Source: Minisyncoccia bacterium (GTDB taxonomy: Bacteria > Patescibacteriota > Minisyncoccia > 2-02-FULL-40-12 > IGHO2-01-FULL-4-A). Taken from it: a stretch of DNA of 64,000 nucleotides. The stretch lies in NCBI GenBank assembly GCA_050015375.1, contig JBEKBN010000006.1:454-64453 (forward strand), in the 5' to 3' direction. Below the pieces are notes generated by a model that did not search any database, had not been told where the DNA came from, and worked only from the letters and a program-made list of their open reading frames with translations. A program made the position numbers and the translations under genes. How positions within the stretch are numbered: position 1 is the stretch's first letter; the number at the start of each line of letters is the position of its first letter. This document shows positions 1 through 64,000 of this stretch, in pieces.

Positions 1-208
1 GGTCAAGGTCATTGCGCCGGCCGGAGTCAGTTTCTCGGTTGAGAAGAACGTCATCAAAGTCACGGGCATAGACAAGGAAGCCGTCGGCCATGTGGCCGCC
101 GAGATCCGGGCAGCCAAACCGACCGAACCCTACAAAGGCACGGGCATTAAATACAAAGATGAGGTCGTGATCAGAAAAGCCGGAAAGAAAGCGGTTACGG
201 GAGCATAA
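1..208 (+). CDS. rplF: 50S ribosomal protein L6, C-terminal part (partial, runs off window start)
   Basis: Frame-2 translation [61 protein letters not shown] ends at TAA 206-208. It sits directly upstream of rplR and rpsE. Confidence 0.85.
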
Positions 209-292
209 TGGCAAAAATTTTTCCCGATTTCGTTTCACGAAATCGAGGATCCTCGATTTTTCAAAGAAAAATCGGGACAATTTTCAAAAAAA

Positions 293-649
293 ATGAAACG
301 GGATAAAAATCAAAAAAGGACGAGTCGGCATAAAAGAGTGAGAGCCAAGATCTTTGGGACAAAAAATGTTCCCAGGGTTTCCGTGTTCAAAAGCAATAAA
401 AATATCTTCGTTCAATTTATTGACGACGAAAAAGGAAGGACCCTTTTGAGCGGCAAAGGGACAGTTGTTTCAAAGGACGCCGCCCAAAAAACAAAAACAG
501 AAAGATCGGCGGCCATTGGTGAGACATTGGCCAAAGAAGCCGTGAAAGCGGGAATCAAAAAGATCGTTTTTGACCGCGGCGGCTTCAAATATCAAGGTCG
601 GATAAAAGCTTTAGCCGACGGATTAAGAAAAGGCGGACTTCAGTTTTAA
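293..649 (+). CDS. rplR: 50S ribosomal protein L18
   Basis: 118-aa basic protein with L18 signatures (RVSVFKSNKNIFVQ...GFKYQGRIKALADG). Canonical position between L6 and S5. Confidence 0.9.
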   Translation: MKRDKNQKRTSRHKRVRAKIFGTKNVPRVSVFKSNKNIFVQFIDDEKGRTLLSGKGTVVSKDAAQKTKTERSAAIGETLAKEAVKAGIKKIVFDRGGFKYQGRIKALADGLRKGGLQF

Positions 650-653
650 TTTT

Positions 654-1214
654 ATGGATAATATCACACCACAACCCCAGACCCAACACAGAAATAGTTT
701 CGGCGGAAATCGCGGCGGATTTGGCGACCGCGGACCAAGACGCGACAATCGCCCGCCTCGGGAAAAATCCGAATTCGAGACGGCGGTTCTTGATATTGCC
801 CGCGTAACCCGCGTTACCAAAGGCGGTAAACGATTCAGTTTTCGGGCGACGGTGGCGCTTGGCGACGGCAAAGGCCGAGTTGGCGTCGGCGTAGCCCAGG
901 GCATCGATGTCGCCCAGTCAATGGCCAAGGCGTCTCATCAGGCCAAAAAGAACATGATCACGGTCAACATCGTCAAAGAGACCATTTCCCATGAAATAAC
1001 CTGCAAATACAACAGCGCCGTGGTCATGCTCAAACCGGCCCGTCTGGGAAATGGCGTCAAAGCCGGCGGTCCGGTCAGGGTCATTGCCAAACTTGCCGGC
1101 ATCGCCAACATCACCGCCAAATTAATTGAACGAACCGGCAACAAGATCAATATTGCCCGGGCGACGATCGAGGCCCTAAAAAATTTAAAAATCAAAAATC
1201 AAAATGCAAAATGA
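654..1214 (+). CDS. rpsE: 30S ribosomal protein S5, with a roughly 40-aa Gly/Arg-rich N-terminal extension
   Basis: Core VTKGGKRFSFRATVALGDGKGRVGVG...MLKPARLGNGVKAGGPVR is typical S5. The N-terminus carries GGNRGGFGDRGPRRDNRPPRE. Confidence 0.9.
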   Translation: MDNITPQPQTQHRNSFGGNRGGFGDRGPRRDNRPPREKSEFETAVLDIARVTRVTKGGKRFSFRATVALGDGKGRVGVGVAQGIDVAQSMAKASHQAKKNMITVNIVKETISHEITCKYNSAVVMLKPARLGNGVKAGGPVRVIAKLAGIANITAKLIERTGNKINIARATIEALKNLKIKNQNAK

Positions 1215-1237
1215 CAATGTAAAATTCAAATTCTAAT

Positions 1238-1699
1238 ATGCAAATTCATGATCTAAAGCCAACAATTAAATCGAAAAGCAGAAAAAGAGTCGGACGCGGA
1301 GGCAAGCGGGGAACTTTTTCCGGCCGTGGTTCGAAAGGCCAGAAATCGCGGGCCGGTCATCGGATCCGTCCCGGTTTTCGGGGTGGCGACAATCCGGCTT
1401 GGAAACTTTTCCCGAAACAACGCGGCGCCAGCAAAAAAGTCGGGATCAAACACGCTTTATTCCAAACCCGGAGCGTCAAACCGGCAATCTTGAATTTGGA
1501 TGTTTTGAGTGAGAATTTTAAAGACGGCGATAAAATAACCGCCAGAATTTTAGTCAAAAAAGGTTTGGTCAAGACCGCCAAAAAAGGCGTGAAGATCTTG
1601 GGCGGCGGAGTTATCAATAAAAAATTATCTTTTTCTCGCATTACCATTTCCGAACCGGCTCGGGAAAAAATATTGAAAGCCGGCGGAACGGTAGAATAA
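1238..1699 (+). CDS. rplO: 50S ribosomal protein L15
   Basis: MQIHDLKP...KRVGRGGKRGTFSGRGSKGQKSRAG is the L15 N-terminal signature. It follows rpsE directly; there is no L30 gene between them. Confidence 0.9.
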   Translation: MQIHDLKPTIKSKSRKRVGRGGKRGTFSGRGSKGQKSRAGHRIRPGFRGGDNPAWKLFPKQRGASKKVGIKHALFQTRSVKPAILNLDVLSENFKDGDKITARILVKKGLVKTAKKGVKILGGGVINKKLSFSRITISEPAREKILKAGGTVE

Positions 1700-1700
1700 T

Positions 1701-2960
1701 ATGAACCGAATCTGGAAAGTTTTCAAGATAAAAGACCTTCGCAACAAGATATTTTTCATCTTGGCGCTTTTAGTCGTCTTCCGGGTGGCGGCGGCGATCC
1801 CGATCCCGGGCGTAGACGCCGTGGCTTTGAGGAATTTTTTCCAAAACAACCAGCTTTTCGGTTTGATCTCGAGTTTCACCGGCGGCGGTTTGAATAATTT
1901 TTCGGTGGTCATGCTCGGCCTCGGTCCTTACATCACCGCATCGATCATCATGCAATTATTGACCATGATCTTTCCGTCACTGGAGCAAATGTACAAATAT
2001 GAGGGCGAAGCCGGCCGCCAGAAATTCAATCAATACTCCCGCATTTTGACTGTGCCTTTGGCGATCGTTCAAGGTTACGCTTTCATCACTCTTTTTGCCC
2101 GCCAAGGCATCATCGGCAATTTGTCCCTGACCGCCTGGGCAAGTTCGCTCATCACTATTGCCGCCGGCTCGGTGTTTTTGATGTGGCTTGGCGAACTCAT
2201 CACCGAAAAAAATATTGGCAATGGCGTTTCACTTTTGATCTTTGCCGGCATTGTCGCCCGTTTCCCGACCGAACTTGGCCAAGCGCTGGCCACCCGGACC
2301 TCGGGCGATATCATCACCGGTATTGTTTTCATTTTGATCGCCTTGGTGGTCATTGCCGGTGTCGTTTATCTGACCGAAGCTCAGCGAAATATTCCCATCA
2401 ATTACGCTCGGCGGGTCCGCGGTTCGCGGGTCTATGGCGGCGTCTCGACCTATCTGCCGATGCGGGTCAATAACGCCGGCGTCATGCCGATAATCTTCGC
2501 TTTGTCTTTGCTTTTGTTTCCAAGTATGATCGCCACTTTTTTCAGCGCATCAAGAATCGCTTTCATCGCCTCGGCCGCCAAAGCCGTGGCGGCGTTCATC
2601 CAAAACCAAACCATCTATGCCGTTCTGTATTTCATTCTGGTCGTGGCTTTCACGTATTTTTACACGGCCGTTACTTTTGACCCGAAATCAATTTCCGAAA
2701 ATGTCCAAAAACAAGGCGGCTATGTTCCGGGCATCCGGCCGGGCGAGCAGACCGCTCAATTTCTGACCCATCTTTTGAATAGAGTTACTTTGGTCGGCGC
2801 GGTTTTTCTGGGGCTCATTGCCATTCTTCCTCAAATCGTTCGTGGCGTCACCGGTGTGACGGCCTTCACCGTTGGCGGCACTTCGGTGCTGATCGTAGTG
2901 TCGGTTGTTCTTGAAGTCATCAAGGCATTGGATGCTCAATTATCCATGTATGAGTACTAG
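1701..2960 (+). CDS. secY: preprotein translocase subunit SecY
   Basis: 419-aa polytopic membrane protein with SecY motifs (GLGPYITASIIMQLL, GGVSTYLPMRVN). Canonical position after rplO. Confidence 0.92.
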   Translation: MNRIWKVFKIKDLRNKIFFILALLVVFRVAAAIPIPGVDAVALRNFFQNNQLFGLISSFTGGGLNNFSVVMLGLGPYITASIIMQLLTMIFPSLEQMYKYEGEAGRQKFNQYSRILTVPLAIVQGYAFITLFARQGIIGNLSLTAWASSLITIAAGSVFLMWLGELITEKNIGNGVSLLIFAGIVARFPTELGQALATRTSGDIITGIVFILIALVVIAGVVYLTEAQRNIPINYARRVRGSRVYGGVSTYLPMRVNNAGVMPIIFALSLLLFPSMIATFFSASRIAFIASAAKAVAAFIQNQTIYAVLYFILVVAFTYFYTAVTFDPKSISENVQKQGGYVPGIRPGEQTAQFLTHLLNRVTLVGAVFLGLIAILPQIVRGVTGVTAFTVGGTSVLIVVSVVLEVIKALDAQLSMYEY

Positions 2961-2981
2961 CTTCTAGTTAAGGGGGAGGAT

Positions 2982-3269
2982 ATGGGCAGTGTTGCGGTTT
3001 TAGCGAAAATAGCGGTAGAAATCGAGCAAACGATAAAAAGCAAAGAGTCGTTTGAACAAATTTTCGGACCTGTTTTGGGAAGCGAGGAGATGATCGTCGT
3101 TGTTGGTCGGCAGGGATTGTTTGGAAGCGAACAGCTTACAAATGAAGAGATTGCTTGCGAACTCGGTCCGGGAAGACAGAGCACGGAAGTAATTCGTATT
3201 TATTTTGGTGCTCTTGAGAAAATCAAAGCGCATATGGCGTCAACTGGGCGAGTGAGGTTGTTAGAATAA
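2982..3269 (+). CDS. small protein with a sigma-70 region-4-like helix-turn-helix
   Basis: Strong SD AGGGGGAGG precedes the ATG. The C-terminus LTNEEIACELGPGRQSTEVIRIYFGALEKIK resembles the sigma-70 region 4 HTH. The location between secY and adk is unusual. Confidence 0.45.
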   Translation: MGSVAVLAKIAVEIEQTIKSKESFEQIFGPVLGSEEMIVVVGRQGLFGSEQLTNEEIACELGPGRQSTEVIRIYFGALEKIKAHMASTGRVRLLE

Positions 3270-3360
3270 ACTGTTCTTTATCGGCGGTTCCACGGAGCCG
3301 CTTTTTCTTTTTCTCCGGGATTGGAAAAGGAAACGGCGAAATGGTATGATTTAGGCAAAT

Positions 3361-4029
3361 ATGACGAAGAAACTGGTGATTTTAATTGCCCCGCCCGGAG
3401 CCGGCAAAGGAACTCAAGCCAATCTGTTGGCCAAAAAATTTGGCTTATTTCATCTTGAAACCGCGAAAATAATAGAGGACAAATTCAAAAATGCCATACC
3501 CGAAGATCCAGTGATAAAAGCGGCTAAAGAAAAATGGCTGGACGGTGGTTTGGTCGAGCCCAAGGTCGTTGCCCAATGGTTTTTGGAAAAGATCACTAAA
3601 TTGGCCGACGAAAATAACAGCGTTATTTTGTCAGGTTCTCCCCGGACTTTGTATGAAGCCAAATTTGATATGCCGATATTAAGCCGGTTGTTCGGCAAAG
3701 AAAATATTAAAATATTCCATATCAAATTAAGCGAAACAGAATCGATAAAGAGAAATTCTGGCCGAAGAATATGCAAAGCCCATCGCCACCCAATACCGAA
3801 TTTTCCGGAATATAAAGGTCTTACCATGTGCCCCGAAGATGGCTCTGAGCTGATGAGACGCGAACTTGATAAACCTGAAGTGATCAGACAGCGTTATCTG
3901 GTCTATCTTGAAGAAACCGCGCCGATACTAAACTATTTTCACGAAAATAATTATCCGGTAACGGAGATCAACGGCGAACAACCGATAGAGAAAGTTTTTG
4001 AAGATATTCGGAAAAACTTCAATGATTAA
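3361..4029 (+). CDS. adk: adenylate kinase
   Basis: P-loop IAPPGAGKGTQA and a Cys/His lid (CKAHRH...CPEDG). Canonical secY-adk-map order. Confidence 0.9.
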   Translation: MTKKLVILIAPPGAGKGTQANLLAKKFGLFHLETAKIIEDKFKNAIPEDPVIKAAKEKWLDGGLVEPKVVAQWFLEKITKLADENNSVILSGSPRTLYEAKFDMPILSRLFGKENIKIFHIKLSETESIKRNSGRRICKAHRHPIPNFPEYKGLTMCPEDGSELMRRELDKPEVIRQRYLVYLEETAPILNYFHENNYPVTEINGEQPIEKVFEDIRKNFND

Positions 4030-4792
4030 TATCAAGTCCCCGGATGAAATTGAAATAATGGCCGAAGGCGGGAAAATCTTGGCCGAGATTTTGCAAAAAT
4101 TATCTGCCGCCGTCAAACCCGGCATCGCTACAATTGAACTTGATAAGCTCGCTCGCGAGCTTTGCTTGTCATATAAAGTCAAACCGGCGTTTTTGGGTTA
4201 CAATGATTTTCCGGCGGCGCTTTGCGTTTCGGTGAATGAGGAAGTTGTCCATGGCGTGCCCTCGGAACGGTCACTTAAGGAGGGCGACATTGTCGGACTT
4301 GATATGGGCGTTATCAATGGCGGTTTCAATACCGACAGCGCCATCACCGTGCCGGTTCTCGGAAATTTAAAATATGAAGATTGGGCGAAAAAAGATCCGA
4401 AACACGCGAAATTAATTGAGGTCACAAAACACGCACTCAATGCCGGAATAAAAAAAGCCGTTGTCGGCAATCGTATCGGCGCAATCGGTCATGAGATCCA
4501 AAAAATTGCCGAAAAGGAAAACTTTGGCGTTGTCCGAGATCTCTCCGGCCACGGCATTGGCCGGGTTTTGCACGAAGAACCGGATGTGCCTAATTTCGGC
4601 AAAACCAGCGACGGCCCTGAGCTCGCCGAGGGAATGGTCATCGCCATTGAGCCGATGATCACCACTGGTGACTGGAAAATTAAACTTGCCTCCGACCACC
4701 AGGCCTACGTCACCCAAGACGGCTCATTCTCGGCCCATTTCGAGCACACCGTGGCGGTTACTTGTAATGGTCCATGGGTATTGACAGAATAG
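4022..4792 (+). CDS. map: methionine aminopeptidase type I
   Basis: MINIKSPDEIEIM...HGIGRVLHEEP...IEPMITTG aligns with bacterial MAP. I chose the ATG at 4022; the ORF track extends to a TTG at 3998. The gene overlaps the adk stop. Confidence 0.85.
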   Translation: MINIKSPDEIEIMAEGGKILAEILQKLSAAVKPGIATIELDKLARELCLSYKVKPAFLGYNDFPAALCVSVNEEVVHGVPSERSLKEGDIVGLDMGVINGGFNTDSAITVPVLGNLKYEDWAKKDPKHAKLIEVTKHALNAGIKKAVVGNRIGAIGHEIQKIAEKENFGVVRDLSGHGIGRVLHEEPDVPNFGKTSDGPELAEGMVIAIEPMITTGDWKIKLASDHQAYVTQDGSFSAHFEHTVAVTCNGPWVLTE

Positions 4793-4872
4793 CCCAAAAA
4801 GAGTAGAAATAAAATTGTTGAAAGGGCTCACTCTCGAGCTAAAACAAGCTTTTTAACAAAGGAGAACTGACT

Positions 4873-5742
4873 ATGACTGATAATCTAGTCGGGGCGGTGC
4901 CGGATGACAATCTTGGCATCGTGGAAGATGTAGCTCGCCGTTTGCGGAAGGAGAAAGGTTTTCCAGAACGGATCAAGTTATTCTTGGCTGGAAAACTTCA
5001 GCCAGCAGAAGGTGTTAAGATCATCCCGCGTCCTTTTGCCAAACTTGATCGGATGCTCTCGCGCCGTTTCGGCGAGAGGATTTATGTGAATCCTTATCCG
5101 AAAGAATTCACGCCGGAATTTCTGGCCAATGCTGTGAAATACAATATGCGGCCGGTATTTTGGCCAGGCAAAGATATGATCCCGGACCTCCGGCTGAAAA
5201 AGTGGATTATGCCGAATGCCTGGTTTTACAACCAAGTGTTTGCCGGTAAAATCAAATCCCATGGCGATTTATCGCCAACGAAACTCCAACGCGGTTGGTA
5301 TCTCGCCGATTTCACGATTGGCGCGGACTACACCGACGGCACCCAGGTCTTTATTGACGACCCGTTCGCGCCGATAATCGCGAAACTGCGGGAGCAGAAG
5401 CTCGTTGGCAAATATGACAACACGCCGGTAGGTTCACGCTTCTCAATCGCCCGGAACGAATGGCAAGATTGCGTTTTAGCTCACATTGCCTCCGCTCTAA
5501 ATGTTACCCGATCTCAAATCCGTCTGGAGCGGGCGATTGAATTTAATGCGATTGGAAATCTCTATGATCCTAATCGTGGGAAATTCAAGATGTGGGAATG
5601 GTTTGCCGATCATTTCGGGGGCTCCGGCCGGCTTGTCGGCGGTAGCCGTGGCGTTGGCGGGCTCGCGGGTGTCTGCTGCGTTTGGTTCTGCGATTGGAAC
5701 GATGACATCGCCGCTCGTCCTCTGGTGAGTTTCGTTTCCTAG
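4873..5742 (+). CDS. hypothetical protein with a GC-rich Gly-rich C-terminal tail
   Basis: 289-aa ORF with strong SD AAAGGAGAA. No motif recognised. The last roughly 45 codons are markedly GC-rich. Confidence 0.5.
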   Translation: MTDNLVGAVPDDNLGIVEDVARRLRKEKGFPERIKLFLAGKLQPAEGVKIIPRPFAKLDRMLSRRFGERIYVNPYPKEFTPEFLANAVKYNMRPVFWPGKDMIPDLRLKKWIMPNAWFYNQVFAGKIKSHGDLSPTKLQRGWYLADFTIGADYTDGTQVFIDDPFAPIIAKLREQKLVGKYDNTPVGSRFSIARNEWQDCVLAHIASALNVTRSQIRLERAIEFNAIGNLYDPNRGKFKMWEWFADHFGGSGRLVGGSRGVGGLAGVCCVWFCDWNDDIAARPLVSFVS

Positions 5743-5778
5743 TCCCTTGGACTCTTGGTCCCTTGACCCTTGATGCCC

Positions 5779-5816
5779 CGAGGGCGTTCGCTTTGCGAAC
5801 GCCCTCGTTTTATTTT
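5779..5816 (+). terminator. Rho-independent terminator
   Basis: Perfect stem CGAGGGCGTTCGC / GCGAACGCCCTCG with loop TTTG, followed by TTTTATTTT. Confidence 0.75.
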
Positions 5817-5848
5817 GAATTTATCAGTTTTCTGATATAATAATTATT

Positions 5849-6574
5849 ATGTATTTATCCGTCATTATTCCCGCCTACAACGAAGAAAAAAGGATCGGCA
5901 AGACGCTTTTGGCGGTGGATGAATATCTATCGGGACAAAAATACGATTCTGAGATTATCGTGGTGGATAATAATTCAAAGGACAAAACGGCCGATATTGT
6001 CAATAATTTAAAATTTAAAATTTATAATTTAAAATTAATTTCCCAGCCAATTCAAGGCAAAGGCAATGCCGTAGCCAAAGGAATGCTTGAAGCATGGGGC
6101 GATTATCGGGTTTTCATGGATGCCGACAATTCCACCTCCATAGATCATATTGAAAAAATGTGGCCGTTCATTTCGACCGGTTACGATGTTGTCATAGGAT
6201 CGCTCGCGGTCAAAGGCGCAAAGATTCTCCAAGGCGGAGCCGAACCGTGGTGGCGAGTGCTTTTGGGGAAACTCGGCAACAAATGGATCCAGATCTTCGC
6301 GGTCTGGGGAATAAACGATACCCAAAGAGGTTTCAAAATGTTCACGGCCAGAGCGACGGAAAAAATATTTCCGAAATTGACAATATTTGGCTGGGGATTT
6401 GATGTCGAAGTTTTGGCTTTAGCAAAAAAATACGGATACAAAATAAAAGAAATTCCGATAATCTGGGATAACGACCCAAATTCAACGGTGAATTTCTGGG
6501 CCTATCCACAAGTTTTAATGCAAACCGTAAAAGTCAGATGGAATCTATTGATCGGGAAGTATAATAGCCATTAG
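5849..6574 (+). CDS. family 2 glycosyltransferase (dolichyl/polyprenyl-phosphate sugar transferase-like)
   Basis: N-terminus SVIIPAYNEEKRIGKTL...IVVDNNSKDKT...DADNS carries GT2 DxD-type motifs. Confidence 0.8.
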   Translation: MYLSVIIPAYNEEKRIGKTLLAVDEYLSGQKYDSEIIVVDNNSKDKTADIVNNLKFKIYNLKLISQPIQGKGNAVAKGMLEAWGDYRVFMDADNSTSIDHIEKMWPFISTGYDVVIGSLAVKGAKILQGGAEPWWRVLLGKLGNKWIQIFAVWGINDTQRGFKMFTARATEKIFPKLTIFGWGFDVEVLALAKKYGYKIKEIPIIWDNDPNSTVNFWAYPQVLMQTVKVRWNLLIGKYNSH

Positions 6575-6638
6575 TTATTAGCCATTAGTTTTTAGAAAAA
6601 TCCTAAGTTCTAATGGTTAAGTCCTAATTACTAACTTG
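6568..6638. repeat. tract of ten heptanucleotide units (CCATTAG/TTATTAG...CTAATGG/CTAATTA/CTAACTT) filling the GT2-galT intergenic region
   Basis: Strict 7-nt periodicity with TAG/TAA anchors, running from the GT2 stop to the galT TTG start. The same CTAACTTG junction occurs at ftsE. Confidence 0.6.
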
Positions 6639-7646
6639 ATAAACGAATTTAGGCAAGATCTGGTTTCGGGCGAATGGGTGCTTTTCGCGACCGGAAGAGC
6701 GAAGAGGCCGGGCGAACCAACGGCGAACGGCAACGGCATCCGCATCGGCAAAAATTTTGAGGATTGTCCTTTCGATGACCCGGAAGCGAAGGGCAATGAG
6801 GTCTTGATGACCTATAAAAACGCCGACGGCTCGGATTGGTTCGCTAAGATCATCAAAAACAAATTTCCGGCGGTTTCCGAAGGCGAAATGGCGCCCCGCC
6901 AGAAAGTTGGCCCTTTCGAGGTGACCGATGCCAAGGGTTTGCACGAAATTTTGATCTTCAAAGATCATAATAAATCTCCATATCATTTGTCGCCAAAAGA
7001 ATTTTCAGAAATTATCAGGATCTACCGCGACCGTTATTTGACTTTGGCCGGCTACAGCGGCAGCAAATATATTTTGATATTTCACAATCACGGCTTAGCC
7101 GCCGGCGCCAGCATCCCTCATCCCCATTCCCAGATAATCACCATTCCGATCTTGCCACCCGACATCAAGCGGAGCATTTTGGGTTCGGAACGCTTTTACC
7201 GCGAGAACGGAAAACGGGTCTATGACCTGATGCTTGACTGGGAAATGAACGACAAAAAGAGGATCGTGGCTGAAAATGACGATTTTGTGGCATTTTGCCC
7301 GTTCGTTTCCAAAACCCCTTATGAAGTCAGGATATTCGGCAAAGAAAGCCACGCCCATTTTGAAAGAATTCCCGACCCCAAACTTCAGACATTGGGGGAA
7401 ATTATGAGCAAAGTTATGCGGAAGGTCAGCAAGGCCTTGAATGCTCCGGATTTCAATTATTTCATCCACACCGCGCCGACCGACGGCATGAGCCAAGATG
7501 TCCATGATTTTTACGCTTGGCATATTGAAATTTTACCCAAAATGAAAATTGAAGGCGCGTTCGAACTTGGCAGTGGCGTGGAGGTGAATGTAGTTGATCC
7601 CGACGAAGCGGCGAAACTTTTACGCGAAGCTGAAGTTGAAAATTAG
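6636..7646 (+). CDS. galT: galactose-1-phosphate uridylyltransferase (HIT family)
   Basis: TTG start. N-terminus GEWVLFATGRAKRP, a CPF zinc motif and the HIT-like active site PHPHSQI. Confidence 0.8.
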   Translation: MINEFRQDLVSGEWVLFATGRAKRPGEPTANGNGIRIGKNFEDCPFDDPEAKGNEVLMTYKNADGSDWFAKIIKNKFPAVSEGEMAPRQKVGPFEVTDAKGLHEILIFKDHNKSPYHLSPKEFSEIIRIYRDRYLTLAGYSGSKYILIFHNHGLAAGASIPHPHSQIITIPILPPDIKRSILGSERFYRENGKRVYDLMLDWEMNDKKRIVAENDDFVAFCPFVSKTPYEVRIFGKESHAHFERIPDPKLQTLGEIMSKVMRKVSKALNAPDFNYFIHTAPTDGMSQDVHDFYAWHIEILPKMKIEGAFELGSGVEVNVVDPDEAAKLLREAEVEN

Positions 7647-7648
7647 AG

Positions 7649-8260
7649 ATGTCAATATTTACCGCGATCATTAACTGGGCTTTGGCGATCATCGGCGCGA
7701 CTGGATATTTGGGCTTGTTTTTGGCGATGATGTTGGAAAGCGCCGGCGTTCCGATCCCCTCAGAAGTCGTTTTGCCATTCGCCGGTTTTTTGGCGGCTTC
7801 GGGGAAATTCAGTTTGATATTGGTGATCGTAGTGGCCACTACCGCCAACTTGACCGGCGCGCTCATTTTTTTCACTATTGGATATTTTGGCGGCACGAGA
7901 TTTTTACGAAAATATGGACACTTTTTATTTATACGCGAAAAAGAAATTTCGAGAATGGAGCGTTGGCTTGACCGCCACGGCGGCAAGGTCGCTTTTTTCT
8001 CAAGGATGTTGCCCGGCGTCAGGACCTACAGCTCATTGGTGATAGGTTCGGGCAAGTCAAGATTGCGGACGTTTATCGGTTATACGCTTCTGGGCTCGGT
8101 CATCTGGAATTCCATCTGGGCCTATCTCGGATATTACACCGGAAACCGCTGGGAAATATTCGGACCCTACGTCAGAAAATTTGATTATTTAATTCTGGCA
8201 GCGATAATCATTTATATCATTGCTTTTTTTGCCAGACATTTCGGTAGAAAAAATAAATGA
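7649..8260 (+). CDS. DedA/SNARE-associated family membrane protein
   Basis: Multi-TM protein with a DedA-type motif (GLFLAMMLESAGVPIPSEVVLPFAGFLAASG). Confidence 0.75.
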   Translation: MSIFTAIINWALAIIGATGYLGLFLAMMLESAGVPIPSEVVLPFAGFLAASGKFSLILVIVVATTANLTGALIFFTIGYFGGTRFLRKYGHFLFIREKEISRMERWLDRHGGKVAFFSRMLPGVRTYSSLVIGSGKSRLRTFIGYTLLGSVIWNSIWAYLGYYTGNRWEIFGPYVRKFDYLILAAIIIYIIAFFARHFGRKNK

Positions 8261-9015
8261 AGACATTAGTAGCAAACTGGAAAATGAATCCCCAAAAATT
8301 GGCTGAAGCCGAGGAACTTTTTGAATACACCATCGCCGAATCGGCCAAATATCCGAACGTCAAAACGATAATTTGTCCGCCGTTCGTCTTTATTGAGGAA
8401 TTGTCCAAATTTCTACAAACTACAAACTACAAACTACAAACTAGCATCGGTTCCCAAAATATTTTTTGGGAATCCAAAGGAGCATATACCGGTGAGATTT
8501 CCACCGAGATGCTGAAAAATTTCGGCGTTAGCCATGTTTTGGTCGGCCATTCCGACCGGCGATATGTCATCGGCGAAACGGACGAGGAAATTAATAAAAA
8601 AATAAAAGCCGCGCTTTTGACCGATATAACCCCGGTGCTTCTAGTTGGCGAGAGAGAAGGCGAGAACCGCGAAGAAATTTTGAGGAAACAATTATCCGCT
8701 GACCTGGCCGGCGTTTCGGCGCCCCATTTGGGGAAGATCCTTTTTGCCTACGAACCGGTCTGGGCAATAAGCACAAATCCGAATGCAAAACCCGATACGC
8801 CCGAAAACACTTTGAAGGCGATCACATTTATAAATAATCTTCTTGCTATCAGCTATAAACTACCAGCCATAAGCTGTCTCTATGGCGGTTCGGTCAATGA
8901 AAAAAATATCGTTGATTTTCTCAAACATCCGGAAATCTCCGGCGCCGTCGTCGGCGGAGCCAGTTTGCGAAAAGAAGAATTTGGAAAAATGTTAAACTTA
9001 GTTTCAACAATTTAA
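8257..9015 (+). CDS. tpiA: triosephosphate isomerase
   Basis: ANWKMNP...VGHSDRRYVIGETDEEI...GGAS motifs. Overlaps the dedA stop (ATGA). Contains an in-frame heptamer-repeat insertion. Confidence 0.9.
   Translation: MKTLVANWKMNPQKLAEAEELFEYTIAESAKYPNVKTIICPPFVFIEELSKFLQTTNYKLQTSIGSQNIFWESKGAYTGEISTEMLKNFGVSHVLVGHSDRRYVIGETDEEINKKIKAALLTDITPVLLVGEREGENREEILRKQLSADLAGVSAPHLGKILFAYEPVWAISTNPNAKPDTPENTLKAITFINNLLAISYKLPAISCLYGGSVNEKNIVDFLKHPEISGAVVGGASLRKEEFGKMLNLVSTI
8413..8447. repeat. (CTACAAA)x4 heptamer tract inside tpiA, in frame, encoding LQTTNYKLQT
   Basis: Four perfect CTACAAA units plus a degenerate fifth (CTAGCAT). They map to a loop that is shorter in B. subtilis TPI. Confidence 0.7.
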
Positions 9016-9078
9016 TCCAATTTTATCATATAGATATATTTCCACGATCGTGGGAATAGGTCTATATCCAAATTTCAA

Positions 9079-10248
9079 ATGATTCGTTACATTTCCGAAT
9101 TGAATAGAGAACAGTTGAACGGCAAAAAAGTTTTATTGCGGGTTGATTTTAATGTGGCGCTATCGCAACTTCCGGCTGTCAACAACCAGCCGCCGACTTT
9201 CAAAATTGCCGAGGGTTTCAGGATAAAGTCGCACAAAGAAACAATTGATTATCTGACCGGCAATGACGCGAAAGTGATGCTGGTGGCGCACATTTCGCAG
9301 ATAAACAGTTTTTTGCCGATCGTGGAAAATATCGGAGAAATTCTCGGCCAGACGCTGACCCTAGTGCCGTTGGAGCATATTTCAGATTCTGGAAAACTTT
9401 TTAGTGCCAGTTCAGTTCTTTTACTGGACAATATCCGCCAAGATTCGGGCGAAGAAAAGAATAGCGACGAATTGGCGAATAAACTGGTTCAGGGCTTTGA
9501 CTTGTATGTCAACGACGCTTTTTCGGTCAGTCATCGCAAGCACGCTTCGGTGTCGGCGGTGGCCGGAAAACTCCCGGCTTATGGCGGATTGCTGATAAAA
9601 AAAGAGATCGAGGGATTATCAAAAGCGCTCAACGCGCCGGTTCAAGGGAAAACCGTGATTTTGGGTGGCGCCAAAATCGCCACTAAGTTGCCGGTCATTG
9701 AGAATTTTTTGGACAAAGCGGAGAAAATACTAGTCGGCGGAGCGATTGCCAACAATTTTTTCAAGGCAAATGGAATTAATGTCGGCGCGTCCTTGGTTGA
9801 CGATGGCACTTTGAGTATAAAAAACCTGGATATGAATAAAATTGTTTTGCCGGTTGACGCGTTGGTTTCCGACGATAGAACCGGAAATGGTAATGTCAGA
9901 TTTGTTGACCTGAAAAAACCCGACATCGCGGCTCAAGAATCGATACTCGACATCGGCAAAGAAAGTATAGCTAACTTCACTGAGATCATCGGCCTTTCAA
10001 AAATGGTGGTTTGGAATGGACCGATGGGTTTGAACGAGGTTGAACGATTTAAAAACGGAACCAACGCTGTGGGCGTTGCGGTTTCAAAAGTCGGCTATTC
10101 TGTCATTGGCGGCGGCGACACGGTGGCGGCGCTTTCTGAAGAGATAAGATCAAAATTCACTTTTGTTTCCACCGGCGGGGGAGCAATGCTTGATTTTCTT
10201 GCCGGCAAACCCATGCCCGGACTTGTTGCTTTGGGCTATCAGGAGTAA
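9079..10248 (+). CDS. pgk: phosphoglycerate kinase
   Basis: LLRVDFNV near the N-terminus and GGGDTVAA / STGGGA near the C-terminus. Confidence 0.9.
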   Translation: MIRYISELNREQLNGKKVLLRVDFNVALSQLPAVNNQPPTFKIAEGFRIKSHKETIDYLTGNDAKVMLVAHISQINSFLPIVENIGEILGQTLTLVPLEHISDSGKLFSASSVLLLDNIRQDSGEEKNSDELANKLVQGFDLYVNDAFSVSHRKHASVSAVAGKLPAYGGLLIKKEIEGLSKALNAPVQGKTVILGGAKIATKLPVIENFLDKAEKILVGGAIANNFFKANGINVGASLVDDGTLSIKNLDMNKIVLPVDALVSDDRTGNGNVRFVDLKKPDIAAQESILDIGKESIANFTEIIGLSKMVVWNGPMGLNEVERFKNGTNAVGVAVSKVGYSVIGGGDTVAALSEEIRSKFTFVSTGGGAMLDFLAGKPMPGLVALGYQE

Positions 10249-10259
10249 GCTGAATTACC

Positions 10260-10694
10260 ATGAAGAAACTCATTATTCATTCTGACGGCGGGTCAAGGGG
10301 AAATCCTGGAGACGCAGCGATCGGCGTGGTCATTGAAGAAATCGGCGGCACGCTCAAGAAACAATACGGCGAATATATCGGCCGGGCGACGAACAACGAA
10401 GCCGAATATCAGGCGGCGATATTCGGTTTAAAAAAATTAAAACAACTTATCGGCAAAGAAGCCATCGAAACGGCGAAAGTCGAGGTCTGGGTGGACAGCG
10501 AACTCTTAGAACGCCAGATCAACGGATTTTTCAAAATTGAAGATACCAATATCCAACCGTTATTTTTGCAATTGTGGAATCTGAGAATTGATTATGGCGA
10601 CATTAAGTTCAAACACGTTCCGCGCGAGCGAAACCGCGAAGCCGATAAGATGGTCAATGCGACACTTGACAAGGAATTAAATAAGCTGATATGA
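10260..10694 (+). CDS. rnhA: ribonuclease HI
   Basis: SDGGSRGNPG...NNEAEYQAAI...VDSELL...HVPRERNREADK are RNase H catalytic motifs. Confidence 0.8.
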   Translation: MKKLIIHSDGGSRGNPGDAAIGVVIEEIGGTLKKQYGEYIGRATNNEAEYQAAIFGLKKLKQLIGKEAIETAKVEVWVDSELLERQINGFFKIEDTNIQPLFLQLWNLRIDYGDIKFKHVPRERNREADKMVNATLDKELNKLI

Positions 10695-10739
10695 TGCGAG
10701 CGGAGTTGGATTGCGAACGTTAAAAAAAAGGAGGACCCC

Positions 10740-10994
10740 ATGAGCATTTCTGACTGGCTTGTGCTTGTCGAAATTGTTGTCTTTGTGTTGACGATCCATT
10801 TTCTTTTGTATCGAAGCAGCAAGGTTTTTAAGTATAGAGGTCGGCTGTTGGATAAGATCCTCAAAATTATTCCCGAGGATCCGGATAGAGCGCTTAGATC
10901 CGTTAAAAAATTAAACTCTACGTCCTATAGTAAAATGGTTTTCGTTTTTTGGAAACCGCTGACCAGTTTTGTGAAAGAAGAAGATTTTGTCTAG
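10740..10994 (+). CDS. small hypothetical membrane protein
   Basis: Strong SD AAGGAGGA 6 nt before the ATG. One predicted TM helix. Confidence 0.45.
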   Translation: MSISDWLVLVEIVVFVLTIHFLLYRSSKVFKYRGRLLDKILKIIPEDPDRALRSVKKLNSTSYSKMVFVFWKPLTSFVKEEDFV

Positions 10995-11102
10995 ATGGCC
11001 ATTGCGCCGTCTTTTTTTATTTCAATGAAAAAATCTTGCCGAAGTTTTTGTTTTATGCTTTCATGGCTTGAGCATCATTAACAATCTTTTATGGGGTAAA
11101 AC

Positions 11103-12254
11103 ATGAAATATCGCGATCCATTGTATGGGGAATGGGAATTACCACCGGTTATTAAAGAATTGGTCCAATCTCGAGCGATGGACAGATACCGGAAGATCAC
11201 CATGTCTTTGTTGCCAAATTCCATGGAACCGCTGGGGACAATTCCAAGCCGATTTCATCATGGAATGGGCGTCTGTTTTTTGGCCCAGGTGGTCGTTGGA
11301 AATAGCATCTCATGGCCCGAAGCAGTTTTCGATCCTTTGGTACTGTTGGTTGCTTCACTGCTTCACGATATCGGCAATCCGTCTTTTCCGCATTTGTCTG
11401 AACCATTTTTAATAGAATTTTGGGGTAAAAATGGTGAAACATTCGCCGCGGACATTATCGCCGGTACGGATATTCCGGAAATTCTCGAGAAATATGATAT
11501 TCCAATCGAAAATGTTCTTGATTTCATTGCCGGAACATTAAGGCCGTATTCAGATGTTCTGAACGGTTCGCTCGATCTCGATAATCTGGACACTCTCCGC
11601 TATGATTATTTCGCGAAATTGGGTGGAATTGACTACGACCCGGTCAAGATCGCCGGAAGTTTCCGGTTTAAAAATAACCGCTGGGTTTTGGATAAAAAAT
11701 GCCAAAGCAATGTTGCCGCATGGAAAATGAATCGGGGAATGGTCTACCGTAAGATTTACAGTTCTCAACATTTGTCTGTGGTTTCAATGGTGCATCGGGC
11801 GCTTGAACTCGCGTTTTTAAAAGGCGAGCTGAACCACGATTTTTTCTTCCTGAATGACGAAGAGGCGGTCAATTTCCTTCGAACCAAATGCAATCCAAAA
11901 ACGGCTAAACTGATGGATATGGCGACGAGATGGCAGTGGTATGATCTGGCTTACGATTATCAGACGACAAATCCCAACCAATGGTTGATTAAAGCATCAA
12001 CTGGCTGGCGAAGCAGGAGGGCCTTGGCTGATGCGATCTGTTTGGACCTGCATTTGTTGCGTGAAAACGTCTGTGTTTATATCGACCGAGGGAGAGACAC
12101 GAGAAGGATCAAAATCCCATTTAGCGACGGGAAAAACCTTGTATTCGATGATGAAGTCGAGATTCCGATTTATCGAATAAAAGTATTTATGGATCCATCC
12201 ATTGGTTACACGAGAAACGATATTAAAGAAATTATTGATGACCTCATCAACTAG
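11103..12254 (+). CDS. HD-domain phosphohydrolase-like protein
   Basis: H...LLHDIGNPSFPH...D pattern typical of the HD superfamily. Confidence 0.6.
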   Translation: MKYRDPLYGEWELPPVIKELVQSRAMDRYRKITMSLLPNSMEPLGTIPSRFHHGMGVCFLAQVVVGNSISWPEAVFDPLVLLVASLLHDIGNPSFPHLSEPFLIEFWGKNGETFAADIIAGTDIPEILEKYDIPIENVLDFIAGTLRPYSDVLNGSLDLDNLDTLRYDYFAKLGGIDYDPVKIAGSFRFKNNRWVLDKKCQSNVAAWKMNRGMVYRKIYSSQHLSVVSMVHRALELAFLKGELNHDFFFLNDEEAVNFLRTKCNPKTAKLMDMATRWQWYDLAYDYQTTNPNQWLIKASTGWRSRRALADAICLDLHLLRENVCVYIDRGRDTRRIKIPFSDGKNLVFDDEVEIPIYRIKVFMDPSIGYTRNDIKEIIDDLIN

Positions 12255-12279
12255 CGGTCTTAAACAGCCGCTTTTTTTA
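12253..12279 (+). terminator. Rho-independent terminator of the HD-domain gene
   Basis: AGCGG-TCTTAAACAG-CCGCT hairpin followed by T7. Confidence 0.6.
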
Positions 12280-12281
12280 TG

Positions 12282-12311
12282 CAAAAAATCCGCTTGAAAG
12301 CGGATTTTTTG
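12282..12311 (-). terminator. Rho-independent terminator for rnpB (minus strand)
   Basis: ATCCGC-TTGAAA-GCGGAT hairpin flanked by A6 and T6. On the minus strand it is followed by a U-run. Confidence 0.55.
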
Positions 12312-12875
12312 ATGTCTTGGCAAATCTGTAAGCCGAATTCTGTTCCCCCACTTTTTGAGTTGCCCCAAAAGTGGGGGAGGCGATCATTTATCTGGTCCCT
12401 CGGTTACCCTCGGGATCTAGCGTCTCTTCCCCCACTTTTTAAGTTGCCCTAAAAGTGGGGGACACGGACTTGCACCGGGCAGGGTTTAGCGCGCATCCAT
12501 GTCGCCATGGAGCGGTCCCGTTCGGGGCCTTTTCACCCGTGATCCGCTTGCGCGGACTCGGAATAGTTTCTGTGCCACTTTCCCTGAATTTTGATAAATA
12601 ACTTTTGTCTTAAGAACAAAAACTATCCATCTTATATTCGGTGGCCATTAGCCACTGCCCTGCTTACGCAATCACCAACTGCTAATCTCTAATCTCAAAT
12701 AAAACCATTGGCGATCTTAGTTAACAATTAATGATTGCGTAAGCGGTGTTCGGACTTTCCTCCCTAAAACATTTTGCTTTCGCAAAATGTTCGGGCGATC
12801 AATTCGCAAAGCGAATTGATTTAGCCCCAAATCCAATAAGAATTCGTAGAGTAATCACCCGATTTACCAGGACTT
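12312..12875 (-). ncRNA. rnpB: RNase P RNA (bacterial type A-like) with an extended helix and twin hairpin insertions
   Basis: Reverse complement carries GGGAGGAAAGUCCGAAC (P4 5'), CAGGGCAG, AGUGGCACAGAAAC, CGCGCAAGCGGAUCACGGGUGAAAAGG, CUAAACCCUGCCCGGUGCAAG and ACAGAAUUCGGCUUACAG (J/P4 3'). These align with E. coli M1 RNA. The 5' and 3' ends are approximate. Confidence 0.8.
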
Positions 12876-12879
12876 TACA

Positions 12880-12908
12880 ATTATACCAGTATTGTGCTAT
12901 CTTTGCAA
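12880..12908 (-). promoter_or_regulatory. sigma-70-like promoter for rnpB (TTGCAA-17 nt-TATAAT on the minus strand)
   Basis: Forward-strand ATTATA at 12880-12885 and TTGCAA at 12903-12908 with a 17-nt spacer. It lies just upstream of the RNase P RNA 5' region. Confidence 0.55.
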
Positions 12909-12947
12909 TGGTTTTTTGAAATTTGAAAAATGTAAGGAGAATTCACT

Positions 12948-13151
12948 ATGGCCACTAGGAAAACAGGAAAAGAAAGAAAGATTAGGGTAACCTTAGACCT
13001 TGGGCAGAAACATTACGAGATGCTTAACGAGTTGGAAAAGATGACAGAGGGATGCAAAGCAGACGTAGTACGAAGGGCCCTGAAAGATTATTTCATGAAA
13101 TTAGCAAGTGATAAACCAGATCTGATTTCCAGATTTCACGAGATTCTTTAG
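12948..13151 (+). CDS. ribbon-helix-helix (CopG/Arc/MetJ-like) DNA-binding protein
   Basis: KIRVTLDLGQKHYEMLNELEK...KADVVRRALKDY is an RHH beta-strand plus two helices. SD AAGGAGAA. Confidence 0.6.
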   Translation: MATRKTGKERKIRVTLDLGQKHYEMLNELEKMTEGCKADVVRRALKDYFMKLASDKPDLISRFHEIL

Positions 13152-13167
13152 TGAAACTTAAGAATCC

Positions 13168-13196
13168 GCCCGTCCCCCGCGAGGAGGGCTTTTTTC
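13168..13196 (+). terminator. putative Rho-independent terminator
   Basis: GC-rich bulged hairpin GCCCGTCCCCCGCGAGGAGGGC followed by T6. Confidence 0.5.
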
Positions 13197-13267
13197 TTGC
13201 CATTGAAATTAAATTAACCCCGGTGTATATTGTACTAGCGATATTCACTTGTTCCTTGGAGGAAAAG

Positions 13268-13465
13268 ATGGCGACAGACACAATTGAGGCAACCGAGTGT
13301 ACCTGTCCAAAAACCTGCATTTGCGAGGACCCGCCCTTGACAATTGAGGTTAATGGTAGGTTAGATTTCGTTTTTGAAGGTGGCGCGTATCAGATTGGTG
13401 ATGAGTGCCCAATTCACAATAAATCTCCACAGCCAAATCCCAAGTGTCCGGTTCACGGCGGTTAG
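13268..13465 (+). CDS. small cysteine-rich protein (65 aa; motifs CTCPKTCIC and CPIH...CPVHGG)
   Basis: SD GGAGGAAAAG before the ATG at 13268. Eight Cys/His in CxC and CxxH arrangement. A strong terminator follows. Confidence 0.5.
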   Translation: MATDTIEATECTCPKTCICEDPPLTIEVNGRLDFVFEGGAYQIGDECPIHNKSPQPNPKCPVHGG

Positions 13466-13497
13466 ATGAAAAAGTTTGCTCGTTGAATATGCGCTTT

Positions 13498-13535
13498 GCC
13501 CATCCTATCTTAAAGTGATGGGCTTTTTGTTTTTG
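13498..13535 (+). terminator. Rho-independent terminator
   Basis: GCCCATC-12 nt loop-GATGGGC followed by TTTTTGTTTTTG. Confidence 0.7.
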
Positions 13536-13589
13536 TTGAATTATATGCGGTTTTGGGGTATAGTAAACCCGACCTAAAATGACTAGATC

Positions 13590-14975
13590 ATGAAAAAATC
13601 CGAACTATTTTTCAGCGCGTTGCTTTTGCCGGTGGATTTCCTGATGCTTTTGGTGGCGGGAGTCGCGACCTATTTTTTGCGTACCCGGATACTGAACGCT
13701 TTCCGGCCGGTTTTGTTCGAGTTCAATCTGCCTTTTGAAAAATATTTTCTGTTGGTCGTTTTCGTTTCCCTGATTTTCCTAGCCGCTTACGCCCTCTCCG
13801 GCTTATACAGTTTGCAGAGCACCCGCAAAACCATTGCCGAGTTTTTCCGCGTGGTCATCGCTTCTTCGGCGGCGATAATGGTGGTCATCATTTATATCTT
13901 CTTGAGTCAATCATTGTTCAATTCCAGGTTTTTGGTTCTGGGCGCTTGGTTTTTGGCAATAGTTTTCGTGTCGTTTGGCCGTCTTGTCATGCGGTATCTT
14001 CAAAGATTTTTGGTCTCAAGATATGATTTTGGGATCCACAAGGTTATGGTCATCGGCGATGACGAACTTTCCCAAAAGATCGTTGATGACATCAGAACAA
14101 ATCCCGCCTACGGTTATCGGATCGTTAAGCATTTGGCTAACCCCGAGGTCATTGAAGTTAAATTGGCCATCGGTAATCCGGGAATTGACGAGGTCATTCT
14201 CGCCAACCCGAATTATCCCGCCGACAAAGTTACCGAGATCGTGGATTTTTGTCACGAGAATCATCTGGTTTTTAAATTTGTGCCCAATCTATTTCAAACA
14301 TTGACCGCGAATTTCGCCGTTGACACTTTTTCGGGCGCGCCGTTGATAGAATTAAAACGAACCGCTCTCGATGGCTGGGGAAGGATTATAAAAAGGATAG
14401 TTGATATCTTTGGTTCGGGTATCGGACTTGTGATATTATCACCCTTTTTTCTAATCATCGCTTTCGCCATCAAATGGGAAACCGAAGGACCGGTTTTCGT
14501 TCATCTTGAACGAATCAGCCGGAACAAGCATTTCAAATTATTGAAATTCAGATCAATGATAAAAGATGCCGAGAAATACAAAGACCAGCTCTGGCAATTC
14601 AACGAGCGAAGCGACAGTCCGCTTTTCAAAATGAAAAATGATCCGCGCATCACCGGCGTCGGCAGATTCTTGCGCCGGCTCCGGTTGGATGAATTGCCCC
14701 AGCTTTATAATGTCTGGACAGGTGATATTTCGCTCGTCGGCCCGCGACCGCATCAGCCGGACGAAATCGAAAAATATCAGAAGCATCACCGACGGCTTCT
14801 GGCCATCAAAGCCGGCGTAACCGGCATGGCCCAGATATCGGGCAGTTCCGATCTGCCGTTCGAAAAAGAAGTTGCCATTGACACGCTCTACATCGAGAAC
14901 TGGTCTTTCGGGCAGGATGTTAAAATCCTGATCCTGACAATCCTCAAACTCTTCCGAGACAAATCGGCGGTTTGA
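13590..14975 (+). CDS. polyprenyl-phosphate glycosyl-1-phosphate transferase (WbaP/bacterial sugar transferase family)
   Basis: N-terminal TM helices plus the C-terminal sugar-transferase domain (IKRIVDIFGSGIGL...KFRSM...DELPQLYNVWTGDISLVGPRP). Confidence 0.85.
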   Translation: MKKSELFFSALLLPVDFLMLLVAGVATYFLRTRILNAFRPVLFEFNLPFEKYFLLVVFVSLIFLAAYALSGLYSLQSTRKTIAEFFRVVIASSAAIMVVIIYIFLSQSLFNSRFLVLGAWFLAIVFVSFGRLVMRYLQRFLVSRYDFGIHKVMVIGDDELSQKIVDDIRTNPAYGYRIVKHLANPEVIEVKLAIGNPGIDEVILANPNYPADKVTEIVDFCHENHLVFKFVPNLFQTLTANFAVDTFSGAPLIELKRTALDGWGRIIKRIVDIFGSGIGLVILSPFFLIIAFAIKWETEGPVFVHLERISRNKHFKLLKFRSMIKDAEKYKDQLWQFNERSDSPLFKMKNDPRITGVGRFLRRLRLDELPQLYNVWTGDISLVGPRPHQPDEIEKYQKHHRRLLAIKAGVTGMAQISGSSDLPFEKEVAIDTLYIENWSFGQDVKILILTILKLFRDKSAV

Positions 14976-15036
14976 CAATGGTTTCGGGTAGTAGTAACCT
15001 CTAACTAGCAATTTCACATTTTGGGAGGGGAAAGCC

Positions 15037-15546
15037 ATGGCATGGGCAACTGTCAAATCGGTCATTAAGGGTGTTTTTCTTATGTTGTTCTTTGTCGCAA
15101 CCTTGAGCTTAGCAATATTATCGGTATGTTTGTTTGTTTTGAATCCGAAACCGGCCCTGTTTTTTAATGTCGAAATTCCTGCCGGAGAGGTTTACTTGAA
15201 CGATCCAACAATACCCGGTTTCAAAGCTGATATGGCGCTTCAGAACTTTATGAAAATGAATCCCAATTCTGCGCCAATAACTTCGATTTATGGAAAGAAC
15301 GAACCTGCCAATCCTGAAGTAATTGTTGACTATTGGCTTCGACGAGACAGCGAATCGTTTTATCATGCCAGCCAGCGATTACCGGTGAAATGGTTATTCG
15401 GATTCATCATTGACCGAGTTGACCGGAATGGCCAAGTGATCATCGCCTATCCCAAACGCGATCCCGAACTTTGTATTCTTTTCCCGGGGTTGTTTCTGAT
15501 CTGTCTGGTATGCTGGATACCTATATTATTTTATAACTATCTTTGA
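15037..15546 (+). CDS. hypothetical membrane protein
   Basis: SD GGGAGGG. N- and C-terminal TM helices. No recognised domain. Confidence 0.5.
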   Translation: MAWATVKSVIKGVFLMLFFVATLSLAILSVCLFVLNPKPALFFNVEIPAGEVYLNDPTIPGFKADMALQNFMKMNPNSAPITSIYGKNEPANPEVIVDYWLRRDSESFYHASQRLPVKWLFGFIIDRVDRNGQVIIAYPKRDPELCILFPGLFLICLVCWIPILFYNYL

Positions 15547-15551
15547 TTTAA

Positions 15552-15588
15552 AAAATACAAACCGCTACGATCAAACGCGGTTTTTTTA
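15552..15588. terminator. bidirectional Rho-independent terminator between convergent genes
   Basis: AAACCGC-loop-GCGGTTT hairpin flanked by an A-run and a T-run. Confidence 0.7.
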
Positions 15589-15591
15589 TTG

Positions 15592-16833
15592 TTATTCGTA
15601 TCGCAGCGCCTCGATCGGGCTTTTCCTTGCCGCTGTCCGGGCGGGGATGATGCCGAAGGCGAAACCGATGGCCGTTGAAACCGTCACCCCCAAGATCGCG
15701 CCGGTGTAAGAAAAAATGAACGGGAAATTGATGCCCAGAAAATTATTAACAATGAAAACGGTCGCAATATTGAAAAGCGTTCCCAAGATTATACCCACCA
15801 AACCGCCGGTGAAGGTCAGCATCACCGCCTCGATCAAAAATTGAAGAAGAATGTCGTTGTTAGTAGCGCCGACGGCTTTCCGAAGGCCGATCTCTCGCGT
15901 CCGTTCGGTCACTGAGACGAACATGATGTTCATGATGCCGACTCCGCCGACGATAAGTGAAATAGCGGCGATGGACGACAAAAGCAAAGTCAAAACGGTG
16001 GTAATCGTGCCGATAGTGTTGACCAGATCAGCTTGGGTTTGGATGTAGAAATCATCTTTAACCGGGTCGGTGATGTTGTGGTCGGCCCGAAGCACGGCCG
16101 TGGCGTCGGAGATGACATTACTGATGGTGTCGGTCGAACTGGCCTGGATCATGACCCGCTGGAAATAATTGATGCCCAAAATATATTCCTGGGCCGTGGA
16201 ATATGGCGTCAAAATGGCCTCGTCAAAATTTATAATGGATGACGAACCCTTGGGCGCGACGACACCGATGATTCGCAATGACTTGTCCTTTATTTTTATT
16301 TTCTCGCCGATGGGACTTGACAGGCCAAATAATTTTTGGGCGACGGTTTGACCGATAACGGCTACAGCATTTTTGTCGGCGACATCTTCCGCCGTGAACA
16401 TCGCTCCCTCGCCGATACTGATATTAAAAAGGGCGGCCATATTTTCATCACCGCCAAGAAGCGTTGCGCTGTAAACCTCCGGGCCGTAGCTGGCGACGCC
16501 GGGGCCGGTAACCATAGCTTCAACCATGACGGCATCGGGAACATTGCTGGTTTTTTTCAAAGCGTCGATATCCCTTTGTTTTATCGAATCGGTCAGCAAA
16601 CTTCCGGCAAAACCGGACGGGCCGCTGGGCTGGCGGCCGGGCAGAATGTAAATATTGTTCGGACCCAAGCCCTGGATCTGGCCGACGATAAGTTGCTGGG
16701 CGCTTTGGCCGATGGACATTACTAAAATTATCGAAGTGATGCCGATGACAATACCCAAAATCGTCAACGCCGAACGCGACTTGTGGCTTGAAAGCCCGAT
16801 GAAAGACATTTTGACGGTATCTCTTAGTTGCAT
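15592..16833 (-). CDS. ABC transporter permease, MacB/FtsX-type
   Basis: 413 aa with an N-terminal TM, a large periplasmic domain and a C-terminal FtsX-like 3-TM bundle. Sits in an operon with an ATPase and an HlyD adaptor. Confidence 0.85.
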   Translation of the reverse strand: MQLRDTVKMSFIGLSSHKSRSALTILGIVIGITSIILVMSIGQSAQQLIVGQIQGLGPNNIYILPGRQPSGPSGFAGSLLTDSIKQRDIDALKKTSNVPDAVMVEAMVTGPGVASYGPEVYSATLLGGDENMAALFNISIGEGAMFTAEDVADKNAVAVIGQTVAQKLFGLSSPIGEKIKIKDKSLRIIGVVAPKGSSSIINFDEAILTPYSTAQEYILGINYFQRVMIQASSTDTISNVISDATAVLRADHNITDPVKDDFYIQTQADLVNTIGTITTVLTLLLSSIAAISLIVGGVGIMNIMFVSVTERTREIGLRKAVGATNNDILLQFLIEAVMLTFTGGLVGIILGTLFNIATVFIVNNFLGINFPFIFSYTGAILGVTVSTAIGFAFGIIPARTAARKSPIEALRYE

Positions 16834-16856
16834 AATTATATTTTACGGGTCAAAGA

Positions 16857-17579
16857 TTATTTCACAAATCCGTCTTTGGAAATTATTCTTCTCTCGGTGT
16901 TTATTTCTTCTCTTTGGATGGTGCCGTCATGGATATGGATGATACGCTCGGCGCAGCCGGCGACATAAGATTCGTGAGTCACCAAAACTATGGTGTGGCC
17001 ATCGTTGTGCAATTTTTCAAAAAATTCCAGAATAACTTCGCCGGATCTTGAATCTAAACTTCCCGTCGGCTCGTCGGCGAAAATAACTTTCGGATTATTG
17101 ACCAAAGCCCGAGCGATGGCCACCCGCTGTTTCTGACCGCCGGATAATTTCGTGACTTGGAAGTCCTCGCGATCATGAAGGCCGACCAGGTCCACCAGTT
17201 TTTTGGCAATCCGAGTTCTTTCCGGCTCATCAATTCCTCCGTAGACGAGCGGAAGTTTCACGTTTTCCATGACCGATAATTTCGGCATCAAGTTGAACGA
17301 CTGAAAAACGAAGCCGATTTTTTTGTTCCTGACATCGGCCAATTCATTGTCGGAGAATTTGCTCAATTCCTTGCCGTCGAGATAATATTGGCCGCCCGAC
17401 GGCCGGTCAAGGCAACCTAAAACCTGGAGCAAAGTGGATTTGCCCGAGCCGGACGGTCCGACAATGGCCACGAATTCCCCGGAGTTTATCGTCAGGTTGG
17501 CTTTGACTATGCCGGGAGTGGCTTGGCCGTCGTCATAATATATTTTTTCGAGATTTTTGGTTTCAATTAGGATTGACAT
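16857..17579 (-). CDS. ABC transporter ATP-binding protein (MacB/LolD-like)
   Basis: Walker A GPSGSGKST, signature LSGGQKQRVAIARAL, and Walker B IFADEPT. Confidence 0.9.
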   Translation of the reverse strand: MSILIETKNLEKIYYDDGQATPGIVKANLTINSGEFVAIVGPSGSGKSTLLQVLGCLDRPSGGQYYLDGKELSKFSDNELADVRNKKIGFVFQSFNLMPKLSVMENVKLPLVYGGIDEPERTRIAKKLVDLVGLHDREDFQVTKLSGGQKQRVAIARALVNNPKVIFADEPTGSLDSRSGEVILEFFEKLHNDGHTIVLVTHESYVAGCAERIIHIHDGTIQREEINTERRIISKDGFVK

Positions 17580-19174
17580 CAGTCGGTTATTATTTTGTCG
17601 CCTTCCCGAACACCGCTAAGGATCTCCACTTTGCCATCGGAACCGTAAAGGCCGGTCTGGATCTGGACTTGAGTTGAGTGGACGCCGTCCGCCGAAAGCA
17701 ATTGGACATATTTATTCCCATTTTCACGGATGATCGTTCTTTGGGGCAAAAACAAAACATTTTGGCGGTTGTCGTTCGAGATATCAAGATTGGCGGTCAT
17801 GCCGGGTTTGATCCGGTCGTCGTTTTGGCTGAGAGTGAAAATAGTTTTGTATGTCGGCACGCCCTCGATAACCGATTCTGAAGGATAGATCTGAGAAACG
17901 ACAGCGTTCCAAGTCACATCCGGACCGTAGGCGTCGAGGGTAACCGTTGCCGGGTCGCCGACTTTGATCTTTGAAACATCAGCTTCTGGAACATTGGATT
18001 CGATCTGGTATTTGTTCATGCCGATGACAGAAACAACCGTGGCCTCGGGAGCAACAATCTCGCCGACCTGGAGATCGAAAGTAGCAATAGTGCCGGCAAT
18101 GGGCGAGCGCAAAGTATTCTTGTCGAGCTGGCTTTGGATCTGAGCCTGACTGGCTTGGGCCTGTGTCAAAGCCGCTTTGGCAATGTCGATGTCATATTGG
18201 GTCGGCGGAGCGATCTTCAAAGCCAGTTGCGACTCCAAGCTGGCGACATTATTTTGAGCGGTGATGATGGCTTGGCCTTGATCGGTAACAGCGGTGATTT
18301 GGGCTAGGACACCGGCTTTGGCCGAAACAATGACCGCTTTGTCAGCATCGGTTGCCGTGATGCCGTTTAAGCCAGTGTAGATATCATCGAGCGCGGTTTG
18401 GGTCAGGACCAAAACATTTTTTACATCCTTGATAAGCTGATTGCCATCCACCAGTGACGGATTAGTTTCATAACCGGAAATTTCAGCCACTAGCCCGCTT
18501 TGCAATACCAAGAATGCCGATGAGTTGTAGTTTCCCAAATTAGGTTTGTCATAAATAGCGAACAGAGCGTCGGCTTTATCGCCAATGATCTTTTGAAATT
18601 GGTCAAAATCAATGTTGGGATATTTTTGGGCGGAGTCGGAAACGGAAACCATTGCATTTATTGCCGTGTTCAAAGCTGTTTTTGCCACTGCCAGCGAGTC
18701 CTTGGTCAAGGTGTCGTTAAGAATGTTTTTAGCGCTGTCCAAACTTGTCTGCAAAACACTGACATCTTCCGGCCGCGGACCCTGGAGAAGCTGATCGTAT
18801 TTGGCCTGTGCCGACTGGACATTGGCCGTGGCGCCAAGAAGCTGGGCTTCCAGGTCGGACGAATCCAATTTGGCGAGAACTTGGCCGGCAGTGACTTTGT
18901 CGCCGACGGCGCCGGAGATGCTGACGACCTTTCCGCTGTGGTCGAACGACAAATTGACCTGGTCATTGGCGGAAATTTGGCCGGTCTCAGAAATAACCTG
19001 CTCAATATTTCCCTTTTGAACAGCGACGGTTTTCAGCGTTGACGGTTTAGCCCGGAACAAAAAAGCTCCGCCGGCCAAGACCAAAACGATAATTCCCGCC
19101 CAAACATATGTCCGGGGGCGTTTGAAAAAGGTCGGCTTCATAATCGGTTGATTTTCATCCATAATGTTATCCAT
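17579..19174 (-). CDS. HlyD-family periplasmic adaptor subunit (MacA-like)
   Basis: N-terminal TM, a long coiled-coil, and beta-barrel/MP domains. I placed the start at MDNIMDENQ (19174) rather than the track's 19207, which reads into the IR element. Confidence 0.75.
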   Translation of the reverse strand: MDNIMDENQPIMKPTFFKRPRTYVWAGIIVLVLAGGAFLFRAKPSTLKTVAVQKGNIEQVISETGQISANDQVNLSFDHSGKVVSISGAVGDKVTAGQVLAKLDSSDLEAQLLGATANVQSAQAKYDQLLQGPRPEDVSVLQTSLDSAKNILNDTLTKDSLAVAKTALNTAINAMVSVSDSAQKYPNIDFDQFQKIIGDKADALFAIYDKPNLGNYNSSAFLVLQSGLVAEISGYETNPSLVDGNQLIKDVKNVLVLTQTALDDIYTGLNGITATDADKAVIVSAKAGVLAQITAVTDQGQAIITAQNNVASLESQLALKIAPPTQYDIDIAKAALTQAQASQAQIQSQLDKNTLRSPIAGTIATFDLQVGEIVAPEATVVSVIGMNKYQIESNVPEADVSKIKVGDPATVTLDAYGPDVTWNAVVSQIYPSESVIEGVPTYKTIFTLSQNDDRIKPGMTANLDISNDNRQNVLFLPQRTIIRENGNKYVQLLSADGVHSTQVQIQTGLYGSDGKVEILSGVREGDKIITD

Positions 19175-19286
19175 CCCGTTAGAAGTCACTGTTGCACAGT
19201 TAATCACATAAGTTATAAAACCTGCTACAGAATGACTTTATAATTGATTCCAATTCGCGAACCCGTTAGGGTGACTTCTAACGGGA
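19174..19286. repeat. 113-bp inverted-repeat element (TCCCGTTAGAAGTCAC ... GTGACTTCTAACGGGA) abutting the macA start codon; copy A of three
   Basis: 16-bp perfect terminal IRs. The element ends exactly at the ATG of the downstream minus-strand gene. Related copies are at 52085-52197 and 58608-58685. Confidence 0.75.
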
Positions 19287-19334
19287 TCCATGATTTTGTC
19301 GTAATTCAGTAATTTTATTATAAATTATAAGAAA

Positions 19335-19766
19335 TTATCGGTCAATATTTTCGGTGATTTTTTTATTAAGAGCGGCGAACTGGGTCAGCTCGTCATCAGT
19401 TAGCGCGTCGAAAAGTTTCATCATTTTCCGCAATCCTTGTTCTTTGAACTCGTTGAACATCTTTTTCGCTTTTTCAGATAATGACAAGGCAATGACTCGG
19501 CGGTCATCGGGAGCGCCTTTGCGGATCAAATACCCGTTGTCCACTAGGCCGTCTATCAATTGTGTCGCCGCGCTACTGGAAATGTGGAGCGTTTCAGCAA
19601 TGGTCTTTACATTCGTGGAATTATTTTTAGCCACGAAAAGCAGCACAAAACCTTGAGACGGGGTAATACCCAGCTCATTTTTAGCGGTATAGCCCACCAT
19701 CAGCTTATGCTTCATGGCATGCAAATTTTGCAGGAGGTCTTCAATGATATTTTTACGATTTATCAT
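19335..19766 (-). CDS. MarR-family transcriptional regulator
   Basis: Winged-helix region GITPSQGFVLLFVAKNNSTNVKTIAETLHISSSAATQLIDGLVDNGYLIR. Confidence 0.85.
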   Translation of the reverse strand: MINRKNIIEDLLQNLHAMKHKLMVGYTAKNELGITPSQGFVLLFVAKNNSTNVKTIAETLHISSSAATQLIDGLVDNGYLIRKGAPDDRRVIALSLSEKAKKMFNEFKEQGLRKMMKLFDALTDDELTQFAALNKKITENIDR

Positions 19767-19891
19767 GAATAAACGGTTAAATTATTGAGATACTTAATAT
19801 ATTAGTACCTTACATATCCGCAGTCAATAAGCCGACAAAATATGGCCGATAAATTCTTGCTATTAATTGCTTTGATTGTTATCTTGTTAGG

Positions 19892-20983
19892 GTGAAAATC
19901 GCATTGGTTCAGGACTATCTTGTCGAATACGGCGGGGCCGAGAGGGTTCTTCAGGCGCTTTGCGAAATTTTTCCGGAGGCGCCGATCTACACTTTACTTT
20001 ATGATGAGAAAGCCAGCGGCCGGGTTTTTCGCGACCGCGAGATCCACACCTCCTTTATCCAAAAGATTCCTTTCGCCCGGCGACACCACCGATTATTCGC
20101 GGCTTTGATGCCTTTGGCCATCGAACAATTCGATCTGTCGGAATTTGATTTTGTTTTATCGAACTCGGCTTCCTTCGGCAAGGGCGTCATCACCAAACCC
20201 AAAACCACCCACATCAACTACTGCATGACCCCGACAAGATTTCTTTGGGACGACAGTCATCGTTTTATTGATGAGTTCAAATTGCCTTGGCTGATCAGAA
20301 AAATGACACCAGCCGTCATCGCTTATCTTCGGATCTGGGACAAAGAGGCCGCCTTGCGGGTGGACGAATTCGTCGCTATTTCCAACCATGTAAAAACCCG
20401 GATCGCCAAATATTATCAGCGCGACGCGAAAGTCATCACTCCGCCGATAGATGTCAGCAAATATCATATAAGCCCCGAAGTTGACGAATATTTTTTAATG
20501 GTCGGCCGCTTAGTTGCCTACAAACGCTTTGACCTGGCGATCCAGGTTTTCAACGCCATCGGCAAACCATTGAAGATCGTCGGCGATGGGCCGGAGCGAT
20601 ATCGGCTTGAAAAAATGGCCAAAAAAAATATCGAATTTCTCGGTCTTGTCTCCGATGATAAATTGCCCGGACTCTACAGCCGCGCTCAAGCGGTGATTTT
20701 CCCCCAGGAAGAGGATTTCGGTTTGGTGCCGCTGGAAGCGATGGCTTCGGGCCGGCCGGTCATCGCGTATCGCGCCGGCGGGGCGCTGGAAACGGTCATT
20801 GATGGCCGGACTGGAATATTTTTTGACGAGCAAACGGAAATCTCGATGGCTTTGGCCATCAGCAGATATTACGAAACCAAATTCAATCCCAACGTTATCC
20901 GGGCCCACGCTTTGGATTTCGACAAATCCATCTTCAAGGAGAAAATTCTCAAATTGCTTGCCCCCACACTCAATCGCGATTGA
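19892..20983 (+). CDS. family 4 (group 1) glycosyltransferase
   Basis: GTG start. GT-B fold with C-terminal motif FPQEEDFGLVPLEAMASGRPVIAYRAGG. The stop codon is supplied by a palindromic element. Confidence 0.85.
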   Translation: MKIALVQDYLVEYGGAERVLQALCEIFPEAPIYTLLYDEKASGRVFRDREIHTSFIQKIPFARRHHRLFAALMPLAIEQFDLSEFDFVLSNSASFGKGVITKPKTTHINYCMTPTRFLWDDSHRFIDEFKLPWLIRKMTPAVIAYLRIWDKEAALRVDEFVAISNHVKTRIAKYYQRDAKVITPPIDVSKYHISPEVDEYFLMVGRLVAYKRFDLAIQVFNAIGKPLKIVGDGPERYRLEKMAKKNIEFLGLVSDDKLPGLYSRAQAVIFPQEEDFGLVPLEAMASGRPVIAYRAGGALETVIDGRTGIFFDEQTEISMALAISRYYETKFNPNVIRAHALDFDKSIFKEKILKLLAPTLNRD

Positions 20984-20992
20984 GTGTGGGGG
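20961..20992. repeat. palindromic element CCCCCACACTCA-ATCGCGAT-TGAGTGTGGGGG (copy 1 of 5) at the GT4 gene 3' end
   Basis: Perfect 12-bp arms. The TGA of the right arm serves as the gene's stop codon. Family copies are at 25056, 55616, 58240 and 60021. Confidence 0.75.
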
Positions 20993-21048
20993 TTGATATG
21001 GGGATAAGCTCTTTTTTTCGCCCATCGTTTTGATGATATAATTAAAGC

Positions 21049-23559
21049 ATGCCTCCATCGCGGAATATTCTTGAGGCATTATTTGACATTCGACCGATAA
21101 CCAGATCGGGGTCTCTTGATTTTGAAAAAATCGGCAAGGTCAAAGGCCGCATTAACCTCAAGAAGAAAAAAATTGTTGAGATCGAGACAGTTTCGATCGT
21201 TAAAAAACCGCCATTAAAAAAAACATTGAGCCGCGAGGGTATTTCCAGAGAATTCGAAAGAACAATTGCCGAACCGGTGAATGTGGCCGTAGAGTTGGCC
21301 AGATTCGGCGGCAAGCTTCACGATTACGTCCGAAAAGAAAGACCGGTTGAGATCGAACCGCAGCCGGAGGAAAAGATCGTCGTCGAGAGTCGGGATCTGG
21401 AGAATTTCTGGAAAAGGGAAGACCTATTCGAACAAAGCGAAGCTGAGAGAGAAATTGAAACAGAAGCAGAACCCAAGATCGAACCCGAGATCGCTCTCGC
21501 CGTCGCCGAAAGTTACCACAGCCCAGCCGAAAGAGAGATCGAAGCCGTCCTGGATCTTTATAGAAGAAATAAAATTTCTGTCGTTTCATCGCCAAAGCCG
21601 GAAGAGGAAACTTTTCATCAAAAAAAACCGAAAACGATTCGCTACGCGATGATAGCCCTGGGATTTTTAGTGCTTTTGGGCGCGTCTTTCGCTTATCGGG
21701 GCGGAGAAGATCTGAAGAACAATGTCATGGTCAATGGCGGCAAAGCCGTCGCCAATTTGGAACAAGCCAAGGCGAATCTGGCTAATTTTAATTTTGCCAA
21801 CGCCGCCGACAATTTCGCTTCGGCCTATGACGATTTCGGCAGCGCTTCCGACAATCTCAACAGCATGGGCGCGTCGTTCTTGTCGAATTTCAGCGATCTG
21901 CCCGGACTCTCGAAGGTCAAATCAGCGAACAATTTGGTTTTGGCCGGCCAGCACATTTCCAAAGCCGGCGAGAACTTGGCTTTGGCGTTCAGCACTTTGT
22001 CGAAAACGAATTTTTTGGGCAACAACCCGCTTTCAAAATTGGTTTCCGAATTCAAACAAGTTTTGGTCAACGCCAACGCCAACATCACCGATGCTCAAAA
22101 TTTGGTCGCCGATATTGACGCCTCGGCCCTGCCGACCGACAAACAGCAGTTGTTCATTGATTTCAAAGCAAAAATTCCGGAATTTCAGCAATACATCGGC
22201 AATGCCATTGATTACTCCGATTTCCTGTCGGGCGTCATCGGGGGCGCGGGCAAGACCGAGAAAAAATATCTGATGCTTCTCCAAAACACCAGCGAGCTTC
22301 GGGCGACCGGCGGTTTTCCCGGTTCATATGCCCTGGTAACTTTTGAGAACGGTTCACTGAAAAGCGTCAGTGTTGACGATGTCTATAATATTGACGGCCA
22401 GTTAAAAGTTAATATCATTCCGCCGATCCCGCTTCAGGCGATAACGCCCAACTGGGGCATGCGGGACGCCAATTGGTTCGCTGATTTTCCGGCTTCGGCC
22501 AAAAAAGTGGAGGAATTTTACAAAATGGACACAGCCGGCGCCACCGGCACCGCCGGCGACGACGTTGATGGTGTGTTCTCCATTACGCCCCAGGTCATCG
22601 GCCAAATTCTGGATGTCATCGGCGGACTCGATATGCCCGCGTACGGAATAAAATTGGATTCAAAAAATTTCATCACCCAGATCCAGAGTCAGGTCGAATA
22701 CGGCGCCAACCGCTCCCAGCCCAAAACCATCGTCAAAGACCTTCAGCCGCTGTTATTCGCTAAACTTGCCGCCCAGGATTCCTCGAAGTGGGCCGACATT
22801 TTTAAAATTTTGGTTCAAGCCGTCGGCCAAAAACAAATTCTGGCGTATTTTAACGATGCCAAATTGGAGAACATGGCTCTTCAGAACGGTCTGGGCGGGG
22901 AGGTCAGAACAACGGCTGATGATTATTTGCAAATTGTTTTTTCGAATGTCAAAGGTTCAAAAACAGACGCCGTCATTGATAATAAATTTGATCTCAAGAC
23001 CGATTTGACGGGTGGCACGATAGCGAACACATTGACCATCACCCGGACCCACAACGGCGGCGACAGCCAGTATGGATTTTACAACAAGGTCAGTCCGACA
23101 TATGTCCGTGTCTACGCGCCGTTGGGCTCGGTTCTGGGAAGCGTGACTGGCGATTCCATCACCGATTATCGTCCTTTGATCGGCTACGCGGATTACAATT
23201 TTAAAACCGACCCGAATCTGGGCGCGGTTGAAGATACCACCATTCACCCGTTCAAAGGCGTGGATGTTTTTCAGGAATCGGGTAAAACGGTTTTTGGTTT
23301 TTGGCTGGTCTTGGATCCGAAACAAACCAAATCGGTCACTGTCAGCTACGTCTCGCCGGTTCCCGTGAATACCGGCGGTTATAGCTTGCTTTGGCAAAAA
23401 CAATCAGGCACCGGTAGTGACCCGATATCATTTCAACTGACCTTGCCCGAGGGCGAAAAGATCGCGAGCGCGTCCGACAATTCAACGATTGCCGGAAACA
23501 AATTGAATATAAATTCCGACCTCTCGGTTGACAGGGAAATAAATCTGCAAATCAAATAG
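21049..23559 (+). CDS. large membrane-anchored protein (DUF4012-like) with an acidic EPEIE-repeat N-terminal region
   Basis: 836 aa with a cytoplasmic E/P-rich repeat region, one TM (IALGFLVLLGASF) and a large extracytoplasmic domain containing the ELRATGGFPGSY motif. The family assignment is tentative. Confidence 0.6.
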   Translation: MPPSRNILEALFDIRPITRSGSLDFEKIGKVKGRINLKKKKIVEIETVSIVKKPPLKKTLSREGISREFERTIAEPVNVAVELARFGGKLHDYVRKERPVEIEPQPEEKIVVESRDLENFWKREDLFEQSEAEREIETEAEPKIEPEIALAVAESYHSPAEREIEAVLDLYRRNKISVVSSPKPEEETFHQKKPKTIRYAMIALGFLVLLGASFAYRGGEDLKNNVMVNGGKAVANLEQAKANLANFNFANAADNFASAYDDFGSASDNLNSMGASFLSNFSDLPGLSKVKSANNLVLAGQHISKAGENLALAFSTLSKTNFLGNNPLSKLVSEFKQVLVNANANITDAQNLVADIDASALPTDKQQLFIDFKAKIPEFQQYIGNAIDYSDFLSGVIGGAGKTEKKYLMLLQNTSELRATGGFPGSYALVTFENGSLKSVSVDDVYNIDGQLKVNIIPPIPLQAITPNWGMRDANWFADFPASAKKVEEFYKMDTAGATGTAGDDVDGVFSITPQVIGQILDVIGGLDMPAYGIKLDSKNFITQIQSQVEYGANRSQPKTIVKDLQPLLFAKLAAQDSSKWADIFKILVQAVGQKQILAYFNDAKLENMALQNGLGGEVRTTADDYLQIVFSNVKGSKTDAVIDNKFDLKTDLTGGTIANTLTITRTHNGGDSQYGFYNKVSPTYVRVYAPLGSVLGSVTGDSITDYRPLIGYADYNFKTDPNLGAVEDTTIHPFKGVDVFQESGKTVFGFWLVLDPKQTKSVTVSYVSPVPVNTGGYSLLWQKQSGTGSDPISFQLTLPEGEKIASASDNSTIAGNKLNINSDLSVDREINLQIK

Positions 23560-23577
23560 GCGACCCTCGGTATTTTA

Positions 23578-23603
23578 GGCGGATCTGGCAACCGCTTTTT
23601 TTA
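23578..23603 (+). terminator. putative Rho-independent terminator
   Basis: GGCGG-ATCTGGCAA-CCGC followed by T8. Confidence 0.5.
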
Positions 23604-23630
23604 TCGTTCTTATCGTGGTAGTTTTATCTC

Positions 23631-25460
23631 ATGCAAAACATCCGCAATTTTTGTATAATTGCTCACATAGACCATGGCAAAAGCACCTTAGCCGACCGGC
23701 TTTTAGAATTGACGGGCACAATTGAAAAGCGCAAAATGCACGAACAATTTCTGGACCAGATGGAATTGGAGCGTGAAAGAGGGATTACCATAAAACTCCA
23801 ACCCGTCCGCATGCAATACGGCGAATATATTTTGAATTTAATAGATACGCCGGGCCATGTGGATTTCACCTACGAAGTTTCTCGTTCGCTGGCGGCGGTG
23901 GAGGGTGCGATTTTACTTGTGGATGCCGCCAAAGGCGTTCAAGCCCAGACACTGGCCAATTTGCATTTGGCGCAAAGACAGAATTTGGTCATTATTCCGG
24001 TCATCAACAAAATTGATCTACCCAATGCCAGAGTGGCCGAAGCCGAAGAAGAAATTTCCAATTTGCTTGCCGTTGAACCGGACGAAATTATCAAGATTTC
24101 CGCCAAGACCGGTGAAGGCGTGGAGAAAGTTCTTGAAGCGGTTGTCGAAAAAATTCCCCCGCCATCTACTCACTACTCACTACCAACTACCAACTATCCT
24201 CGCGCCCTGATTTTTGATTCCGCTTTTGACGCTTACAAAGGCGTTGTCGCTTATGTCAGGATTTTTGACGGCAACTTCCGGGCCGGAGACAAAATTAAAC
24301 TTTTCGCTTCCAAAGCCGAAGCCGAGATAATCGAAGTTGGTCAGTTTAAACCCGCCTTGAGCAAAACCGATTCTATCGGCGAAGGTGAGATCGGCTATAT
24401 CGCCACCGGTTTGAAAAATCCCGGCGATGTCCGCGTTGGTGATACGGTTTTCTCTACAAACTATAAACCACAAACTACAAACTTTTCACCCCTTCCCGGC
24501 TACAAAGAACCGATGCCGGTGGTTTTCGCCAGTTTTTTTCCGGAAAAAGGGGAAGATTATGATCTGCTGAAAGACGCGCTGGGAAAACTGAAATTGACCG
24601 ATGCCTCGCTGACTTATGAACCGGAATCTTCACCAGCCCTCGGCCGGGGTTTTCGCCTTGGCTTTCTGGGTATGCTCCACACCGAGATCATCAGTGAGCG
24701 GTTGCGCCGGGAATTCAAATTGTCGCTGATAATTTCCTCGCCGTCGGTGGAATATCACATTTTGAAAAAGAACGGCCAAGAAATTCCCATCCGTTCGGCA
24801 TCAGAGATGCCCAATCCGAGTTATATTGATAAAATTTTCGAACCGACGGTTGTGCTGGAATTGTTGAGCCCATCTGAATATCTCGGTTCATTGATGAAAC
24901 TTCTTTCCGAAATGCGAAGCTCTTATCTAGCCACTGATTATTTGACCAAGGAAATCGTGATTTTAAAATACAAAGTCCCGCTGACTGAAATTGTGACCGA
25001 TTTTTATGACAAACTGAAAAGCGTCAGTTCCGGTTACGCTTCGATGAGTTATTCACCCCCACACTCATTAGATGAGTGTGGGGGCAAGCAGGATGGCTAT
25101 GAGGAATCTGATCTGGTTCGGCTGGATATTTTGGTGGCCGGGGATTTGGTTGAACCGTTTTCGAGAATGGTTCCGAGATCGCGCGTTCATGACGAAGGCA
25201 AGAGAATTGTCGAGAAGTTGAAGAAAATAATTCCGCGGCAATGGTTCGCGGTGGCGATCCAAGCGGCCATCGGCGGGAAAATAATCGCTCGGGAAACCAT
25301 CAGCGCTTTGCGAAAAGATGTTACCGGTTATCTCTACGGCGGGGATATTACCCGCAAGAAAAAATTATTGGAGAAGCAAAAGAGGGGGAAGGCGAGGATG
25401 AAAGAGGAAGGCAAGGTGAATATTCCGCAGAATGTGTTTCTGGAGATGCTGAAAAAGTAG
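23631..25460 (+). CDS. lepA: elongation factor 4 (LepA)
   Basis: IRNFCIIAHIDHGKSTLADRLL...DTPGHVDF and a C-terminus matching E. coli LepA. Contains three in-frame repeat insertions. Confidence 0.92.
   Translation: MQNIRNFCIIAHIDHGKSTLADRLLELTGTIEKRKMHEQFLDQMELERERGITIKLQPVRMQYGEYILNLIDTPGHVDFTYEVSRSLAAVEGAILLVDAAKGVQAQTLANLHLAQRQNLVIIPVINKIDLPNARVAEAEEEISNLLAVEPDEIIKISAKTGEGVEKVLEAVVEKIPPPSTHYSLPTTNYPRALIFDSAFDAYKGVVAYVRIFDGNFRAGDKIKLFASKAEAEIIEVGQFKPALSKTDSIGEGEIGYIATGLKNPGDVRVGDTVFSTNYKPQTTNFSPLPGYKEPMPVVFASFFPEKGEDYDLLKDALGKLKLTDASLTYEPESSPALGRGFRLGFLGMLHTEIISERLRREFKLSLIISSPSVEYHILKKNGQEIPIRSASEMPNPSYIDKIFEPTVVLELLSPSEYLGSLMKLLSEMRSSYLATDYLTKEIVILKYKVPLTEIVTDFYDKLKSVSSGYASMSYSPPHSLDECGGKQDGYEESDLVRLDILVAGDLVEPFSRMVPRSRVHDEGKRIVEKLKKIIPRQWFAVAIQAAIGGKIIARETISALRKDVTGYLYGGDITRKKKLLEKQKRGKARMKEEGKVNIPQNVFLEMLKK
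24166..24200. repeat. heptamer tract (CTACTCA x2, CTACCAA x2, CTATCCT) in frame inside lepA, encoding STHYSLPTTNYP
   Basis: Five 7-nt units with a CTA anchor. Absent from E. coli LepA at the equivalent PAPQGDPDAPLQ position. Confidence 0.65.
24454..24488. repeat. heptamer tract (CTACAAA/CTATAAA/CCACAAA/CTACAAA) in frame inside lepA, encoding TNYKPQTTNF
   Basis: Same unit as the tpiA tract. About 7 extra residues relative to E. coli LepA. Confidence 0.65.
25056..25084. repeat. palindromic element CCCCCACACTCA-TTAGA-TGAGTGTGGGGG (copy 2) inserted in frame in lepA, encoding SPPHSLDECGG
   Basis: Perfect 12-bp arms with a 5-nt loop. Adds about 11 residues relative to E. coli LepA between GYAS and SDLV. 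Confidence 0.75.
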
Positions 25461-25645
25461 CGAGCCCCTCACTTCCCGACCTGGGCTCACCGGATTACTT
25501 TCCGGGGACTTCGCATCGCCCAGCGAGCGATTTGCTCATCCGGTTGTCGGTTGCCGTCGCTGACTTGATCACAAGTCAGACCGTGCCGACGGCACCGACA
25601 ACGGCCCCTGAAAGCAATCCAGTTCGCAGAAAGTGAGGGGCTCGC
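25460..25645. repeat. GC-rich 186-bp element bounded by a perfect 14-bp inverted repeat (GCGAGCCCCTCACT / AGTGAGGGGCTCGC); candidate structured RNA or MITE
   Basis: Starts at the lepA stop codon. The interior has nested hairpins (CTGACTTG-ATCA-CAAGTCAG, GTGCCGACGGCAC). GC content is far above the local average. Confidence 0.5.
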
Positions 25646-25696
25646 TTCTGCTTTACATTCCGCCAATTCTTGCAGGTATTGCATAAATATGTGATT

Positions 25697-25725
25697 CGTG
25701 GTAGTATATGGAAATCGCAATGAAA
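25697..25725 (+). promoter_or_regulatory. sigma-70-like promoter (TTGCAT-17 nt-TGgTAGTAT)
   Basis: Consensus-like -35, 17-nt spacer and extended -10, located 64 nt upstream of the 25789 ORF. Confidence 0.5.
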
Positions 25726-25788
25726 GCATTCGGTTTTGAGCAATAAATGAGCCGAAAAGCTCTTTGAAAAAAGGAAGGAGAAACTCAG

Positions 25789-26322
25789 ATGGTAACATTT
25801 ATTGTCTTGGCCGTAGTTGGTGTTATGGTAGGCGTTGCTTCTCAAAAGGGCTGTGGCCGAGGAGAAAAGGTTTTATTTGGGTTTGTGGGGCTGGTGTTTG
25901 GTTTGCTACTGGCAGTGGTTACCGCTCTTAAGATTGGGGCGTTATTGCCAAATTATCACGAGACCCAAGTCATCGAAAAAACTGAGCTTGTGGCGTTAAA
26001 TAACGGAACAACTATTGAGGGAAGATTTTTTCTCGGGTCCGGCCAAATCGATTCTCAGCCTGCTTACTTTTTCTACTACAAGGTTGCTAATGGTGGAATA
26101 AAACTTGGAACCTTGTCAGCAGAAGGTGTCACAATATTTGAGGAAAAGCGAAGTGATGCCTATATGGAAAAATCGAGCGAAGAGGATTATCCTAAAATAA
26201 CCGGAATTTGGGGATATCTCACATTTCCTGGCGTAACACGTAAGTGGGAGTGCGTAAACTTTCATATCCCAGAAGGCAGTATCCAGAGAAGTTTCGACTT
26301 GGATTTGAAGAACATGAGGTGA
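25789..26322 (+). CDS. hypothetical membrane protein
   Basis: SD AAGGAAGGAG. Two N-terminal TM helices followed by a soluble domain. No known motif. Confidence 0.5.
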   Translation: MVTFIVLAVVGVMVGVASQKGCGRGEKVLFGFVGLVFGLLLAVVTALKIGALLPNYHETQVIEKTELVALNNGTTIEGRFFLGSGQIDSQPAYFFYYKVANGGIKLGTLSAEGVTIFEEKRSDAYMEKSSEEDYPKITGIWGYLTFPGVTRKWECVNFHIPEGSIQRSFDLDLKNMR

Positions 26323-26477
26323 TGTCCAACTCGGCCATCTCAAAAACCCAGCCCGGCGGGAAACCGTCAGGCTTTTTTGTTGCTGGAGTTGACGCTGTGA
26401 TGGTTGTAGTATACGATAAACGGAGTTCCTGTTGGTAGCTAACGATTTCCATTGACCCTTTTGAAAGGAGAAGCACC

Positions 26478-27107
26478 TTGAAATATCAACTGGCAATGTT
26501 TGATTTGGATGGCGTTTTGATGGAAACGAGAGATGTGGCCTATCGGGCGTGCGTCGAGATATTTGAGACATACGGCGTTCCGCCGCCTCCTCGGAATGTT
26601 TTTTTCGCGGAAGTGGACGGCGATTACATGGAGTTCTATTGGAAATACGGAATTCCCAGAACCGCCTCAAAAAAAGATCTAAACGCCATTTTCAATCGCC
26701 GATATCGGGAAGAAAAAGACAAAATTCAGGCGCGGAATGGAACCAGGTCCATGCTTTCACTTTGCCGGCTCAAAAACATGAAGACGGCTATTGTCAGCGG
26801 TTCAACTAGGTATATCTGCGATCTTTTCGCTTCGTCGGAACAATTGGATCATCAATTTGATTTCATTGCCGCCAATGCCGCCAAAGCGATCGCGATACAA
26901 GCCGTAATGGGGAAATTCAAGATTGAACCCCGTCACGCGTTTTTCGTGGATGATGCGGTCAGCGGGATCAAGGCGGCGAAATCGTGCGGAGTCTTTTCCG
27001 TCGGTATCTTCGGCGGTTTCAGCGAACGCGAAGCCATTGCCAACGCAAAGCCAAGTCTGATGATCAACGAGATGGGCGAACTCTGGCAACTCATCCGAAA
27101 GCCATAA
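26478..27107 (+). CDS. HAD-superfamily hydrolase
   Basis: Motif I FDLDGVL at the N-terminus and a C-terminal DD motif (FFVDDAVSG). Confidence 0.75.
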   Translation: MKYQLAMFDLDGVLMETRDVAYRACVEIFETYGVPPPPRNVFFAEVDGDYMEFYWKYGIPRTASKKDLNAIFNRRYREEKDKIQARNGTRSMLSLCRLKNMKTAIVSGSTRYICDLFASSEQLDHQFDFIAANAAKAIAIQAVMGKFKIEPRHAFFVDDAVSGIKAAKSCGVFSVGIFGGFSEREAIANAKPSLMINEMGELWQLIRKP

Positions 27108-27206
27108 GGTTTTGAAAACCACAAGCTCGGTTCAACCCGGGCTTTTTTGTTGCAAAAAAATCCCCCGCAAAGCGAGGGAAGTGACTGGCGATTTTGATTC
27201 GGGAAA

Positions 27207-27419
27207 TTATTGTATGCCATGGATTCGGCGGAAATGGGCGCGGTGGCTGGCTTTGCGGCGGTTGTCTCTTTCTTTTCGCCGTTGAGTCCGAGTGCGCGAT
27301 GAAGGGATTGGGCTCAGCTGGCCTTTTGTTTTTTTCAGGCCCAAGTCGGCATCATCCATATCAATGTCACCCCTTTTTCCTAAACCGAAGACTTCAATAC
27401 CTGGAAACATCGTGTTCAT
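27207..27419 (-). CDS. small hypothetical protein with an acidic N-terminus and an Arg/Lys-rich tail (70 aa)
   Basis: Strong SD AAAAAGGAGAAAT on the minus strand immediately before the ATG. A minus-strand hairpin plus U-run terminator lies downstream at about 27160-27195. Confidence 0.4.
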   Translation of the reverse strand: MNTMFPGIEVFGLGKRGDIDMDDADLGLKKTKGQLSPIPSSRTRTQRRKERDNRRKASHRAHFRRIHGIQ

Positions 27420-27448
27420 GATTTCTCCTTTTTGTGCTCGTTGAACCG

Positions 27449-27799
27449 CTAATCGCCCAAATCAATATGATGGCGTAATTTGGGCTCTGGTAAACCCAAT
27501 CTTCGGAAAATGGGCGGAACTCGTAATTGGATCTCGGTAATTTCTAAAGTTAGATCATCGTCAAAATAGTTCTCGCTGTCCAAATCTGTATTCCAGTGCA
27601 ATTCCTTTACTTCAACTCCGAAGCCAACCGACACACCACTCATAAAAATATCTCGGAAAATGACACCACCATTCTCAAGACCATCCAATTCTTCTCTGAC
27701 AGCATCAATTAATTCAACGGTTGTCTGAGGCAATTTGGAGTTGTCGATCTCGTCATTTTCAACACCAATCCACAGAACCCATCTCGCATATGTACCCAT
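27449..27799 (-). CDS. hypothetical acidic protein (116 aa)
   Basis: RBS GAGGAAAAACC before the ATG. In tandem with the 70-aa gene and divergent from the P-loop gene. Confidence 0.45.
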   Translation of the reverse strand: MGTYARWVLWIGVENDEIDNSKLPQTTVELIDAVREELDGLENGGVIFRDIFMSGVSVGFGVEVKELHWNTDLDSENYFDDDLTLEITEIQLRVPPIFRRLGLPEPKLRHHIDLGD

Positions 27800-27887
27800 G
27801 GTTTTTCCTCTTCAAGTAAGTTAAGGAACTCTTGACACATTGTATGCCATGAATTACCATATGTCAAGCACACATAGGAGGCGTGAA

Positions 27888-28820
27888 ATGCAAAAGGAAG
27901 TGGAATCTTTGACAATTAAACCGTCAGATATTGATCTATCGGTGGGTTTAGAAGGTACTTTTGGAAGTTCTGATTATGACGAAGTTGCGGAAGAGCTGGT
28001 TGAACTTGCCCAATTGCAGGGTAGTTGGAATGATTTCAGTGGAGCCAAAATACCCGAGTTTTCTCTTACCTCTCTTTATCTGGACAATGCGTTGGGGGAA
28101 AAATTTGTCATAGACAACCAAGATGGAACTTACTCATTCACTTGTGACTTCATTCGCGATTGTTACAATAAAGTCATGGAAAATAAATTTGACCGTCTAC
28201 AAAAGGAATTTCTGGATGAATTGAGTAAAACCACTCGTCTCATAACGACTTCAAAACAACCATTTGTTTTGGCTCTTATCGGCATTCCGGGTTCCGGCCG
28301 AACTACGATCGGCAGATATCTTGCTCCAAAATTGCATGCCAAATTGATTCAGGCAAATTCGGCTCGAAAAATTTTAAAAGATGCGAATTTGCCTTGGGGC
28401 GACAATGTCAGGGAGATTCTTCGGAGGGTGGGGAAAGTTGTCCTTTCCGAAGGATACAACCTTATTTTGGATGGCAACGCTCTTGAAGAAAAGGACCGGA
28501 AAAATATTGCCGAAATGGCGGGATTAAAATCCGGCGTCAAAGTTTTCTATATCCGAGTCAGAATTGGTCTGGAGAATGCCTGCCAGCGAGAGAAAGAGAA
28601 GTACAACAATCCGAAATGGATTTCGTCATTCGATGATTTTCGGGTCAGCGACGATACCGAAAAAATGGTCCAAAACGTGCGAGACAGATTTCCCGTCGAG
28701 CAAGCTCTAAAATCCGGAGACATTCCGAACTTGATCGGCGAAGTTGACAACGACGACTCGCTGGATCGGACCTACCGCCAGCTGGATGTTCTTATTTGCA
28801 AGATGAGAAATTTACGCTAG
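27888..28820 (+). CDS. P-loop NTPase/kinase-like protein (zeta-toxin/AAA_33-like) with an atypical Walker A GIPGSGRTT
   Basis: SD AGGAGG before the ATG at 27888. LALIGIPGSGRTTIGRYLA is a P-loop with Arg in place of the usual Lys. An acidic N-terminal domain of about 130 aa precedes it. Confidence 0.55.
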   Translation: MQKEVESLTIKPSDIDLSVGLEGTFGSSDYDEVAEELVELAQLQGSWNDFSGAKIPEFSLTSLYLDNALGEKFVIDNQDGTYSFTCDFIRDCYNKVMENKFDRLQKEFLDELSKTTRLITTSKQPFVLALIGIPGSGRTTIGRYLAPKLHAKLIQANSARKILKDANLPWGDNVREILRRVGKVVLSEGYNLILDGNALEEKDRKNIAEMAGLKSGVKVFYIRVRIGLENACQREKEKYNNPKWISSFDDFRVSDDTEKMVQNVRDRFPVEQALKSGDIPNLIGEVDNDDSLDRTYRQLDVLICKMRNLR

Positions 28821-28828
28821 ATGGCATC

Positions 28829-28859
28829 AGCCGAACGCTCCCGCGTCTCGGCTTTTTTC
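28829..28859 (+). terminator. Rho-independent terminator
   Basis: AGCCGAACGC-TCCC-GCGTCTCGGCT followed by T6. Confidence 0.65.
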
Positions 28860-28922
28860 TTGCAAAAATCAGCTGGCTGTGGTAAAAAAGCATATCTTTT
28901 ACAATCAGAAAAGGAGGCCGAA

Positions 28923-29399
28923 ATGGCTGAGAAAAAACGAATCGCGGAAAACATCGTGATTCCCGAGAATATTAAGTTGAGTCAGATGTGCAAAATTGAG
29001 CCGAAAAACGTGAAACTTACTGGCGTCAAAATGCCTGAAGGTGTTGCCTACTTGATTAGGGTCGGAAGGAACTCGAGATTTAATAATTATATCAATTTGG
29101 AACTGCACATCATCTCAAAAGGAAAAGTAAAAACCATTCGCATTTTAGGAATGCTTACAGTCCAGCAGTTGCCTCAAAATGTTCTCGTGCCCTTCCGATT
29201 GCTTTGCGATTTTAAGAACAGCTCATTCAGGAGCGACATGATGTCGATCGCCGCCTTTGCCATAGCCCGGACCGCCAAAATCGAATTTTGCAAACTGAAA
29301 GAACCGATTGCCTACGAAACCGAATATTACTGCAAGTTCTCGGTCGGGAGTTTCAGCTGGGCGTCTCGGATCGGTCCGTCGTATTTCCTGGAAAGATAA
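28923..29399 (+). CDS. hypothetical protein (158 aa)
   Basis: SD AAAAGGAGG before the ATG at 28923. The track's 28821 start overlaps the terminator. No recognised domain. Confidence 0.5.
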   Translation: MAEKKRIAENIVIPENIKLSQMCKIEPKNVKLTGVKMPEGVAYLIRVGRNSRFNNYINLELHIISKGKVKTIRILGMLTVQQLPQNVLVPFRLLCDFKNSSFRSDMMSIAAFAIARTAKIEFCKLKEPIAYETEYYCKFSVGSFSWASRIGPSYFLER

Positions 29400-29401
29400 C
29401 A

Positions 29402-29422
29402 GCCCCCAACGGGGCTTTTTGA
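29402..29422 (+). terminator. Rho-independent terminator
   Basis: AGCCCC-CAAC-GGGGCT followed by T5. Confidence 0.65.
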
Positions 29423-29638
29423 TTGGTGGCCTAAAATGGGCTATAATAATGAGTCAGCGAAGGAGTGGGATAAGCAAAAACATGATAGAGGAAGCTATTG
29501 TTAAAATGGCAACGGTGATGGCGATGATTCGAATGGTTTTTTTGGACATGGCGGTGAATAGCGAGTAACCAATAGCAAATAGGGAACGACCGACAGTTCA
29601 ATATTATAATATTTTGAAAACTTCGGCAATATTTTAAC

Positions 29639-30022
29639 ATGTTGAAAACTATTTTCCAATCCAAGTGGTTCACACCGGTTCTTCTGGTTTTACTTGTTGT
29701 CATCGGCGTGGGGGTATATAAAATTTTACCGACGGTCATTATTGCCCGGAAAGAAATTTCCACTCTCAACCAAAAGATCGCCGATGCCGAAAATTCCATC
29801 GCCCAACTCGAGCAAAACAAAGATTTAGCTAACACCGAATCGTATCTTGAACGCGAAGCCCGGGCGAAATTGAATTACAAAAAACCGGACGAGAAGGTTG
29901 TGTATATTTATCAAAATCAATATAATGGCGTGGCATCATCAAGCCAGCCGAGCCCGACCCCCTCAACCACGCCGAAAACCGACATCTGGGACAGGATTTT
30001 GGACTGGTTTAAAAAGGAATAA
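29639..30022 (+). CDS. septum formation initiator family protein (FtsB/DivIC-like)
   Basis: N-terminal TM, a coiled-coil, and YLEREARAKLNYKKPDEKVVYI matching the FtsB/DivIC C-terminal motif. Confidence 0.6.
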   Translation: MLKTIFQSKWFTPVLLVLLVVIGVGVYKILPTVIIARKEISTLNQKIADAENSIAQLEQNKDLANTESYLEREARAKLNYKKPDEKVVYIYQNQYNGVASSSQPSPTPSTTPKTDIWDRILDWFKKE

Positions 30023-30038
30023 AAAAATATTTAGAATT

Positions 30039-30109
30039 GCGGGATTAGTACAGTGGCAGTACAATTGCTTCCCAAGCAATGGACGCGAGTTCGATTCTCG
30101 TATCCCGCT
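30039..30109 (+). tRNA. tRNA-Gly (anticodon CCC)
   Basis: Acceptor GCGGGAT/ATCCCGC, D-arm GTACAGTGGCAGTAC, anticodon loop TTCCCAA, T-loop TTCGATT. CCA is not encoded. Confidence 0.85.
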
Positions 30110-30269
30110 CAAAAATCAAAAAATTTTTTGATTTTTGAGCGGGTAAGCGAGCAAATTTATTGCTCGCGTCAAGATGAGAACGCCGGAGCGATGTTTCGCG
30201 AGTGATTGGCGAGCGAAACCGCGAGGCGGTGGCTAGACCGAGCCGCCGGAAGGCGGCGAGAGTCGAAGC

Positions 30270-30292
30270 CGATTCTCGTATCCCGCTCAAAA
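30270..30292 (+). repeat. 23-nt direct repeat of the tRNA-Gly 3' end (CGATTCTCGTATCCCGCTCAAAA), an att-like remnant
   Basis: Identical to 30092-30114. The two copies flank a 155-bp hairpin-rich segment. Confidence 0.6.
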
Positions 30293-30300
30293 TTGACAAC

Positions 30301-30373
30301 GCCGCCTTAGCTCAGTTGGTAGAGCAGCACTTTCGTAAAGTGAAGGTCCCCAGTTCGACTCTGGGAGGCGGCT
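30301..30373 (+). tRNA. tRNA-Thr (anticodon CGT)
   Basis: Acceptor GCCGCCT/AGGCGGC, D-arm TAGCTCAGTTGGTAGAGC, anticodon loop TTCGTAA, T-arm CCCAG-TTCGACT-CTGGG. Confidence 0.8.
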
Positions 30374-30432
30374 CACAGTTTTCAATCAAGTTAAACGGTT
30401 CCGTTGCAGGTTCTTTTACAAGGAGGCGACAA

Positions 30433-30987
30433 ATGTGCGAGCGGATAAAACTTAACATTCACGAAAAGGTCGAATTGATCCGGGCCTTTTTCGAAAAGAT
30501 CGAATTGCTTCCAGTAAGAATCGTACCGGGTTCTCTTCCGGCTCAATGTAAGAATATGATCGTTGATTCCGGCTCCGAAAAAGATGTTTGTTTTAATAGC
30601 CTTTTCCTGGCCAATATTTTGATCAAAACATGGAAAAAAATTGGTCGCACAGAAACCATTAATTTAGGCCTGATCGAGCGGATTTTTTGTGATAATTTGA
30701 TGCGAGACCAAATGGGCGGAAAGTCTCCGGATCTGCTGGAAAGGTTTATTTTTTCTGATCCGAGAGAACCTGAAAGGTATAGTCGGCAATTGATTCTGGC
30801 TTTGTTTATGTTAGTTCGGAATCATTTTATCGAGATTAACGGATGCGGTAACATTAGCCGTGGTTCAAGTCCTTTTTTAGAAGCTTATGCGATATGCCTG
30901 ACGCCTCAATGTCCGCCTGACAAACTTTGGCAAGTGGACATGATGGCCGAAGAAATCGCCCGCGCTACAAGACAGGAATTATCCTAA
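30433..30987 (+). CDS. hypothetical protein (184 aa)
   Basis: SD AAGGAGG before the ATG at 30433. The track's 30202 start would run through tRNA-Thr. Confidence 0.5.
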   Translation: MCERIKLNIHEKVELIRAFFEKIELLPVRIVPGSLPAQCKNMIVDSGSEKDVCFNSLFLANILIKTWKKIGRTETINLGLIERIFCDNLMRDQMGGKSPDLLERFIFSDPREPERYSRQLILALFMLVRNHFIEINGCGNISRGSSPFLEAYAICLTPQCPPDKLWQVDMMAEEIARATRQELS

Positions 30988-31048
30988 TAAAACCAGCCAT
31001 CCCCTGCGAGATGGCTTTTTTGTTGAAATATTGATGATGACTGGTAAG

Positions 31049-31342
31049 TCAGTTCTTTATCTTCTCGATGATCTTGTTGGTTTCGAGGATCTTCGGCTGG
31101 GCCAATCGGTAAAAAACCGTGAGCCCCTGCCGGCGGGGAGCGATAATATTAGCGTGGCGCAGGAGCGACAAATGCTGGGACACATTGGCTTTCCGCAAAT
31201 TCAAACCCTTGATCAGATCGGCGACTGCCGTCTCGCCTTTTTTTAAGATATCCAAAATCTCCAGCCGTATCGGGTTGGCCAGGATCTTGTAGAGTTCGGC
31301 TTTTTGCTCGTATTTCTTTTTGTCTTCTTTCGAAACAGTCAT
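31049..31342 (-). CDS. ArsR/SmtB-family transcriptional regulator
   Basis: LANPIRLEILDILKKGETAVADLIKGLNLRKANVSQHLSLLRHANII is an ArsR HTH. Confidence 0.8.
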   Translation of the reverse strand: MTVSKEDKKKYEQKAELYKILANPIRLEILDILKKGETAVADLIKGLNLRKANVSQHLSLLRHANIIAPRRQGLTVFYRLAQPKILETNKIIEKIKN

Positions 31343-31473
31343 AATATCGGATTATTGAATGTATTTCTGAAGATCGTCTGAATACTATCTATACTATACG
31401 AAAGGTTGGTGATTTTGGTGCAACGGTTGACCGGTGATTTTTTGCTGTCGGTATAAATTACGGGGGTCTCGTC

Positions 31474-31517
31474 ATAACATGTAGATATTGACCATATGGT
31501 CAATATCTACATGTTAT
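31474..31517. promoter_or_regulatory. 44-bp perfect palindrome (ATAACATGTAGATATTGACCAT|ATGGTCAATATCTACATGTTAT), putative operator
   Basis: Perfect dyad 30 bp upstream of the PaaX-like gene, in a divergent region shared with arsR. A near-copy is at 32111-32138. Confidence 0.6.
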
Positions 31518-31546
31518 TGTTTTATAGTTTCTGTTATTATGTATTC

Positions 31547-32113
31547 ATGAAGGCGATAAGAAGAGGAACCCTAGCTTTTAAAATTTTAAAAGGCATTGGT
31601 CTAACGGGTTTGTTTTTAATAAGCATGTCGAACCCGCGTTTTGGGGTTCAGTTATTGACGGGATTTAAAGAATATAACAAAAGGGAGAAACAAAAATTCA
31701 GAGAATCGTTATATTATTTGAAAAAAAGAGGATTGGTAAAAATCATAGAAAACAGTAGCGGCGGCTTTACGGCCAAATTGTCAAAGACCGGAGAAAAAAT
31801 GTTGGAATCTATCGACATTGATTGTCTTGAATTGAAAAATAAGGAATTTGATGGAAAATGGCGCGTGGTTATCTTTGATGTTCCGGTCAGATTGAATATT
31901 AAAAGACACGCTTTTACGGAACGACTGAAAACTCTGGGTTTTATCATGGTTCAAAGAAGTGTATGGATTTGTCCGTTTAGGTGCAGAAAAGAACTGGCGA
32001 TGTTAACCCAATTTTACGAAATTGAGAAATACGTCACATATTTAGAAACATCTTTTGTGGATAACGAAGAAGCGTGGAAAAAAGAGTTTTCACTAATCAA
32101 ACTGGTGGCTTAG
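31547..32113 (+). CDS. PaaX-like regulator: N-terminal winged helix plus a C-terminal Cas2-fold domain
   Basis: SLYYLKKRGLVKIIE (wHTH), then GKWRVVIFDVPVRLNIKRHAFTERLKTLGFIMVQRSVWICPF, which resembles the Cas2/PaaX_C motif (YDV..KRR...L...G.R.Q.SV). Confidence 0.5.
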   Translation: MKAIRRGTLAFKILKGIGLTGLFLISMSNPRFGVQLLTGFKEYNKREKQKFRESLYYLKKRGLVKIIENSSGGFTAKLSKTGEKMLESIDIDCLELKNKEFDGKWRVVIFDVPVRLNIKRHAFTERLKTLGFIMVQRSVWICPFRCRKELAMLTQFYEIEKYVTYLETSFVDNEEAWKKEFSLIKLVA

Positions 32114-32138
32114 ATATTCACCATATGGTCAATATCTA
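32111..32138. promoter_or_regulatory. imperfect 28-bp palindrome (TAGATATTCACCAT|ATGGTCAATATCTA), second copy of the operator-like dyad
   Basis: One central mismatch relative to the 31474 dyad. Overlaps the stop codon of the PaaX-like gene. Confidence 0.5.
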
Positions 32139-32217
32139 CACTTGGGGGTGTTGATATTGTGAGCGGATGACATAACCATGTTTCTATAAAAAGAAACACG
32201 GTTTTATTTTCCACAAG

Positions 32218-32246
32218 TTGACGGTGAAATCCATGAACATTATAAT
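32218..32246 (+). promoter_or_regulatory. sigma-70-like promoter (TTGACG-17 nt-TATAAT) upstream of the tasA-like gene
   Basis: Near-consensus -35/-10 about 80 nt upstream of 32327. Confidence 0.5.
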
Positions 32247-32326
32247 TTCGATATAACTAAACAATTTCCGTCGGAGGCGACTTTGACTTAAAGTAAAAGC
32301 CGAGAAAAACGGGAATTTTTCACGAA

Positions 32327-33637
32327 GTGAAAAAAATAATTTTGAGTTTGGCAGTTATCGGCGCGGTTTCGGTCGGCGTCATCGGAGGGACACGCTCTTT
32401 TTTCAGCAATGTCGAAACCTCGACCGGCAATTCTTTCACCGCCGGCGGAATTGATCTGAAGGTCGGGAATGTTAGTTATTACAACGGCGTCGCTTCGGCC
32501 AGCAGTTCCTGGTCGGCCAAGGATTTGGCGGCGGGAGATTTATTTTTTAATTTTTCTAATTTAATGCCCGGCGATATCGGTGAAAATTTAGTTGACCTGA
32601 ATGTCAAAGGCAATGACGCCTATGCTTGCATGACTGTTGCCATTACCGGAACTTCCAAAAACGGCCAGACCGGCGACAACGCAGGCGAATTGCAAAATGA
32701 ATTACATTTCACTTTTTGGGCCGATAACGGCGACAATGTTCTTGAAAGCGATGAAGTGGGCAAAATTTTTGTGGATAATGAAACTCTGGCGCAAATTGCC
32801 AGCAGTCAGGCGAAGATCATCTTAGCTGATTCGACAAAAAATGTTTGGAATACTGCCATGGTTGCCGGTTCGATGACCAGCGGCCAGACATACCACATCG
32901 GCAAAGTATTTTGTTACGGATCGTTGACCCAAGCCCTGGCCGCGCCCGGCATAAACGATCCGACTAAAGTCAGCGGATTTAATTGTAACGGGACATCGGT
33001 GAGTGATGCTTCCCAAACCGACGGTGTTTTGGGAGATATCAGTTTCACGGCGATCCAGTCGAAGAACAACGGTTCCTTCCGATGCAATCCCGTGGCGACA
33101 GTGACGCCGACCCCGACCCCGATTGCAATCTGGAATGATAATTTCGGAATTGGAGATGATAGCAATATAGTTGACAGCTGGGCCAAAACAAATGGTAACA
33201 CCGCCAGTGTCAGCGCTTATGGTACCTATGCCAAAAAGCCAACCACGGGTGATAATTCGGAAAGCCCCGACAATGGGCGGTTTGCACTTATTGCCGGCAA
33301 AGAATGGATTTGCCATCAGGTTGACGCGACGGGCTTGATGGATTTAACTCTTAGTTATTATTGGCGGGGAGATATTGACGCCGGCGTTTTAGATAATGGA
33401 GTAGTTGAATATCTTATTAACGGCGCCTGTGATTCATTAACTGGCTGGACAACTTTGGCAAATCATCAGCTTATCAAAGATGATTCTGGTAAAACCTCTT
33501 GGAGTGCGCTCCAGACCTTGAACTTGCCGGGCGACTTAAATAATACCCAATTTTTGATTCGCTTTCGCAGCAACTCTTCATCTCAAACGAAAAGCTTTCG
33601 AATTGATAACGTGAGCATGACCGGAATTCCAAATTAA
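32327..33637 (+). CDS. TasA/camelysin-like secreted protein with a SipW-cognate signal peptide
   Basis: N-terminus MKKIILSLAVIGAVSVGVIGGTRSFFSNVETSTGNSFTAGGIDL is the TIGR04088-type SipW-cognate signal. SipW is encoded immediately downstream. Confidence 0.7.
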   Translation: MKKIILSLAVIGAVSVGVIGGTRSFFSNVETSTGNSFTAGGIDLKVGNVSYYNGVASASSSWSAKDLAAGDLFFNFSNLMPGDIGENLVDLNVKGNDAYACMTVAITGTSKNGQTGDNAGELQNELHFTFWADNGDNVLESDEVGKIFVDNETLAQIASSQAKIILADSTKNVWNTAMVAGSMTSGQTYHIGKVFCYGSLTQALAAPGINDPTKVSGFNCNGTSVSDASQTDGVLGDISFTAIQSKNNGSFRCNPVATVTPTPTPIAIWNDNFGIGDDSNIVDSWAKTNGNTASVSAYGTYAKKPTTGDNSESPDNGRFALIAGKEWICHQVDATGLMDLTLSYYWRGDIDAGVLDNGVVEYLINGACDSLTGWTTLANHQLIKDDSGKTSWSALQTLNLPGDLNNTQFLIRFRSNSSSQTKSFRIDNVSMTGIPN

Positions 33638-33666
33638 TTCACGGGTTAACTGATTTACCGGTTCAA

Positions 33667-34536
33667 ATGAAAATAATTTTCAGGATTCTTTATTATTTGT
33701 TTTTCACGGCGGTTATTGTCGTTGTTTTGGCGTTGCTGGTGTCATTATTTCCGATTTTCGGGGGATTGAAGTTTTTCATTGTTCGATCGGGCTCGATGGC
33801 ACCGGCGATCAAAACCGGAAGCGTAGTGATGGTCAAACCCGAAGCCGATTACAAAATCGGGGATATAATATCGTTCAGTTTGGATGAAAAAAATGAAATA
33901 CCCACGACTCACCGCATCAAGGAAATAAAAATCAAAAACGGAATTCAGAAATTTATCACTCAAGGCGACGCCAACAACGCGCCGGACATGGTTGAAATTG
34001 AAAAAGAAAATATTATCGGCAAAGTGATTCTGACCGTTCCTTTAGCCGGATATTTGGTTGCAGTCGCTCAAAAACCGAGCGGTTATCTGGCGCTGATATT
34101 GATTCCGGCGTTCGTGATAATCGGCGACGAAATCTCGAAGATCATCAGGGAAACGAGAAAAAAACGTCAAGAGAAAAGCCAATCAAGCAACAAATCAATC
34201 CCATTCTATATTTTTTGTTTGGGTCTGGGACTTGCCGAGCTTTTACTCCCATCAATTCGCGCAAATTCGTTTTTCACGGCGACTGAAACCGGTGGGTTGA
34301 TGATAGTTGCCGGTTCGTGGTCACACGCCAAGACATCGGGCATCGCTATCGTGGCTCAAGAACCGACTTCTGATTCCGAGATTGACGTTCAAATCGCGAG
34401 TGGCGCTTCGGGAATCGAGTCAAATAAGGATGAACTAGCCCCAGAGCCGGCGGCGCCTCCGGCGCCGCCGGCCCCCGAAATCCCGCCGGCCGAAACCACC
34501 GTGGCGAGTCCTTCCGCCGAAATCATTCATGATTAA
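33667..34536 (+). CDS. sipW: signal peptidase I, SipW/archaeal type (S26B), with a Pro/Ala-rich C-terminal extension
   Basis: FIVRSGSMAPAIKTGSVVMV (SGSMxP), catalytic His in PTTHRI, and a second TM. The C-terminus is PEPAAPPAPPAPEIPPAE. Confidence 0.8.
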   Translation: MKIIFRILYYLFFTAVIVVVLALLVSLFPIFGGLKFFIVRSGSMAPAIKTGSVVMVKPEADYKIGDIISFSLDEKNEIPTTHRIKEIKIKNGIQKFITQGDANNAPDMVEIEKENIIGKVILTVPLAGYLVAVAQKPSGYLALILIPAFVIIGDEISKIIRETRKKRQEKSQSSNKSIPFYIFCLGLGLAELLLPSIRANSFFTATETGGLMIVAGSWSHAKTSGIAIVAQEPTSDSEIDVQIASGASGIESNKDELAPEPAAPPAPPAPEIPPAETTVASPSAEIIHD

Positions 34537-35410
34537 AACAAAAGTAAAACCAATTTTGACGGCAATTATTCTGTTTTTCGTTTTTTCGACCATTTTTTTG
34601 TCCGTCGTCAGTGTTCAAGCCGCCGATTTTCAGGTTACCTTCCAAAATCATCCGCTTTTCAAAAACGCCAATTTCATTCCCGGCGATTCGATCACTCGTT
34701 GGATCAAGGTCGTCAACAACAGCGGCCAAAATCAAACCGTCTTGATAAAAAGCGACAATGCCAGCGACCCCAATCACATGGACGGCGCAATGAATCTGAC
34801 CATCAAACAAGGGACCGCCACGCTTTATCAGAATTCTTTCGCTGATTTTTTGAGCGGGGACTTGATCGCTCTTTCTGAACTTGATAGCGGAAAAAGCGCT
34901 CAATATAATCTGACGGTTACATTCGATTTGTCCGCTGATGATCTTTATCAAAACAAGACGCTTGGTTTTAATATTCTTGTCGGTTTTGAACCGACCGGCT
35001 ACGAACAAAGCGATACCGGCACAACTTTTCTAACTGACAATCCCGATAATAAAGTCGAGGTTGTAACAATGACGCCGACGCCTTCGATAATTTCGTCGTC
35101 GCCGACGCCGACTCCGTCGGCGTCGGCGACCCCATCTCCCCGGCTAAAACCCAGCGTGAGTCCAATTTTACTTCGATCATCGCCAGCGCCCGTAATCGTT
35201 CACAATATTTCTTCCGCTACCACGTTATCCGCCAATTCACTTGCAACCCCGAACCTCCCGCCGTCTCTGACGACCGCCAATCCCGTCCGCCAACCCCAAC
35301 TCGCCCTCATTCTCGGCGTTTCCCCGACCCGCTGGCTGATCTATATTTTCATTTCCCTATTTGTCGGTATCGTTTCTTATGTAATTTCAAAAAAGTGGTT
35401 TAAAAATTAA
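34529..35410 (+). CDS. secreted surface protein with a Pro/Thr/Ser linker and a C-terminal TM anchor
   Basis: Signal peptide, a beta-rich domain, a PTPS-rich linker and the C-terminal anchor IYIFISLFVGIVSYVISKKWFKN. The anchor-coding segment is duplicated at 36193-36262. Confidence 0.5.
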   Translation: MIKTKVKPILTAIILFFVFSTIFLSVVSVQAADFQVTFQNHPLFKNANFIPGDSITRWIKVVNNSGQNQTVLIKSDNASDPNHMDGAMNLTIKQGTATLYQNSFADFLSGDLIALSELDSGKSAQYNLTVTFDLSADDLYQNKTLGFNILVGFEPTGYEQSDTGTTFLTDNPDNKVEVVTMTPTPSIISSSPTPTPSASATPSPRLKPSVSPILLRSSPAPVIVHNISSATTLSANSLATPNLPPSLTTANPVRQPQLALILGVSPTRWLIYIFISLFVGIVSYVISKKWFKN

Positions 35411-35411
35411 A
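35343..35411 (+). repeat. direct repeat copy 1 (about 70 bp, C-terminal anchor-coding segment)
   Basis: About 92% identical to 36193-36262. Together they bracket the PEP-CTERM gene cassette. Confidence 0.7.
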
Positions 35412-35517
35412 GATCGGAAACGGCGCGCGGATTTGCTTTATTATTTATCCTATGCTAGAGTGTTCGTAAGCTCATTAAGTTTGGCATCGAACCTTCACAC
35501 GAGGAGAGGAGAAGTTT

Positions 35518-36135
35518 ATGAAAAGAATGACCGTTTTGGGTTTGTTTCTGGTGGTTTTCCTGACCGTGTTTGCCGTATCGGTGAACGCCGAGACATTGGC
35601 ATTTAACGGCTATCCGTGGGGACTGAACGACGGTTCCTTCTATGTTGGAGACGCCGCCGGCACGCTGGGGACGAATAATATTGTAATGTGGTGCGTGGAT
35701 CCACTTCACGAAATCACGTTGAGTCCCTGGGATGTTACTGTCGTGTCTCTGGCAAATCCAATCGGACTAAACGGATTGCCCTTGACTGTGGCCGACTACG
35801 AGGCAATGTTTCTCCTCGGTCAGCAGTTCACGAATACAAACCAAACGATAGATGTGGCGCTACAGCACGAGATCTGGTCGTTCGCTAACCCGTCGGCATA
35901 TCCTCTTACGGTAGCCGAGCAAGGGCAGAAAAACGACGCCATAGCAGCGATCGGCGGTTATAACTTTTTGGGCGCTGACGTTCTTGTTCCCCAGGGAGAT
36001 CCTAGCGGGTGGACAGGGCAGGTTTTCGAGACCGGCACCGCGACTATGGTCCCTGAGCCCGCGTTCATCTTACTGTTAGGCCTGGGCCTAATGGGTGTCG
36101 TTCTGGCGGCCGGAGGAAGAAAACAGAAAAACTAA
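35518..36135 (+). CDS. secreted protein with a C-terminal PEP-CTERM sorting signal
   Basis: SD GAGGAGAGGAG. Signal peptide. The C-terminus VPEPAFILLLGLGLMGVVLAAGGRKQKN is a canonical PEP motif plus TM plus basic tail. No exosortase gene is in the window. Confidence 0.65.
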   Translation: MKRMTVLGLFLVVFLTVFAVSVNAETLAFNGYPWGLNDGSFYVGDAAGTLGTNNIVMWCVDPLHEITLSPWDVTVVSLANPIGLNGLPLTVADYEAMFLLGQQFTNTNQTIDVALQHEIWSFANPSAYPLTVAEQGQKNDAIAAIGGYNFLGADVLVPQGDPSGWTGQVFETGTATMVPEPAFILLLGLGLMGVVLAAGGRKQKN

Positions 36136-36192
36136 CCACCTTTTCGTATACGGTGGCCATTCCTTGAAGGAACGGCCACCGATTTTTTTTAT

Positions 36193-36262
36193 TATATTTT
36201 TAATTTCCCTGTTTGTCGGTATCGTTTCTTATATAATTTCAAAAAAGTGGTTTAAGGATTAA
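36193..36262 (+). repeat. direct repeat copy 2 (orphan anchor-coding remnant, LFLISLFVGIVSYIISKKWFKD*)
   Basis: Noncoding copy of the 35343-35411 segment that still reads as an in-frame anchor peptide. Confidence 0.7.
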
Positions 36263-36412
36263 ATTGTCAGCAGTGGATAACCTATTGCATTGTTTCGGTA
36301 TCTGATATATAAGGTAGATAGTCACGTTTTTTTCAACTTTCTTAAATCGTCTCACCGGATGGCGCCGACTCCGAACTCTTGTTAGCCGCCAGCACTGCCC
36401 GATGGACCTGTT

Positions 36413-39400
36413 TTGTTTATGAAAATAAACAAACTTGGGGGGGGGCTTAAGTGGTCGATTTTCGCAACTCTTTTAGCAACCGCTCTAGTAGGCGGATTTT
36501 TTGTACACAATGCCAAGGCGACTGTTAGCACCTGTTCTGATATCACCCTTGGTGTGACTCAAATCACTGCTATCCAAACCTATGCCACCGCTGACAATAC
36601 TTTTGCCGACGGCTGGAAATGGGTTTTCAATGTTACCGTTCCGACTTGCCAAACACTTCTTCAAATGAGATTCGGTGACTGGGTTGGAACCGCTGGCACC
36701 ATTCCAGCCGCGACAAATATTCAATTTTATTCTAATCAATCTACAAATGCAGCCGATGAGGCGCACGCAATAATTATCAGTGCCGCTAATACATATAGTG
36801 GTTTGATGATCCTTTCTGGTGCTGATCTTGATGGGTCAACACCCGGCACCCAGATCCAAATAACAGTTGAAGCGAGAGTTCCAATTGATTCAGCTGGTGG
36901 TTCTTACTCGACAAGTTATGGCATACAATCGAATCCTGCACCGACCGTTCTATTCGTTCTCCCTATCGGTAACATCAATGTTGCTAATGGCACCGCTCTT
37001 GATGCTGTAGGTTTGCCGGCTAATGCTACCGTAGGTTTGAGCAACGGAAACACTCAATTAATGGCAGTCGTTTGGGATGGTGGTACGCCAACTTATGACG
37101 GCACAACAGCTGGCACCTATGCTTTTACAGGTGCATTGACTTTACCTGCTGGTGTTACTAATCCGGACGGCAAAACAGCCAACGTAAACGTAATTGTGGA
37201 ACCAATACCTACCCACACCATTACCTCCTCTGTTGTAGGCGCATCTGTCTTTGGTCCGAAACACGGCACGATTTCTCCTCTCGGTGCAACGACCGTGAAT
37301 GATGGCGACAGCCAGACCTACACGATTACGCCCGATACCGGCTACCAGATTCTTGAGCTTAAAGTGGACGGTGTTTCCACAACGCCGGCCGACAGTTATA
37401 CTTTCACCAATGTCACAACTGACCATACCATTGCCGTGAGCTTTGCCCCGATTACTTATACCTTAACCTATTCCGCCGGAGCCCATGGTTCCATTGTTGG
37501 AACTTCGCCCCAGGCAGTAAATTACGGCGCTGATGGAACAGCCGTGACTGCGACGCCAGCCGAGGGTTATCATTTCGTAGGTTGGAGCGATCAGTCAACA
37601 ACTAATCCGAGAACCGACAACGATGTAACCGGCAATATTGATGTCACTGCCAGTTTTGCAGTTAACCAATATACAATTACTTTTGGTTCAAATGGTGGCT
37701 CAGCCGTAGCTTCCATAACTCAGGATTATGGCTCACCGGTTACTCCACCAGACGATCCAACTCGAGCAGGTTATACCTTCGCCGGTTGGGTTCCAACAGT
37801 TCCGGCAACGATGCCATTAGGCGGAGCGAGTTTAGTTGCCCAGTGGACTGCTGTTGTTGCACCAATCACCCACACTCAAAAGGATCTGACGACTTGGGTT
37901 CCGATTCAGGGTGGAATAACTGCCGATGTAACAATTTCAACAGTAAATAATAAATTCCACGCAGACGGAGTTCCAACTGGATATACTTTGGTGTATTACC
38001 CTAATGTTGGAACTTATGATACCTACACTGGAGAAGTTTATCCTGTAGAGGGCACTAATATGGATCTTCCAATGTCAGATGATTTGAATCGCGGTAAAGA
38101 AGATTACTGCAATAATGGATTTAATCCACACGCAATTCACTGTGATGGCGCTAAGTTGTGGCTTGTTCCAACCGAAGACATATCAACAACAATTAATTCT
38201 GATGGAAGCCAGACATTGGTTGGAGATTGGAATACGATCGCTCCGAATATTTTGTTCGAGACAAATCTGATAACTTATCAAGCAACTCCGATCACTCACA
38301 CCCAAAAGGATCTGAACACCTGGGCTCCACTTCCAAATGGAATAACTGCCGATGTTACATATGACCTGACCGGAGATACTTTCCAAGCGACCGGAGTTCC
38401 ACCTGGATATACTTTGGTGTATTATCCTAAACCCGCAACTTGGACCGGATTGGTCTATTCCGTCATTGGTAATAGCATGACCCTTCCAATGCCAGGTGAT
38501 TTGAATGGTAGTCCATCATCAGATTACTGTACCGTTAGAAATAGTGAGGGGAATTTGGAAAATCCGCATGAAATAATTTGCCAAGGAGCCGCGTTGTGGC
38601 TTGTTCCAACGGGTGAATTAACAGATAACCACGATGGGACTTATACAATTAATTGGGGCACTGCTTCTGATATTTTGTTCGAGACAGACCTGATAAATTA
38701 CACAGCTCCGACTTCTACCCCAAGCGCTAATCTTATTCTCACCGCTCCAGATGCCACAACTATTAATCAATCTGCTTTAGTTCCTGAAACGAGCAACGGA
38801 ATACCCACTGGCGGAAACTCAACAGTTGATACTGCCATCAATGGCCTTAGCCCGATTGCGGTGAGGTTGCAGAATACCGGCGATGCCGCTTCTGCTAATG
38901 TTCGCATCAGCCCGATTGGCGACGCTTCTGGGCACATTCAGTTATGGGCAAAAGATACTTTAGGTAATTGGTATGACATCAATGTTACTGGCTGGGGGCC
39001 AGCCGAAGGTTTTCCAGTGCCAGCCCCATACGATGCCACTACTAATGTCTATGCGATTTCCGACGAAGTAGGATCTTATGACATGATAGCTAATTTGATT
39101 TTGGTAAGTAATTCATCACTCGTTGCGCACACAAAGGGAATAATTACCGTTGCCCCTGCCCCGACCCTTTTGTTTGATACCGGCATCACTGATGGTTCCA
39201 CTATCTTACCGGGTACACTTGCAACTCAGTTCACGATTACAACTACGGGTGTCCCGGGTACGATGCACACGCTTGGGTTAACGGGCACCACAGCAACTCC
39301 AGCTCTTGCAGATGGCAATTATGACTTTAAGCTTGTGGCAACCTCAGACGTGCAAGCCGCTTTGACTTCTTATTTTGGAGCTAAGGCAGGATGGACTTCG

Positions 39401-40051
39401 GATATGCAAATGCAAACTCAAATCAATTCTGAAATTGCTGGCAGCTCGCCATTCTTCAAACTAAACGCTGCCAGCGGCGCCTATTCCTTAGTGGATAATT
39501 TCAAACAAACACTTGGCTTGCCAGATACATCCCTGACTATTGATGATGATTATCCAACCGGCACATACGTCTATACCGGCACACTTACTGGAACAAACAG
39601 CGCGACCCTGCCGGTTACTGTAACATTGGTAGTTGAAGGACCAACTCCGCCACCAACTCCTTCTGTAACACAATTGAAAATTATTACTAATCCGCAAACT
39701 ATTCTGGTAGATACCGCTTCAGGTGTGATTAGAGTGGAATCAGAGGACGCGTTAGGGAATCCATTAAAAGTTTCAGTTGCGACAGAAGTAGATTTCACCT
39801 CCAGTCCTGGAACAGGTTTGTTTTCTTCGGCAAATTATGAAAGTAAAACGTGTAATGACGATTGGTTAAGCACGCAAAGTTTAACCATAGAGAAAGGAAC
39901 TGCACATATAAGTTTCTGTTACAAAGACAACGTGGCGGGAACGCCGACACTAACAGCTTCTTCTGATGACTTGACTCCTGGTACTCAAGTAATTACAATA
40001 ACCTCAACTGATACCAGCTCAACTGACACTAGCGACACCACGCAACAATAA
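36413..40051 (+). CDS. giant repeat-rich cell-surface protein (Listeria-Bacteroides/flg_new-type repeats, Ig-like domains)
   Basis: 1212 aa with a signal peptide, repeated modules (ITHTQKDL...GVPTGYTLVYYP twice) and GYTFAGW-type repeats. A G9 tract sits in the signal-peptide coding region. Confidence 0.75.
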   Translation: MFMKINKLGGGLKWSIFATLLATALVGGFFVHNAKATVSTCSDITLGVTQITAIQTYATADNTFADGWKWVFNVTVPTCQTLLQMRFGDWVGTAGTIPAATNIQFYSNQSTNAADEAHAIIISAANTYSGLMILSGADLDGSTPGTQIQITVEARVPIDSAGGSYSTSYGIQSNPAPTVLFVLPIGNINVANGTALDAVGLPANATVGLSNGNTQLMAVVWDGGTPTYDGTTAGTYAFTGALTLPAGVTNPDGKTANVNVIVEPIPTHTITSSVVGASVFGPKHGTISPLGATTVNDGDSQTYTITPDTGYQILELKVDGVSTTPADSYTFTNVTTDHTIAVSFAPITYTLTYSAGAHGSIVGTSPQAVNYGADGTAVTATPAEGYHFVGWSDQSTTNPRTDNDVTGNIDVTASFAVNQYTITFGSNGGSAVASITQDYGSPVTPPDDPTRAGYTFAGWVPTVPATMPLGGASLVAQWTAVVAPITHTQKDLTTWVPIQGGITADVTISTVNNKFHADGVPTGYTLVYYPNVGTYDTYTGEVYPVEGTNMDLPMSDDLNRGKEDYCNNGFNPHAIHCDGAKLWLVPTEDISTTINSDGSQTLVGDWNTIAPNILFETNLITYQATPITHTQKDLNTWAPLPNGITADVTYDLTGDTFQATGVPPGYTLVYYPKPATWTGLVYSVIGNSMTLPMPGDLNGSPSSDYCTVRNSEGNLENPHEIICQGAALWLVPTGELTDNHDGTYTINWGTASDILFETDLINYTAPTSTPSANLILTAPDATTINQSALVPETSNGIPTGGNSTVDTAINGLSPIAVRLQNTGDAASANVRISPIGDASGHIQLWAKDTLGNWYDINVTGWGPAEGFPVPAPYDATTNVYAISDEVGSYDMIANLILVSNSSLVAHTKGIITVAPAPTLLFDTGITDGSTILPGTLATQFTITTTGVPGTMHTLGLTGTTATPALADGNYDFKLVATSDVQAALTSYFGAKAGWTSDMQMQTQINSEIAGSSPFFKLNAASGAYSLVDNFKQTLGLPDTSLTIDDDYPTGTYVYTGTLTGTNSATLPVTVTLVVEGPTPPPTPSVTQLKIITNPQTILVDTASGVIRVESEDALGNPLKVSVATEVDFTSSPGTGLFSSANYESKTCNDDWLSTQSLTIEKGTAHISFCYKDNVAGTPTLTASSDDLTPGTQVITITSTDTSSTDTSDTTQQ
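36437..36445 (+). repeat. homopolymeric G9 tract within codons 9-11 of the giant surface protein gene
   Basis: AAACTTGGGGGGGGGCTTAAG. The only G/C homopolymer of 8 nt or more that I found in the window. Confidence 0.8.
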
Positions 40052-40065
40052 ACAACTAAAACCCT

Positions 40066-40749
40066 ATGAAAAAAAATATATTGATAATTTTAGTGTATGG
40101 ATTGCTGGCGGTGTCGCTGTTTGTGTTTGGTAATCGGGTGTTTGCGGACCAAGTCACCGGAACTCTGACAACAGGAATTAGCGGCAATAACGGCCAAACA
40201 ATGAATGGCGTGGTCATTGCTCCGCCGATACCTAGCCCATTGCCCGGAACCTATCCCTTAACACAGGATAACGTGGCCCTAAAAGTTGGTTTGTCTTCCG
40301 CCGGTTCGATGAGTATTCGCTATGCTACAGATGGGTCTGTACTGACATGCGCTAACGGGAATCTATACAATGCTAATGCTCTGATTCCGGTGAGTGTCAC
40401 AACGACAATTGAGGCAATCTCGTGTTATCCAAATGGAATTTCATCTGCGGTCGCTGGTTTCACTTATACAATTAATCCGGCGACTCCGACTCCAACGCCT
40501 ACCACATCTACTGGTGGCGGCGGGGGAGGCGGGGGCTCATATTATTCCTTTACCCCGACCCCAACTCCGAGTCCAGGTGTGGCCATAGTGGGCGATATAA
40601 ACGGTAATGGTAAGGTGGATATTAGTGACTTCGATATGTTGATGAACAATTGGGGGAAAACCGGAACTGGAATCCAAGGCGATTTGGACCACAACGGCGT
40701 TGTTGATATATTGGATTTTAATTTATTGATGGCTAACTGGAGTAAATAA
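40066..40749 (+). CDS. dockerin-domain secreted protein
   Basis: C-terminus GDINGNGKVDISDFDMLMNNWGK...GDLDHNGVVDILDFNLLMANWSK is two canonical dockerin type I Ca-binding repeats. Also carries a signal peptide and a Gly8 linker. Confidence 0.7.
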   Translation: MKKNILIILVYGLLAVSLFVFGNRVFADQVTGTLTTGISGNNGQTMNGVVIAPPIPSPLPGTYPLTQDNVALKVGLSSAGSMSIRYATDGSVLTCANGNLYNANALIPVSVTTTIEAISCYPNGISSAVAGFTYTINPATPTPTPTTSTGGGGGGGGSYYSFTPTPTPSPGVAIVGDINGNGKVDISDFDMLMNNWGKTGTGIQGDLDHNGVVDILDFNLLMANWSK

Positions 40750-40768
40750 TTACGACAAAATCACAAAC

Positions 40769-41518
40769 ATGAAAAAAATATTGTTCAGTTCAATACTGGT
40801 CACTGGATTCGCGGTTTTTTTTGTCGGAAATGCTCTGGCCGATTCATCAATATCGTTGTCGCCGGTTAGTATTTCTCCGAAAGCGGGAAGCACGGTCAAT
40901 GTTACCGTGACGGTCAATCCAAATAGCGTCAGTAATTCAACCGTAAAGCTTGTACTTAATTATCCCGCCGATCTTCTGCAAGCAACAGGATTCACTTTTG
41001 CCGGTAACTGGATGCCGTTGACTCAAACCGGTTACGATTCCATCGATAACACAGGAGGTACCCTGATTAAAACTGGCGGTTATCCGGGCGGATTCTCGAC
41101 AACCACGACCCTTGGCACGGTAACATTCAAAGCGAAGAGAACCGGCACCGGCGCAATCAGTATCGGAAGCGGTTCAATGGTTCTGGATTTAAGCAGTAAA
41201 AATGTTTTGACCGATATTTCTTCAACTGTGACAATTTCAATTCCGACTTTAACAGCGCCGACTCCGAAACCGTCAACAATTGTAGGCAATATTCCGGCAG
41301 TTTCGCCGGTAACTGGCGTCACTGAATCGGCGACGCCGAGCCCCATTGTCGCCGCCAATGCATTGCCAGCCAATGGCCAGCAATACGGCACTATCGCCAC
41401 GGCCCTCGGAATTCATAACGGCACGTGGTGGATTTGGCTAGTAGTTCTCTTGGTCATCATCTATCTCATCTATCGGATATTCAGGAAAAGATCCGGCCCG
41501 AGCCAGCCGACTCAATAA
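40769..41518 (+). CDS. cohesin-like domain protein with a C-terminal TM anchor
   Basis: Signal peptide and a beta-sandwich region (VKLVLNYPADLLQATGFTFAGNW...GTVTFKAKRTGTGAISIG) resembling cohesin. C-terminal anchor WWIWLVVLLVIIYLIYRIFRKR. Confidence 0.5.
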   Translation: MKKILFSSILVTGFAVFFVGNALADSSISLSPVSISPKAGSTVNVTVTVNPNSVSNSTVKLVLNYPADLLQATGFTFAGNWMPLTQTGYDSIDNTGGTLIKTGGYPGGFSTTTTLGTVTFKAKRTGTGAISIGSGSMVLDLSSKNVLTDISSTVTISIPTLTAPTPKPSTIVGNIPAVSPVTGVTESATPSPIVAANALPANGQQYGTIATALGIHNGTWWIWLVVLLVIIYLIYRIFRKRSGPSQPTQ

Positions 41519-41569
41519 GTTTCGGAGACAGTAAGCAACTCGCCTGCCCGAAGGGGTAGGAGGTGGATA

Positions 41570-41597
41570 TTGACAACAAAAACCAGCTTGATATAAT
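41570..41597 (+). promoter_or_regulatory. strong sigma-70 promoter (TTGACA-16 nt-TGaTATAAT) upstream of the panA-like gene
   Basis: Consensus -35 and an extended -10, about 110 nt upstream of 41707. Confidence 0.6.
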
Positions 41598-41706
41598 GGA
41601 GGTACTAAACGTGAAAAGCATCCTAGATGGGTGCTTTTCGGTCTATGGTGCATAACTTCATAGAGTTTGCCTGTTAAAACTGTCATAATTAATATAAAAA
41701 GAACTT

Positions 41707-42243
41707 ATGAAAATACCGCTACCAAAACTCAAGGCGATTATTAGGTATTTTGGTACCCATACTGATCCCAAATTTCTCGGCAAGGTTAAATTAATGAAAC
41801 TTTTCTACTTTCTTGATTTCATGCATGTCAAAAAATTTGGTGCACCCATAACATATGACTGTTATATCAACTTAGAACATGGTCCAATACCGTCAGCTAT
41901 TAAAAATCTAGTTGACTCGGCCGCAGATGATATTGATAATTCCGTCCTCGCTGACGCAATCAGGATTGAAAGACCGCAAAGTACCGATATGTACAGAGTG
42001 GTGCCTCTTAGGGAATTCAATAAAGCTGATGAAAATTATTTCTCTGAAACCGAGCTCGAAACATTAAAAAAAGTATGCGCAAGGTTTAGCGACAAAAATA
42101 CGAAATTCATTGAAGATGAATCTCACAAAGAAGCTCCGTGGAAAGAAACCAAGTTTTTGGATGTAATACCCTACGAACTCGCCACTAAGGACAAAGATTG
42201 TTTAATATCCGAAGAAGAAATAAAACTACTTCTTTCTATCTGA
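41707..42243 (+). CDS. Panacea-domain (DUF4065, SocA/PanA-like) antitoxin
   Basis: KVKLMKLFYFLDFMHVKKFGAPITYDCYINLEHGPIPS and ESHKEAPWKETKFLDVIPYELA match the DUF4065/Panacea consensus (KLQKLLYF..., SHxExPW). Confidence 0.75.
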   Translation: MKIPLPKLKAIIRYFGTHTDPKFLGKVKLMKLFYFLDFMHVKKFGAPITYDCYINLEHGPIPSAIKNLVDSAADDIDNSVLADAIRIERPQSTDMYRVVPLREFNKADENYFSETELETLKKVCARFSDKNTKFIEDESHKEAPWKETKFLDVIPYELATKDKDCLISEEEIKLLLSI

Positions 42244-42244
42244 A

Positions 42245-42655
42245 GTGCTTAACCTAATAAAATTTGGGGATGTTTTTGTTTATAAAGGTACTGAATGGGT
42301 TTTCTTGGCAAAAACCGAAGAACTCCTTTTCGCAGCCCAAATACTGGATAAAGAGCAAACGGCTCAAATAGATTTATTATTTAATAAGCTAGCCTCAAAG
42401 GGCAGCAAGATTGCCGACCAGATAAAAGATAAACCTCTTTATTGTTATGTTGTCCTCGAGACAGAAAAATTTAAAAGAAGAGCAGCTCATTTCAAAACAG
42501 CCATCAGCGGCAAAAGCGCAAATGATAATGAGCCTTTTTTTGATAAAATACTGGATCCTTTGATAAAAAGCGATTTGGTTAATATTAAAAAACAAATTAT
42601 AAATGGTCCGTTTAGCAAATTACTTAAGGATATAGTAAGGGATATTGATATTTAA
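42245..42655 (+). CDS. candidate PanT-type toxin of unknown family (136 aa), translationally coupled to panA
   Basis: GTG start 1 nt after the panA stop. No recognisable domain. Classified by its position in a two-gene module. Confidence 0.4.
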   Translation: MLNLIKFGDVFVYKGTEWVFLAKTEELLFAAQILDKEQTAQIDLLFNKLASKGSKIADQIKDKPLYCYVVLETEKFKRRAAHFKTAISGKSANDNEPFFDKILDPLIKSDLVNIKKQIINGPFSKLLKDIVRDIDI

Positions 42656-42667
42656 AATGAAACTACT

Positions 42668-43213
42668 ATGAACATACCGACGAAAATATTTTTTACAAAA
42701 GGGGTGGGAGCGCACAAAGACCGGCTGGCTTCTTTTGAGATGGCTTTGAGGAATGCCGGCATTGAAAAATGCAATCTGGTTTATGTCTCAAGTATTTTTC
42801 CTCCCCGGTGCAAGATCGTTACAAAAGAAGAAGGTATGAAATCGCTGGAGGCGGGCCAGATAACTTTTTGCGTCATGGCAAGGAATGAAACCAACGAACC
42901 CAACAGATTGATCTCTTCGGCGATCGGAGTCGCCGTGCCAAGAGACAATAGCACTTACGGTTATTTGTCGGAGCATCATAGTTTTGGAGAGAAAGCGGAA
43001 ATAGCCGGCGAATACGCGGAAGACCTGGCCGCCACCATGCTTGCCACCACTCTTGGAATAGAATTTGATCCGGCCACGGCCTGGGAAGAAAGAGAACAAA
43101 TTTACAAAGCAAGCGGGTACATATTTAAGACATCAAATTTTTGCCAGACGGCCGAAGGAAACAAAAACGGATTATGGACAACAGTCATCGCCGTCGCGGT
43201 AATGCTGGAATAA
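42668..43213 (+). CDS. pdaD: pyruvoyl-dependent arginine decarboxylase
   Basis: [37 protein letters not shown] matches the PdaD family, including the Ser-Ser self-cleavage site. Confidence 0.8.
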
Positions 43214-43265
43214 AACAGACCCTCCCTTTGGCATAATTGTATCAAAATGATACTATTGTGGTCAG

Positions 43266-44390
43266 ATGAAGTATAGAAATCATGAAACTGAAGTTGTTTT
43301 GTTTTTCGCCGTTTTTTTGATGGGAATTTTGGTTTTTGCGGTCGGGGCGGAAAATGCCAGGGCGAGCTATCACTTTGCCAATTATCGGGGACAACCGCCG
43401 ATCCATATTTACGGCGGGACGAGTAAAACACCCAAAGGCATGACACCGGCACAAATCAAAAAAATCTACAATTTGCCGGCAAGCGGGGGCTCGGGCACGA
43501 TCGCTATTGTCGGCGCGTACGATGACGCGACGATCGAGGCCGATCTGGCTGGTTTCGATAAACAATTCAATCTCGTGTCTTGCACGACTAAAAACGGCTG
43601 TTTTGAAAAACATAAAATGAGCTCGGCAATTTCGGCCAACAGCGGCTGGGCGTTGGAGACGACGCTTGACGTGGAATGGTCGCATGCCATTGCGCCGAAC
43701 GCCAAAATACTTCTCGTCGAAGCGACGACGCCAAGTGGAGCCAATCTTCTGAAGGCCATTGATTACGCAACGGGCCGAGCCGACGCAGTGGCAATTTCAA
43801 TGAGTTGGGGCGGAGCTGAATTTCCGGAAGAAACCACATTAGATAGTCATTTCGTCAGCAAATCAGGCGCCGTCTTTTTTGCATCCTCGGGCGATAACGG
43901 CTGGGGCGCGTCTTGGCCGGCATCGAGTCCGAATGTCATCGGCGTCGGCGGGACGACCGTTGTCATGAGCTCGAACGGAACTTTTCAAAAAGAAACTGCC
44001 TGGAGCGGCAGTGGCGGCGGTGTCAGCAAATACGAAAAACAACCCGGCTTTCAGGCGGATTATTCAATAACCAAAAGCAACGGCATGCGGGCGATCCCTG
44101 ATGTCGCTTATGATGCCGATCCGGCTTCGGGTTTCCCGATCTATCGTCTTGGCATTTGGCGAACGGTTGGGGGAACTTCCGCCGGCGCGCCTCAATGGGC
44201 AGGTATCGCCGCTTTGAACCACTCGGTTTCAAACAGCAAGATTTATCAGGACAAAGCGGCCGACAATTTCGCATCATATTTTCGCGACATCGTCAGCGGC
44301 GCGAACGGCGATTGTAAATATTATTGTCAAGCCCGAAAACATTACGACTACATCACCGGCCTGGGCAGTCCTCAGACATCATCATTCTGA
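43266..44390 (+). CDS. secreted subtilase/sedolisin-like serine peptidase (S8/S53 clan)
   Basis: Signal/TM region, then SSGDNGW and GGTSAGAPQWAGIAAL (catalytic Ser motif). The subfamily is not resolved. Confidence 0.65.
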   Translation: MKYRNHETEVVLFFAVFLMGILVFAVGAENARASYHFANYRGQPPIHIYGGTSKTPKGMTPAQIKKIYNLPASGGSGTIAIVGAYDDATIEADLAGFDKQFNLVSCTTKNGCFEKHKMSSAISANSGWALETTLDVEWSHAIAPNAKILLVEATTPSGANLLKAIDYATGRADAVAISMSWGGAEFPEETTLDSHFVSKSGAVFFASSGDNGWGASWPASSPNVIGVGGTTVVMSSNGTFQKETAWSGSGGGVSKYEKQPGFQADYSITKSNGMRAIPDVAYDADPASGFPIYRLGIWRTVGGTSAGAPQWAGIAALNHSVSNSKIYQDKAADNFASYFRDIVSGANGDCKYYCQARKHYDYITGLGSPQTSSF

Positions 44391-44431
44391 TCTTATTTGA
44401 GCCGCAGGGGATTTCAGTGTATTCTTAAACC

Positions 44432-44758
44432 GTGAAATACTCACCACAAAAAATCGGATTTTTTCAGGCGATCGGGGTCGTTTTGTATATTTGTCTTTTC
44501 GCGACGGCAGTTCAGATCGTCCAAAACTGGAGACCGAGTTTTTTCATGCAATCCGGACCGGCCAGCGGAATTATAATTTTTCTTTTGGTTTTCGTGGTTT
44601 CGGCCACGATTTGCGGGGCGATGTTTCTGGGTTATCCGGCGGTTCTGTTGTTTGAAGGCAAAAAATCCGAAGCCGTCAAAACGGTGCTTTGGTCAATTCT
44701 CTGGCTGGTCATCTTTGCTATCGTCATCGGCTCGGCTTTTCTTCTTTTGGTTTATTGA
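44432..44758 (+). CDS. hypothetical membrane protein
   Basis: Three predicted TM helices. No motif. Confidence 0.45.
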   Translation: MKYSPQKIGFFQAIGVVLYICLFATAVQIVQNWRPSFFMQSGPASGIIIFLLVFVVSATICGAMFLGYPAVLLFEGKKSEAVKTVLWSILWLVIFAIVIGSAFLLLVY

Positions 44759-44818
44759 CCGCTGGCAATTTTTCAAGCAGTTTTTTCTTCATTGACGCCA
44801 ATGATTTTTTGAGATATT

Positions 44819-45520
44819 GTGTTTTTGCGTTCTTTTAATAATCCATATCATTTTGAAAGGCGGTGGCAAGTGGAGCCAGGTGCGGTATTGACGGGCCATG
44901 CGGCCGTTCGGATCAGTGGTAGATTAAGTTTAACCGCTCAGGTAGTGAGAGTTTTGCTGGATTCAGGTTTGTTTGTCTTATTATCCGAGGACAAAAATAA
45001 GAATTGTGTTCGCAAGCTGATCTACTCTGAGATTGATGATTTGTGTTTCGTTGTCATTCAGAATTGTGTCAACGGGAATATAGTGACAATTCATGAAGCC
45101 GAACATTGCGCAGAAATTTCAACCGAGGCGATGGCGCAAGCAAAAGAACTGGTCGGGAACATAGAAATCGGGACATACTTTAATCCCGTTTTGATCCAAA
45201 ACGACCAGAAAATCAGGTTTGGAATATATTATCTGGATTCAGCTGCCAACCAAACACGAGTATTGAACATCAAAGTTACCGCGAATAAGTATCTCGGGAT
45301 TCTTGATCCTTTGGAAGCAAACGCGGAACTGGAGGATGAACTTTGCGAGATGATAAAGCGATCACTTCGTCCAAAAGATATAATTATGTCGGCATTTTTT
45401 AAAATCACTGAAAAAGATAAAGCCAGATACTTCCCAGTTAAAAACCTCCTTATCCACCTGGACTCTTTGCGAAGAAGGTCTTTGCGAAAAAAATCCTTGA
45501 CCAAAACCGCCTCTACCTAA
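44819..45520 (+). CDS. hypothetical protein
   Basis: 233-aa ORF. No motif recognised. The start is uncertain. Confidence 0.4.
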   Translation: MFLRSFNNPYHFERRWQVEPGAVLTGHAAVRISGRLSLTAQVVRVLLDSGLFVLLSEDKNKNCVRKLIYSEIDDLCFVVIQNCVNGNIVTIHEAEHCAEISTEAMAQAKELVGNIEIGTYFNPVLIQNDQKIRFGIYYLDSAANQTRVLNIKVTANKYLGILDPLEANAELEDELCEMIKRSLRPKDIIMSAFFKITEKDKARYFPVKNLLIHLDSLRRRSLRKKSLTKTAST

Positions 45521-45635
45521 GTCGGACAACATCCGGCTTTTATGTTTGACATTGTGGATAACTTCTGGTATGATGGGTAAATCAGAGTTGTTCTTTGCCA
45601 TCACGATATTTACCTAAACCTGAAAAGGAGAATCC

Positions 45636-46037
45636 GTGGAAAAAAAGAATGAATTAATTCGGTCTGCTGCTTATTTGATGATCTGCCCGACATGTCTAGT
45701 TCATGGCTGGTTCATCTCCGCTGACGGGAAAAAAAGTCGCGGATTTGCTTCAAAGGAATCCGCCAAAATCGAGCTCGAAAGAGGTTTTTCGGCCGGCGTT
45801 TATTCACTGGAGGAGAGGCAACATCTGAAGGTCGAGATTGAGTCATGTTCATTGGCTGATCTCGAGATTGAAGTTGGGTATTTCAACCATGTGCTCGATG
45901 TCTCCGAGAATTCAAGCGTGGATCTATCAGTTTTCACGCGCATACTCGCCGCCTTGTCAAACGAAGAGGTGAATCCGGCGATTTATACCGACAAAGAACT
46001 CGCCAGTTTGCCGACCGGCAGTAAGTATGCCATGTGA
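45636..46037 (+). CDS. hypothetical protein
   Basis: GTG start with SD AAAAGGAGAA. N-terminal CPTC motif. Confidence 0.45.
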   Translation: MEKKNELIRSAAYLMICPTCLVHGWFISADGKKSRGFASKESAKIELERGFSAGVYSLEERQHLKVEIESCSLADLEIEVGYFNHVLDVSENSSVDLSVFTRILAALSNEEVNPAIYTDKELASLPTGSKYAM

Positions 46038-46048
46038 AAGGAGCCGGT

Positions 46049-46264
46049 ATGAAAGATATCCTTGAATTTTATGTCGCGGTTATCTTGGTATTTTTTGCGA
46101 TTATTTTTTCGGACGATATCGCTGGTATGATTATGTATTCATTTCAGCCGTCGCGTCCGAGAATTGTCGTGAATGATCTGAAGAAGGAATTGAAAACCAT
46201 TCCATTCCTCGTACTTCCGCTATACCTTTCCAGACGCAAATCGCGCCACATCCCGCCAGAGTAA
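46049..46264 (+). CDS. small hypothetical membrane protein (71 aa)
   Basis: SD AAAGGAG before the ATG at 46049. One TM helix and a basic C-terminus. Confidence 0.4.
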   Translation: MKDILEFYVAVILVFFAIIFSDDIAGMIMYSFQPSRPRIVVNDLKKELKTIPFLVLPLYLSRRKSRHIPPE

Positions 46265-46392
46265 TCGGCGGGATTTTTTCTTTTCTTTTTTTCCAATTTT
46301 GATATAATAAAATCAATGCAAGAACTGCGAGAAATGATCGAAGAAATGCAGTTGAAAGTCCCTGTTCACCCCTCACCCAGAAAGCTAAAATT

Positions 46393-46647
46393 ATGTTCTG
46401 CGTTTATTTAATTAAAAGTTTAAAAGATGGCTCGATCTATATCGGATACACGCCTAATTTAAAAAGGAGGTTAGCAGAACATAATTCAAATCAAAGTGTG
46501 TATACAAAAAATAAAGGACCATACGAACCGATTTATTGCGAGTTTTACAAATCGAAACAGGATGCAATAAATCGAGAACAAAATTTGAAAAGATTTGCGC
46601 AAGCATATTCGCAGTTGAAAAAAAGAATTACTTTTTCTCTGGAGTAG
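46393..46647 (+). CDS. GIY-YIG nuclease-domain protein (UPF0213/Slx1-like)
   Basis: VYLIKSLKDGSIYIGYTPNLKRRLAEHN...REQNLKR is the GIY-YIG motif set. Confidence 0.7.
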   Translation: MFCVYLIKSLKDGSIYIGYTPNLKRRLAEHNSNQSVYTKNKGPYEPIYCEFYKSKQDAINREQNLKRFAQAYSQLKKRITFSLE

Positions 46648-46683
46648 CTTTCTGGGTGAGGGGCAAGTCCGGGAGTTTAACAT

Positions 46684-47758
46684 ATGACTACTTTGCGTGA
46701 AGAATTGAATAGTATGCAAGATAAGTGCCGTGCCGTGCGGCACCGTCTTTGACCTAGGCGAATCGCGAGAAAAAATCAAGCAAATTGAAACCGAAATGCA
46801 AGCGCCCGGTTTTTGGAATAACAACGAAAAAGCCGGTAAAGCGTCAAAAGAATTAAATGATCTAAAAACCGAAGTCGAATTCTGGGAAACAACGATGCTG
46901 GAACTGGACGAATTCGGAAAGATGTCCGACGAGGAAATTCAGAAAAAAGAAATCGAAATCCGAGCTTTCAAAAAGAATTTCGACAAAGAATACATAAAAA
47001 TATTTTTGTCAGGAAAATACGACAAAGGCAATGCCCTTTTGTATGTCTATTCCGGCGCCGGCGGCGTGGACGCCCAGGATTGGGCTTCAATGCTTTTGCG
47101 GATGTATCAGAAATACGCCGAGCGCGAGGGTTATGGCTGGACGCTTTTGCAACAGTCCTTTGGCGAGCAGAACGGCACCAAAAGCGCCGTCGCCGAGATC
47201 ACCGGCCGCTGGGCTTACGGAAAATTGCGGGGCGAGGCCGGTGTTCATCGTTTGGTCAGGATTTCACCCTTCTCGGCCAAGTCGTTGCGCCACACATCGT
47301 TCGCTCTCGTGGACGTGCTTCCCGAGATTGAAGATGTTAAAATTAATATTGACCCGAAAGATCTGCGAATTGATACTTTTCGGTCATCGGGACCGGGCGG
47401 ACAGAATGTCAACAAACTGGAAACGGCCGTCAGGATCACCCATATTCCGACGAATCTGACCGTTGCCGTCCAATCGGAGCGTTCTCAAGCCCAGAACAAA
47501 GCCAAAGCCATGACGCTCTTGCAATCCCGTCTGGCGCAATTGATGGAAGAGAAAAAAATTCAGGAAATTTCCGAGCTTCGGCTTGACACCAAAGACAGCG
47601 CCATTGAATGGGGTAGTCAGATCCGTTCCTATGTCATTCATCCTTACAAGATGGTCAAAGACCACCGGACCGAGGTTGAGACGACGCAGGTTGACAAGGT
47701 TCTGGAAGGGGAGTTGGATGAATTCATAGAAAAAGAGTTGGTGGTTGGTAGGTCGTAG
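46684..47758 (+). CDS. prfB: peptide chain release factor 2, with a programmed +1 frameshift: join(46684..46749,46751..47758)
   Basis: Frame 0 reads MTTLREELNSMQDKCRAVRHRL then CTT TGA C (46747-46753). The +1 frame continues DLGESREKIKQ...SGPGGQNVNK...GSQIRSYV. Confidence 0.88.
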
Positions 47759-47780
47759 TTTGTAGATTGGAACGCCAAAA

Positions 47781-47816
47781 CTACTTACTACTCACTACTT
47801 ACTACAAACTAACTTG
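47781..47816. repeat. heptamer tract (CTACTTA/CTACTCA/CTACTTA/CTACAAA/CTAACTT) abutting the ftsE TTG start
   Basis: Five 7-nt CTA-anchored units ending CTAACTTG, the same junction as at the galT TTG start. Confidence 0.6.
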
Positions 47817-48497
47817 ATCGAGTTTAAAAATCTGACAAAAATTTACGAACCAAATATCGTGGTTCTGGACAACATCAACCTTGAAATTAAAAAAGGCGAG
47901 TTTGTTTCTTTGGTCGGACTTTCCGGCGCCGGCAAATCCACGATGATGAAAATGCTGACCAAAGAAGAAAAACCGACCAAAGGCAAAGTTCTAATAGACA
48001 AAATCGATGTTGATTCGATCGAGGGTAAAGAAATTCCATATTTCCGGCGGACCATCGGCACGGTTTATCAGGATTATAAATTATTAACCGCCAAAACCGC
48101 CTACGAAAATGTCGCCTTCGCCATGGAAGTTTCCGATGCCACCAAAGACGACATCGCCAAAGACGTGCCTCAGATCTTATCTATCGTCGGTTTGGCCGAC
48201 AAGAGCGGAAATTTTCCCAGCCAGTTGTCGGGCGGCGAGAAACAGCGACTGGCCATTGCCCGGGCGCTCATCCACCGGCCGAAAATCCTTCTCGCCGACG
48301 AGCCGACCGGCAATCTGGATTTGGTCAACAGTTTTGATGTGGTAAAATTATTATTGAAGATAAACGAGCTGGGCACGACAGTCATTTTGGCCACCCATGA
48401 CACCAATATCGTCAACACCATCGGCCGGCGGGTGGTCAGCATGGACAAAGGCAAGATCGTCAAAGACCAATTAGAGAACGGAAGATACGTAATATGA
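47814..48497 (+). CDS. ftsE: cell division ATP-binding protein FtsE
   Basis: TTG start. Walker A GLSGAGKST, LSGGEKQRLAIARAL and ILLADEPTGNLD. An ftsX-like gene follows immediately. Confidence 0.88.
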   Translation: MIEFKNLTKIYEPNIVVLDNINLEIKKGEFVSLVGLSGAGKSTMMKMLTKEEKPTKGKVLIDKIDVDSIEGKEIPYFRRTIGTVYQDYKLLTAKTAYENVAFAMEVSDATKDDIAKDVPQILSIVGLADKSGNFPSQLSGGEKQRLAIARALIHRPKILLADEPTGNLDLVNSFDVVKLLLKINELGTTVILATHDTNIVNTIGRRVVSMDKGKIVKDQLENGRYVI

Positions 48498-49402
48498 TCC
48501 AAACATTCAAAAACGTTATTGGTCGCGGGTGGACGAATTTCAAGCGCAACAGATATCTTAGCTTGGCCGCCACCGGCGTGATGTCGCTTTCTTTGATATT
48601 GTTTTTGGGTCTTTTGTCTTTGCAATATGTTTCTACCGAATCCATCGCTTCTCTTGAAAACAAAGTTGATGTCAGCGTCTATTTCAAAACCGACGCTCCC
48701 GAAGACCAGATCCTCGGGGTCAAATCCGACCTCTTGGCTCAAGCCGATGTTCTGAGCGTGAATTATGTTTCCCGCGACCAGGCCTTGGCGGATTTCAAAG
48801 CCCGGCATTCCCAAGACGCCATGATCGAAGAGTCGCTGTCGCTTCTGGACGACAATCCGCTGGGCGCATCTCTGGATGTCAAAGCCAAAGAATTTTCCCA
48901 ATACGCTTCCATTGCTGATTTTTTGAATAACGATAAATACAAAAGCATCATTGAACAAGTCAACTTTGAAGAGAACAAAGGCGTCATTGACAGCATCGCC
49001 AACATTTCCAACTCCATCCGAAATTGGGGTTTGACGGCGACATTTTTGCTGGCGCTGATCGCGGTTCTGGTGACATTCAACACCGTCCGGCTGACGATCT
49101 TCAATCAAAAGCAAGAGATCGAGATCATGCGCTTGGTCGGCGCTTCCAACTGGCACATCCGCGGGCCATATCTGATGGAAGGCGGATTTTACGGACTTTT
49201 CGCGGCCATAATTTCGCTGGTCATCTTCTACCCGATCGTCTATTTGGTTTCGGGCAAGGTTTCCAACTTCGTCGAGCAGGTCAATCTCATCCAATATTTC
49301 ACCGACGGCGCCCTTGAGGTCGTTCTTCTGACCGTTTTTCTGGGCGTCGCCCTCGGCGTCATCTCCAGCTTCATCGCCATCAGGAAACATCTCAAGGTAT
49401 AA
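48494..49402 (+). CDS. ftsX: cell division permease-like protein FtsX
   Basis: N-terminal TM, a periplasmic domain and a C-terminal 3-TM FtsX bundle. Overlaps the ftsE stop. Confidence 0.8.
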   Translation: MIQTFKNVIGRGWTNFKRNRYLSLAATGVMSLSLILFLGLLSLQYVSTESIASLENKVDVSVYFKTDAPEDQILGVKSDLLAQADVLSVNYVSRDQALADFKARHSQDAMIEESLSLLDDNPLGASLDVKAKEFSQYASIADFLNNDKYKSIIEQVNFEENKGVIDSIANISNSIRNWGLTATFLLALIAVLVTFNTVRLTIFNQKQEIEIMRLVGASNWHIRGPYLMEGGFYGLFAAIISLVIFYPIVYLVSGKVSNFVEQVNLIQYFTDGALEVVLLTVFLGVALGVISSFIAIRKHLKV

Positions 49403-49443
49403 AAAGAGCTCCATAATTTGGAGCCCCCGATAACAAGTGAAAT

Positions 49444-49830
49444 TTATTTGAAGAACAAAGTGAAATTGCCGATTATATGGCTGATTTTAGAACGGTTGAT
49501 TTTTTTCAATCCTCCGTCAATGATGTTAATTTCAACTTGGGTCGTTCCATCCGCAATTACGCTGCCAATATCTCGAATCATCACTTGGCCATCGTGGCCA
49601 ACCGCAAACCCACCCGGGATATTGCACTCTGTTTTTTGCAGACGCGTGACAGTGTGATGGAAACGAAGAGCGGTCCAGCACCGATTGCCCCTGCCCTCGG
49701 CAAAGTCGAAACACAAATAACCCCCGTCATCTAGTCGGATGCCGGAAACAGTTGATGAACCGTCTGGTCCATCAATTACATCGCCTACCCGAATTTCACT
49801 TGCGCGCACAACTTCACATTTTTTGATCAT
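49444..49830 (-). CDS. hypothetical protein (128 aa)
   Basis: Last ORF of the minus-strand ABC operon. No motif. The plus-strand alternative is shorter and less plausible. Confidence 0.35.
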   Translation of the reverse strand: MIKKCEVVRASEIRVGDVIDGPDGSSTVSGIRLDDGGYLCFDFAEGRGNRCWTALRFHHTVTRLQKTECNIPGGFAVGHDGQVMIRDIGSVIADGTTQVEINIIDGGLKKINRSKISHIIGNFTLFFK

Positions 49831-49927
49831 TTCGCTCTCCTTTTCGGTTGTGACGGGACTTATTATTGTATATCAATATTATCGAATGTTGTCAATTCCT
49901 GATGGATAGCAGGGGAATATTCAGATG

Positions 49928-50674
49928 TTAAATCTGAATCTTGGAGAAGAGATAACTGCCTAGCGCCAGAAAGATGATGACGATGACCGTGAGAACGATG
50001 AGGTCTGTGGAAAGGCCGAAATTGGAAACTTGACCCGAAAGCGTCGTCCGGATGCCGTCAATGCCGTAACTTAACGGATTGAACTTGGCGATGTCGGTCA
50101 GAACGGACGGTGCGCCATTGAGAGGGAACAAAGCGCCCGACAGAAAGAACAACGGCATGACCAGGAAGTTGATGATAAGTTGAAACCCTTGCATATCGTC
50201 GAGGATAGAAGCGATAGCCGTGCCCAAGGCCGTGAAAAGCAAAGCGATAAGCAAACCGAACAGAAGCGCCAGAAGAACCAGATGAAATGCCGGAACATGC
50301 AGACCAATGAACAAAGAAATGATAAAAATGAGAACTCCTTGCATCAAAGCCACCGTCGCTCCACCCAGCGTTCGGCCGATCATTATCTCAAAACGCGAAA
50401 CTGGCGCCACCAACGTCTCTTTCAGAAAACCGAATTGTTTGTCCCAAATGATCTCAATGCCTGAGAAAACCGAAGTGAATAAAATTCCCATGGCGATGAT
50501 GCCCGGCGCCAAGAATTGGATATAATTACCACCTCCGGCTTTGGCAAAAACCGGCCCGAAGCCATAGCCCAAAGCCACCAAAAACAAGATCGGCTGGCCT
50601 AAAGAGCCGACGATTCTCGCTTTTGACCGCAGATATCTTTTTATTTGTCTCAACCAGAGAATGTAGATTACCAT
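49928..50674 (-). CDS. ABC-2 type transporter permease
   Basis: Six TM helices with the ABC-2 pattern. Adjacent to a DrrA-like ATPase. Confidence 0.75.
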   Translation of the reverse strand: MVIYILWLRQIKRYLRSKARIVGSLGQPILFLVALGYGFGPVFAKAGGGNYIQFLAPGIIAMGILFTSVFSGIEIIWDKQFGFLKETLVAPVSRFEIMIGRTLGGATVALMQGVLIFIISLFIGLHVPAFHLVLLALLFGLLIALLFTALGTAIASILDDMQGFQLIINFLVMPLFFLSGALFPLNGAPSVLTDIAKFNPLSYGIDGIRTTLSGQVSNFGLSTDLIVLTVIVIIFLALGSYLFSKIQI

Positions 50675-50730
50675 AAAAATTAAAATTTATTATCGGCGTC
50701 GCGCGAAGCGCGACGCCGATGCCAATTTTT

Positions 50731-51534
50731 TTATCGCCTCCGCCACAGACGCCCGCGCATCCGCATGTGATCCGCTGCGCCGGCTTCTTCATCGCGGATG
50801 CCATGACCCGTCAGATCAATGAAAGCGTCTTCGAGCAAGGTCTTTCCGGTCTTGGCTTTCAGTTCCTCGGCCGTTCCCTGGGCGACTATTTTTCCGTTAT
50901 CAATGACAGCCATGAGTGTCGCGTTACGGTCTGCCTCTTCCATGTAATGGGTTGTGAAAAAAACCGTCACGCCTTCTTCCTTGTTCAGATCCTTGATATA
51001 GGTCCAGATGTGATTGCGGGTTTGAGGGTCAAGGCCCTGGGTCGGCTCGTCCAAGAACAGGACTTTCGGATGATGCAAAAGCGCCCGGCCGATCTCAAGC
51101 CGGCGTTTCATGCCGCCAGAATATTTTTTGACCTGGTCGTTCCTTCTTTCCCAAAGTTCCAGCAATTTCAATAGCTGTTCAATGCGCGTTCTGCGGGTGG
51201 CTCTGGGAATGCCGTATAAAACTCCGTGAAGGTCCATATTCTCCCTTGCCGTGAGCTCGTCATCCAAACTTTGGTCTTGAAAACAGATACCAAAAGAATT
51301 TCTGACATCATTTTGCTGGCTGACCGGATCTTTGCCGTTGATGCGGATATAACCCGAAGTCGGGTGGAGAAGTGTCGTTAACATCTTGATGGTCGTGGTC
51401 TTGCCGGCGCCGTTGGGACCCAAAAAAGCAAAAACCTCGCCGTGTTTGACGTTGAACGTAATGTTATTAACGGCGGTGAAATCCTTGAATTTCTTGGTTA
51501 GATTTTTGACTTCAATGATCTGTTCGATTTCCAT
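50731..51534 (-). CDS. ABC transporter ATP-binding protein (DrrA-like)
   Basis: Walker A GPNGAGKTTTIKML, signature YSGGMKRRLEIGRAL, Walker B LFLDEPTQGLD. Confidence 0.88.
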   Translation of the reverse strand: MEIEQIIEVKNLTKKFKDFTAVNNITFNVKHGEVFAFLGPNGAGKTTTIKMLTTLLHPTSGYIRINGKDPVSQQNDVRNSFGICFQDQSLDDELTARENMDLHGVLYGIPRATRRTRIEQLLKLLELWERRNDQVKKYSGGMKRRLEIGRALLHHPKVLFLDEPTQGLDPQTRNHIWTYIKDLNKEEGVTVFFTTHYMEEADRNATLMAVIDNGKIVAQGTAEELKAKTGKTLLEDAFIDLTGHGIRDEEAGAADHMRMRGRLWRRR

Positions 51535-51569
51535 GTGTGAATATTACCTAAAACATCATGAGGTAAAAA

Positions 51570-52085
51570 TTAAGAATCCTTCGAGATCAAGCTGGCCGTG
51601 AAATATCCGACGATGATCCCGATAAGCGCGCCGCCGAGAATATCAGAAGGATAATGGACGCCGGCCATGACTCTGGCGACGCCCATCACGATACTGCCAA
51701 CAAAGAACGCCGTTCCCCAGCGTTTGTTGTAATAAAATATTATCATTGAAAGCGCGAAGAAGAAACTGGCGTGGCCGGAGGGAAAAGAATTGCCGCTCTC
51801 GGAGACGAGCTGGTGAACCTGATAAATAGCGAATGGCCGGGGATGATGGTAAAAATATCGGATGACCGTGGTCAAAATCCCGCGGGAAATGAAAACCGAA
51901 ATAATTCCGGCCCAAAAAACTTTCCAGCGAGTCGCCAAGAAAGGTTTCAACCATAAAAAGACCAAAAATAAAATTCCCAAAAGATACGCCCAGTAGATGG
52001 CGAAAAAAACCGTGAGCCAACTCAAAAAACCCGGCGAGCCGACGAGATCGTTCAAAGCAAAAAATATTTTTGTATCCAGATTCAT
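51570..52085 (-). CDS. PAP2-family phosphatase (undecaprenyl-diphosphatase-like)
   Basis: PAP2 motifs PSGHASFFFAL and GVHYPSDILGGALIG. I placed the start at MNLDTKIFF (52085), not the track's 52118, which reads into the IR element. Confidence 0.75.
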   Translation of the reverse strand: MNLDTKIFFALNDLVGSPGFLSWLTVFFAIYWAYLLGILFLVFLWLKPFLATRWKVFWAGIISVFISRGILTTVIRYFYHHPRPFAIYQVHQLVSESGNSFPSGHASFFFALSMIIFYYNKRWGTAFFVGSIVMGVARVMAGVHYPSDILGGALIGIIVGYFTASLISKDS

Positions 52086-52197
52086 CCCGTTAGAAGTCAC
52101 TGTTTCACAGCTAATCACCTAATTTATACAACTAACGACAGCTGACTTAATTAAAGTATCTATGGTTGCAAACCCGCTAGGGTGACTTCTAACGGGA
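52085..52197. repeat. 113-bp inverted-repeat element, copy B (TCCCGTTAGAAGTCAC ... GTGACTTCTAACGGGA), abutting the PAP2 start codon
   Basis: Same length and terminal 16-bp IRs as copy A. About 40 bp at each end are conserved and the centre is divergent. Confidence 0.75.
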
Positions 52198-52207
52198 TTC
52201 ATTTTAT

Positions 52208-52663
52208 TTAACGGTTTTCGGCCTTGCTGGCGTAATAGTTCTCGATCAAGCCGGTGATGATTATCGCCAGAATTATCACGCCGACCACGAGCATGAAAAT
52301 ATCAAAAGTGTCGGGAAAAGCATAAACGCATAGGCGATTCAACGTCGTGCAGTTAAGCAAAAGTCCGATCTCATCGGCGAACAAACCGATGCCGGCGCCG
52401 ATAAAAATACTGGCCACCTCCAGCGGTCGTTTGTCCCGGCTAAGCACGCCCAGCACTCCACCGACGGAAAGAAAAAGCATACCGTAGAAAAAATGGTGGA
52501 TATGAAAGCCGTGAATATATATCACGCGGGTGACATACAAGGAATATAACCTTGCTCCAACAAAAAAGATCAAGAACGAAACCAGGATAACATTCAAAAG
52601 CCGTTTTTTTTCGTCCTTAAAATTGAAGATCCATCTGAAGGACCTGATGACCAAATTGGACAT
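52208..52663 (-). CDS. hypothetical membrane protein
   Basis: Four TM helices. No motif. Confidence 0.45.
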   Translation of the reverse strand: MSNLVIRSFRWIFNFKDEKKRLLNVILVSFLIFFVGARLYSLYVTRVIYIHGFHIHHFFYGMLFLSVGGVLGVLSRDKRPLEVASIFIGAGIGLFADEIGLLLNCTTLNRLCVYAFPDTFDIFMLVVGVIILAIIITGLIENYYASKAENR

Positions 52664-52701
52664 TTCTCAATTTTACGACAAAAAATGATTCTGCGCCAGT
52701 A

Positions 52702-52965
52702 TTAATTTTTCTTGTTGACCCAATTCCAAACGGCGGCGAACAACCAGCCCACGATATACCAGGCCACGAAAGCCATGATCATCAATCCCACGAACCGCAG
52801 AATGGTCACGCCTTTGATTACGAAAGGATTGGCCAAATAATGCATCCTAAAAACCAGATCCAAGCCCCATTTTCCCAAACCGATCAAAACCACGATCGTC
52901 CACAAAAAATGAACAATGACCCCGAAAACTCCCAACGCAAGACCAGTTTTATTTTGATTTAACAT
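52702..52965 (-). CDS. small hypothetical membrane protein
   Basis: Two or three TM helices. 87 aa. Confidence 0.4.
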   Translation of the reverse strand: MLNQNKTGLALGVFGVIVHFLWTIVVLIGLGKWGLDLVFRMHYLANPFVIKGVTILRFVGLMIMAFVAWYIVGWLFAAVWNWVNKKN

Positions 52966-52996
52966 TTAACACCCCCTTTCTATATATTTATTCTGC

Positions 52997-53067
52997 TGCG
53001 GGGCCTGGACTCGAACCAGGATCTTCAGATTCAGAGTCTGACGAGACTACCAATTGCTCAACCCCGC
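52997..53067 (-). tRNA. tRNA-Gln (anticodon CTG)
   Basis: Reverse complement has acceptor GCGGGGT/GCCCCGC, anticodon stem TCAGA/TCTGA with loop CTCTGAA, and T-arm CCTGG-TTCGAGT-CCAGG. Confidence 0.8.
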
Positions 53068-53166
53068 AATATTTGCATTATGCCTTAAAATTATTATTTT
53101 TTCAAATAAAATACCCCATGTTGTGCGTGTTAAGCGACAACATGGGGTCGTCTTTTTTCGGGCGTT

Positions 53167-55140
53167 TTATGTTGTTGGAGATTCCGACTTCAGAGCCGGA
53201 ACCTGTTTGGAGAACATTCCCGTCAAGGTAGCAGCCAAGCCGTCAAGAGAACCGCCACCGCCAGCCACAAGGATCTCGGGTACGATCTTGATGCCCTTGT
53301 CGGCCAAAACAGTGGCAATGTTGACAAGCATCGTGCCGGTCTGGCCGATAGCTTCATTTTGAGCCCTGAAGCCCTCGGCCTTGGCCACGCCCTGAGCTTT
53401 AATAACAGCGGCTTGGGCAAGACCAGTTTGTTCGACATACTTGGCCTCGCCTCGCCCTTCCTGTTCCCGAGCGTCGGCATTGTTTTTCTTGATGTCAATA
53501 CCAACCGCGGACTTAGCCAGGTCCTTTTGCATGTCAGCCTTGCCCGTTGCCTGTTCGGTCTCAATTCGCTGGTCCTGGGCGGTTCTTTGCATCTTGAATG
53601 TTGCCACCTGCTGATTGGCGATCTCCCGCTCAGTCAGAACTTTTACCAGTTCTTCGGGAAGCATGACATTCTGAATGTAGACGCCCTTTGTTTCAACCAT
53701 GTACACCTCAAGTTGCCTTGAGATGTGATCAGTTGCTTCCTCCTGAACTTTCTGCCTTGTCTCGATGAAAGTGACGGCTGGCATTCCGCCGAGTTTGTCT
53801 CGGAAGAGATTACCCACGGCTGCCTGAAGAACCTCGTTGACGAGATTCAGCATACTCCCAACCATGGAAATCACATAGGGTGCTTTTGTATCCGGGACAT
53901 GGATCAAAACCTGGAGATCAATGGTGAACACAAACCCCTCACAGCTCTTGGCCACAATAGGACTGAGCTTTTCGTCAAGTTTGTGGGCACCAGTAACACC
54001 TTCCGACCAGTCAAGCTTGAGAATGGCCGTGGGAACTACCTCGGCCTGGTAGATTCGCGGGTTAATGGGATACTTGCCGGTACGAAGCGGCTCTTCCCAA
54101 ATTCCGCGATGGCCGGGCTTGACCAGCGAGCCAAACTTGAATTCGGTGCCAGAAGTGTCTTCGGTGGGCAGGCCGACGTATGCCTTAATCACCGCCACCT
54201 GACCTTGTTCCACGACGAGCATAGGAACTTTCTCGACGCGAACAAGGAACGGGTTGAGGTTGTAGGCGCCATAGAGCAGTGGATCATGCTGGAGTCCGAT
54301 TTTGCCGCCTTTATCCAGGAAGGTCTGGAAATCCTGGTAGCTATTATGCGCGACATTCTTGCTACCAAGGATCGTCTCAATTAATTTGGCGTTTGTCGCG
54401 CCGCTTGATTCGAGCCCTTTGACATCATTGAACCCATCGAGACGACTGGCAATGTCACCTTCCGAGAGTGATTCTCCTTCAAGGGCAATGACAACACCGA
54501 CCATGTCAATGACATGTCCACCTTCCGTGGCTTTTGGTTCAATCCGAGTCACATCGAGACAGTCCACGTTGTCTTTCAGTTGATCCCATGCCTTGAAGGT
54601 GAGTTCTCCGTCCTTTGCAAGACGCCGAAGCTCTTCAGAAACTGGGACGCCGAAAACTTGCAGTTTGGTAATGACCAAAAAGGCCACAGGATGGATCGGA
54701 GCCAGAGTTCCCGGAGAAAGCACTGGCCGCTGGACACCCTTCTGGCCATCTTTAGTGATGAAGATGTCCAGGTCCGTGAAATTACCGAATTCAGATTTGT
54801 AAACCGCGGACTTGACACCCATTGGCGTTGGCTTGCCAACCTGGGCGATCACCACACCGATCTGACCGGCCGGAACTTGAACCCAAGGATGTTTGGTTAC
54901 AGCGTATAGAAAACAAAGCTTGAATCGGAGACCAGGCATCAACAATTCAGCCTGATATCCTGCCTCTTTGTGAAAAGCGATCGGATTGTCACCAGGCAGT
55001 TTTTTGCCGAAACGTTTTCTCACCAATCCGACCTGCGTGGGTCCGATTGAGTAGATTGAGCAGAAAACGACTAGAAGCACAACAAGTCCAAGAAAGGCTA
55101 AAAGCCCTCCAAGAACGAAAGCATCGAGATTAGGTGCCAT
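53167..55140 (-). CDS. flotillin-family (SPFH/band 7) membrane protein
   Basis: N-terminal TM, an SPFH domain and a long Ala/Glu-rich coiled-coil (flotillin EA repeats). 657 aa. Confidence 0.8.
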   Translation of the reverse strand: MAPNLDAFVLGGLLAFLGLVVLLVVFCSIYSIGPTQVGLVRKRFGKKLPGDNPIAFHKEAGYQAELLMPGLRFKLCFLYAVTKHPWVQVPAGQIGVVIAQVGKPTPMGVKSAVYKSEFGNFTDLDIFITKDGQKGVQRPVLSPGTLAPIHPVAFLVITKLQVFGVPVSEELRRLAKDGELTFKAWDQLKDNVDCLDVTRIEPKATEGGHVIDMVGVVIALEGESLSEGDIASRLDGFNDVKGLESSGATNAKLIETILGSKNVAHNSYQDFQTFLDKGGKIGLQHDPLLYGAYNLNPFLVRVEKVPMLVVEQGQVAVIKAYVGLPTEDTSGTEFKFGSLVKPGHRGIWEEPLRTGKYPINPRIYQAEVVPTAILKLDWSEGVTGAHKLDEKLSPIVAKSCEGFVFTIDLQVLIHVPDTKAPYVISMVGSMLNLVNEVLQAAVGNLFRDKLGGMPAVTFIETRQKVQEEATDHISRQLEVYMVETKGVYIQNVMLPEELVKVLTEREIANQQVATFKMQRTAQDQRIETEQATGKADMQKDLAKSAVGIDIKKNNADAREQEGRGEAKYVEQTGLAQAAVIKAQGVAKAEGFRAQNEAIGQTGTMLVNIATVLADKGIKIVPEILVAGGGGSLDGLAATLTGMFSKQVPALKSESPTT

Positions 55141-55256
55141 AATTTTACCTCCTTTTACGTGTTTTTAAACATCAAAAAACACTAGTTAGACCATCCAACC
55201 AGTGTTCATTTATAATATACCAATAAGGTAAAGGATGTCAATAGCCACTAACTTTC

Positions 55257-56543
55257 ATGACCGTTTCTGATATAATTAAACAAATGGAGGAAAAAGAAAA
55301 TGAATTGAAATTCCCCAACGGGTTTTTGTGGGGGACGGCCACGTCAAGCTATCAGATAGAAGGTGGAATAAATAATTGCGACTGGGCCCAAGCGAATCGC
55401 GGTCCCTCGACAAGTTCAGGACATCAGATTCCTGATGCTGGGCGCGCTTGCGATAGTTACAATAAATACGAGGAGGATTTTGATATTGCCAAATCGCTTG
55501 GCCAGAACGCCCACCGTTTCTCTATAGAATGGGCGCGGATCGAGCCGGAAGAGGGAAAATTCGACGAGAAAGAAATCGAGCATTATAAAAAAGTGCTGGA
55601 CGCCTTGCGAACTCGCCCCCACACTCAAGATTTGAGTGTGGGGGGAACGGGATTGGAACCATTCGTGACCCTTTGGCATTTCACGCTTCCGGTTTGGTTC
55701 GCGAAAATGGGCGGTTTCGAAAATCCGAAATCACCGGAAATATTTTCCCGATATTGCGAATTTGTCGTTGGCAAAATGGGGGATAGAGTTCACCCTGTTA
55801 AATCCGGCGAAGCCGGTGCCGCGGAGCGGCAATTTAACAGGGTAAAATTCTGGGTAACTATAAACGAACCGATGGTTTATGCCTCGAATGGTTACCGAAA
55901 AGGTCAATGGCCGCCGTTTGAAAAAAATATTTTCAGGTTCATGAAGGTTATCAAAAATCTAATCATGTCGCACAATCTAGCATATGACAAAATCAAGAAC
56001 ATTGATCCTTCGGCTCAGATCGGCATCGCTAAAAATAATATAAATTTTGAGGCAAATTGGAACCCAATCAATCGCCTCTTGTCAAGCTTTCTGAATTTTT
56101 TCTGGAATCGCAGATTTTTGAATAAAATTTCACAGGATTTCATCGGTTTGAATTATTATTTCCACAAAAAGTTCGGGGATAGGGCGAAGTATCCGAAATC
56201 CGACATGGGTTGGGATATTTATCCGAAAGGAATTTATAATTTGCTGATGGAACTGAAAAAATATGGTAAACCGGTTTACATCACCGAAAACGGATTGGCG
56301 GACAAAGAAGACAAACAACGCGCCGATTTCATCCGTGAACATTTGAAATGGGTTTCGAGAGCGATCCGGGATGGCTCTGACTGCCGCGGATATTTTTATT
56401 GGTCGCTTCTGGATAATTTTGAGTGGGCGGAGGGTTACAAACAAAAATTCGGTTTGGTGGAAATTAATTTTGAAACAATGGAAAGAAAGATCAGGAATTC
56501 AGCGTGGGAATTTGCAAAAATTTGTAAAAATAACGAAATATGA
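55257..56543 (+). CDS. glycoside hydrolase family 1 (beta-glucosidase-like) carrying two in-frame palindromic insertions
   Basis: FLWGTATSSYQIEGG, TINEP (acid/base) and ITENGLA (nucleophile). Carries insertions RTRPHTQDLSVGG and HPVKSGEAGAAERQFNRV relative to canonical GH1. Confidence 0.88.
   Translation: MTVSDIIKQMEEKENELKFPNGFLWGTATSSYQIEGGINNCDWAQANRGPSTSSGHQIPDAGRACDSYNKYEEDFDIAKSLGQNAHRFSIEWARIEPEEGKFDEKEIEHYKKVLDALRTRPHTQDLSVGGTGLEPFVTLWHFTLPVWFAKMGGFENPKSPEIFSRYCEFVVGKMGDRVHPVKSGEAGAAERQFNRVKFWVTINEPMVYASNGYRKGQWPPFEKNIFRFMKVIKNLIMSHNLAYDKIKNIDPSAQIGIAKNNINFEANWNPINRLLSSFLNFFWNRRFLNKISQDFIGLNYYFHKKFGDRAKYPKSDMGWDIYPKGIYNLLMELKKYGKPVYITENGLADKEDKQRADFIREHLKWVSRAIRDGSDCRGYFYWSLLDNFEWAEGYKQKFGLVEINFETMERKIRNSAWEFAKICKNNEI
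55616..55644. repeat. palindromic element CCCCCACACTCA-AGATT-TGAGTGTGGGGG (copy 3), in frame in GH1
   Basis: Perfect 12-bp arms. Encodes RPHTQDLSVGG, inserted before the conserved GxEPFVTLxHxxLP block. Confidence 0.75.
55793..55842. repeat. second, distinct GC-rich palindromic insertion (CCCTGTTAAAT-28 nt-ATTTAACAGGG), in frame in GH1
   Basis: 11-bp perfect arms. The loop itself holds two hairpins (CCGGC-GAA-GCCGG and GCCGC-GGA-GCGGC). Encodes about 16 extra residues between GDRV and KFWVTINEP. Confidence 0.65.
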
Positions 56544-57427
56544 TCTGGATCCTTCTGGCAATTCTGTCCCAATTCATCTCCGCCGGCGTTTACATGGCCG
56601 ACAAGTATCTTGTTGGACCCAAAGCCATCGGCCGGCCGGTGGTTTACGCCATCTATGTCTGCTTGCTTTCGGGTTTCGTTTTGGTTTTATTGCCTTTTGG
56701 CGTGGTTTTGCCGCTGACCTGGCCGCTAATTGCGCTTTGTCTGGGGATCACGGTTGCTTTCACGACTTCCCTATTATTTCTTTATTCCGCTCTTAAAACT
56801 TCTGATGTTTCGGATGTGGCGCCGGTCATGGGCGCGATCTCGGCCGTGGCCACATTGGCTTTCGGACTGTATTTTTTGGATTCAATGCTGCCCAGATTAT
56901 TTTTCATCGGCTTTCCGCTTTTGATATTCGGGACTTTTCTGATGTCGCGTTTTCGGTTTAATAAGAAATCCTCCTTTTATGTTATCGCCGCCGGAATTCT
57001 TTTCGGACTTTCATCGATTTTAATAAAAATATTGTTCGGAGAAACCTCATTTCTTAACGCGTTTTTCTGGTCGCGGATGACGAATGTTTTCGGCGCGATA
57101 ATTTTACTTTTGTGGCCGGCGAATTTCAAAGCCGTGTTCAGCAATGTCAAAAGTTCGACCGGCGGAACGAAAATTTTGGTCGTCGGCAACAAAACGCTGG
57201 CCGGTATCGCCTATCTCTTATCGCTGGTGGCAATAAAACTCGGCAATGTTACCGTCGTCAACTCATTGGCCGGTTTTGAATTCGTTTTTATTTTGCTTCT
57301 GGCTTTTATTTTCACTTATAAATTTCCGAAATATTTTCAAGAGGCCGTTCACAACAAAAACGACCGGCTGAAAAAGATCTGGGCTTCGGGTTTGATAATA
57401 ATCGGGTTCGTGATCATGTTCCTATGA
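56540..57427 (+). CDS. hypothetical polytopic membrane protein (about 10 TM)
   Basis: 295 aa and strongly hydrophobic. No motif. Confidence 0.5.
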   Translation: MIWILLAILSQFISAGVYMADKYLVGPKAIGRPVVYAIYVCLLSGFVLVLLPFGVVLPLTWPLIALCLGITVAFTTSLLFLYSALKTSDVSDVAPVMGAISAVATLAFGLYFLDSMLPRLFFIGFPLLIFGTFLMSRFRFNKKSSFYVIAAGILFGLSSILIKILFGETSFLNAFFWSRMTNVFGAIILLLWPANFKAVFSNVKSSTGGTKILVVGNKTLAGIAYLLSLVAIKLGNVTVVNSLAGFEFVFILLLAFIFTYKFPKYFQEAVHNKNDRLKKIWASGLIIIGFVIMFL

Positions 57428-58509
57428 AGAAGCACAAAAAATATTTTTCAATTCCCATTATCCTTTTCTTGATCCTTTTGGTTTTAACCTTGGCTTGGAA
57501 TTTGCTTTCCATCAGGCCGGTTCCCGAAAAAGTAAATTACGGCGTTTCGTTCAGCGTTTTTCATTCCAACGAACTCAATCTGGATTGGAAAAAAACATAT
57601 TTGGCGATCTTAGACGATCTTAAGGTCAGGAACTTGCGGCTTACCGCTCATTGGCCGCTGACCGAGCCGGCCGACGGCAAATACGATTTCTCAGAATTGG
57701 ATTTTCAGATAAACGAAGCCGATAAACGCGGCGCGACCTATATTCTGGCCGTCGGCCGGCGCCTGCCCGGCTGGCCGGAATGCCATGTGCCGGATTGGGT
57801 TATGAATCAAGAATCACAAATCACGAATCAAGGTGAAAAAACTGATTTTGAGAACCAAAAGTTATTGGAATATATTCAGACGACCGTTGAGCGTTACAAA
57901 AATTCCCCCGGTCTGAAATATTGGCAAGTCGAGAATGAACCGTTCCTAGGATTTTTCGGCCGTTCGAGCTGCCAATTGACCGACGAGAATTTTTTCAAAC
58001 AGGAGATCGCTCTTGTCCATAAACTCGATCCGACCCATCCGGTTCTGGCGACCGACAGCGGCGAGTTCGGCTATTGGTATCAGGCCTACCGCGACGGTGA
58101 TGTTTTCGGCACCTCCTTGTATCTGTATGTTTGGTGGCGGGCGCTTGGCATCGGCCCCTTGCGTTATCCCATCGGGCCGTCGTTTTTCCGAGTGAAGCAA
58201 AATGTGGTTGATTTTATCGGTTGTGTCTTGGGCGATTCACCCTCACACTCAATTTTTGAGTGTGAGGGCAAGCCGACAATTCTCATTGAACTGGAAGCCG
58301 AGCCCTGGCTTTTAACACCGATCGTTGACGCGCCGATGGCGACTCTCCTTGACCGGATGGGGATTGATAAATTCGAAACCATGATCCAAACCGCCAAAGA
58401 AGCCGGTTTTGGCGACCAATATCTCTGGGGCGCCGAGTGGTGGTATTGGATGGAACAAAATGGCCATCCGGAATTTTGGCAGGCGGCGAAGCAACTTTTT
58501 AACCAATAA
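57424..58509 (+). CDS. glycoside hydrolase, clan GH-A (GH5/GH113-like)
   Basis: Signal/TM N-terminus, then YWQVENEPF (acid/base NEP) and LIELEAEPW (nucleophile Glu). The family is not resolved. Confidence 0.55.
   Translation: MKKHKKYFSIPIILFLILLVLTLAWNLLSIRPVPEKVNYGVSFSVFHSNELNLDWKKTYLAILDDLKVRNLRLTAHWPLTEPADGKYDFSELDFQINEADKRGATYILAVGRRLPGWPECHVPDWVMNQESQITNQGEKTDFENQKLLEYIQTTVERYKNSPGLKYWQVENEPFLGFFGRSSCQLTDENFFKQEIALVHKLDPTHPVLATDSGEFGYWYQAYRDGDVFGTSLYLYVWWRALGIGPLRYPIGPSFFRVKQNVVDFIGCVLGDSPSHSIFECEGKPTILIELEAEPWLLTPIVDAPMATLLDRMGIDKFETMIQTAKEAGFGDQYLWGAEWWYWMEQNGHPEFWQAAKQLFNQ
58240..58268. repeat. palindromic element variant CCCTCACACTCA-ATTTT-TGAGTGTGAGGG (copy 4), in frame in the GH-A hydrolase gene
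   Basis: Both arms carry a compensatory change (C to T paired with G to A), so pairing is preserved. Encodes SPSHSIFECEGKP. Confidence 0.75.
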
Positions 58510-58607
58510 TCCGTAATGTATATTAGGGGTCTTTAAACTTGCAAAAACATTTAAATATTTTCCGCTAAAGGTAGATTTGCCCGCGGCGGAAAAAATATAA
58601 ACATGAA

Positions 58608-58685
58608 TCCCGTTAGAGAGCGTGATTTAATTCAACATTTTAGACCGGTTGAATTACACGATTTTAACGGGACTCTCTAACGGGA
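58608..58685. repeat. 78-bp inverted-repeat element, copy C (TCCCGTTAGAGAG ... CTCTCTAACGGGA), abutting the htrA ATG
   Basis: 13-bp terminal IRs related to copies A and B, with an internal TTTTAACGGG half-site. Ends ...TCTAACGGG ATG. Confidence 0.7.
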
Positions 58686-59956
58686 TGAATAAAAAAGAAA
58701 TTTCCAGGTTTTTCAGAAGACATTTTATGCTGACCACGATCGTGGCTTGTCTGATCGTCTCGGCACTGGCCGGCGGAATCGTCGGCTATTACAGCGTCGA
58801 GGGCGCGCTTGGCCAGAAACCGGCTTTGCCGAATTTTGTCAAGCAACTGATCAATCCTCAAGCCGGCAATTCAACACCCGCTTTTACCAACGAACAATCT
58901 CAGGTCATCAGCGTCGTCAAAAGCGCCTCACCGGCGGTGGTCAGTATCGTGGCTTCAAAAGATCTGACCACGGTTGAGCAGAACGGCTACAATCCGTTCC
59001 AGGATTTTTGCAGCGATCCGTTCTTCAAACAATTTTTCGGCGACCAGTGCGATTCGGCAACGCCGGCGCCGAAATCCACGACCCAGAAACAACAAGTCGC
59101 GGCCGGCACCGGATTTTTGATAACTTCCGACGGTTTGATCCTGACCAACAAGCATGTCGTTGACATTTCGGGCGCCGATTTCACGGCCATCACCAGCGAC
59201 GGCAAAAGTTATCCGGCCAAGATCTTGGCCACCGATCCGGTTTTGGATGTGGCCTTGGTCAAAATTTCCGGGACTAATTTCCCAACCTTGCCTTTGGCCG
59301 ATTCGAGCCAAATTCAGATCGGTCAGACGGTCATCGCCATCGGCAACGCTTTGGGCCAATTCTCGAACACGGTTTCAAAAGGCGTAATTTCCGGCCTTTC
59401 CCGTTCGATTACCGCCGGAGACAATGCCGGTTCTTCGGAAACGCTAAACTCCGTTATCCAAACCGATGCCGCCATCAACCCGGGTAATTCCGGCGGACCG
59501 CTTTTGGATCTGAGCGGCAATGTCATTGGCATCAACACCGCCATTGCCCAAGGCGCCCAAAATATCGGTTTTGCCATTCCTATCAATCAAGCCAAAAAGG
59601 ATATCGGCCAGGTTAAAACCAGTGGCAAGATCAGCACCGCATACCTTGGCATTCGCTACATCGCCATTGACGACACGGTCAAACAGGAAAATAATCTGAC
59701 GGTGAATTACGGCGCGCTGGTAGTCAGAGGCGACACTCAGGATCAGGTGGCGGTCATGCCCGGCTCGCCGGCCGATATCGCCGGCATCAAAGAGAACGAC
59801 ATTATTCTCGAGGTTAACGGAACCAAAATAGACCAGAACAACGACCTGGCGACATTGCTTCAAAAATACAATGTCGGCCAAACGATCCAGCTGAAAGTTT
59901 TAAGCCAAGGAAAAGAAAAAACCGTTTCGGTGAAACTGGTGGAGAGACCTCAATGA
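58685..59956 (+). CDS. htrA: HtrA/DegP-family serine protease with a PDZ domain
   Basis: Trypsin-like core (TNKHVV...D...GNSGGPLLDLSGNVIGINTA) plus a C-terminal PDZ. I placed the start at the ATG at 58685, not the track's 58649, which is inside the IR element. Confidence 0.85.
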   Translation: MNKKEISRFFRRHFMLTTIVACLIVSALAGGIVGYYSVEGALGQKPALPNFVKQLINPQAGNSTPAFTNEQSQVISVVKSASPAVVSIVASKDLTTVEQNGYNPFQDFCSDPFFKQFFGDQCDSATPAPKSTTQKQQVAAGTGFLITSDGLILTNKHVVDISGADFTAITSDGKSYPAKILATDPVLDVALVKISGTNFPTLPLADSSQIQIGQTVIAIGNALGQFSNTVSKGVISGLSRSITAGDNAGSSETLNSVIQTDAAINPGNSGGPLLDLSGNVIGINTAIAQGAQNIGFAIPINQAKKDIGQVKTSGKISTAYLGIRYIAIDDTVKQENNLTVNYGALVVRGDTQDQVAVMPGSPADIAGIKENDIILEVNGTKIDQNNDLATLLQKYNVGQTIQLKVLSQGKEKTVSVKLVERPQ

Positions 59957-59963
59957 TCCATCG

Positions 59964-60001
59964 AAGAGCGGCCCGCTCGCGAGCGAGCGGGCCGCTCTTC
60001 A
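59964..60001 (+). terminator. GC-rich 17-bp perfect stem-loop after htrA (no U-tract)
   Basis: GAAGAGCGGCCCGCTCG-CGAG-CGAGCGGGCCGCTCTTC. Probably a transcript-end or processing structure. Confidence 0.4.
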
Positions 60002-60020
60002 TAACAGTATGTTGCTTTAA

Positions 60021-60049
60021 CCCCCACACTCATGCATGAGAACGGGGGC
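60021..60049. repeat. degenerate intergenic copy (copy 5) of the CCCCCACACTCA palindromic element
   Basis: CCCCCACACTCATGCATGAGAACGGGGG has a left arm identical to the family and a decayed right arm. Confidence 0.5.
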
Positions 60050-60098
60050 CAACAATTTTTTTGTTGAATAAATACTTTATTTGTTGTAGAAATGGGGA

Positions 60099-60527
60099 AT
60101 GACGGAAGGTGAGAAAAAATATTTACTGGCGCGGCTGGATGACCTGTCGGGATCGCTCGAAAAAAATATTGGCGGCGCCGATCTGAAAAATATTTTGGAA
60201 TCCGAAAAAATGGTCTTGAAAATGAAACTGGATATTTTGTCGTTGCCGGTTTCGGAAAATGTTAACATGGATTTGCTGAAAAAACCTCGAACTTCGAGTA
60301 TCGGATTTATCCACAGGTTGGGAAATAAAAAAAATCGAGAGGAGATCGAAAAAAAGATTTTGGATCTGATCGGCGATAGGTTAGAAGTTGATAGCCAAGA
60401 AATTTACGCTTTCCTTCCCGAAATTAACAAACGAAACGTCCGGAGAGTGCTAAGCCAGCTTGTCGCGTCAGGAAGGATCAGAAGAGCGGTAAAGGGTAAT
60501 TTGGCGTTCATCAGCCGAATTGAATAA
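60099..60527 (+). CDS. hypothetical protein (142 aa)
   Basis: Charged coiled-coil-like protein. No motif. Confidence 0.45.
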   Translation: MTEGEKKYLLARLDDLSGSLEKNIGGADLKNILESEKMVLKMKLDILSLPVSENVNMDLLKKPRTSSIGFIHRLGNKKNREEIEKKILDLIGDRLEVDSQEIYAFLPEINKRNVRRVLSQLVASGRIRRAVKGNLAFISRIE

Positions 60528-61278
60528 AAGTGAGGAAAATCAGTTGTGCCGCCTCGGTTGCCGCCTCTAGGTTTAGAGGCAAAAAACGGGGGCTGGCCGT
60601 CTTCCCGGCCCGGCCGAGAAGATGGCCAGCCGACCCGCCGGCAGACCTTATCCACAGCCATTTGCTTGTGGACGGCGCGCGCGGGTTCTACAATGTATTC
60701 ATAACCGTTTAATTATCCACACTTTCGGGCTTGTATGATGTGTGGCTGATAGCATAAAATAAGGTAACGGTTAGTTTCGATGACGATGGTTGACGCAGGG
60801 AAAGGGTTTTGCTAGTATTGAGTGCGAGCCGCAAACAGACGGAGTTCATTGTTTGTTGACGGATATAAACAAGGAAAATCAATGCTTTTAAGAGATCGGA
60901 AAACTGCTGTCAGAAAGTAACCGTTTTGGTTGTTTTTTGCGTTATGCGGATCAATGTCAGTGCGAACTCTAATTACTAATGGCTATTCTTCGCTCCGACA
61001 TTGGTCTACATGGAATGGACATTGAAAACCGAATATATTGTTGCTCTTGATTGAAATTCTATGTAAGTTTTCTATTGATATTGTTGAGTCTTAAATCGGT
61101 CGAGCAAACGTGTTGGCGATAAGGGTCCGTGGTCGAACCCGGATCCGAAATAGCCAGACATGGTAAATCAAGACTCTAGTTTAAGACAAGGAATTATTTC
61201 TCTATTGTTCCCGGGTCAATTGACAAGGGAGCGATAAAGATATGACCGAATAAAAAAGGTCAAAAAATAAAATTAATT

Positions 61279-64000
61279 ATGAGTATTAACTTATCCAACC
61301 GCGGTTCCTTGAAAAAGGTTCTTCCGGTTGTAGTCATTGCGGCAGCGATGCTGGCAGTGGCGGGGTATGTCTGCTTCTCGGCGATTCAAGCCAGCGCAGC
61401 CACGCCTGCACAATACGGATTAAAGGAAGGCATGACCATCAGCGCGGTCGGTTCCAACGATCCGGATGTCTATATCATCAATGACGCGGGTTACAAGAGA
61501 TTGTTCATCAACCCGATCATTTTCAATATGTATGGTCAGTTGGGTGGATTCGCTGACGTACATTCCGTCTCGGCGGCAGTCCGGGACGCTTTCCCGACAT
61601 CGGGATTGTTCCGAAACTGCGAAGCCAACACCCAAGCAGTTTACGGCCTTGAAGTTACCGGCGAAGACACCGGTGTCCTTCACTGGGTGAATGTTACCGG
61701 CGATCAGGCGGTAGCCCAGGACCCGAACTTCTTCCAGAAAGTTTTCTGCATCAACAACAATGAGTTTAATTGGTACACGAATAATGGAACGAATTTCGGA
61801 GCCAATTATTCCTCAATCAGCCAGATCCCGAATTATTCCAGAACACCGGGAGTAACTCCGACATACACTCCAATTCCCAGCGGCCCGATTTCAGTAAGCT
61901 TAGCTTACGACAATCCGCCGTCTGGCACATTAGTCAAATCACAGGCAGCCGCTGATCTCGCCCATTTCCAATTCACCGGAAATAGCGTGGTCACCAATAT
62001 CCAATTTAACAGAATTGGCATCTCGGCTGACACCGACTTGGCTAATGTCTATCTGTACGATGGCGTGAAGCGTTTGACCGATGCCGCGAGCGTCACAAAT
62101 GGCCAGATCACTTTCAACGACACAAGCCCAACCGGCTTATTCACGGTCAATGGCTCACGGGTCATTTCCGTGCGTTCAGACCTGTCATCGAGCACCGGAG
62201 AAACTGTTGGAATTCAGCTCGTCCGCGTTAATGGCAATGCCGTTAACATTTCGGGCAACTTATTTACTGTTGCCAATGCTACATTGGCTACGGTTGTCCT
62301 TTCCAATGGAACAACTCCGGCCGCGAATGATTCTCTTGATCCGGCGAGCGATGTCGTGGTTTGGCAGGATACTGCCACTATCGGCACCCGTTATGTTTGG
62401 ATGAAGAGCTTGCAGATTCGAGTTATCGGTTCTGTCTATGTCGGCGACCTTCAGAACTTCCGTCTCTTAGTTGACGGCGTTCAACAGGGCCAGGCAATTT
62501 CGCAGTCCGATGCCAACGGTTATGTCGTGTTTGATTTGTCCGGTGCTCCGGTAAAACTTGAAACCGGCGGACGCGTCTTGAAAGTTTTGGCTGATGTCAT
62601 CAATGGCTCCAGCAGGAATTTCACGGCGTCATTGCGTCAAGCTCCAGACATATTCGTAGTTGATAACCAGTATGGTCAGAATGTGTTAGCCACGGTCCTT
62701 ACCGGTTCGTTCCCGGACAGCGCCGGCGAACAGACCATCAGCTCCGGCACTTTGACCTTCACCAGAACGCAAGATTCTCCATCGGGAGATGTAGTTAAAG
62801 GCGCCTCTGGCGTGACCTTGGCCAGGTTTGAATTAAAGGCCAATGGTGAAAAGATGAAAGCCGAAAGCTTACGGGCCAATGTTACTTATGCTCCGTTAGG
62901 AGTTACCGGCGCGAAAGCCGCATTTACCCTTCGTAACGGCGCACTGTTCGTCTATGATGAAGCGGCTGGAGTTTCTACGGCTACCCAGATCGGCAGTACC
63001 GCCGCTCTCTGCGGTTCCGGCAATCACACTTGCTCGGGCTATTCAGCTGCCGCCTCGCTTTCCTACACATCATACAGCCTGGGTTCTTCTTTGATCGTTG
63101 AACCGGGCCATCCGAAGATCATTGAAATTCGTGCTGACGCGTATGATGACGGCGATGCTACCGCGTTAACTTCAACCGATACCCTTGTTGCCAACTTTGC
63201 TATCGGCTCGACCAATGTTCAGAGCTTAACCTCTCTGGCATACACAAATGGTCCTACGGCCGCTAAAGCAGGCAATATATTGACCGTAAAAACCGGTTCA
63301 TTCTCCGTTGCAAAATACACGGGTTATGCCAACCAATCAGCGGTAACGCCGTCAAATGGCGTTAAGATCGGACACTTCACATTAATCGATACATCTACCG
63401 AAGATATCAACGTCAATACGATTACCTTCGATGTTGATCAATCCGGCAATATCGGTGCTACTTCGATTACAGACGCTTATATCAAGGTCTATAATGATAC
63501 CGGCTCTGTGATTTACACTTCGCCTTCTAAGGCCAGCATTTCAGTTTCTGCGTCAAACAGCTATTCGGTAAACTTTGTCATACCGAAGAATAAGACCTAT
63601 CAGGTTGAAGTTTGGGGTAATATCGCCGCCGGCCTTACAGCTACGACTGATTACTTCGACTTGAACTTAGACGCTTCTGGAATAACCACAAGTTCTTCCA
63701 CTACCGCGACGGCCACGCAGGCCACCGGACAGGTTATTACAATCCGGTCAGGTTCGTTGAATACCGCTAATGGTGCGGTTCCAGCAGCTCGATTGATCAA
63801 CGGAGGCCAGAGAGCGAATGTCTATAGCTTCACCATTACGCCGACTTATGACGACTACACGCTTGATGAAGTTTATGTGGATATCGCAAGCGGAACCGTT
63901 GCTTCAAACAGCGGTGCGGTTGCCAACTTGTACTTAACGGACGGTTCAACAACCTTGGGTACGGCCACATTAAACAGTTTGACTGGTTCGGCCTCATTCA
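61279..64000 (+). CDS. giant repeat-rich surface (S-layer/adhesin-like) protein, 5' part (partial, runs off window end)
   Basis: ATG at 61279. Signal peptide VLPVVVIAAAMLAVAGYVCFSAIQASAA, then more than 900 codons of open frame rich in T/S/N/G beta-repeat sequence to the window end. Not listed in the ORF track because it is open-ended. Confidence 0.7.
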   Translation, partial: MSINLSNRGSLKKVLPVVVIAAAMLAVAGYVCFSAIQASAATPAQYGLKEGMTISAVGSNDPDVYIINDAGYKRLFINPIIFNMYGQLGGFADVHSVSAAVRDAFPTSGLFRNCEANTQAVYGLEVTGEDTGVLHWVNVTGDQAVAQDPNFFQKVFCINNNEFNWYTNNGTNFGANYSSISQIPNYSRTPGVTPTYTPIPSGPISVSLAYDNPPSGTLVKSQAAADLAHFQFTGNSVVTNIQFNRIGISADTDLANVYLYDGVKRLTDAASVTNGQITFNDTSPTGLFTVNGSRVISVRSDLSSSTGETVGIQLVRVNGNAVNISGNLFTVANATLATVVLSNGTTPAANDSLDPASDVVVWQDTATIGTRYVWMKSLQIRVIGSVYVGDLQNFRLLVDGVQQGQAISQSDANGYVVFDLSGAPVKLETGGRVLKVLADVINGSSRNFTASLRQAPDIFVVDNQYGQNVLATVLTGSFPDSAGEQTISSGTLTFTRTQDSPSGDVVKGASGVTLARFELKANGEKMKAESLRANVTYAPLGVTGAKAAFTLRNGALFVYDEAAGVSTATQIGSTAALCGSGNHTCSGYSAAASLSYTSYSLGSSLIVEPGHPKIIEIRADAYDDGDATALTSTDTLVANFAIGSTNVQSLTSLAYTNGPTAAKAGNILTVKTGSFSVAKYTGYANQSAVTPSNGVKIGHFTLIDTSTEDINVNTITFDVDQSGNIGATSITDAYIKVYNDTGSVIYTSPSKASISVSASNSYSVNFVIPKNKTYQVEVWGNIAAGLTATTDYFDLNLDASGITTSSSTTATATQATGQVITIRSGSLNTANGAVPAARLINGGQRANVYSFTITPTYDDYTLDEVYVDIASGTVASNSGAVANLYLTDGSTTLGTATLNSLTGSASF

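Follow-up and report, generated by a model that had tools for sequence, protein, structure and literature searches.

A short palindromic mobile element at the start codon of an htrA-like gene and its mainly patescibacterial family

In a Minisyncoccia bacterium, the start codon of an htrA-like serine protease gene coincides with the last base of a 78-nt inverted-repeat element (copy C), one of three related copies in the analyzed stretch of contig JBEKBN010000006.1 (64,000 nt, referred to as the window). This arrangement raises the question whether the repeat is a leader that serves to control htrA or a piece of mobile DNA that landed on it and, in the latter case, how the gene may still be translated. 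The full explanation that we propose combines a MITE-like insertion, a family of copies residing at start codons, coupled translation of the host gene and a transposase supplied in trans, and we regard it as probable when taken as a whole. Its parts are of different strength and are presented below together with the alternatives that bear on each of them.

Copy C and its relatives within the window

The preliminary description had presented 58608-58685 as a shorter, 78-nt third family member fused to the htrA start, and this assignment is borne out (Table 1). The termini TCCCGTTAGAGAG and CTCTCTAACGGGA are complementary at 13 of 13 positions, enclose 52 nt and occur with zero mismatches only at 58608-58620 (+) and 58673-58685 (-), and A58685 doubles as the last base of copy C and as the A of the htrA ATG (58685-58687). 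A paired-termini pattern run over the window matched copies A, B and C only, at a chance expectation of 0, and no real copies beyond these three appeared in the whole window when two mismatches were allowed in the termini.

The three copies have the outer termini TCCCGTTAGA/TCTAACGGGA in common. Inward of the shared TCCCGTTAGA, copies A and B read AGTCAC/GTGACT and copy C reads GAG/CTC, both arms being matched so that pairing is kept, as had been described before. The same tendency holds across the family, where Watson-Crick pairing past the 10-bp terminal core extends over 3.4 bp within a copy versus 0.97 bp between arms of different copies. These matched changes had been interpreted as compensatory substitution to preserve pairing, but they are equally expected from the inverted ends of any diverging mobile-element subfamily. 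An extra TAACGGG half-site is present in copy C and its position also agrees with the preliminary description: it adjoins the 3' arm in copy C (58662-58672), whereas in copies A and B, read in gene orientation, it follows the 5' arm as CCTAACGGG. A direct repeat that includes a start codon brackets all three copies (in gene orientation ATGGAT for copy A and ATGAAT for copies B and C), and in each case the gene-side repeat opens a long ORF, encoding an HlyD-like efflux adaptor, a PAP2 phosphatase and the HtrA-like protease, respectively.

Table 1. Coordinates of the element copies, the features of copy C and the in-frame copies at other loci (L numbers designate loci outside the window).
Feature	Position	Strand	Details
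Copy C of the mobile element	58608..58685	+	78 nt, T-CCCGTTAGA...TCTAACGGG-A; the terminal A provides the first base of the rebuilt htrA ATG
Copy C 5' terminal inverted-repeat arm	58608..58620	+	TCCCGTTAGAGAG
Copy C 3' terminal inverted-repeat arm	58673..58685	+	CTCTCTAACGGGA; includes TAA 58678-58680, which ends the upstream short ORF
Copy C inner hairpin	58621..58660	+	CGTG/CACG at 58621-24/58657-60; TAATTCAAC/GTTGAATTA at 58628-36/58648-56; from predicted folds
Copy C internal 'decoy' half-site	58662..58672	+	TTTTAACGGGA; direct copy of the 3' arm end, complementary to the 5' arm
Original (distal) htrA start region ATGAA	58603..58607	+	ATG 58603-58605; left target duplication TGAA 58604-58607
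Short ORF from the old start codon	58603..58680	+	MNPVRERDLIQHFRPVELHDFNGTL; 25 codons + TAA; ends 4 nt before the htrA ATG
htrA-like serine protease gene	58685..59956	+	423 aa, Trypsin_2 + PDZ; source gene call and Pfam families
Right copy of target duplication TGAA at htrA	58686-58689	+	
Copy A	19174..19286	-	113 nt; abuts the ATG of the minus-strand HlyD/efflux-adaptor-like gene 17579-19174
Copy A target duplication TGGA	19170-19173 and 19287-19290		TCCA on the + strand
Copy B	52085..52197	-	113 nt; abuts the ATG of the minus-strand PAP2 phosphatase gene 51570-52085
Copy B target duplication TGAA	52081-52084 and 52198-52201		TTCA on the + strand
In-frame insert, L007	2402-2472		
In-frame insert, L044	2535-2605		
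In-frame insert, L076	1149-1216		
In-frame insert, L080	2235-2305		
In-frame insert, L120	1986-2059		

As RNA, copy C is predicted to form one long hairpin of -33.1 kcal/mol (z = -6.6), a stability that was reached by 0 of 200 shuffles. In this lowest-energy fold the A and U of the htrA AUG are paired with a probability above 0.95. An alternative predicted fold, in which the 5' arm pairs with the decoy half-site, leaves the AUG free at -25.4 kcal/mol and is weaker than the full stem at -33.5 kcal/mol. The decoy is kept as AACGGGACT among C-type copies. Seven C-type copies vary in sequence over the inner hairpin and yet have such a hairpin in their predicted consensus fold, although they align only loosely in that part. 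A scan of the htrA surroundings for promoters and terminators found no consensus promoter upstream and no terminator. Searching the whole window against Rfam at the gathering score gave no match for the element, while RNase P and tRNAs did appear, and copies C and A searched at E up to 10 gave chance-level matches only. In the full-text literature, which was also queried with the motif itself, no description of the element family was found.

The window contains other repeats as well. Another palindromic repeat, GC-rich and unrelated to the element, TC(A/G)CCC(C/T)CACACTCA-N5-TGAGTGTG(G/A)GGG, occurs at 25053-25087, 55613-55647 and 58237-58271. Two of its copies lie inside ORFs (GH1 and GH42-like), and in the GH42-like protein the repeat forms an 11-aa insert, SPSHSIFECEG, which is present in a 98% relative (L123) and absent from 60%-identical syntenic orthologs (L124, L127). 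A 40-nt palindrome, TCCCCCACTTTTTGAGTTGCCCCAAAAGTGGGGGA, is found twice (12339-12378 and 12423-12462) within a match to bacterial RNase P RNA at 12313-12810 on the minus strand; this match measures 498 nt against 367 for the model, and the sequence suggests that the RNase P gene may carry inserted hairpins. Immediately after a tRNA gene (30039-30109) lies a perfect 25-nt-arm palindrome, CCCGCTCAAAAATCAAAAAATTTTT / AAAAATTTTTTGATTTTTGAGCGGG, at 30104-30143. In the ENA assembly ERZ27250144, the copy-A gene is located on k141_242281 (31 kb) and htrA on k141_408795 (131 kb); the positions concerned are 17579-19766 and 48700-64000, so that the window joins sequence that is kept apart there.

Insertion at the htrA start and dispersal of the family

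The origin of copy C follows from a comparison with related loci. A locus from a different metagenome (L123) encodes an HtrA that is 98% identical (P0001), and its upstream gene, intergenic DNA and coding sequence match the window at nearly every base. It has exactly 82 nt fewer, a single ATGAAT, and its htrA site is without similarity to the element arms. The filled site is also present on a second contig (L002), and in the syntenic GH1-EamA-GH42-HtrA loci L124-L127, at 62-65% protein identity, the intergenic region measures 46-61 nt and holds no element. Since the element is missing from a 98%-identical htrA locus that shows a clean empty site, it is mobile DNA and not a conserved htrA leader. 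Copy C thus represents a recent insertion of a non-autonomous MITE-like element within the first htrA codons. As TGAA was duplicated and the last base of the element is an A, ATGAAT was rebuilt directly after it and the native N-terminus of HtrA was kept; in other words, the target duplication and the element's own terminal A recreated the start codon. The region upstream of this codon had been proposed to lie outside the HtrA coding sequence, and it does: nine HtrA orthologs start at the second-ATG position, none of them has the MNYTILTGLSNG extension, and orthologs that start at the position of 58685 measure 405-425 aa.

A second presence/absence pair is formed by L150/L151 (empty) and L142/L149 (filled). 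When an empty site was sought for copy A, the identical protein was found on one other contig only, which appears to be filled as judged from its 160-nt upstream gap, and the next homolog is 55% identical.

To the family we assigned copies found by scanning contigs, one genome per species, for two exact 10-mer termini 41-97 nt apart, a sample that is biased by those termini; the 10-bp terminal core is common to all copies found with this search pattern. The scan returned at least 120 loci from more than 100 species, mostly Patescibacteria. Among the matches listed, the patescibacterial classes are Saccharibacteria, Paceibacteria/Parcubacteria groups and Kerfeld-, Doudna- and Levyibacteria, and the other bin labels are Omnitrophota, Planctomycetota, WOR-3, Elusimicrobia, Nitrospirae and others, although such labels of metagenome-assembled genomes may be wrong. 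Six family copies lie on viral contigs, and about ten C-type copies with the same decoy come from groundwater metagenomes. Copies are 57-130 nt long and are devoid of a transposase gene of their own. The pair outside CCCG...CGGG belongs to the inverted repeat and is mostly T..A, which makes A the usual last base of the element; in L056, L116, L063 and L082 it is G..C or C..G.

Family copies sit overwhelmingly at start codons, with few in-frame inside genes. Of the 136 copies among the matches listed, 103 (76%) have one end, and one only, immediately next to the ATG of an ORF that spans 50 aa or more. The second codon of the host genes is biased toward purine-purine (K, N, S, E, R, D), which points to A|TGRR as the preferred target. 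A crude count in the same loci gives about 290 ATGRR sites at gene starts versus about 1,640 in intergenic DNA, and a preference for ATGRR combined with loss of gene-disrupting insertions would predict about 15% of copies at starts, far below what is observed and therefore insufficient as an explanation of the bias. The host genes are unrelated housekeeping genes, murE, lexA, smc, yidD and macB among them. Some five short copies instead form stop-free inserts of 24-26 codons that encode xPVRS...SNGx in the reading frame of their genes, which code for MraW/RsmH, a family-2 glycosyltransferase, GatB, UvrC and an M17 aminopeptidase (PepA). Orientation relative to the gene is regular as well: in the long subfamily the 3' arm, which is bulged, points toward the gene in all of roughly 23 copies as read from the oriented list, the decoy faces the gene in all of about ten C-type copies, and among related pairs identified by k-mer comparison 134 have the same and 30 the opposite orientation.

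The flanks of the copies bear on the mode of insertion. Identical 4-nt flanks on both sides are found in 67 of the 103 gene-associated copies among the matches listed, and 4-nt repeats occur at non-start sites too (CGAA, TTTA, CATG, CCCG). The target duplication varies from 2 to 5 nt, is mostly 4 nt long and has N|TG as its constant anchor toward the gene. In tandem double insertions (L095, 5472-5588 and 5594-5710; L138, 3' end directly upstream of the second copy), the second element landed in the ATGAA that had been rebuilt by the first. The combination of terminal repeats and a short target duplication suggests that a transposase is supplied in trans. A search for an autonomous parent covered about 1 Mb of loci and asked for an ORF between exact or 1-mismatch termini at a distance of 0.3-4 kb. 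Its only hit, 38530/40360, was discarded as a chance pair with ends that deviate from the consensus termini, and no autonomous parent was found.

One class of junctions departs from this scheme. In about 12 copies, associated with unrelated genes and lineages, AC(T/C)TG stands directly 5' of the element and only TG is repeated (left junctions at L018, L028, L030, L037, L050, L061, L062, L067, L077, L084, L142/L149 and L147), where about 0.2 such copies are expected by chance. The L142/L149 site of this class lies 7 nt past the stop of an upstream ABC ATPase gene, and a 71% ortholog that lacks the element has an ATGA overlap between the two genes. Stem extension, TTG/CTG starts, promoter spacing, transposase hosts and the orthologous empty site were each considered for this class and fail to explain it. 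Together with the variable duplication length, the class is a misfit with a simple fixed-stagger cut and leaves room for a recombinase-type or other non-standard insertion mechanism. If a tyrosine or serine site-specific recombinase moved the element in place of a DDE transposase, the joined ends TCTAACGGG-ATGAAT-CCCGTTAGA would constitute a dif- or lox-like site, in which two inverted arms flank a short core, and the apparent duplication would be the shared crossover core. The variable repeat length with its constant N|TG anchor, the copies that share only TG and the fixed orientation within the long subfamily (about 23 copies) and the C-type (about 10) all speak for such an enzyme. Nevertheless, we consider it unlikely, given that the empty site is without similarity to the arms and that most copies show a plain 4-nt repeat of arbitrary sequence, as is typical of staggered-cut transposition; moreover, an unsystematic look found no recombinase nearby.

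The preliminary description had raised the possibility that htrA translation responds to envelope stress or temperature through this structure, which would make the element a dedicated cis-regulatory RNA (a thermometer or envelope-stress switch) evolved to hide the htrA start codon. The paired A and U of the AUG, two mutually exclusive conformations of which the -25.4 kcal/mol one leaves the AUG free, a stem stability well above that of shuffles and the envelope proteins encoded by the three host genes of the window are what one would expect from such a regulator. Yet the element is absent from the ortholog at 98% identity and from every syntenic ortholog examined, and it occurs at genes as unrelated as murE, lexA, smc and yidD. 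Envelope functions are not enriched among its hosts, an N-terminal hydrophobic segment being predicted in 25% of them versus 27.5% of control ORFs, and Rfam provides no match. In addition, sense folding is only slightly favored over antisense folding (57 versus 46 copies, p = 0.04), and this asymmetry is a no more than marginal sign of RNA-level selection on the sense strand. We therefore regard the dedicated-regulator reading as largely refuted and very unlikely to hold. Pairing of the AUG in the predicted hairpin may still affect htrA translation, as a side effect of the insertion.

Proposed translation of the genes carrying an insertion

With copy C established as an insertion, the remaining question is how ribosomes might reach a start codon embedded in a predicted stable stem. 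The original start codon is kept upstream of the element as ATG in 72 of the 103 gene-associated copies and as GTG in 2 more. In 18 of these 72 copies a -10-like hexamer is found before the upstream ATG, with a peak at a distance of 6-7 nt; other copies have GGAG-like motifs upstream, as seen by eye. A spacing of 6-7 nt is expected when transcription starts at the A of ATG, as it does in leaderless genes. The position of the hexamer suggests that the initiation signals stay with the upstream ATG.

Downstream of this codon, the element interior is stop-free in the old-ATG frame in 36 of 74 copies (49%). The two remaining forward frames are stop-free in 11 and 9 of 74 copies and shuffled sequences in 16%; the excess persists after clustering similar copies. 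The short ORF ends at a TAA in the 3' arm 4 nt before the gene ATG in 23 copies including copy C. In 9 copies its stop is the TGA contained in an ATGA overlap, and in 3-4 copies it reads into the gene. Among the relatives of copy C, conservation of the short-ORF peptide is confined to its ends, which are encoded by the arms; hence the act of translation, and not the peptide, seems to matter.

Since one frame is stop-free and the arms build stops near the gene AUG, termination-reinitiation is the most economical reading of these sequences, which suggest that the host gene is translated in this way. For copy C, native initiation signals would remain with the upstream ATG. Translation would begin at this codon, and ribosomes moving along the 25 codons of the short ORF would melt the hairpin on the way, terminate at the 3'-arm TAA 4 nt before the htrA AUG and then reinitiate. 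The decoy may assist by holding the 5' arm during transcription: pairing that forms first would leave the AUG region open. Copies A and B, in which the short ORF terminates early (63 and 33 nt ahead of the gene's start codon, respectively), fit termination-reinitiation less neatly.

A Shine-Dalgarno-like GGAG/GAGG is present in the 3' arm of 6 of the 14 copies from bins with labels other than Patescibacteria versus 6 of the 89 others. In L049, L113, L096, L083, L010, L068 and L012 the arms have the variant form GACCTC.../...GAGGTC, by which a Shine-Dalgarno-like GGAGG comes to stand 9-11 nt ahead of the gene ATG; this variant is enriched in bins labelled Omnitrophota or Planctomycetota. This bias hints at a possible adaptation of the arms to the initiation mode of the host.

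Programmed bypassing is known from phage T4 gene 60 and the yeast mitochondrial 'byp' elements, and here it would require that the ribosome leaves the upstream AUG-AAU and lands on the identical AUG-AAU past the hairpin. Most copies do have identical stretches of 5-6 nt on either side of a compact hairpin, but the repeat is accounted for by target duplication, no stop follows the take-off codon (AAU) and some copies lack any repeat. As the stop-free frames and the stops at or near the gene AUG favor reading through over hopping, we hold bypassing to be extremely unlikely.

A more far-reaching extension of termination-reinitiation, which we put forward tentatively and with some doubt, is that the copies form an undescribed superfamily of start-codon-homing 'stealth' elements that act as a mobile translational control module. 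The ends would be built such that insertion spares the gene, the terminal A and the duplicated TG rebuilding the ATG, while the 5' arm would be open in the old-ATG frame and the 3' arm would provide TAA, an ATGA overlap or read-through depending on the frame. Such elements would have spread through the first codons of often leaderless genes in Patescibacteria and related groundwater phyla, and each gene hit would become a two-cistron unit, with translation dependent on both a short ORF and a hairpin that can switch.

Relation to known elements and significance

The element is a MITE or palindromic selfish element with unusual features. The copies are short, have terminal inverted repeats and target duplications, encode no transposase, are dispersed and show presence/absence polymorphism; we know of no parent insertion sequence. 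The closest parallels are the Correia elements of Neisseria (CREE/NEMIS), ERIC/IRU and the pneumococcal RUP, which are non-coding elements of about 60-150 nt that are co-transcribed with genes and can alter their expression. The present family resembles them in its short size, inverted termini, hairpin, short target duplication, dispersed copies, strain polymorphism and place inside transcription units. Unlike them, it is positioned with base precision on start codons (76%) and rebuilds the ATG, keeps one frame open with 3'-arm stops that adjoin the gene AUG and has the same 10-bp termini across many classes of Patescibacteria and some other phyla.

Rickettsia palindromic elements (RPEs) are selfish palindromic DNA inserted in-frame within protein-coding genes. 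Similar to RPEs, about five family copies are in-frame and stop-free inside proteins, but most copies, including copy C, are located at a start codon and display a clear target duplication. Copy C lies upstream of the HtrA N-terminus and is no coding insert of this type, whereas five other members are. We know of no sequence similarity between the element and RPEs. The layout of copy C also recalls translational coupling and control by leader ORFs, of which the ermC and cat leaders and the ATGA/TAANNNNATG type of termination-reinitiation are examples. Copy C likewise has a short upstream ORF that traverses a predicted hairpin in which the start codon is paired, with the stop 4 nt before the gene AUG; in other copies the stop overlaps that AUG as ATGA. 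In contrast to these systems, it is a mobile element that brings the arrangement along and creates it upon insertion, and neither a stalling signal nor a ligand is evident.

We give next to no credence to the idea that the element is an integron attC site or an extragenic palindrome of the REP/REPIN type mobilized by a RAYT (IS200/IS605-like) enzyme: its hairpin, its similar size (60-120 nt) and its conserved ends around a variable interior are reminiscent of REPINs, and GTTAGA/TCTAAC resembles the integron core GTTRRRY/RYYYAAC, but REPINs (REP doublets) are extragenic and RAYT-tied, REPINs and attC sites make no target duplications such as those seen here, the copies sit at start codons and inside ORFs instead of after genes, the order GTTAGA...TCTAAC is the reverse of that in attC and the neighbors are housekeeping genes, not cassette arrays.

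To our knowledge, no small mobile palindrome has been described that sits base-precisely on start codons and rebuilds them. What is unusual in the present family is the combination of residence at the start codon, a start rebuilt from the element's own terminal base and a frame that is open up to the gene AUG. The filled and empty alleles between 98%-identical strains provide population-genomic markers. If start-targeting and rescue by translation hold true, the duplicated start codons would be a hazard for gene calling, with spurious N-terminal extensions such as MNYTILTGLSNG. Patescibacteria are almost unstudied experimentally, and the insertions would then allow leaderless and coupled translation to be studied in this group as a natural experiment. 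The family would also represent a new persistence strategy for selfish DNA in tiny, gene-dense genomes.
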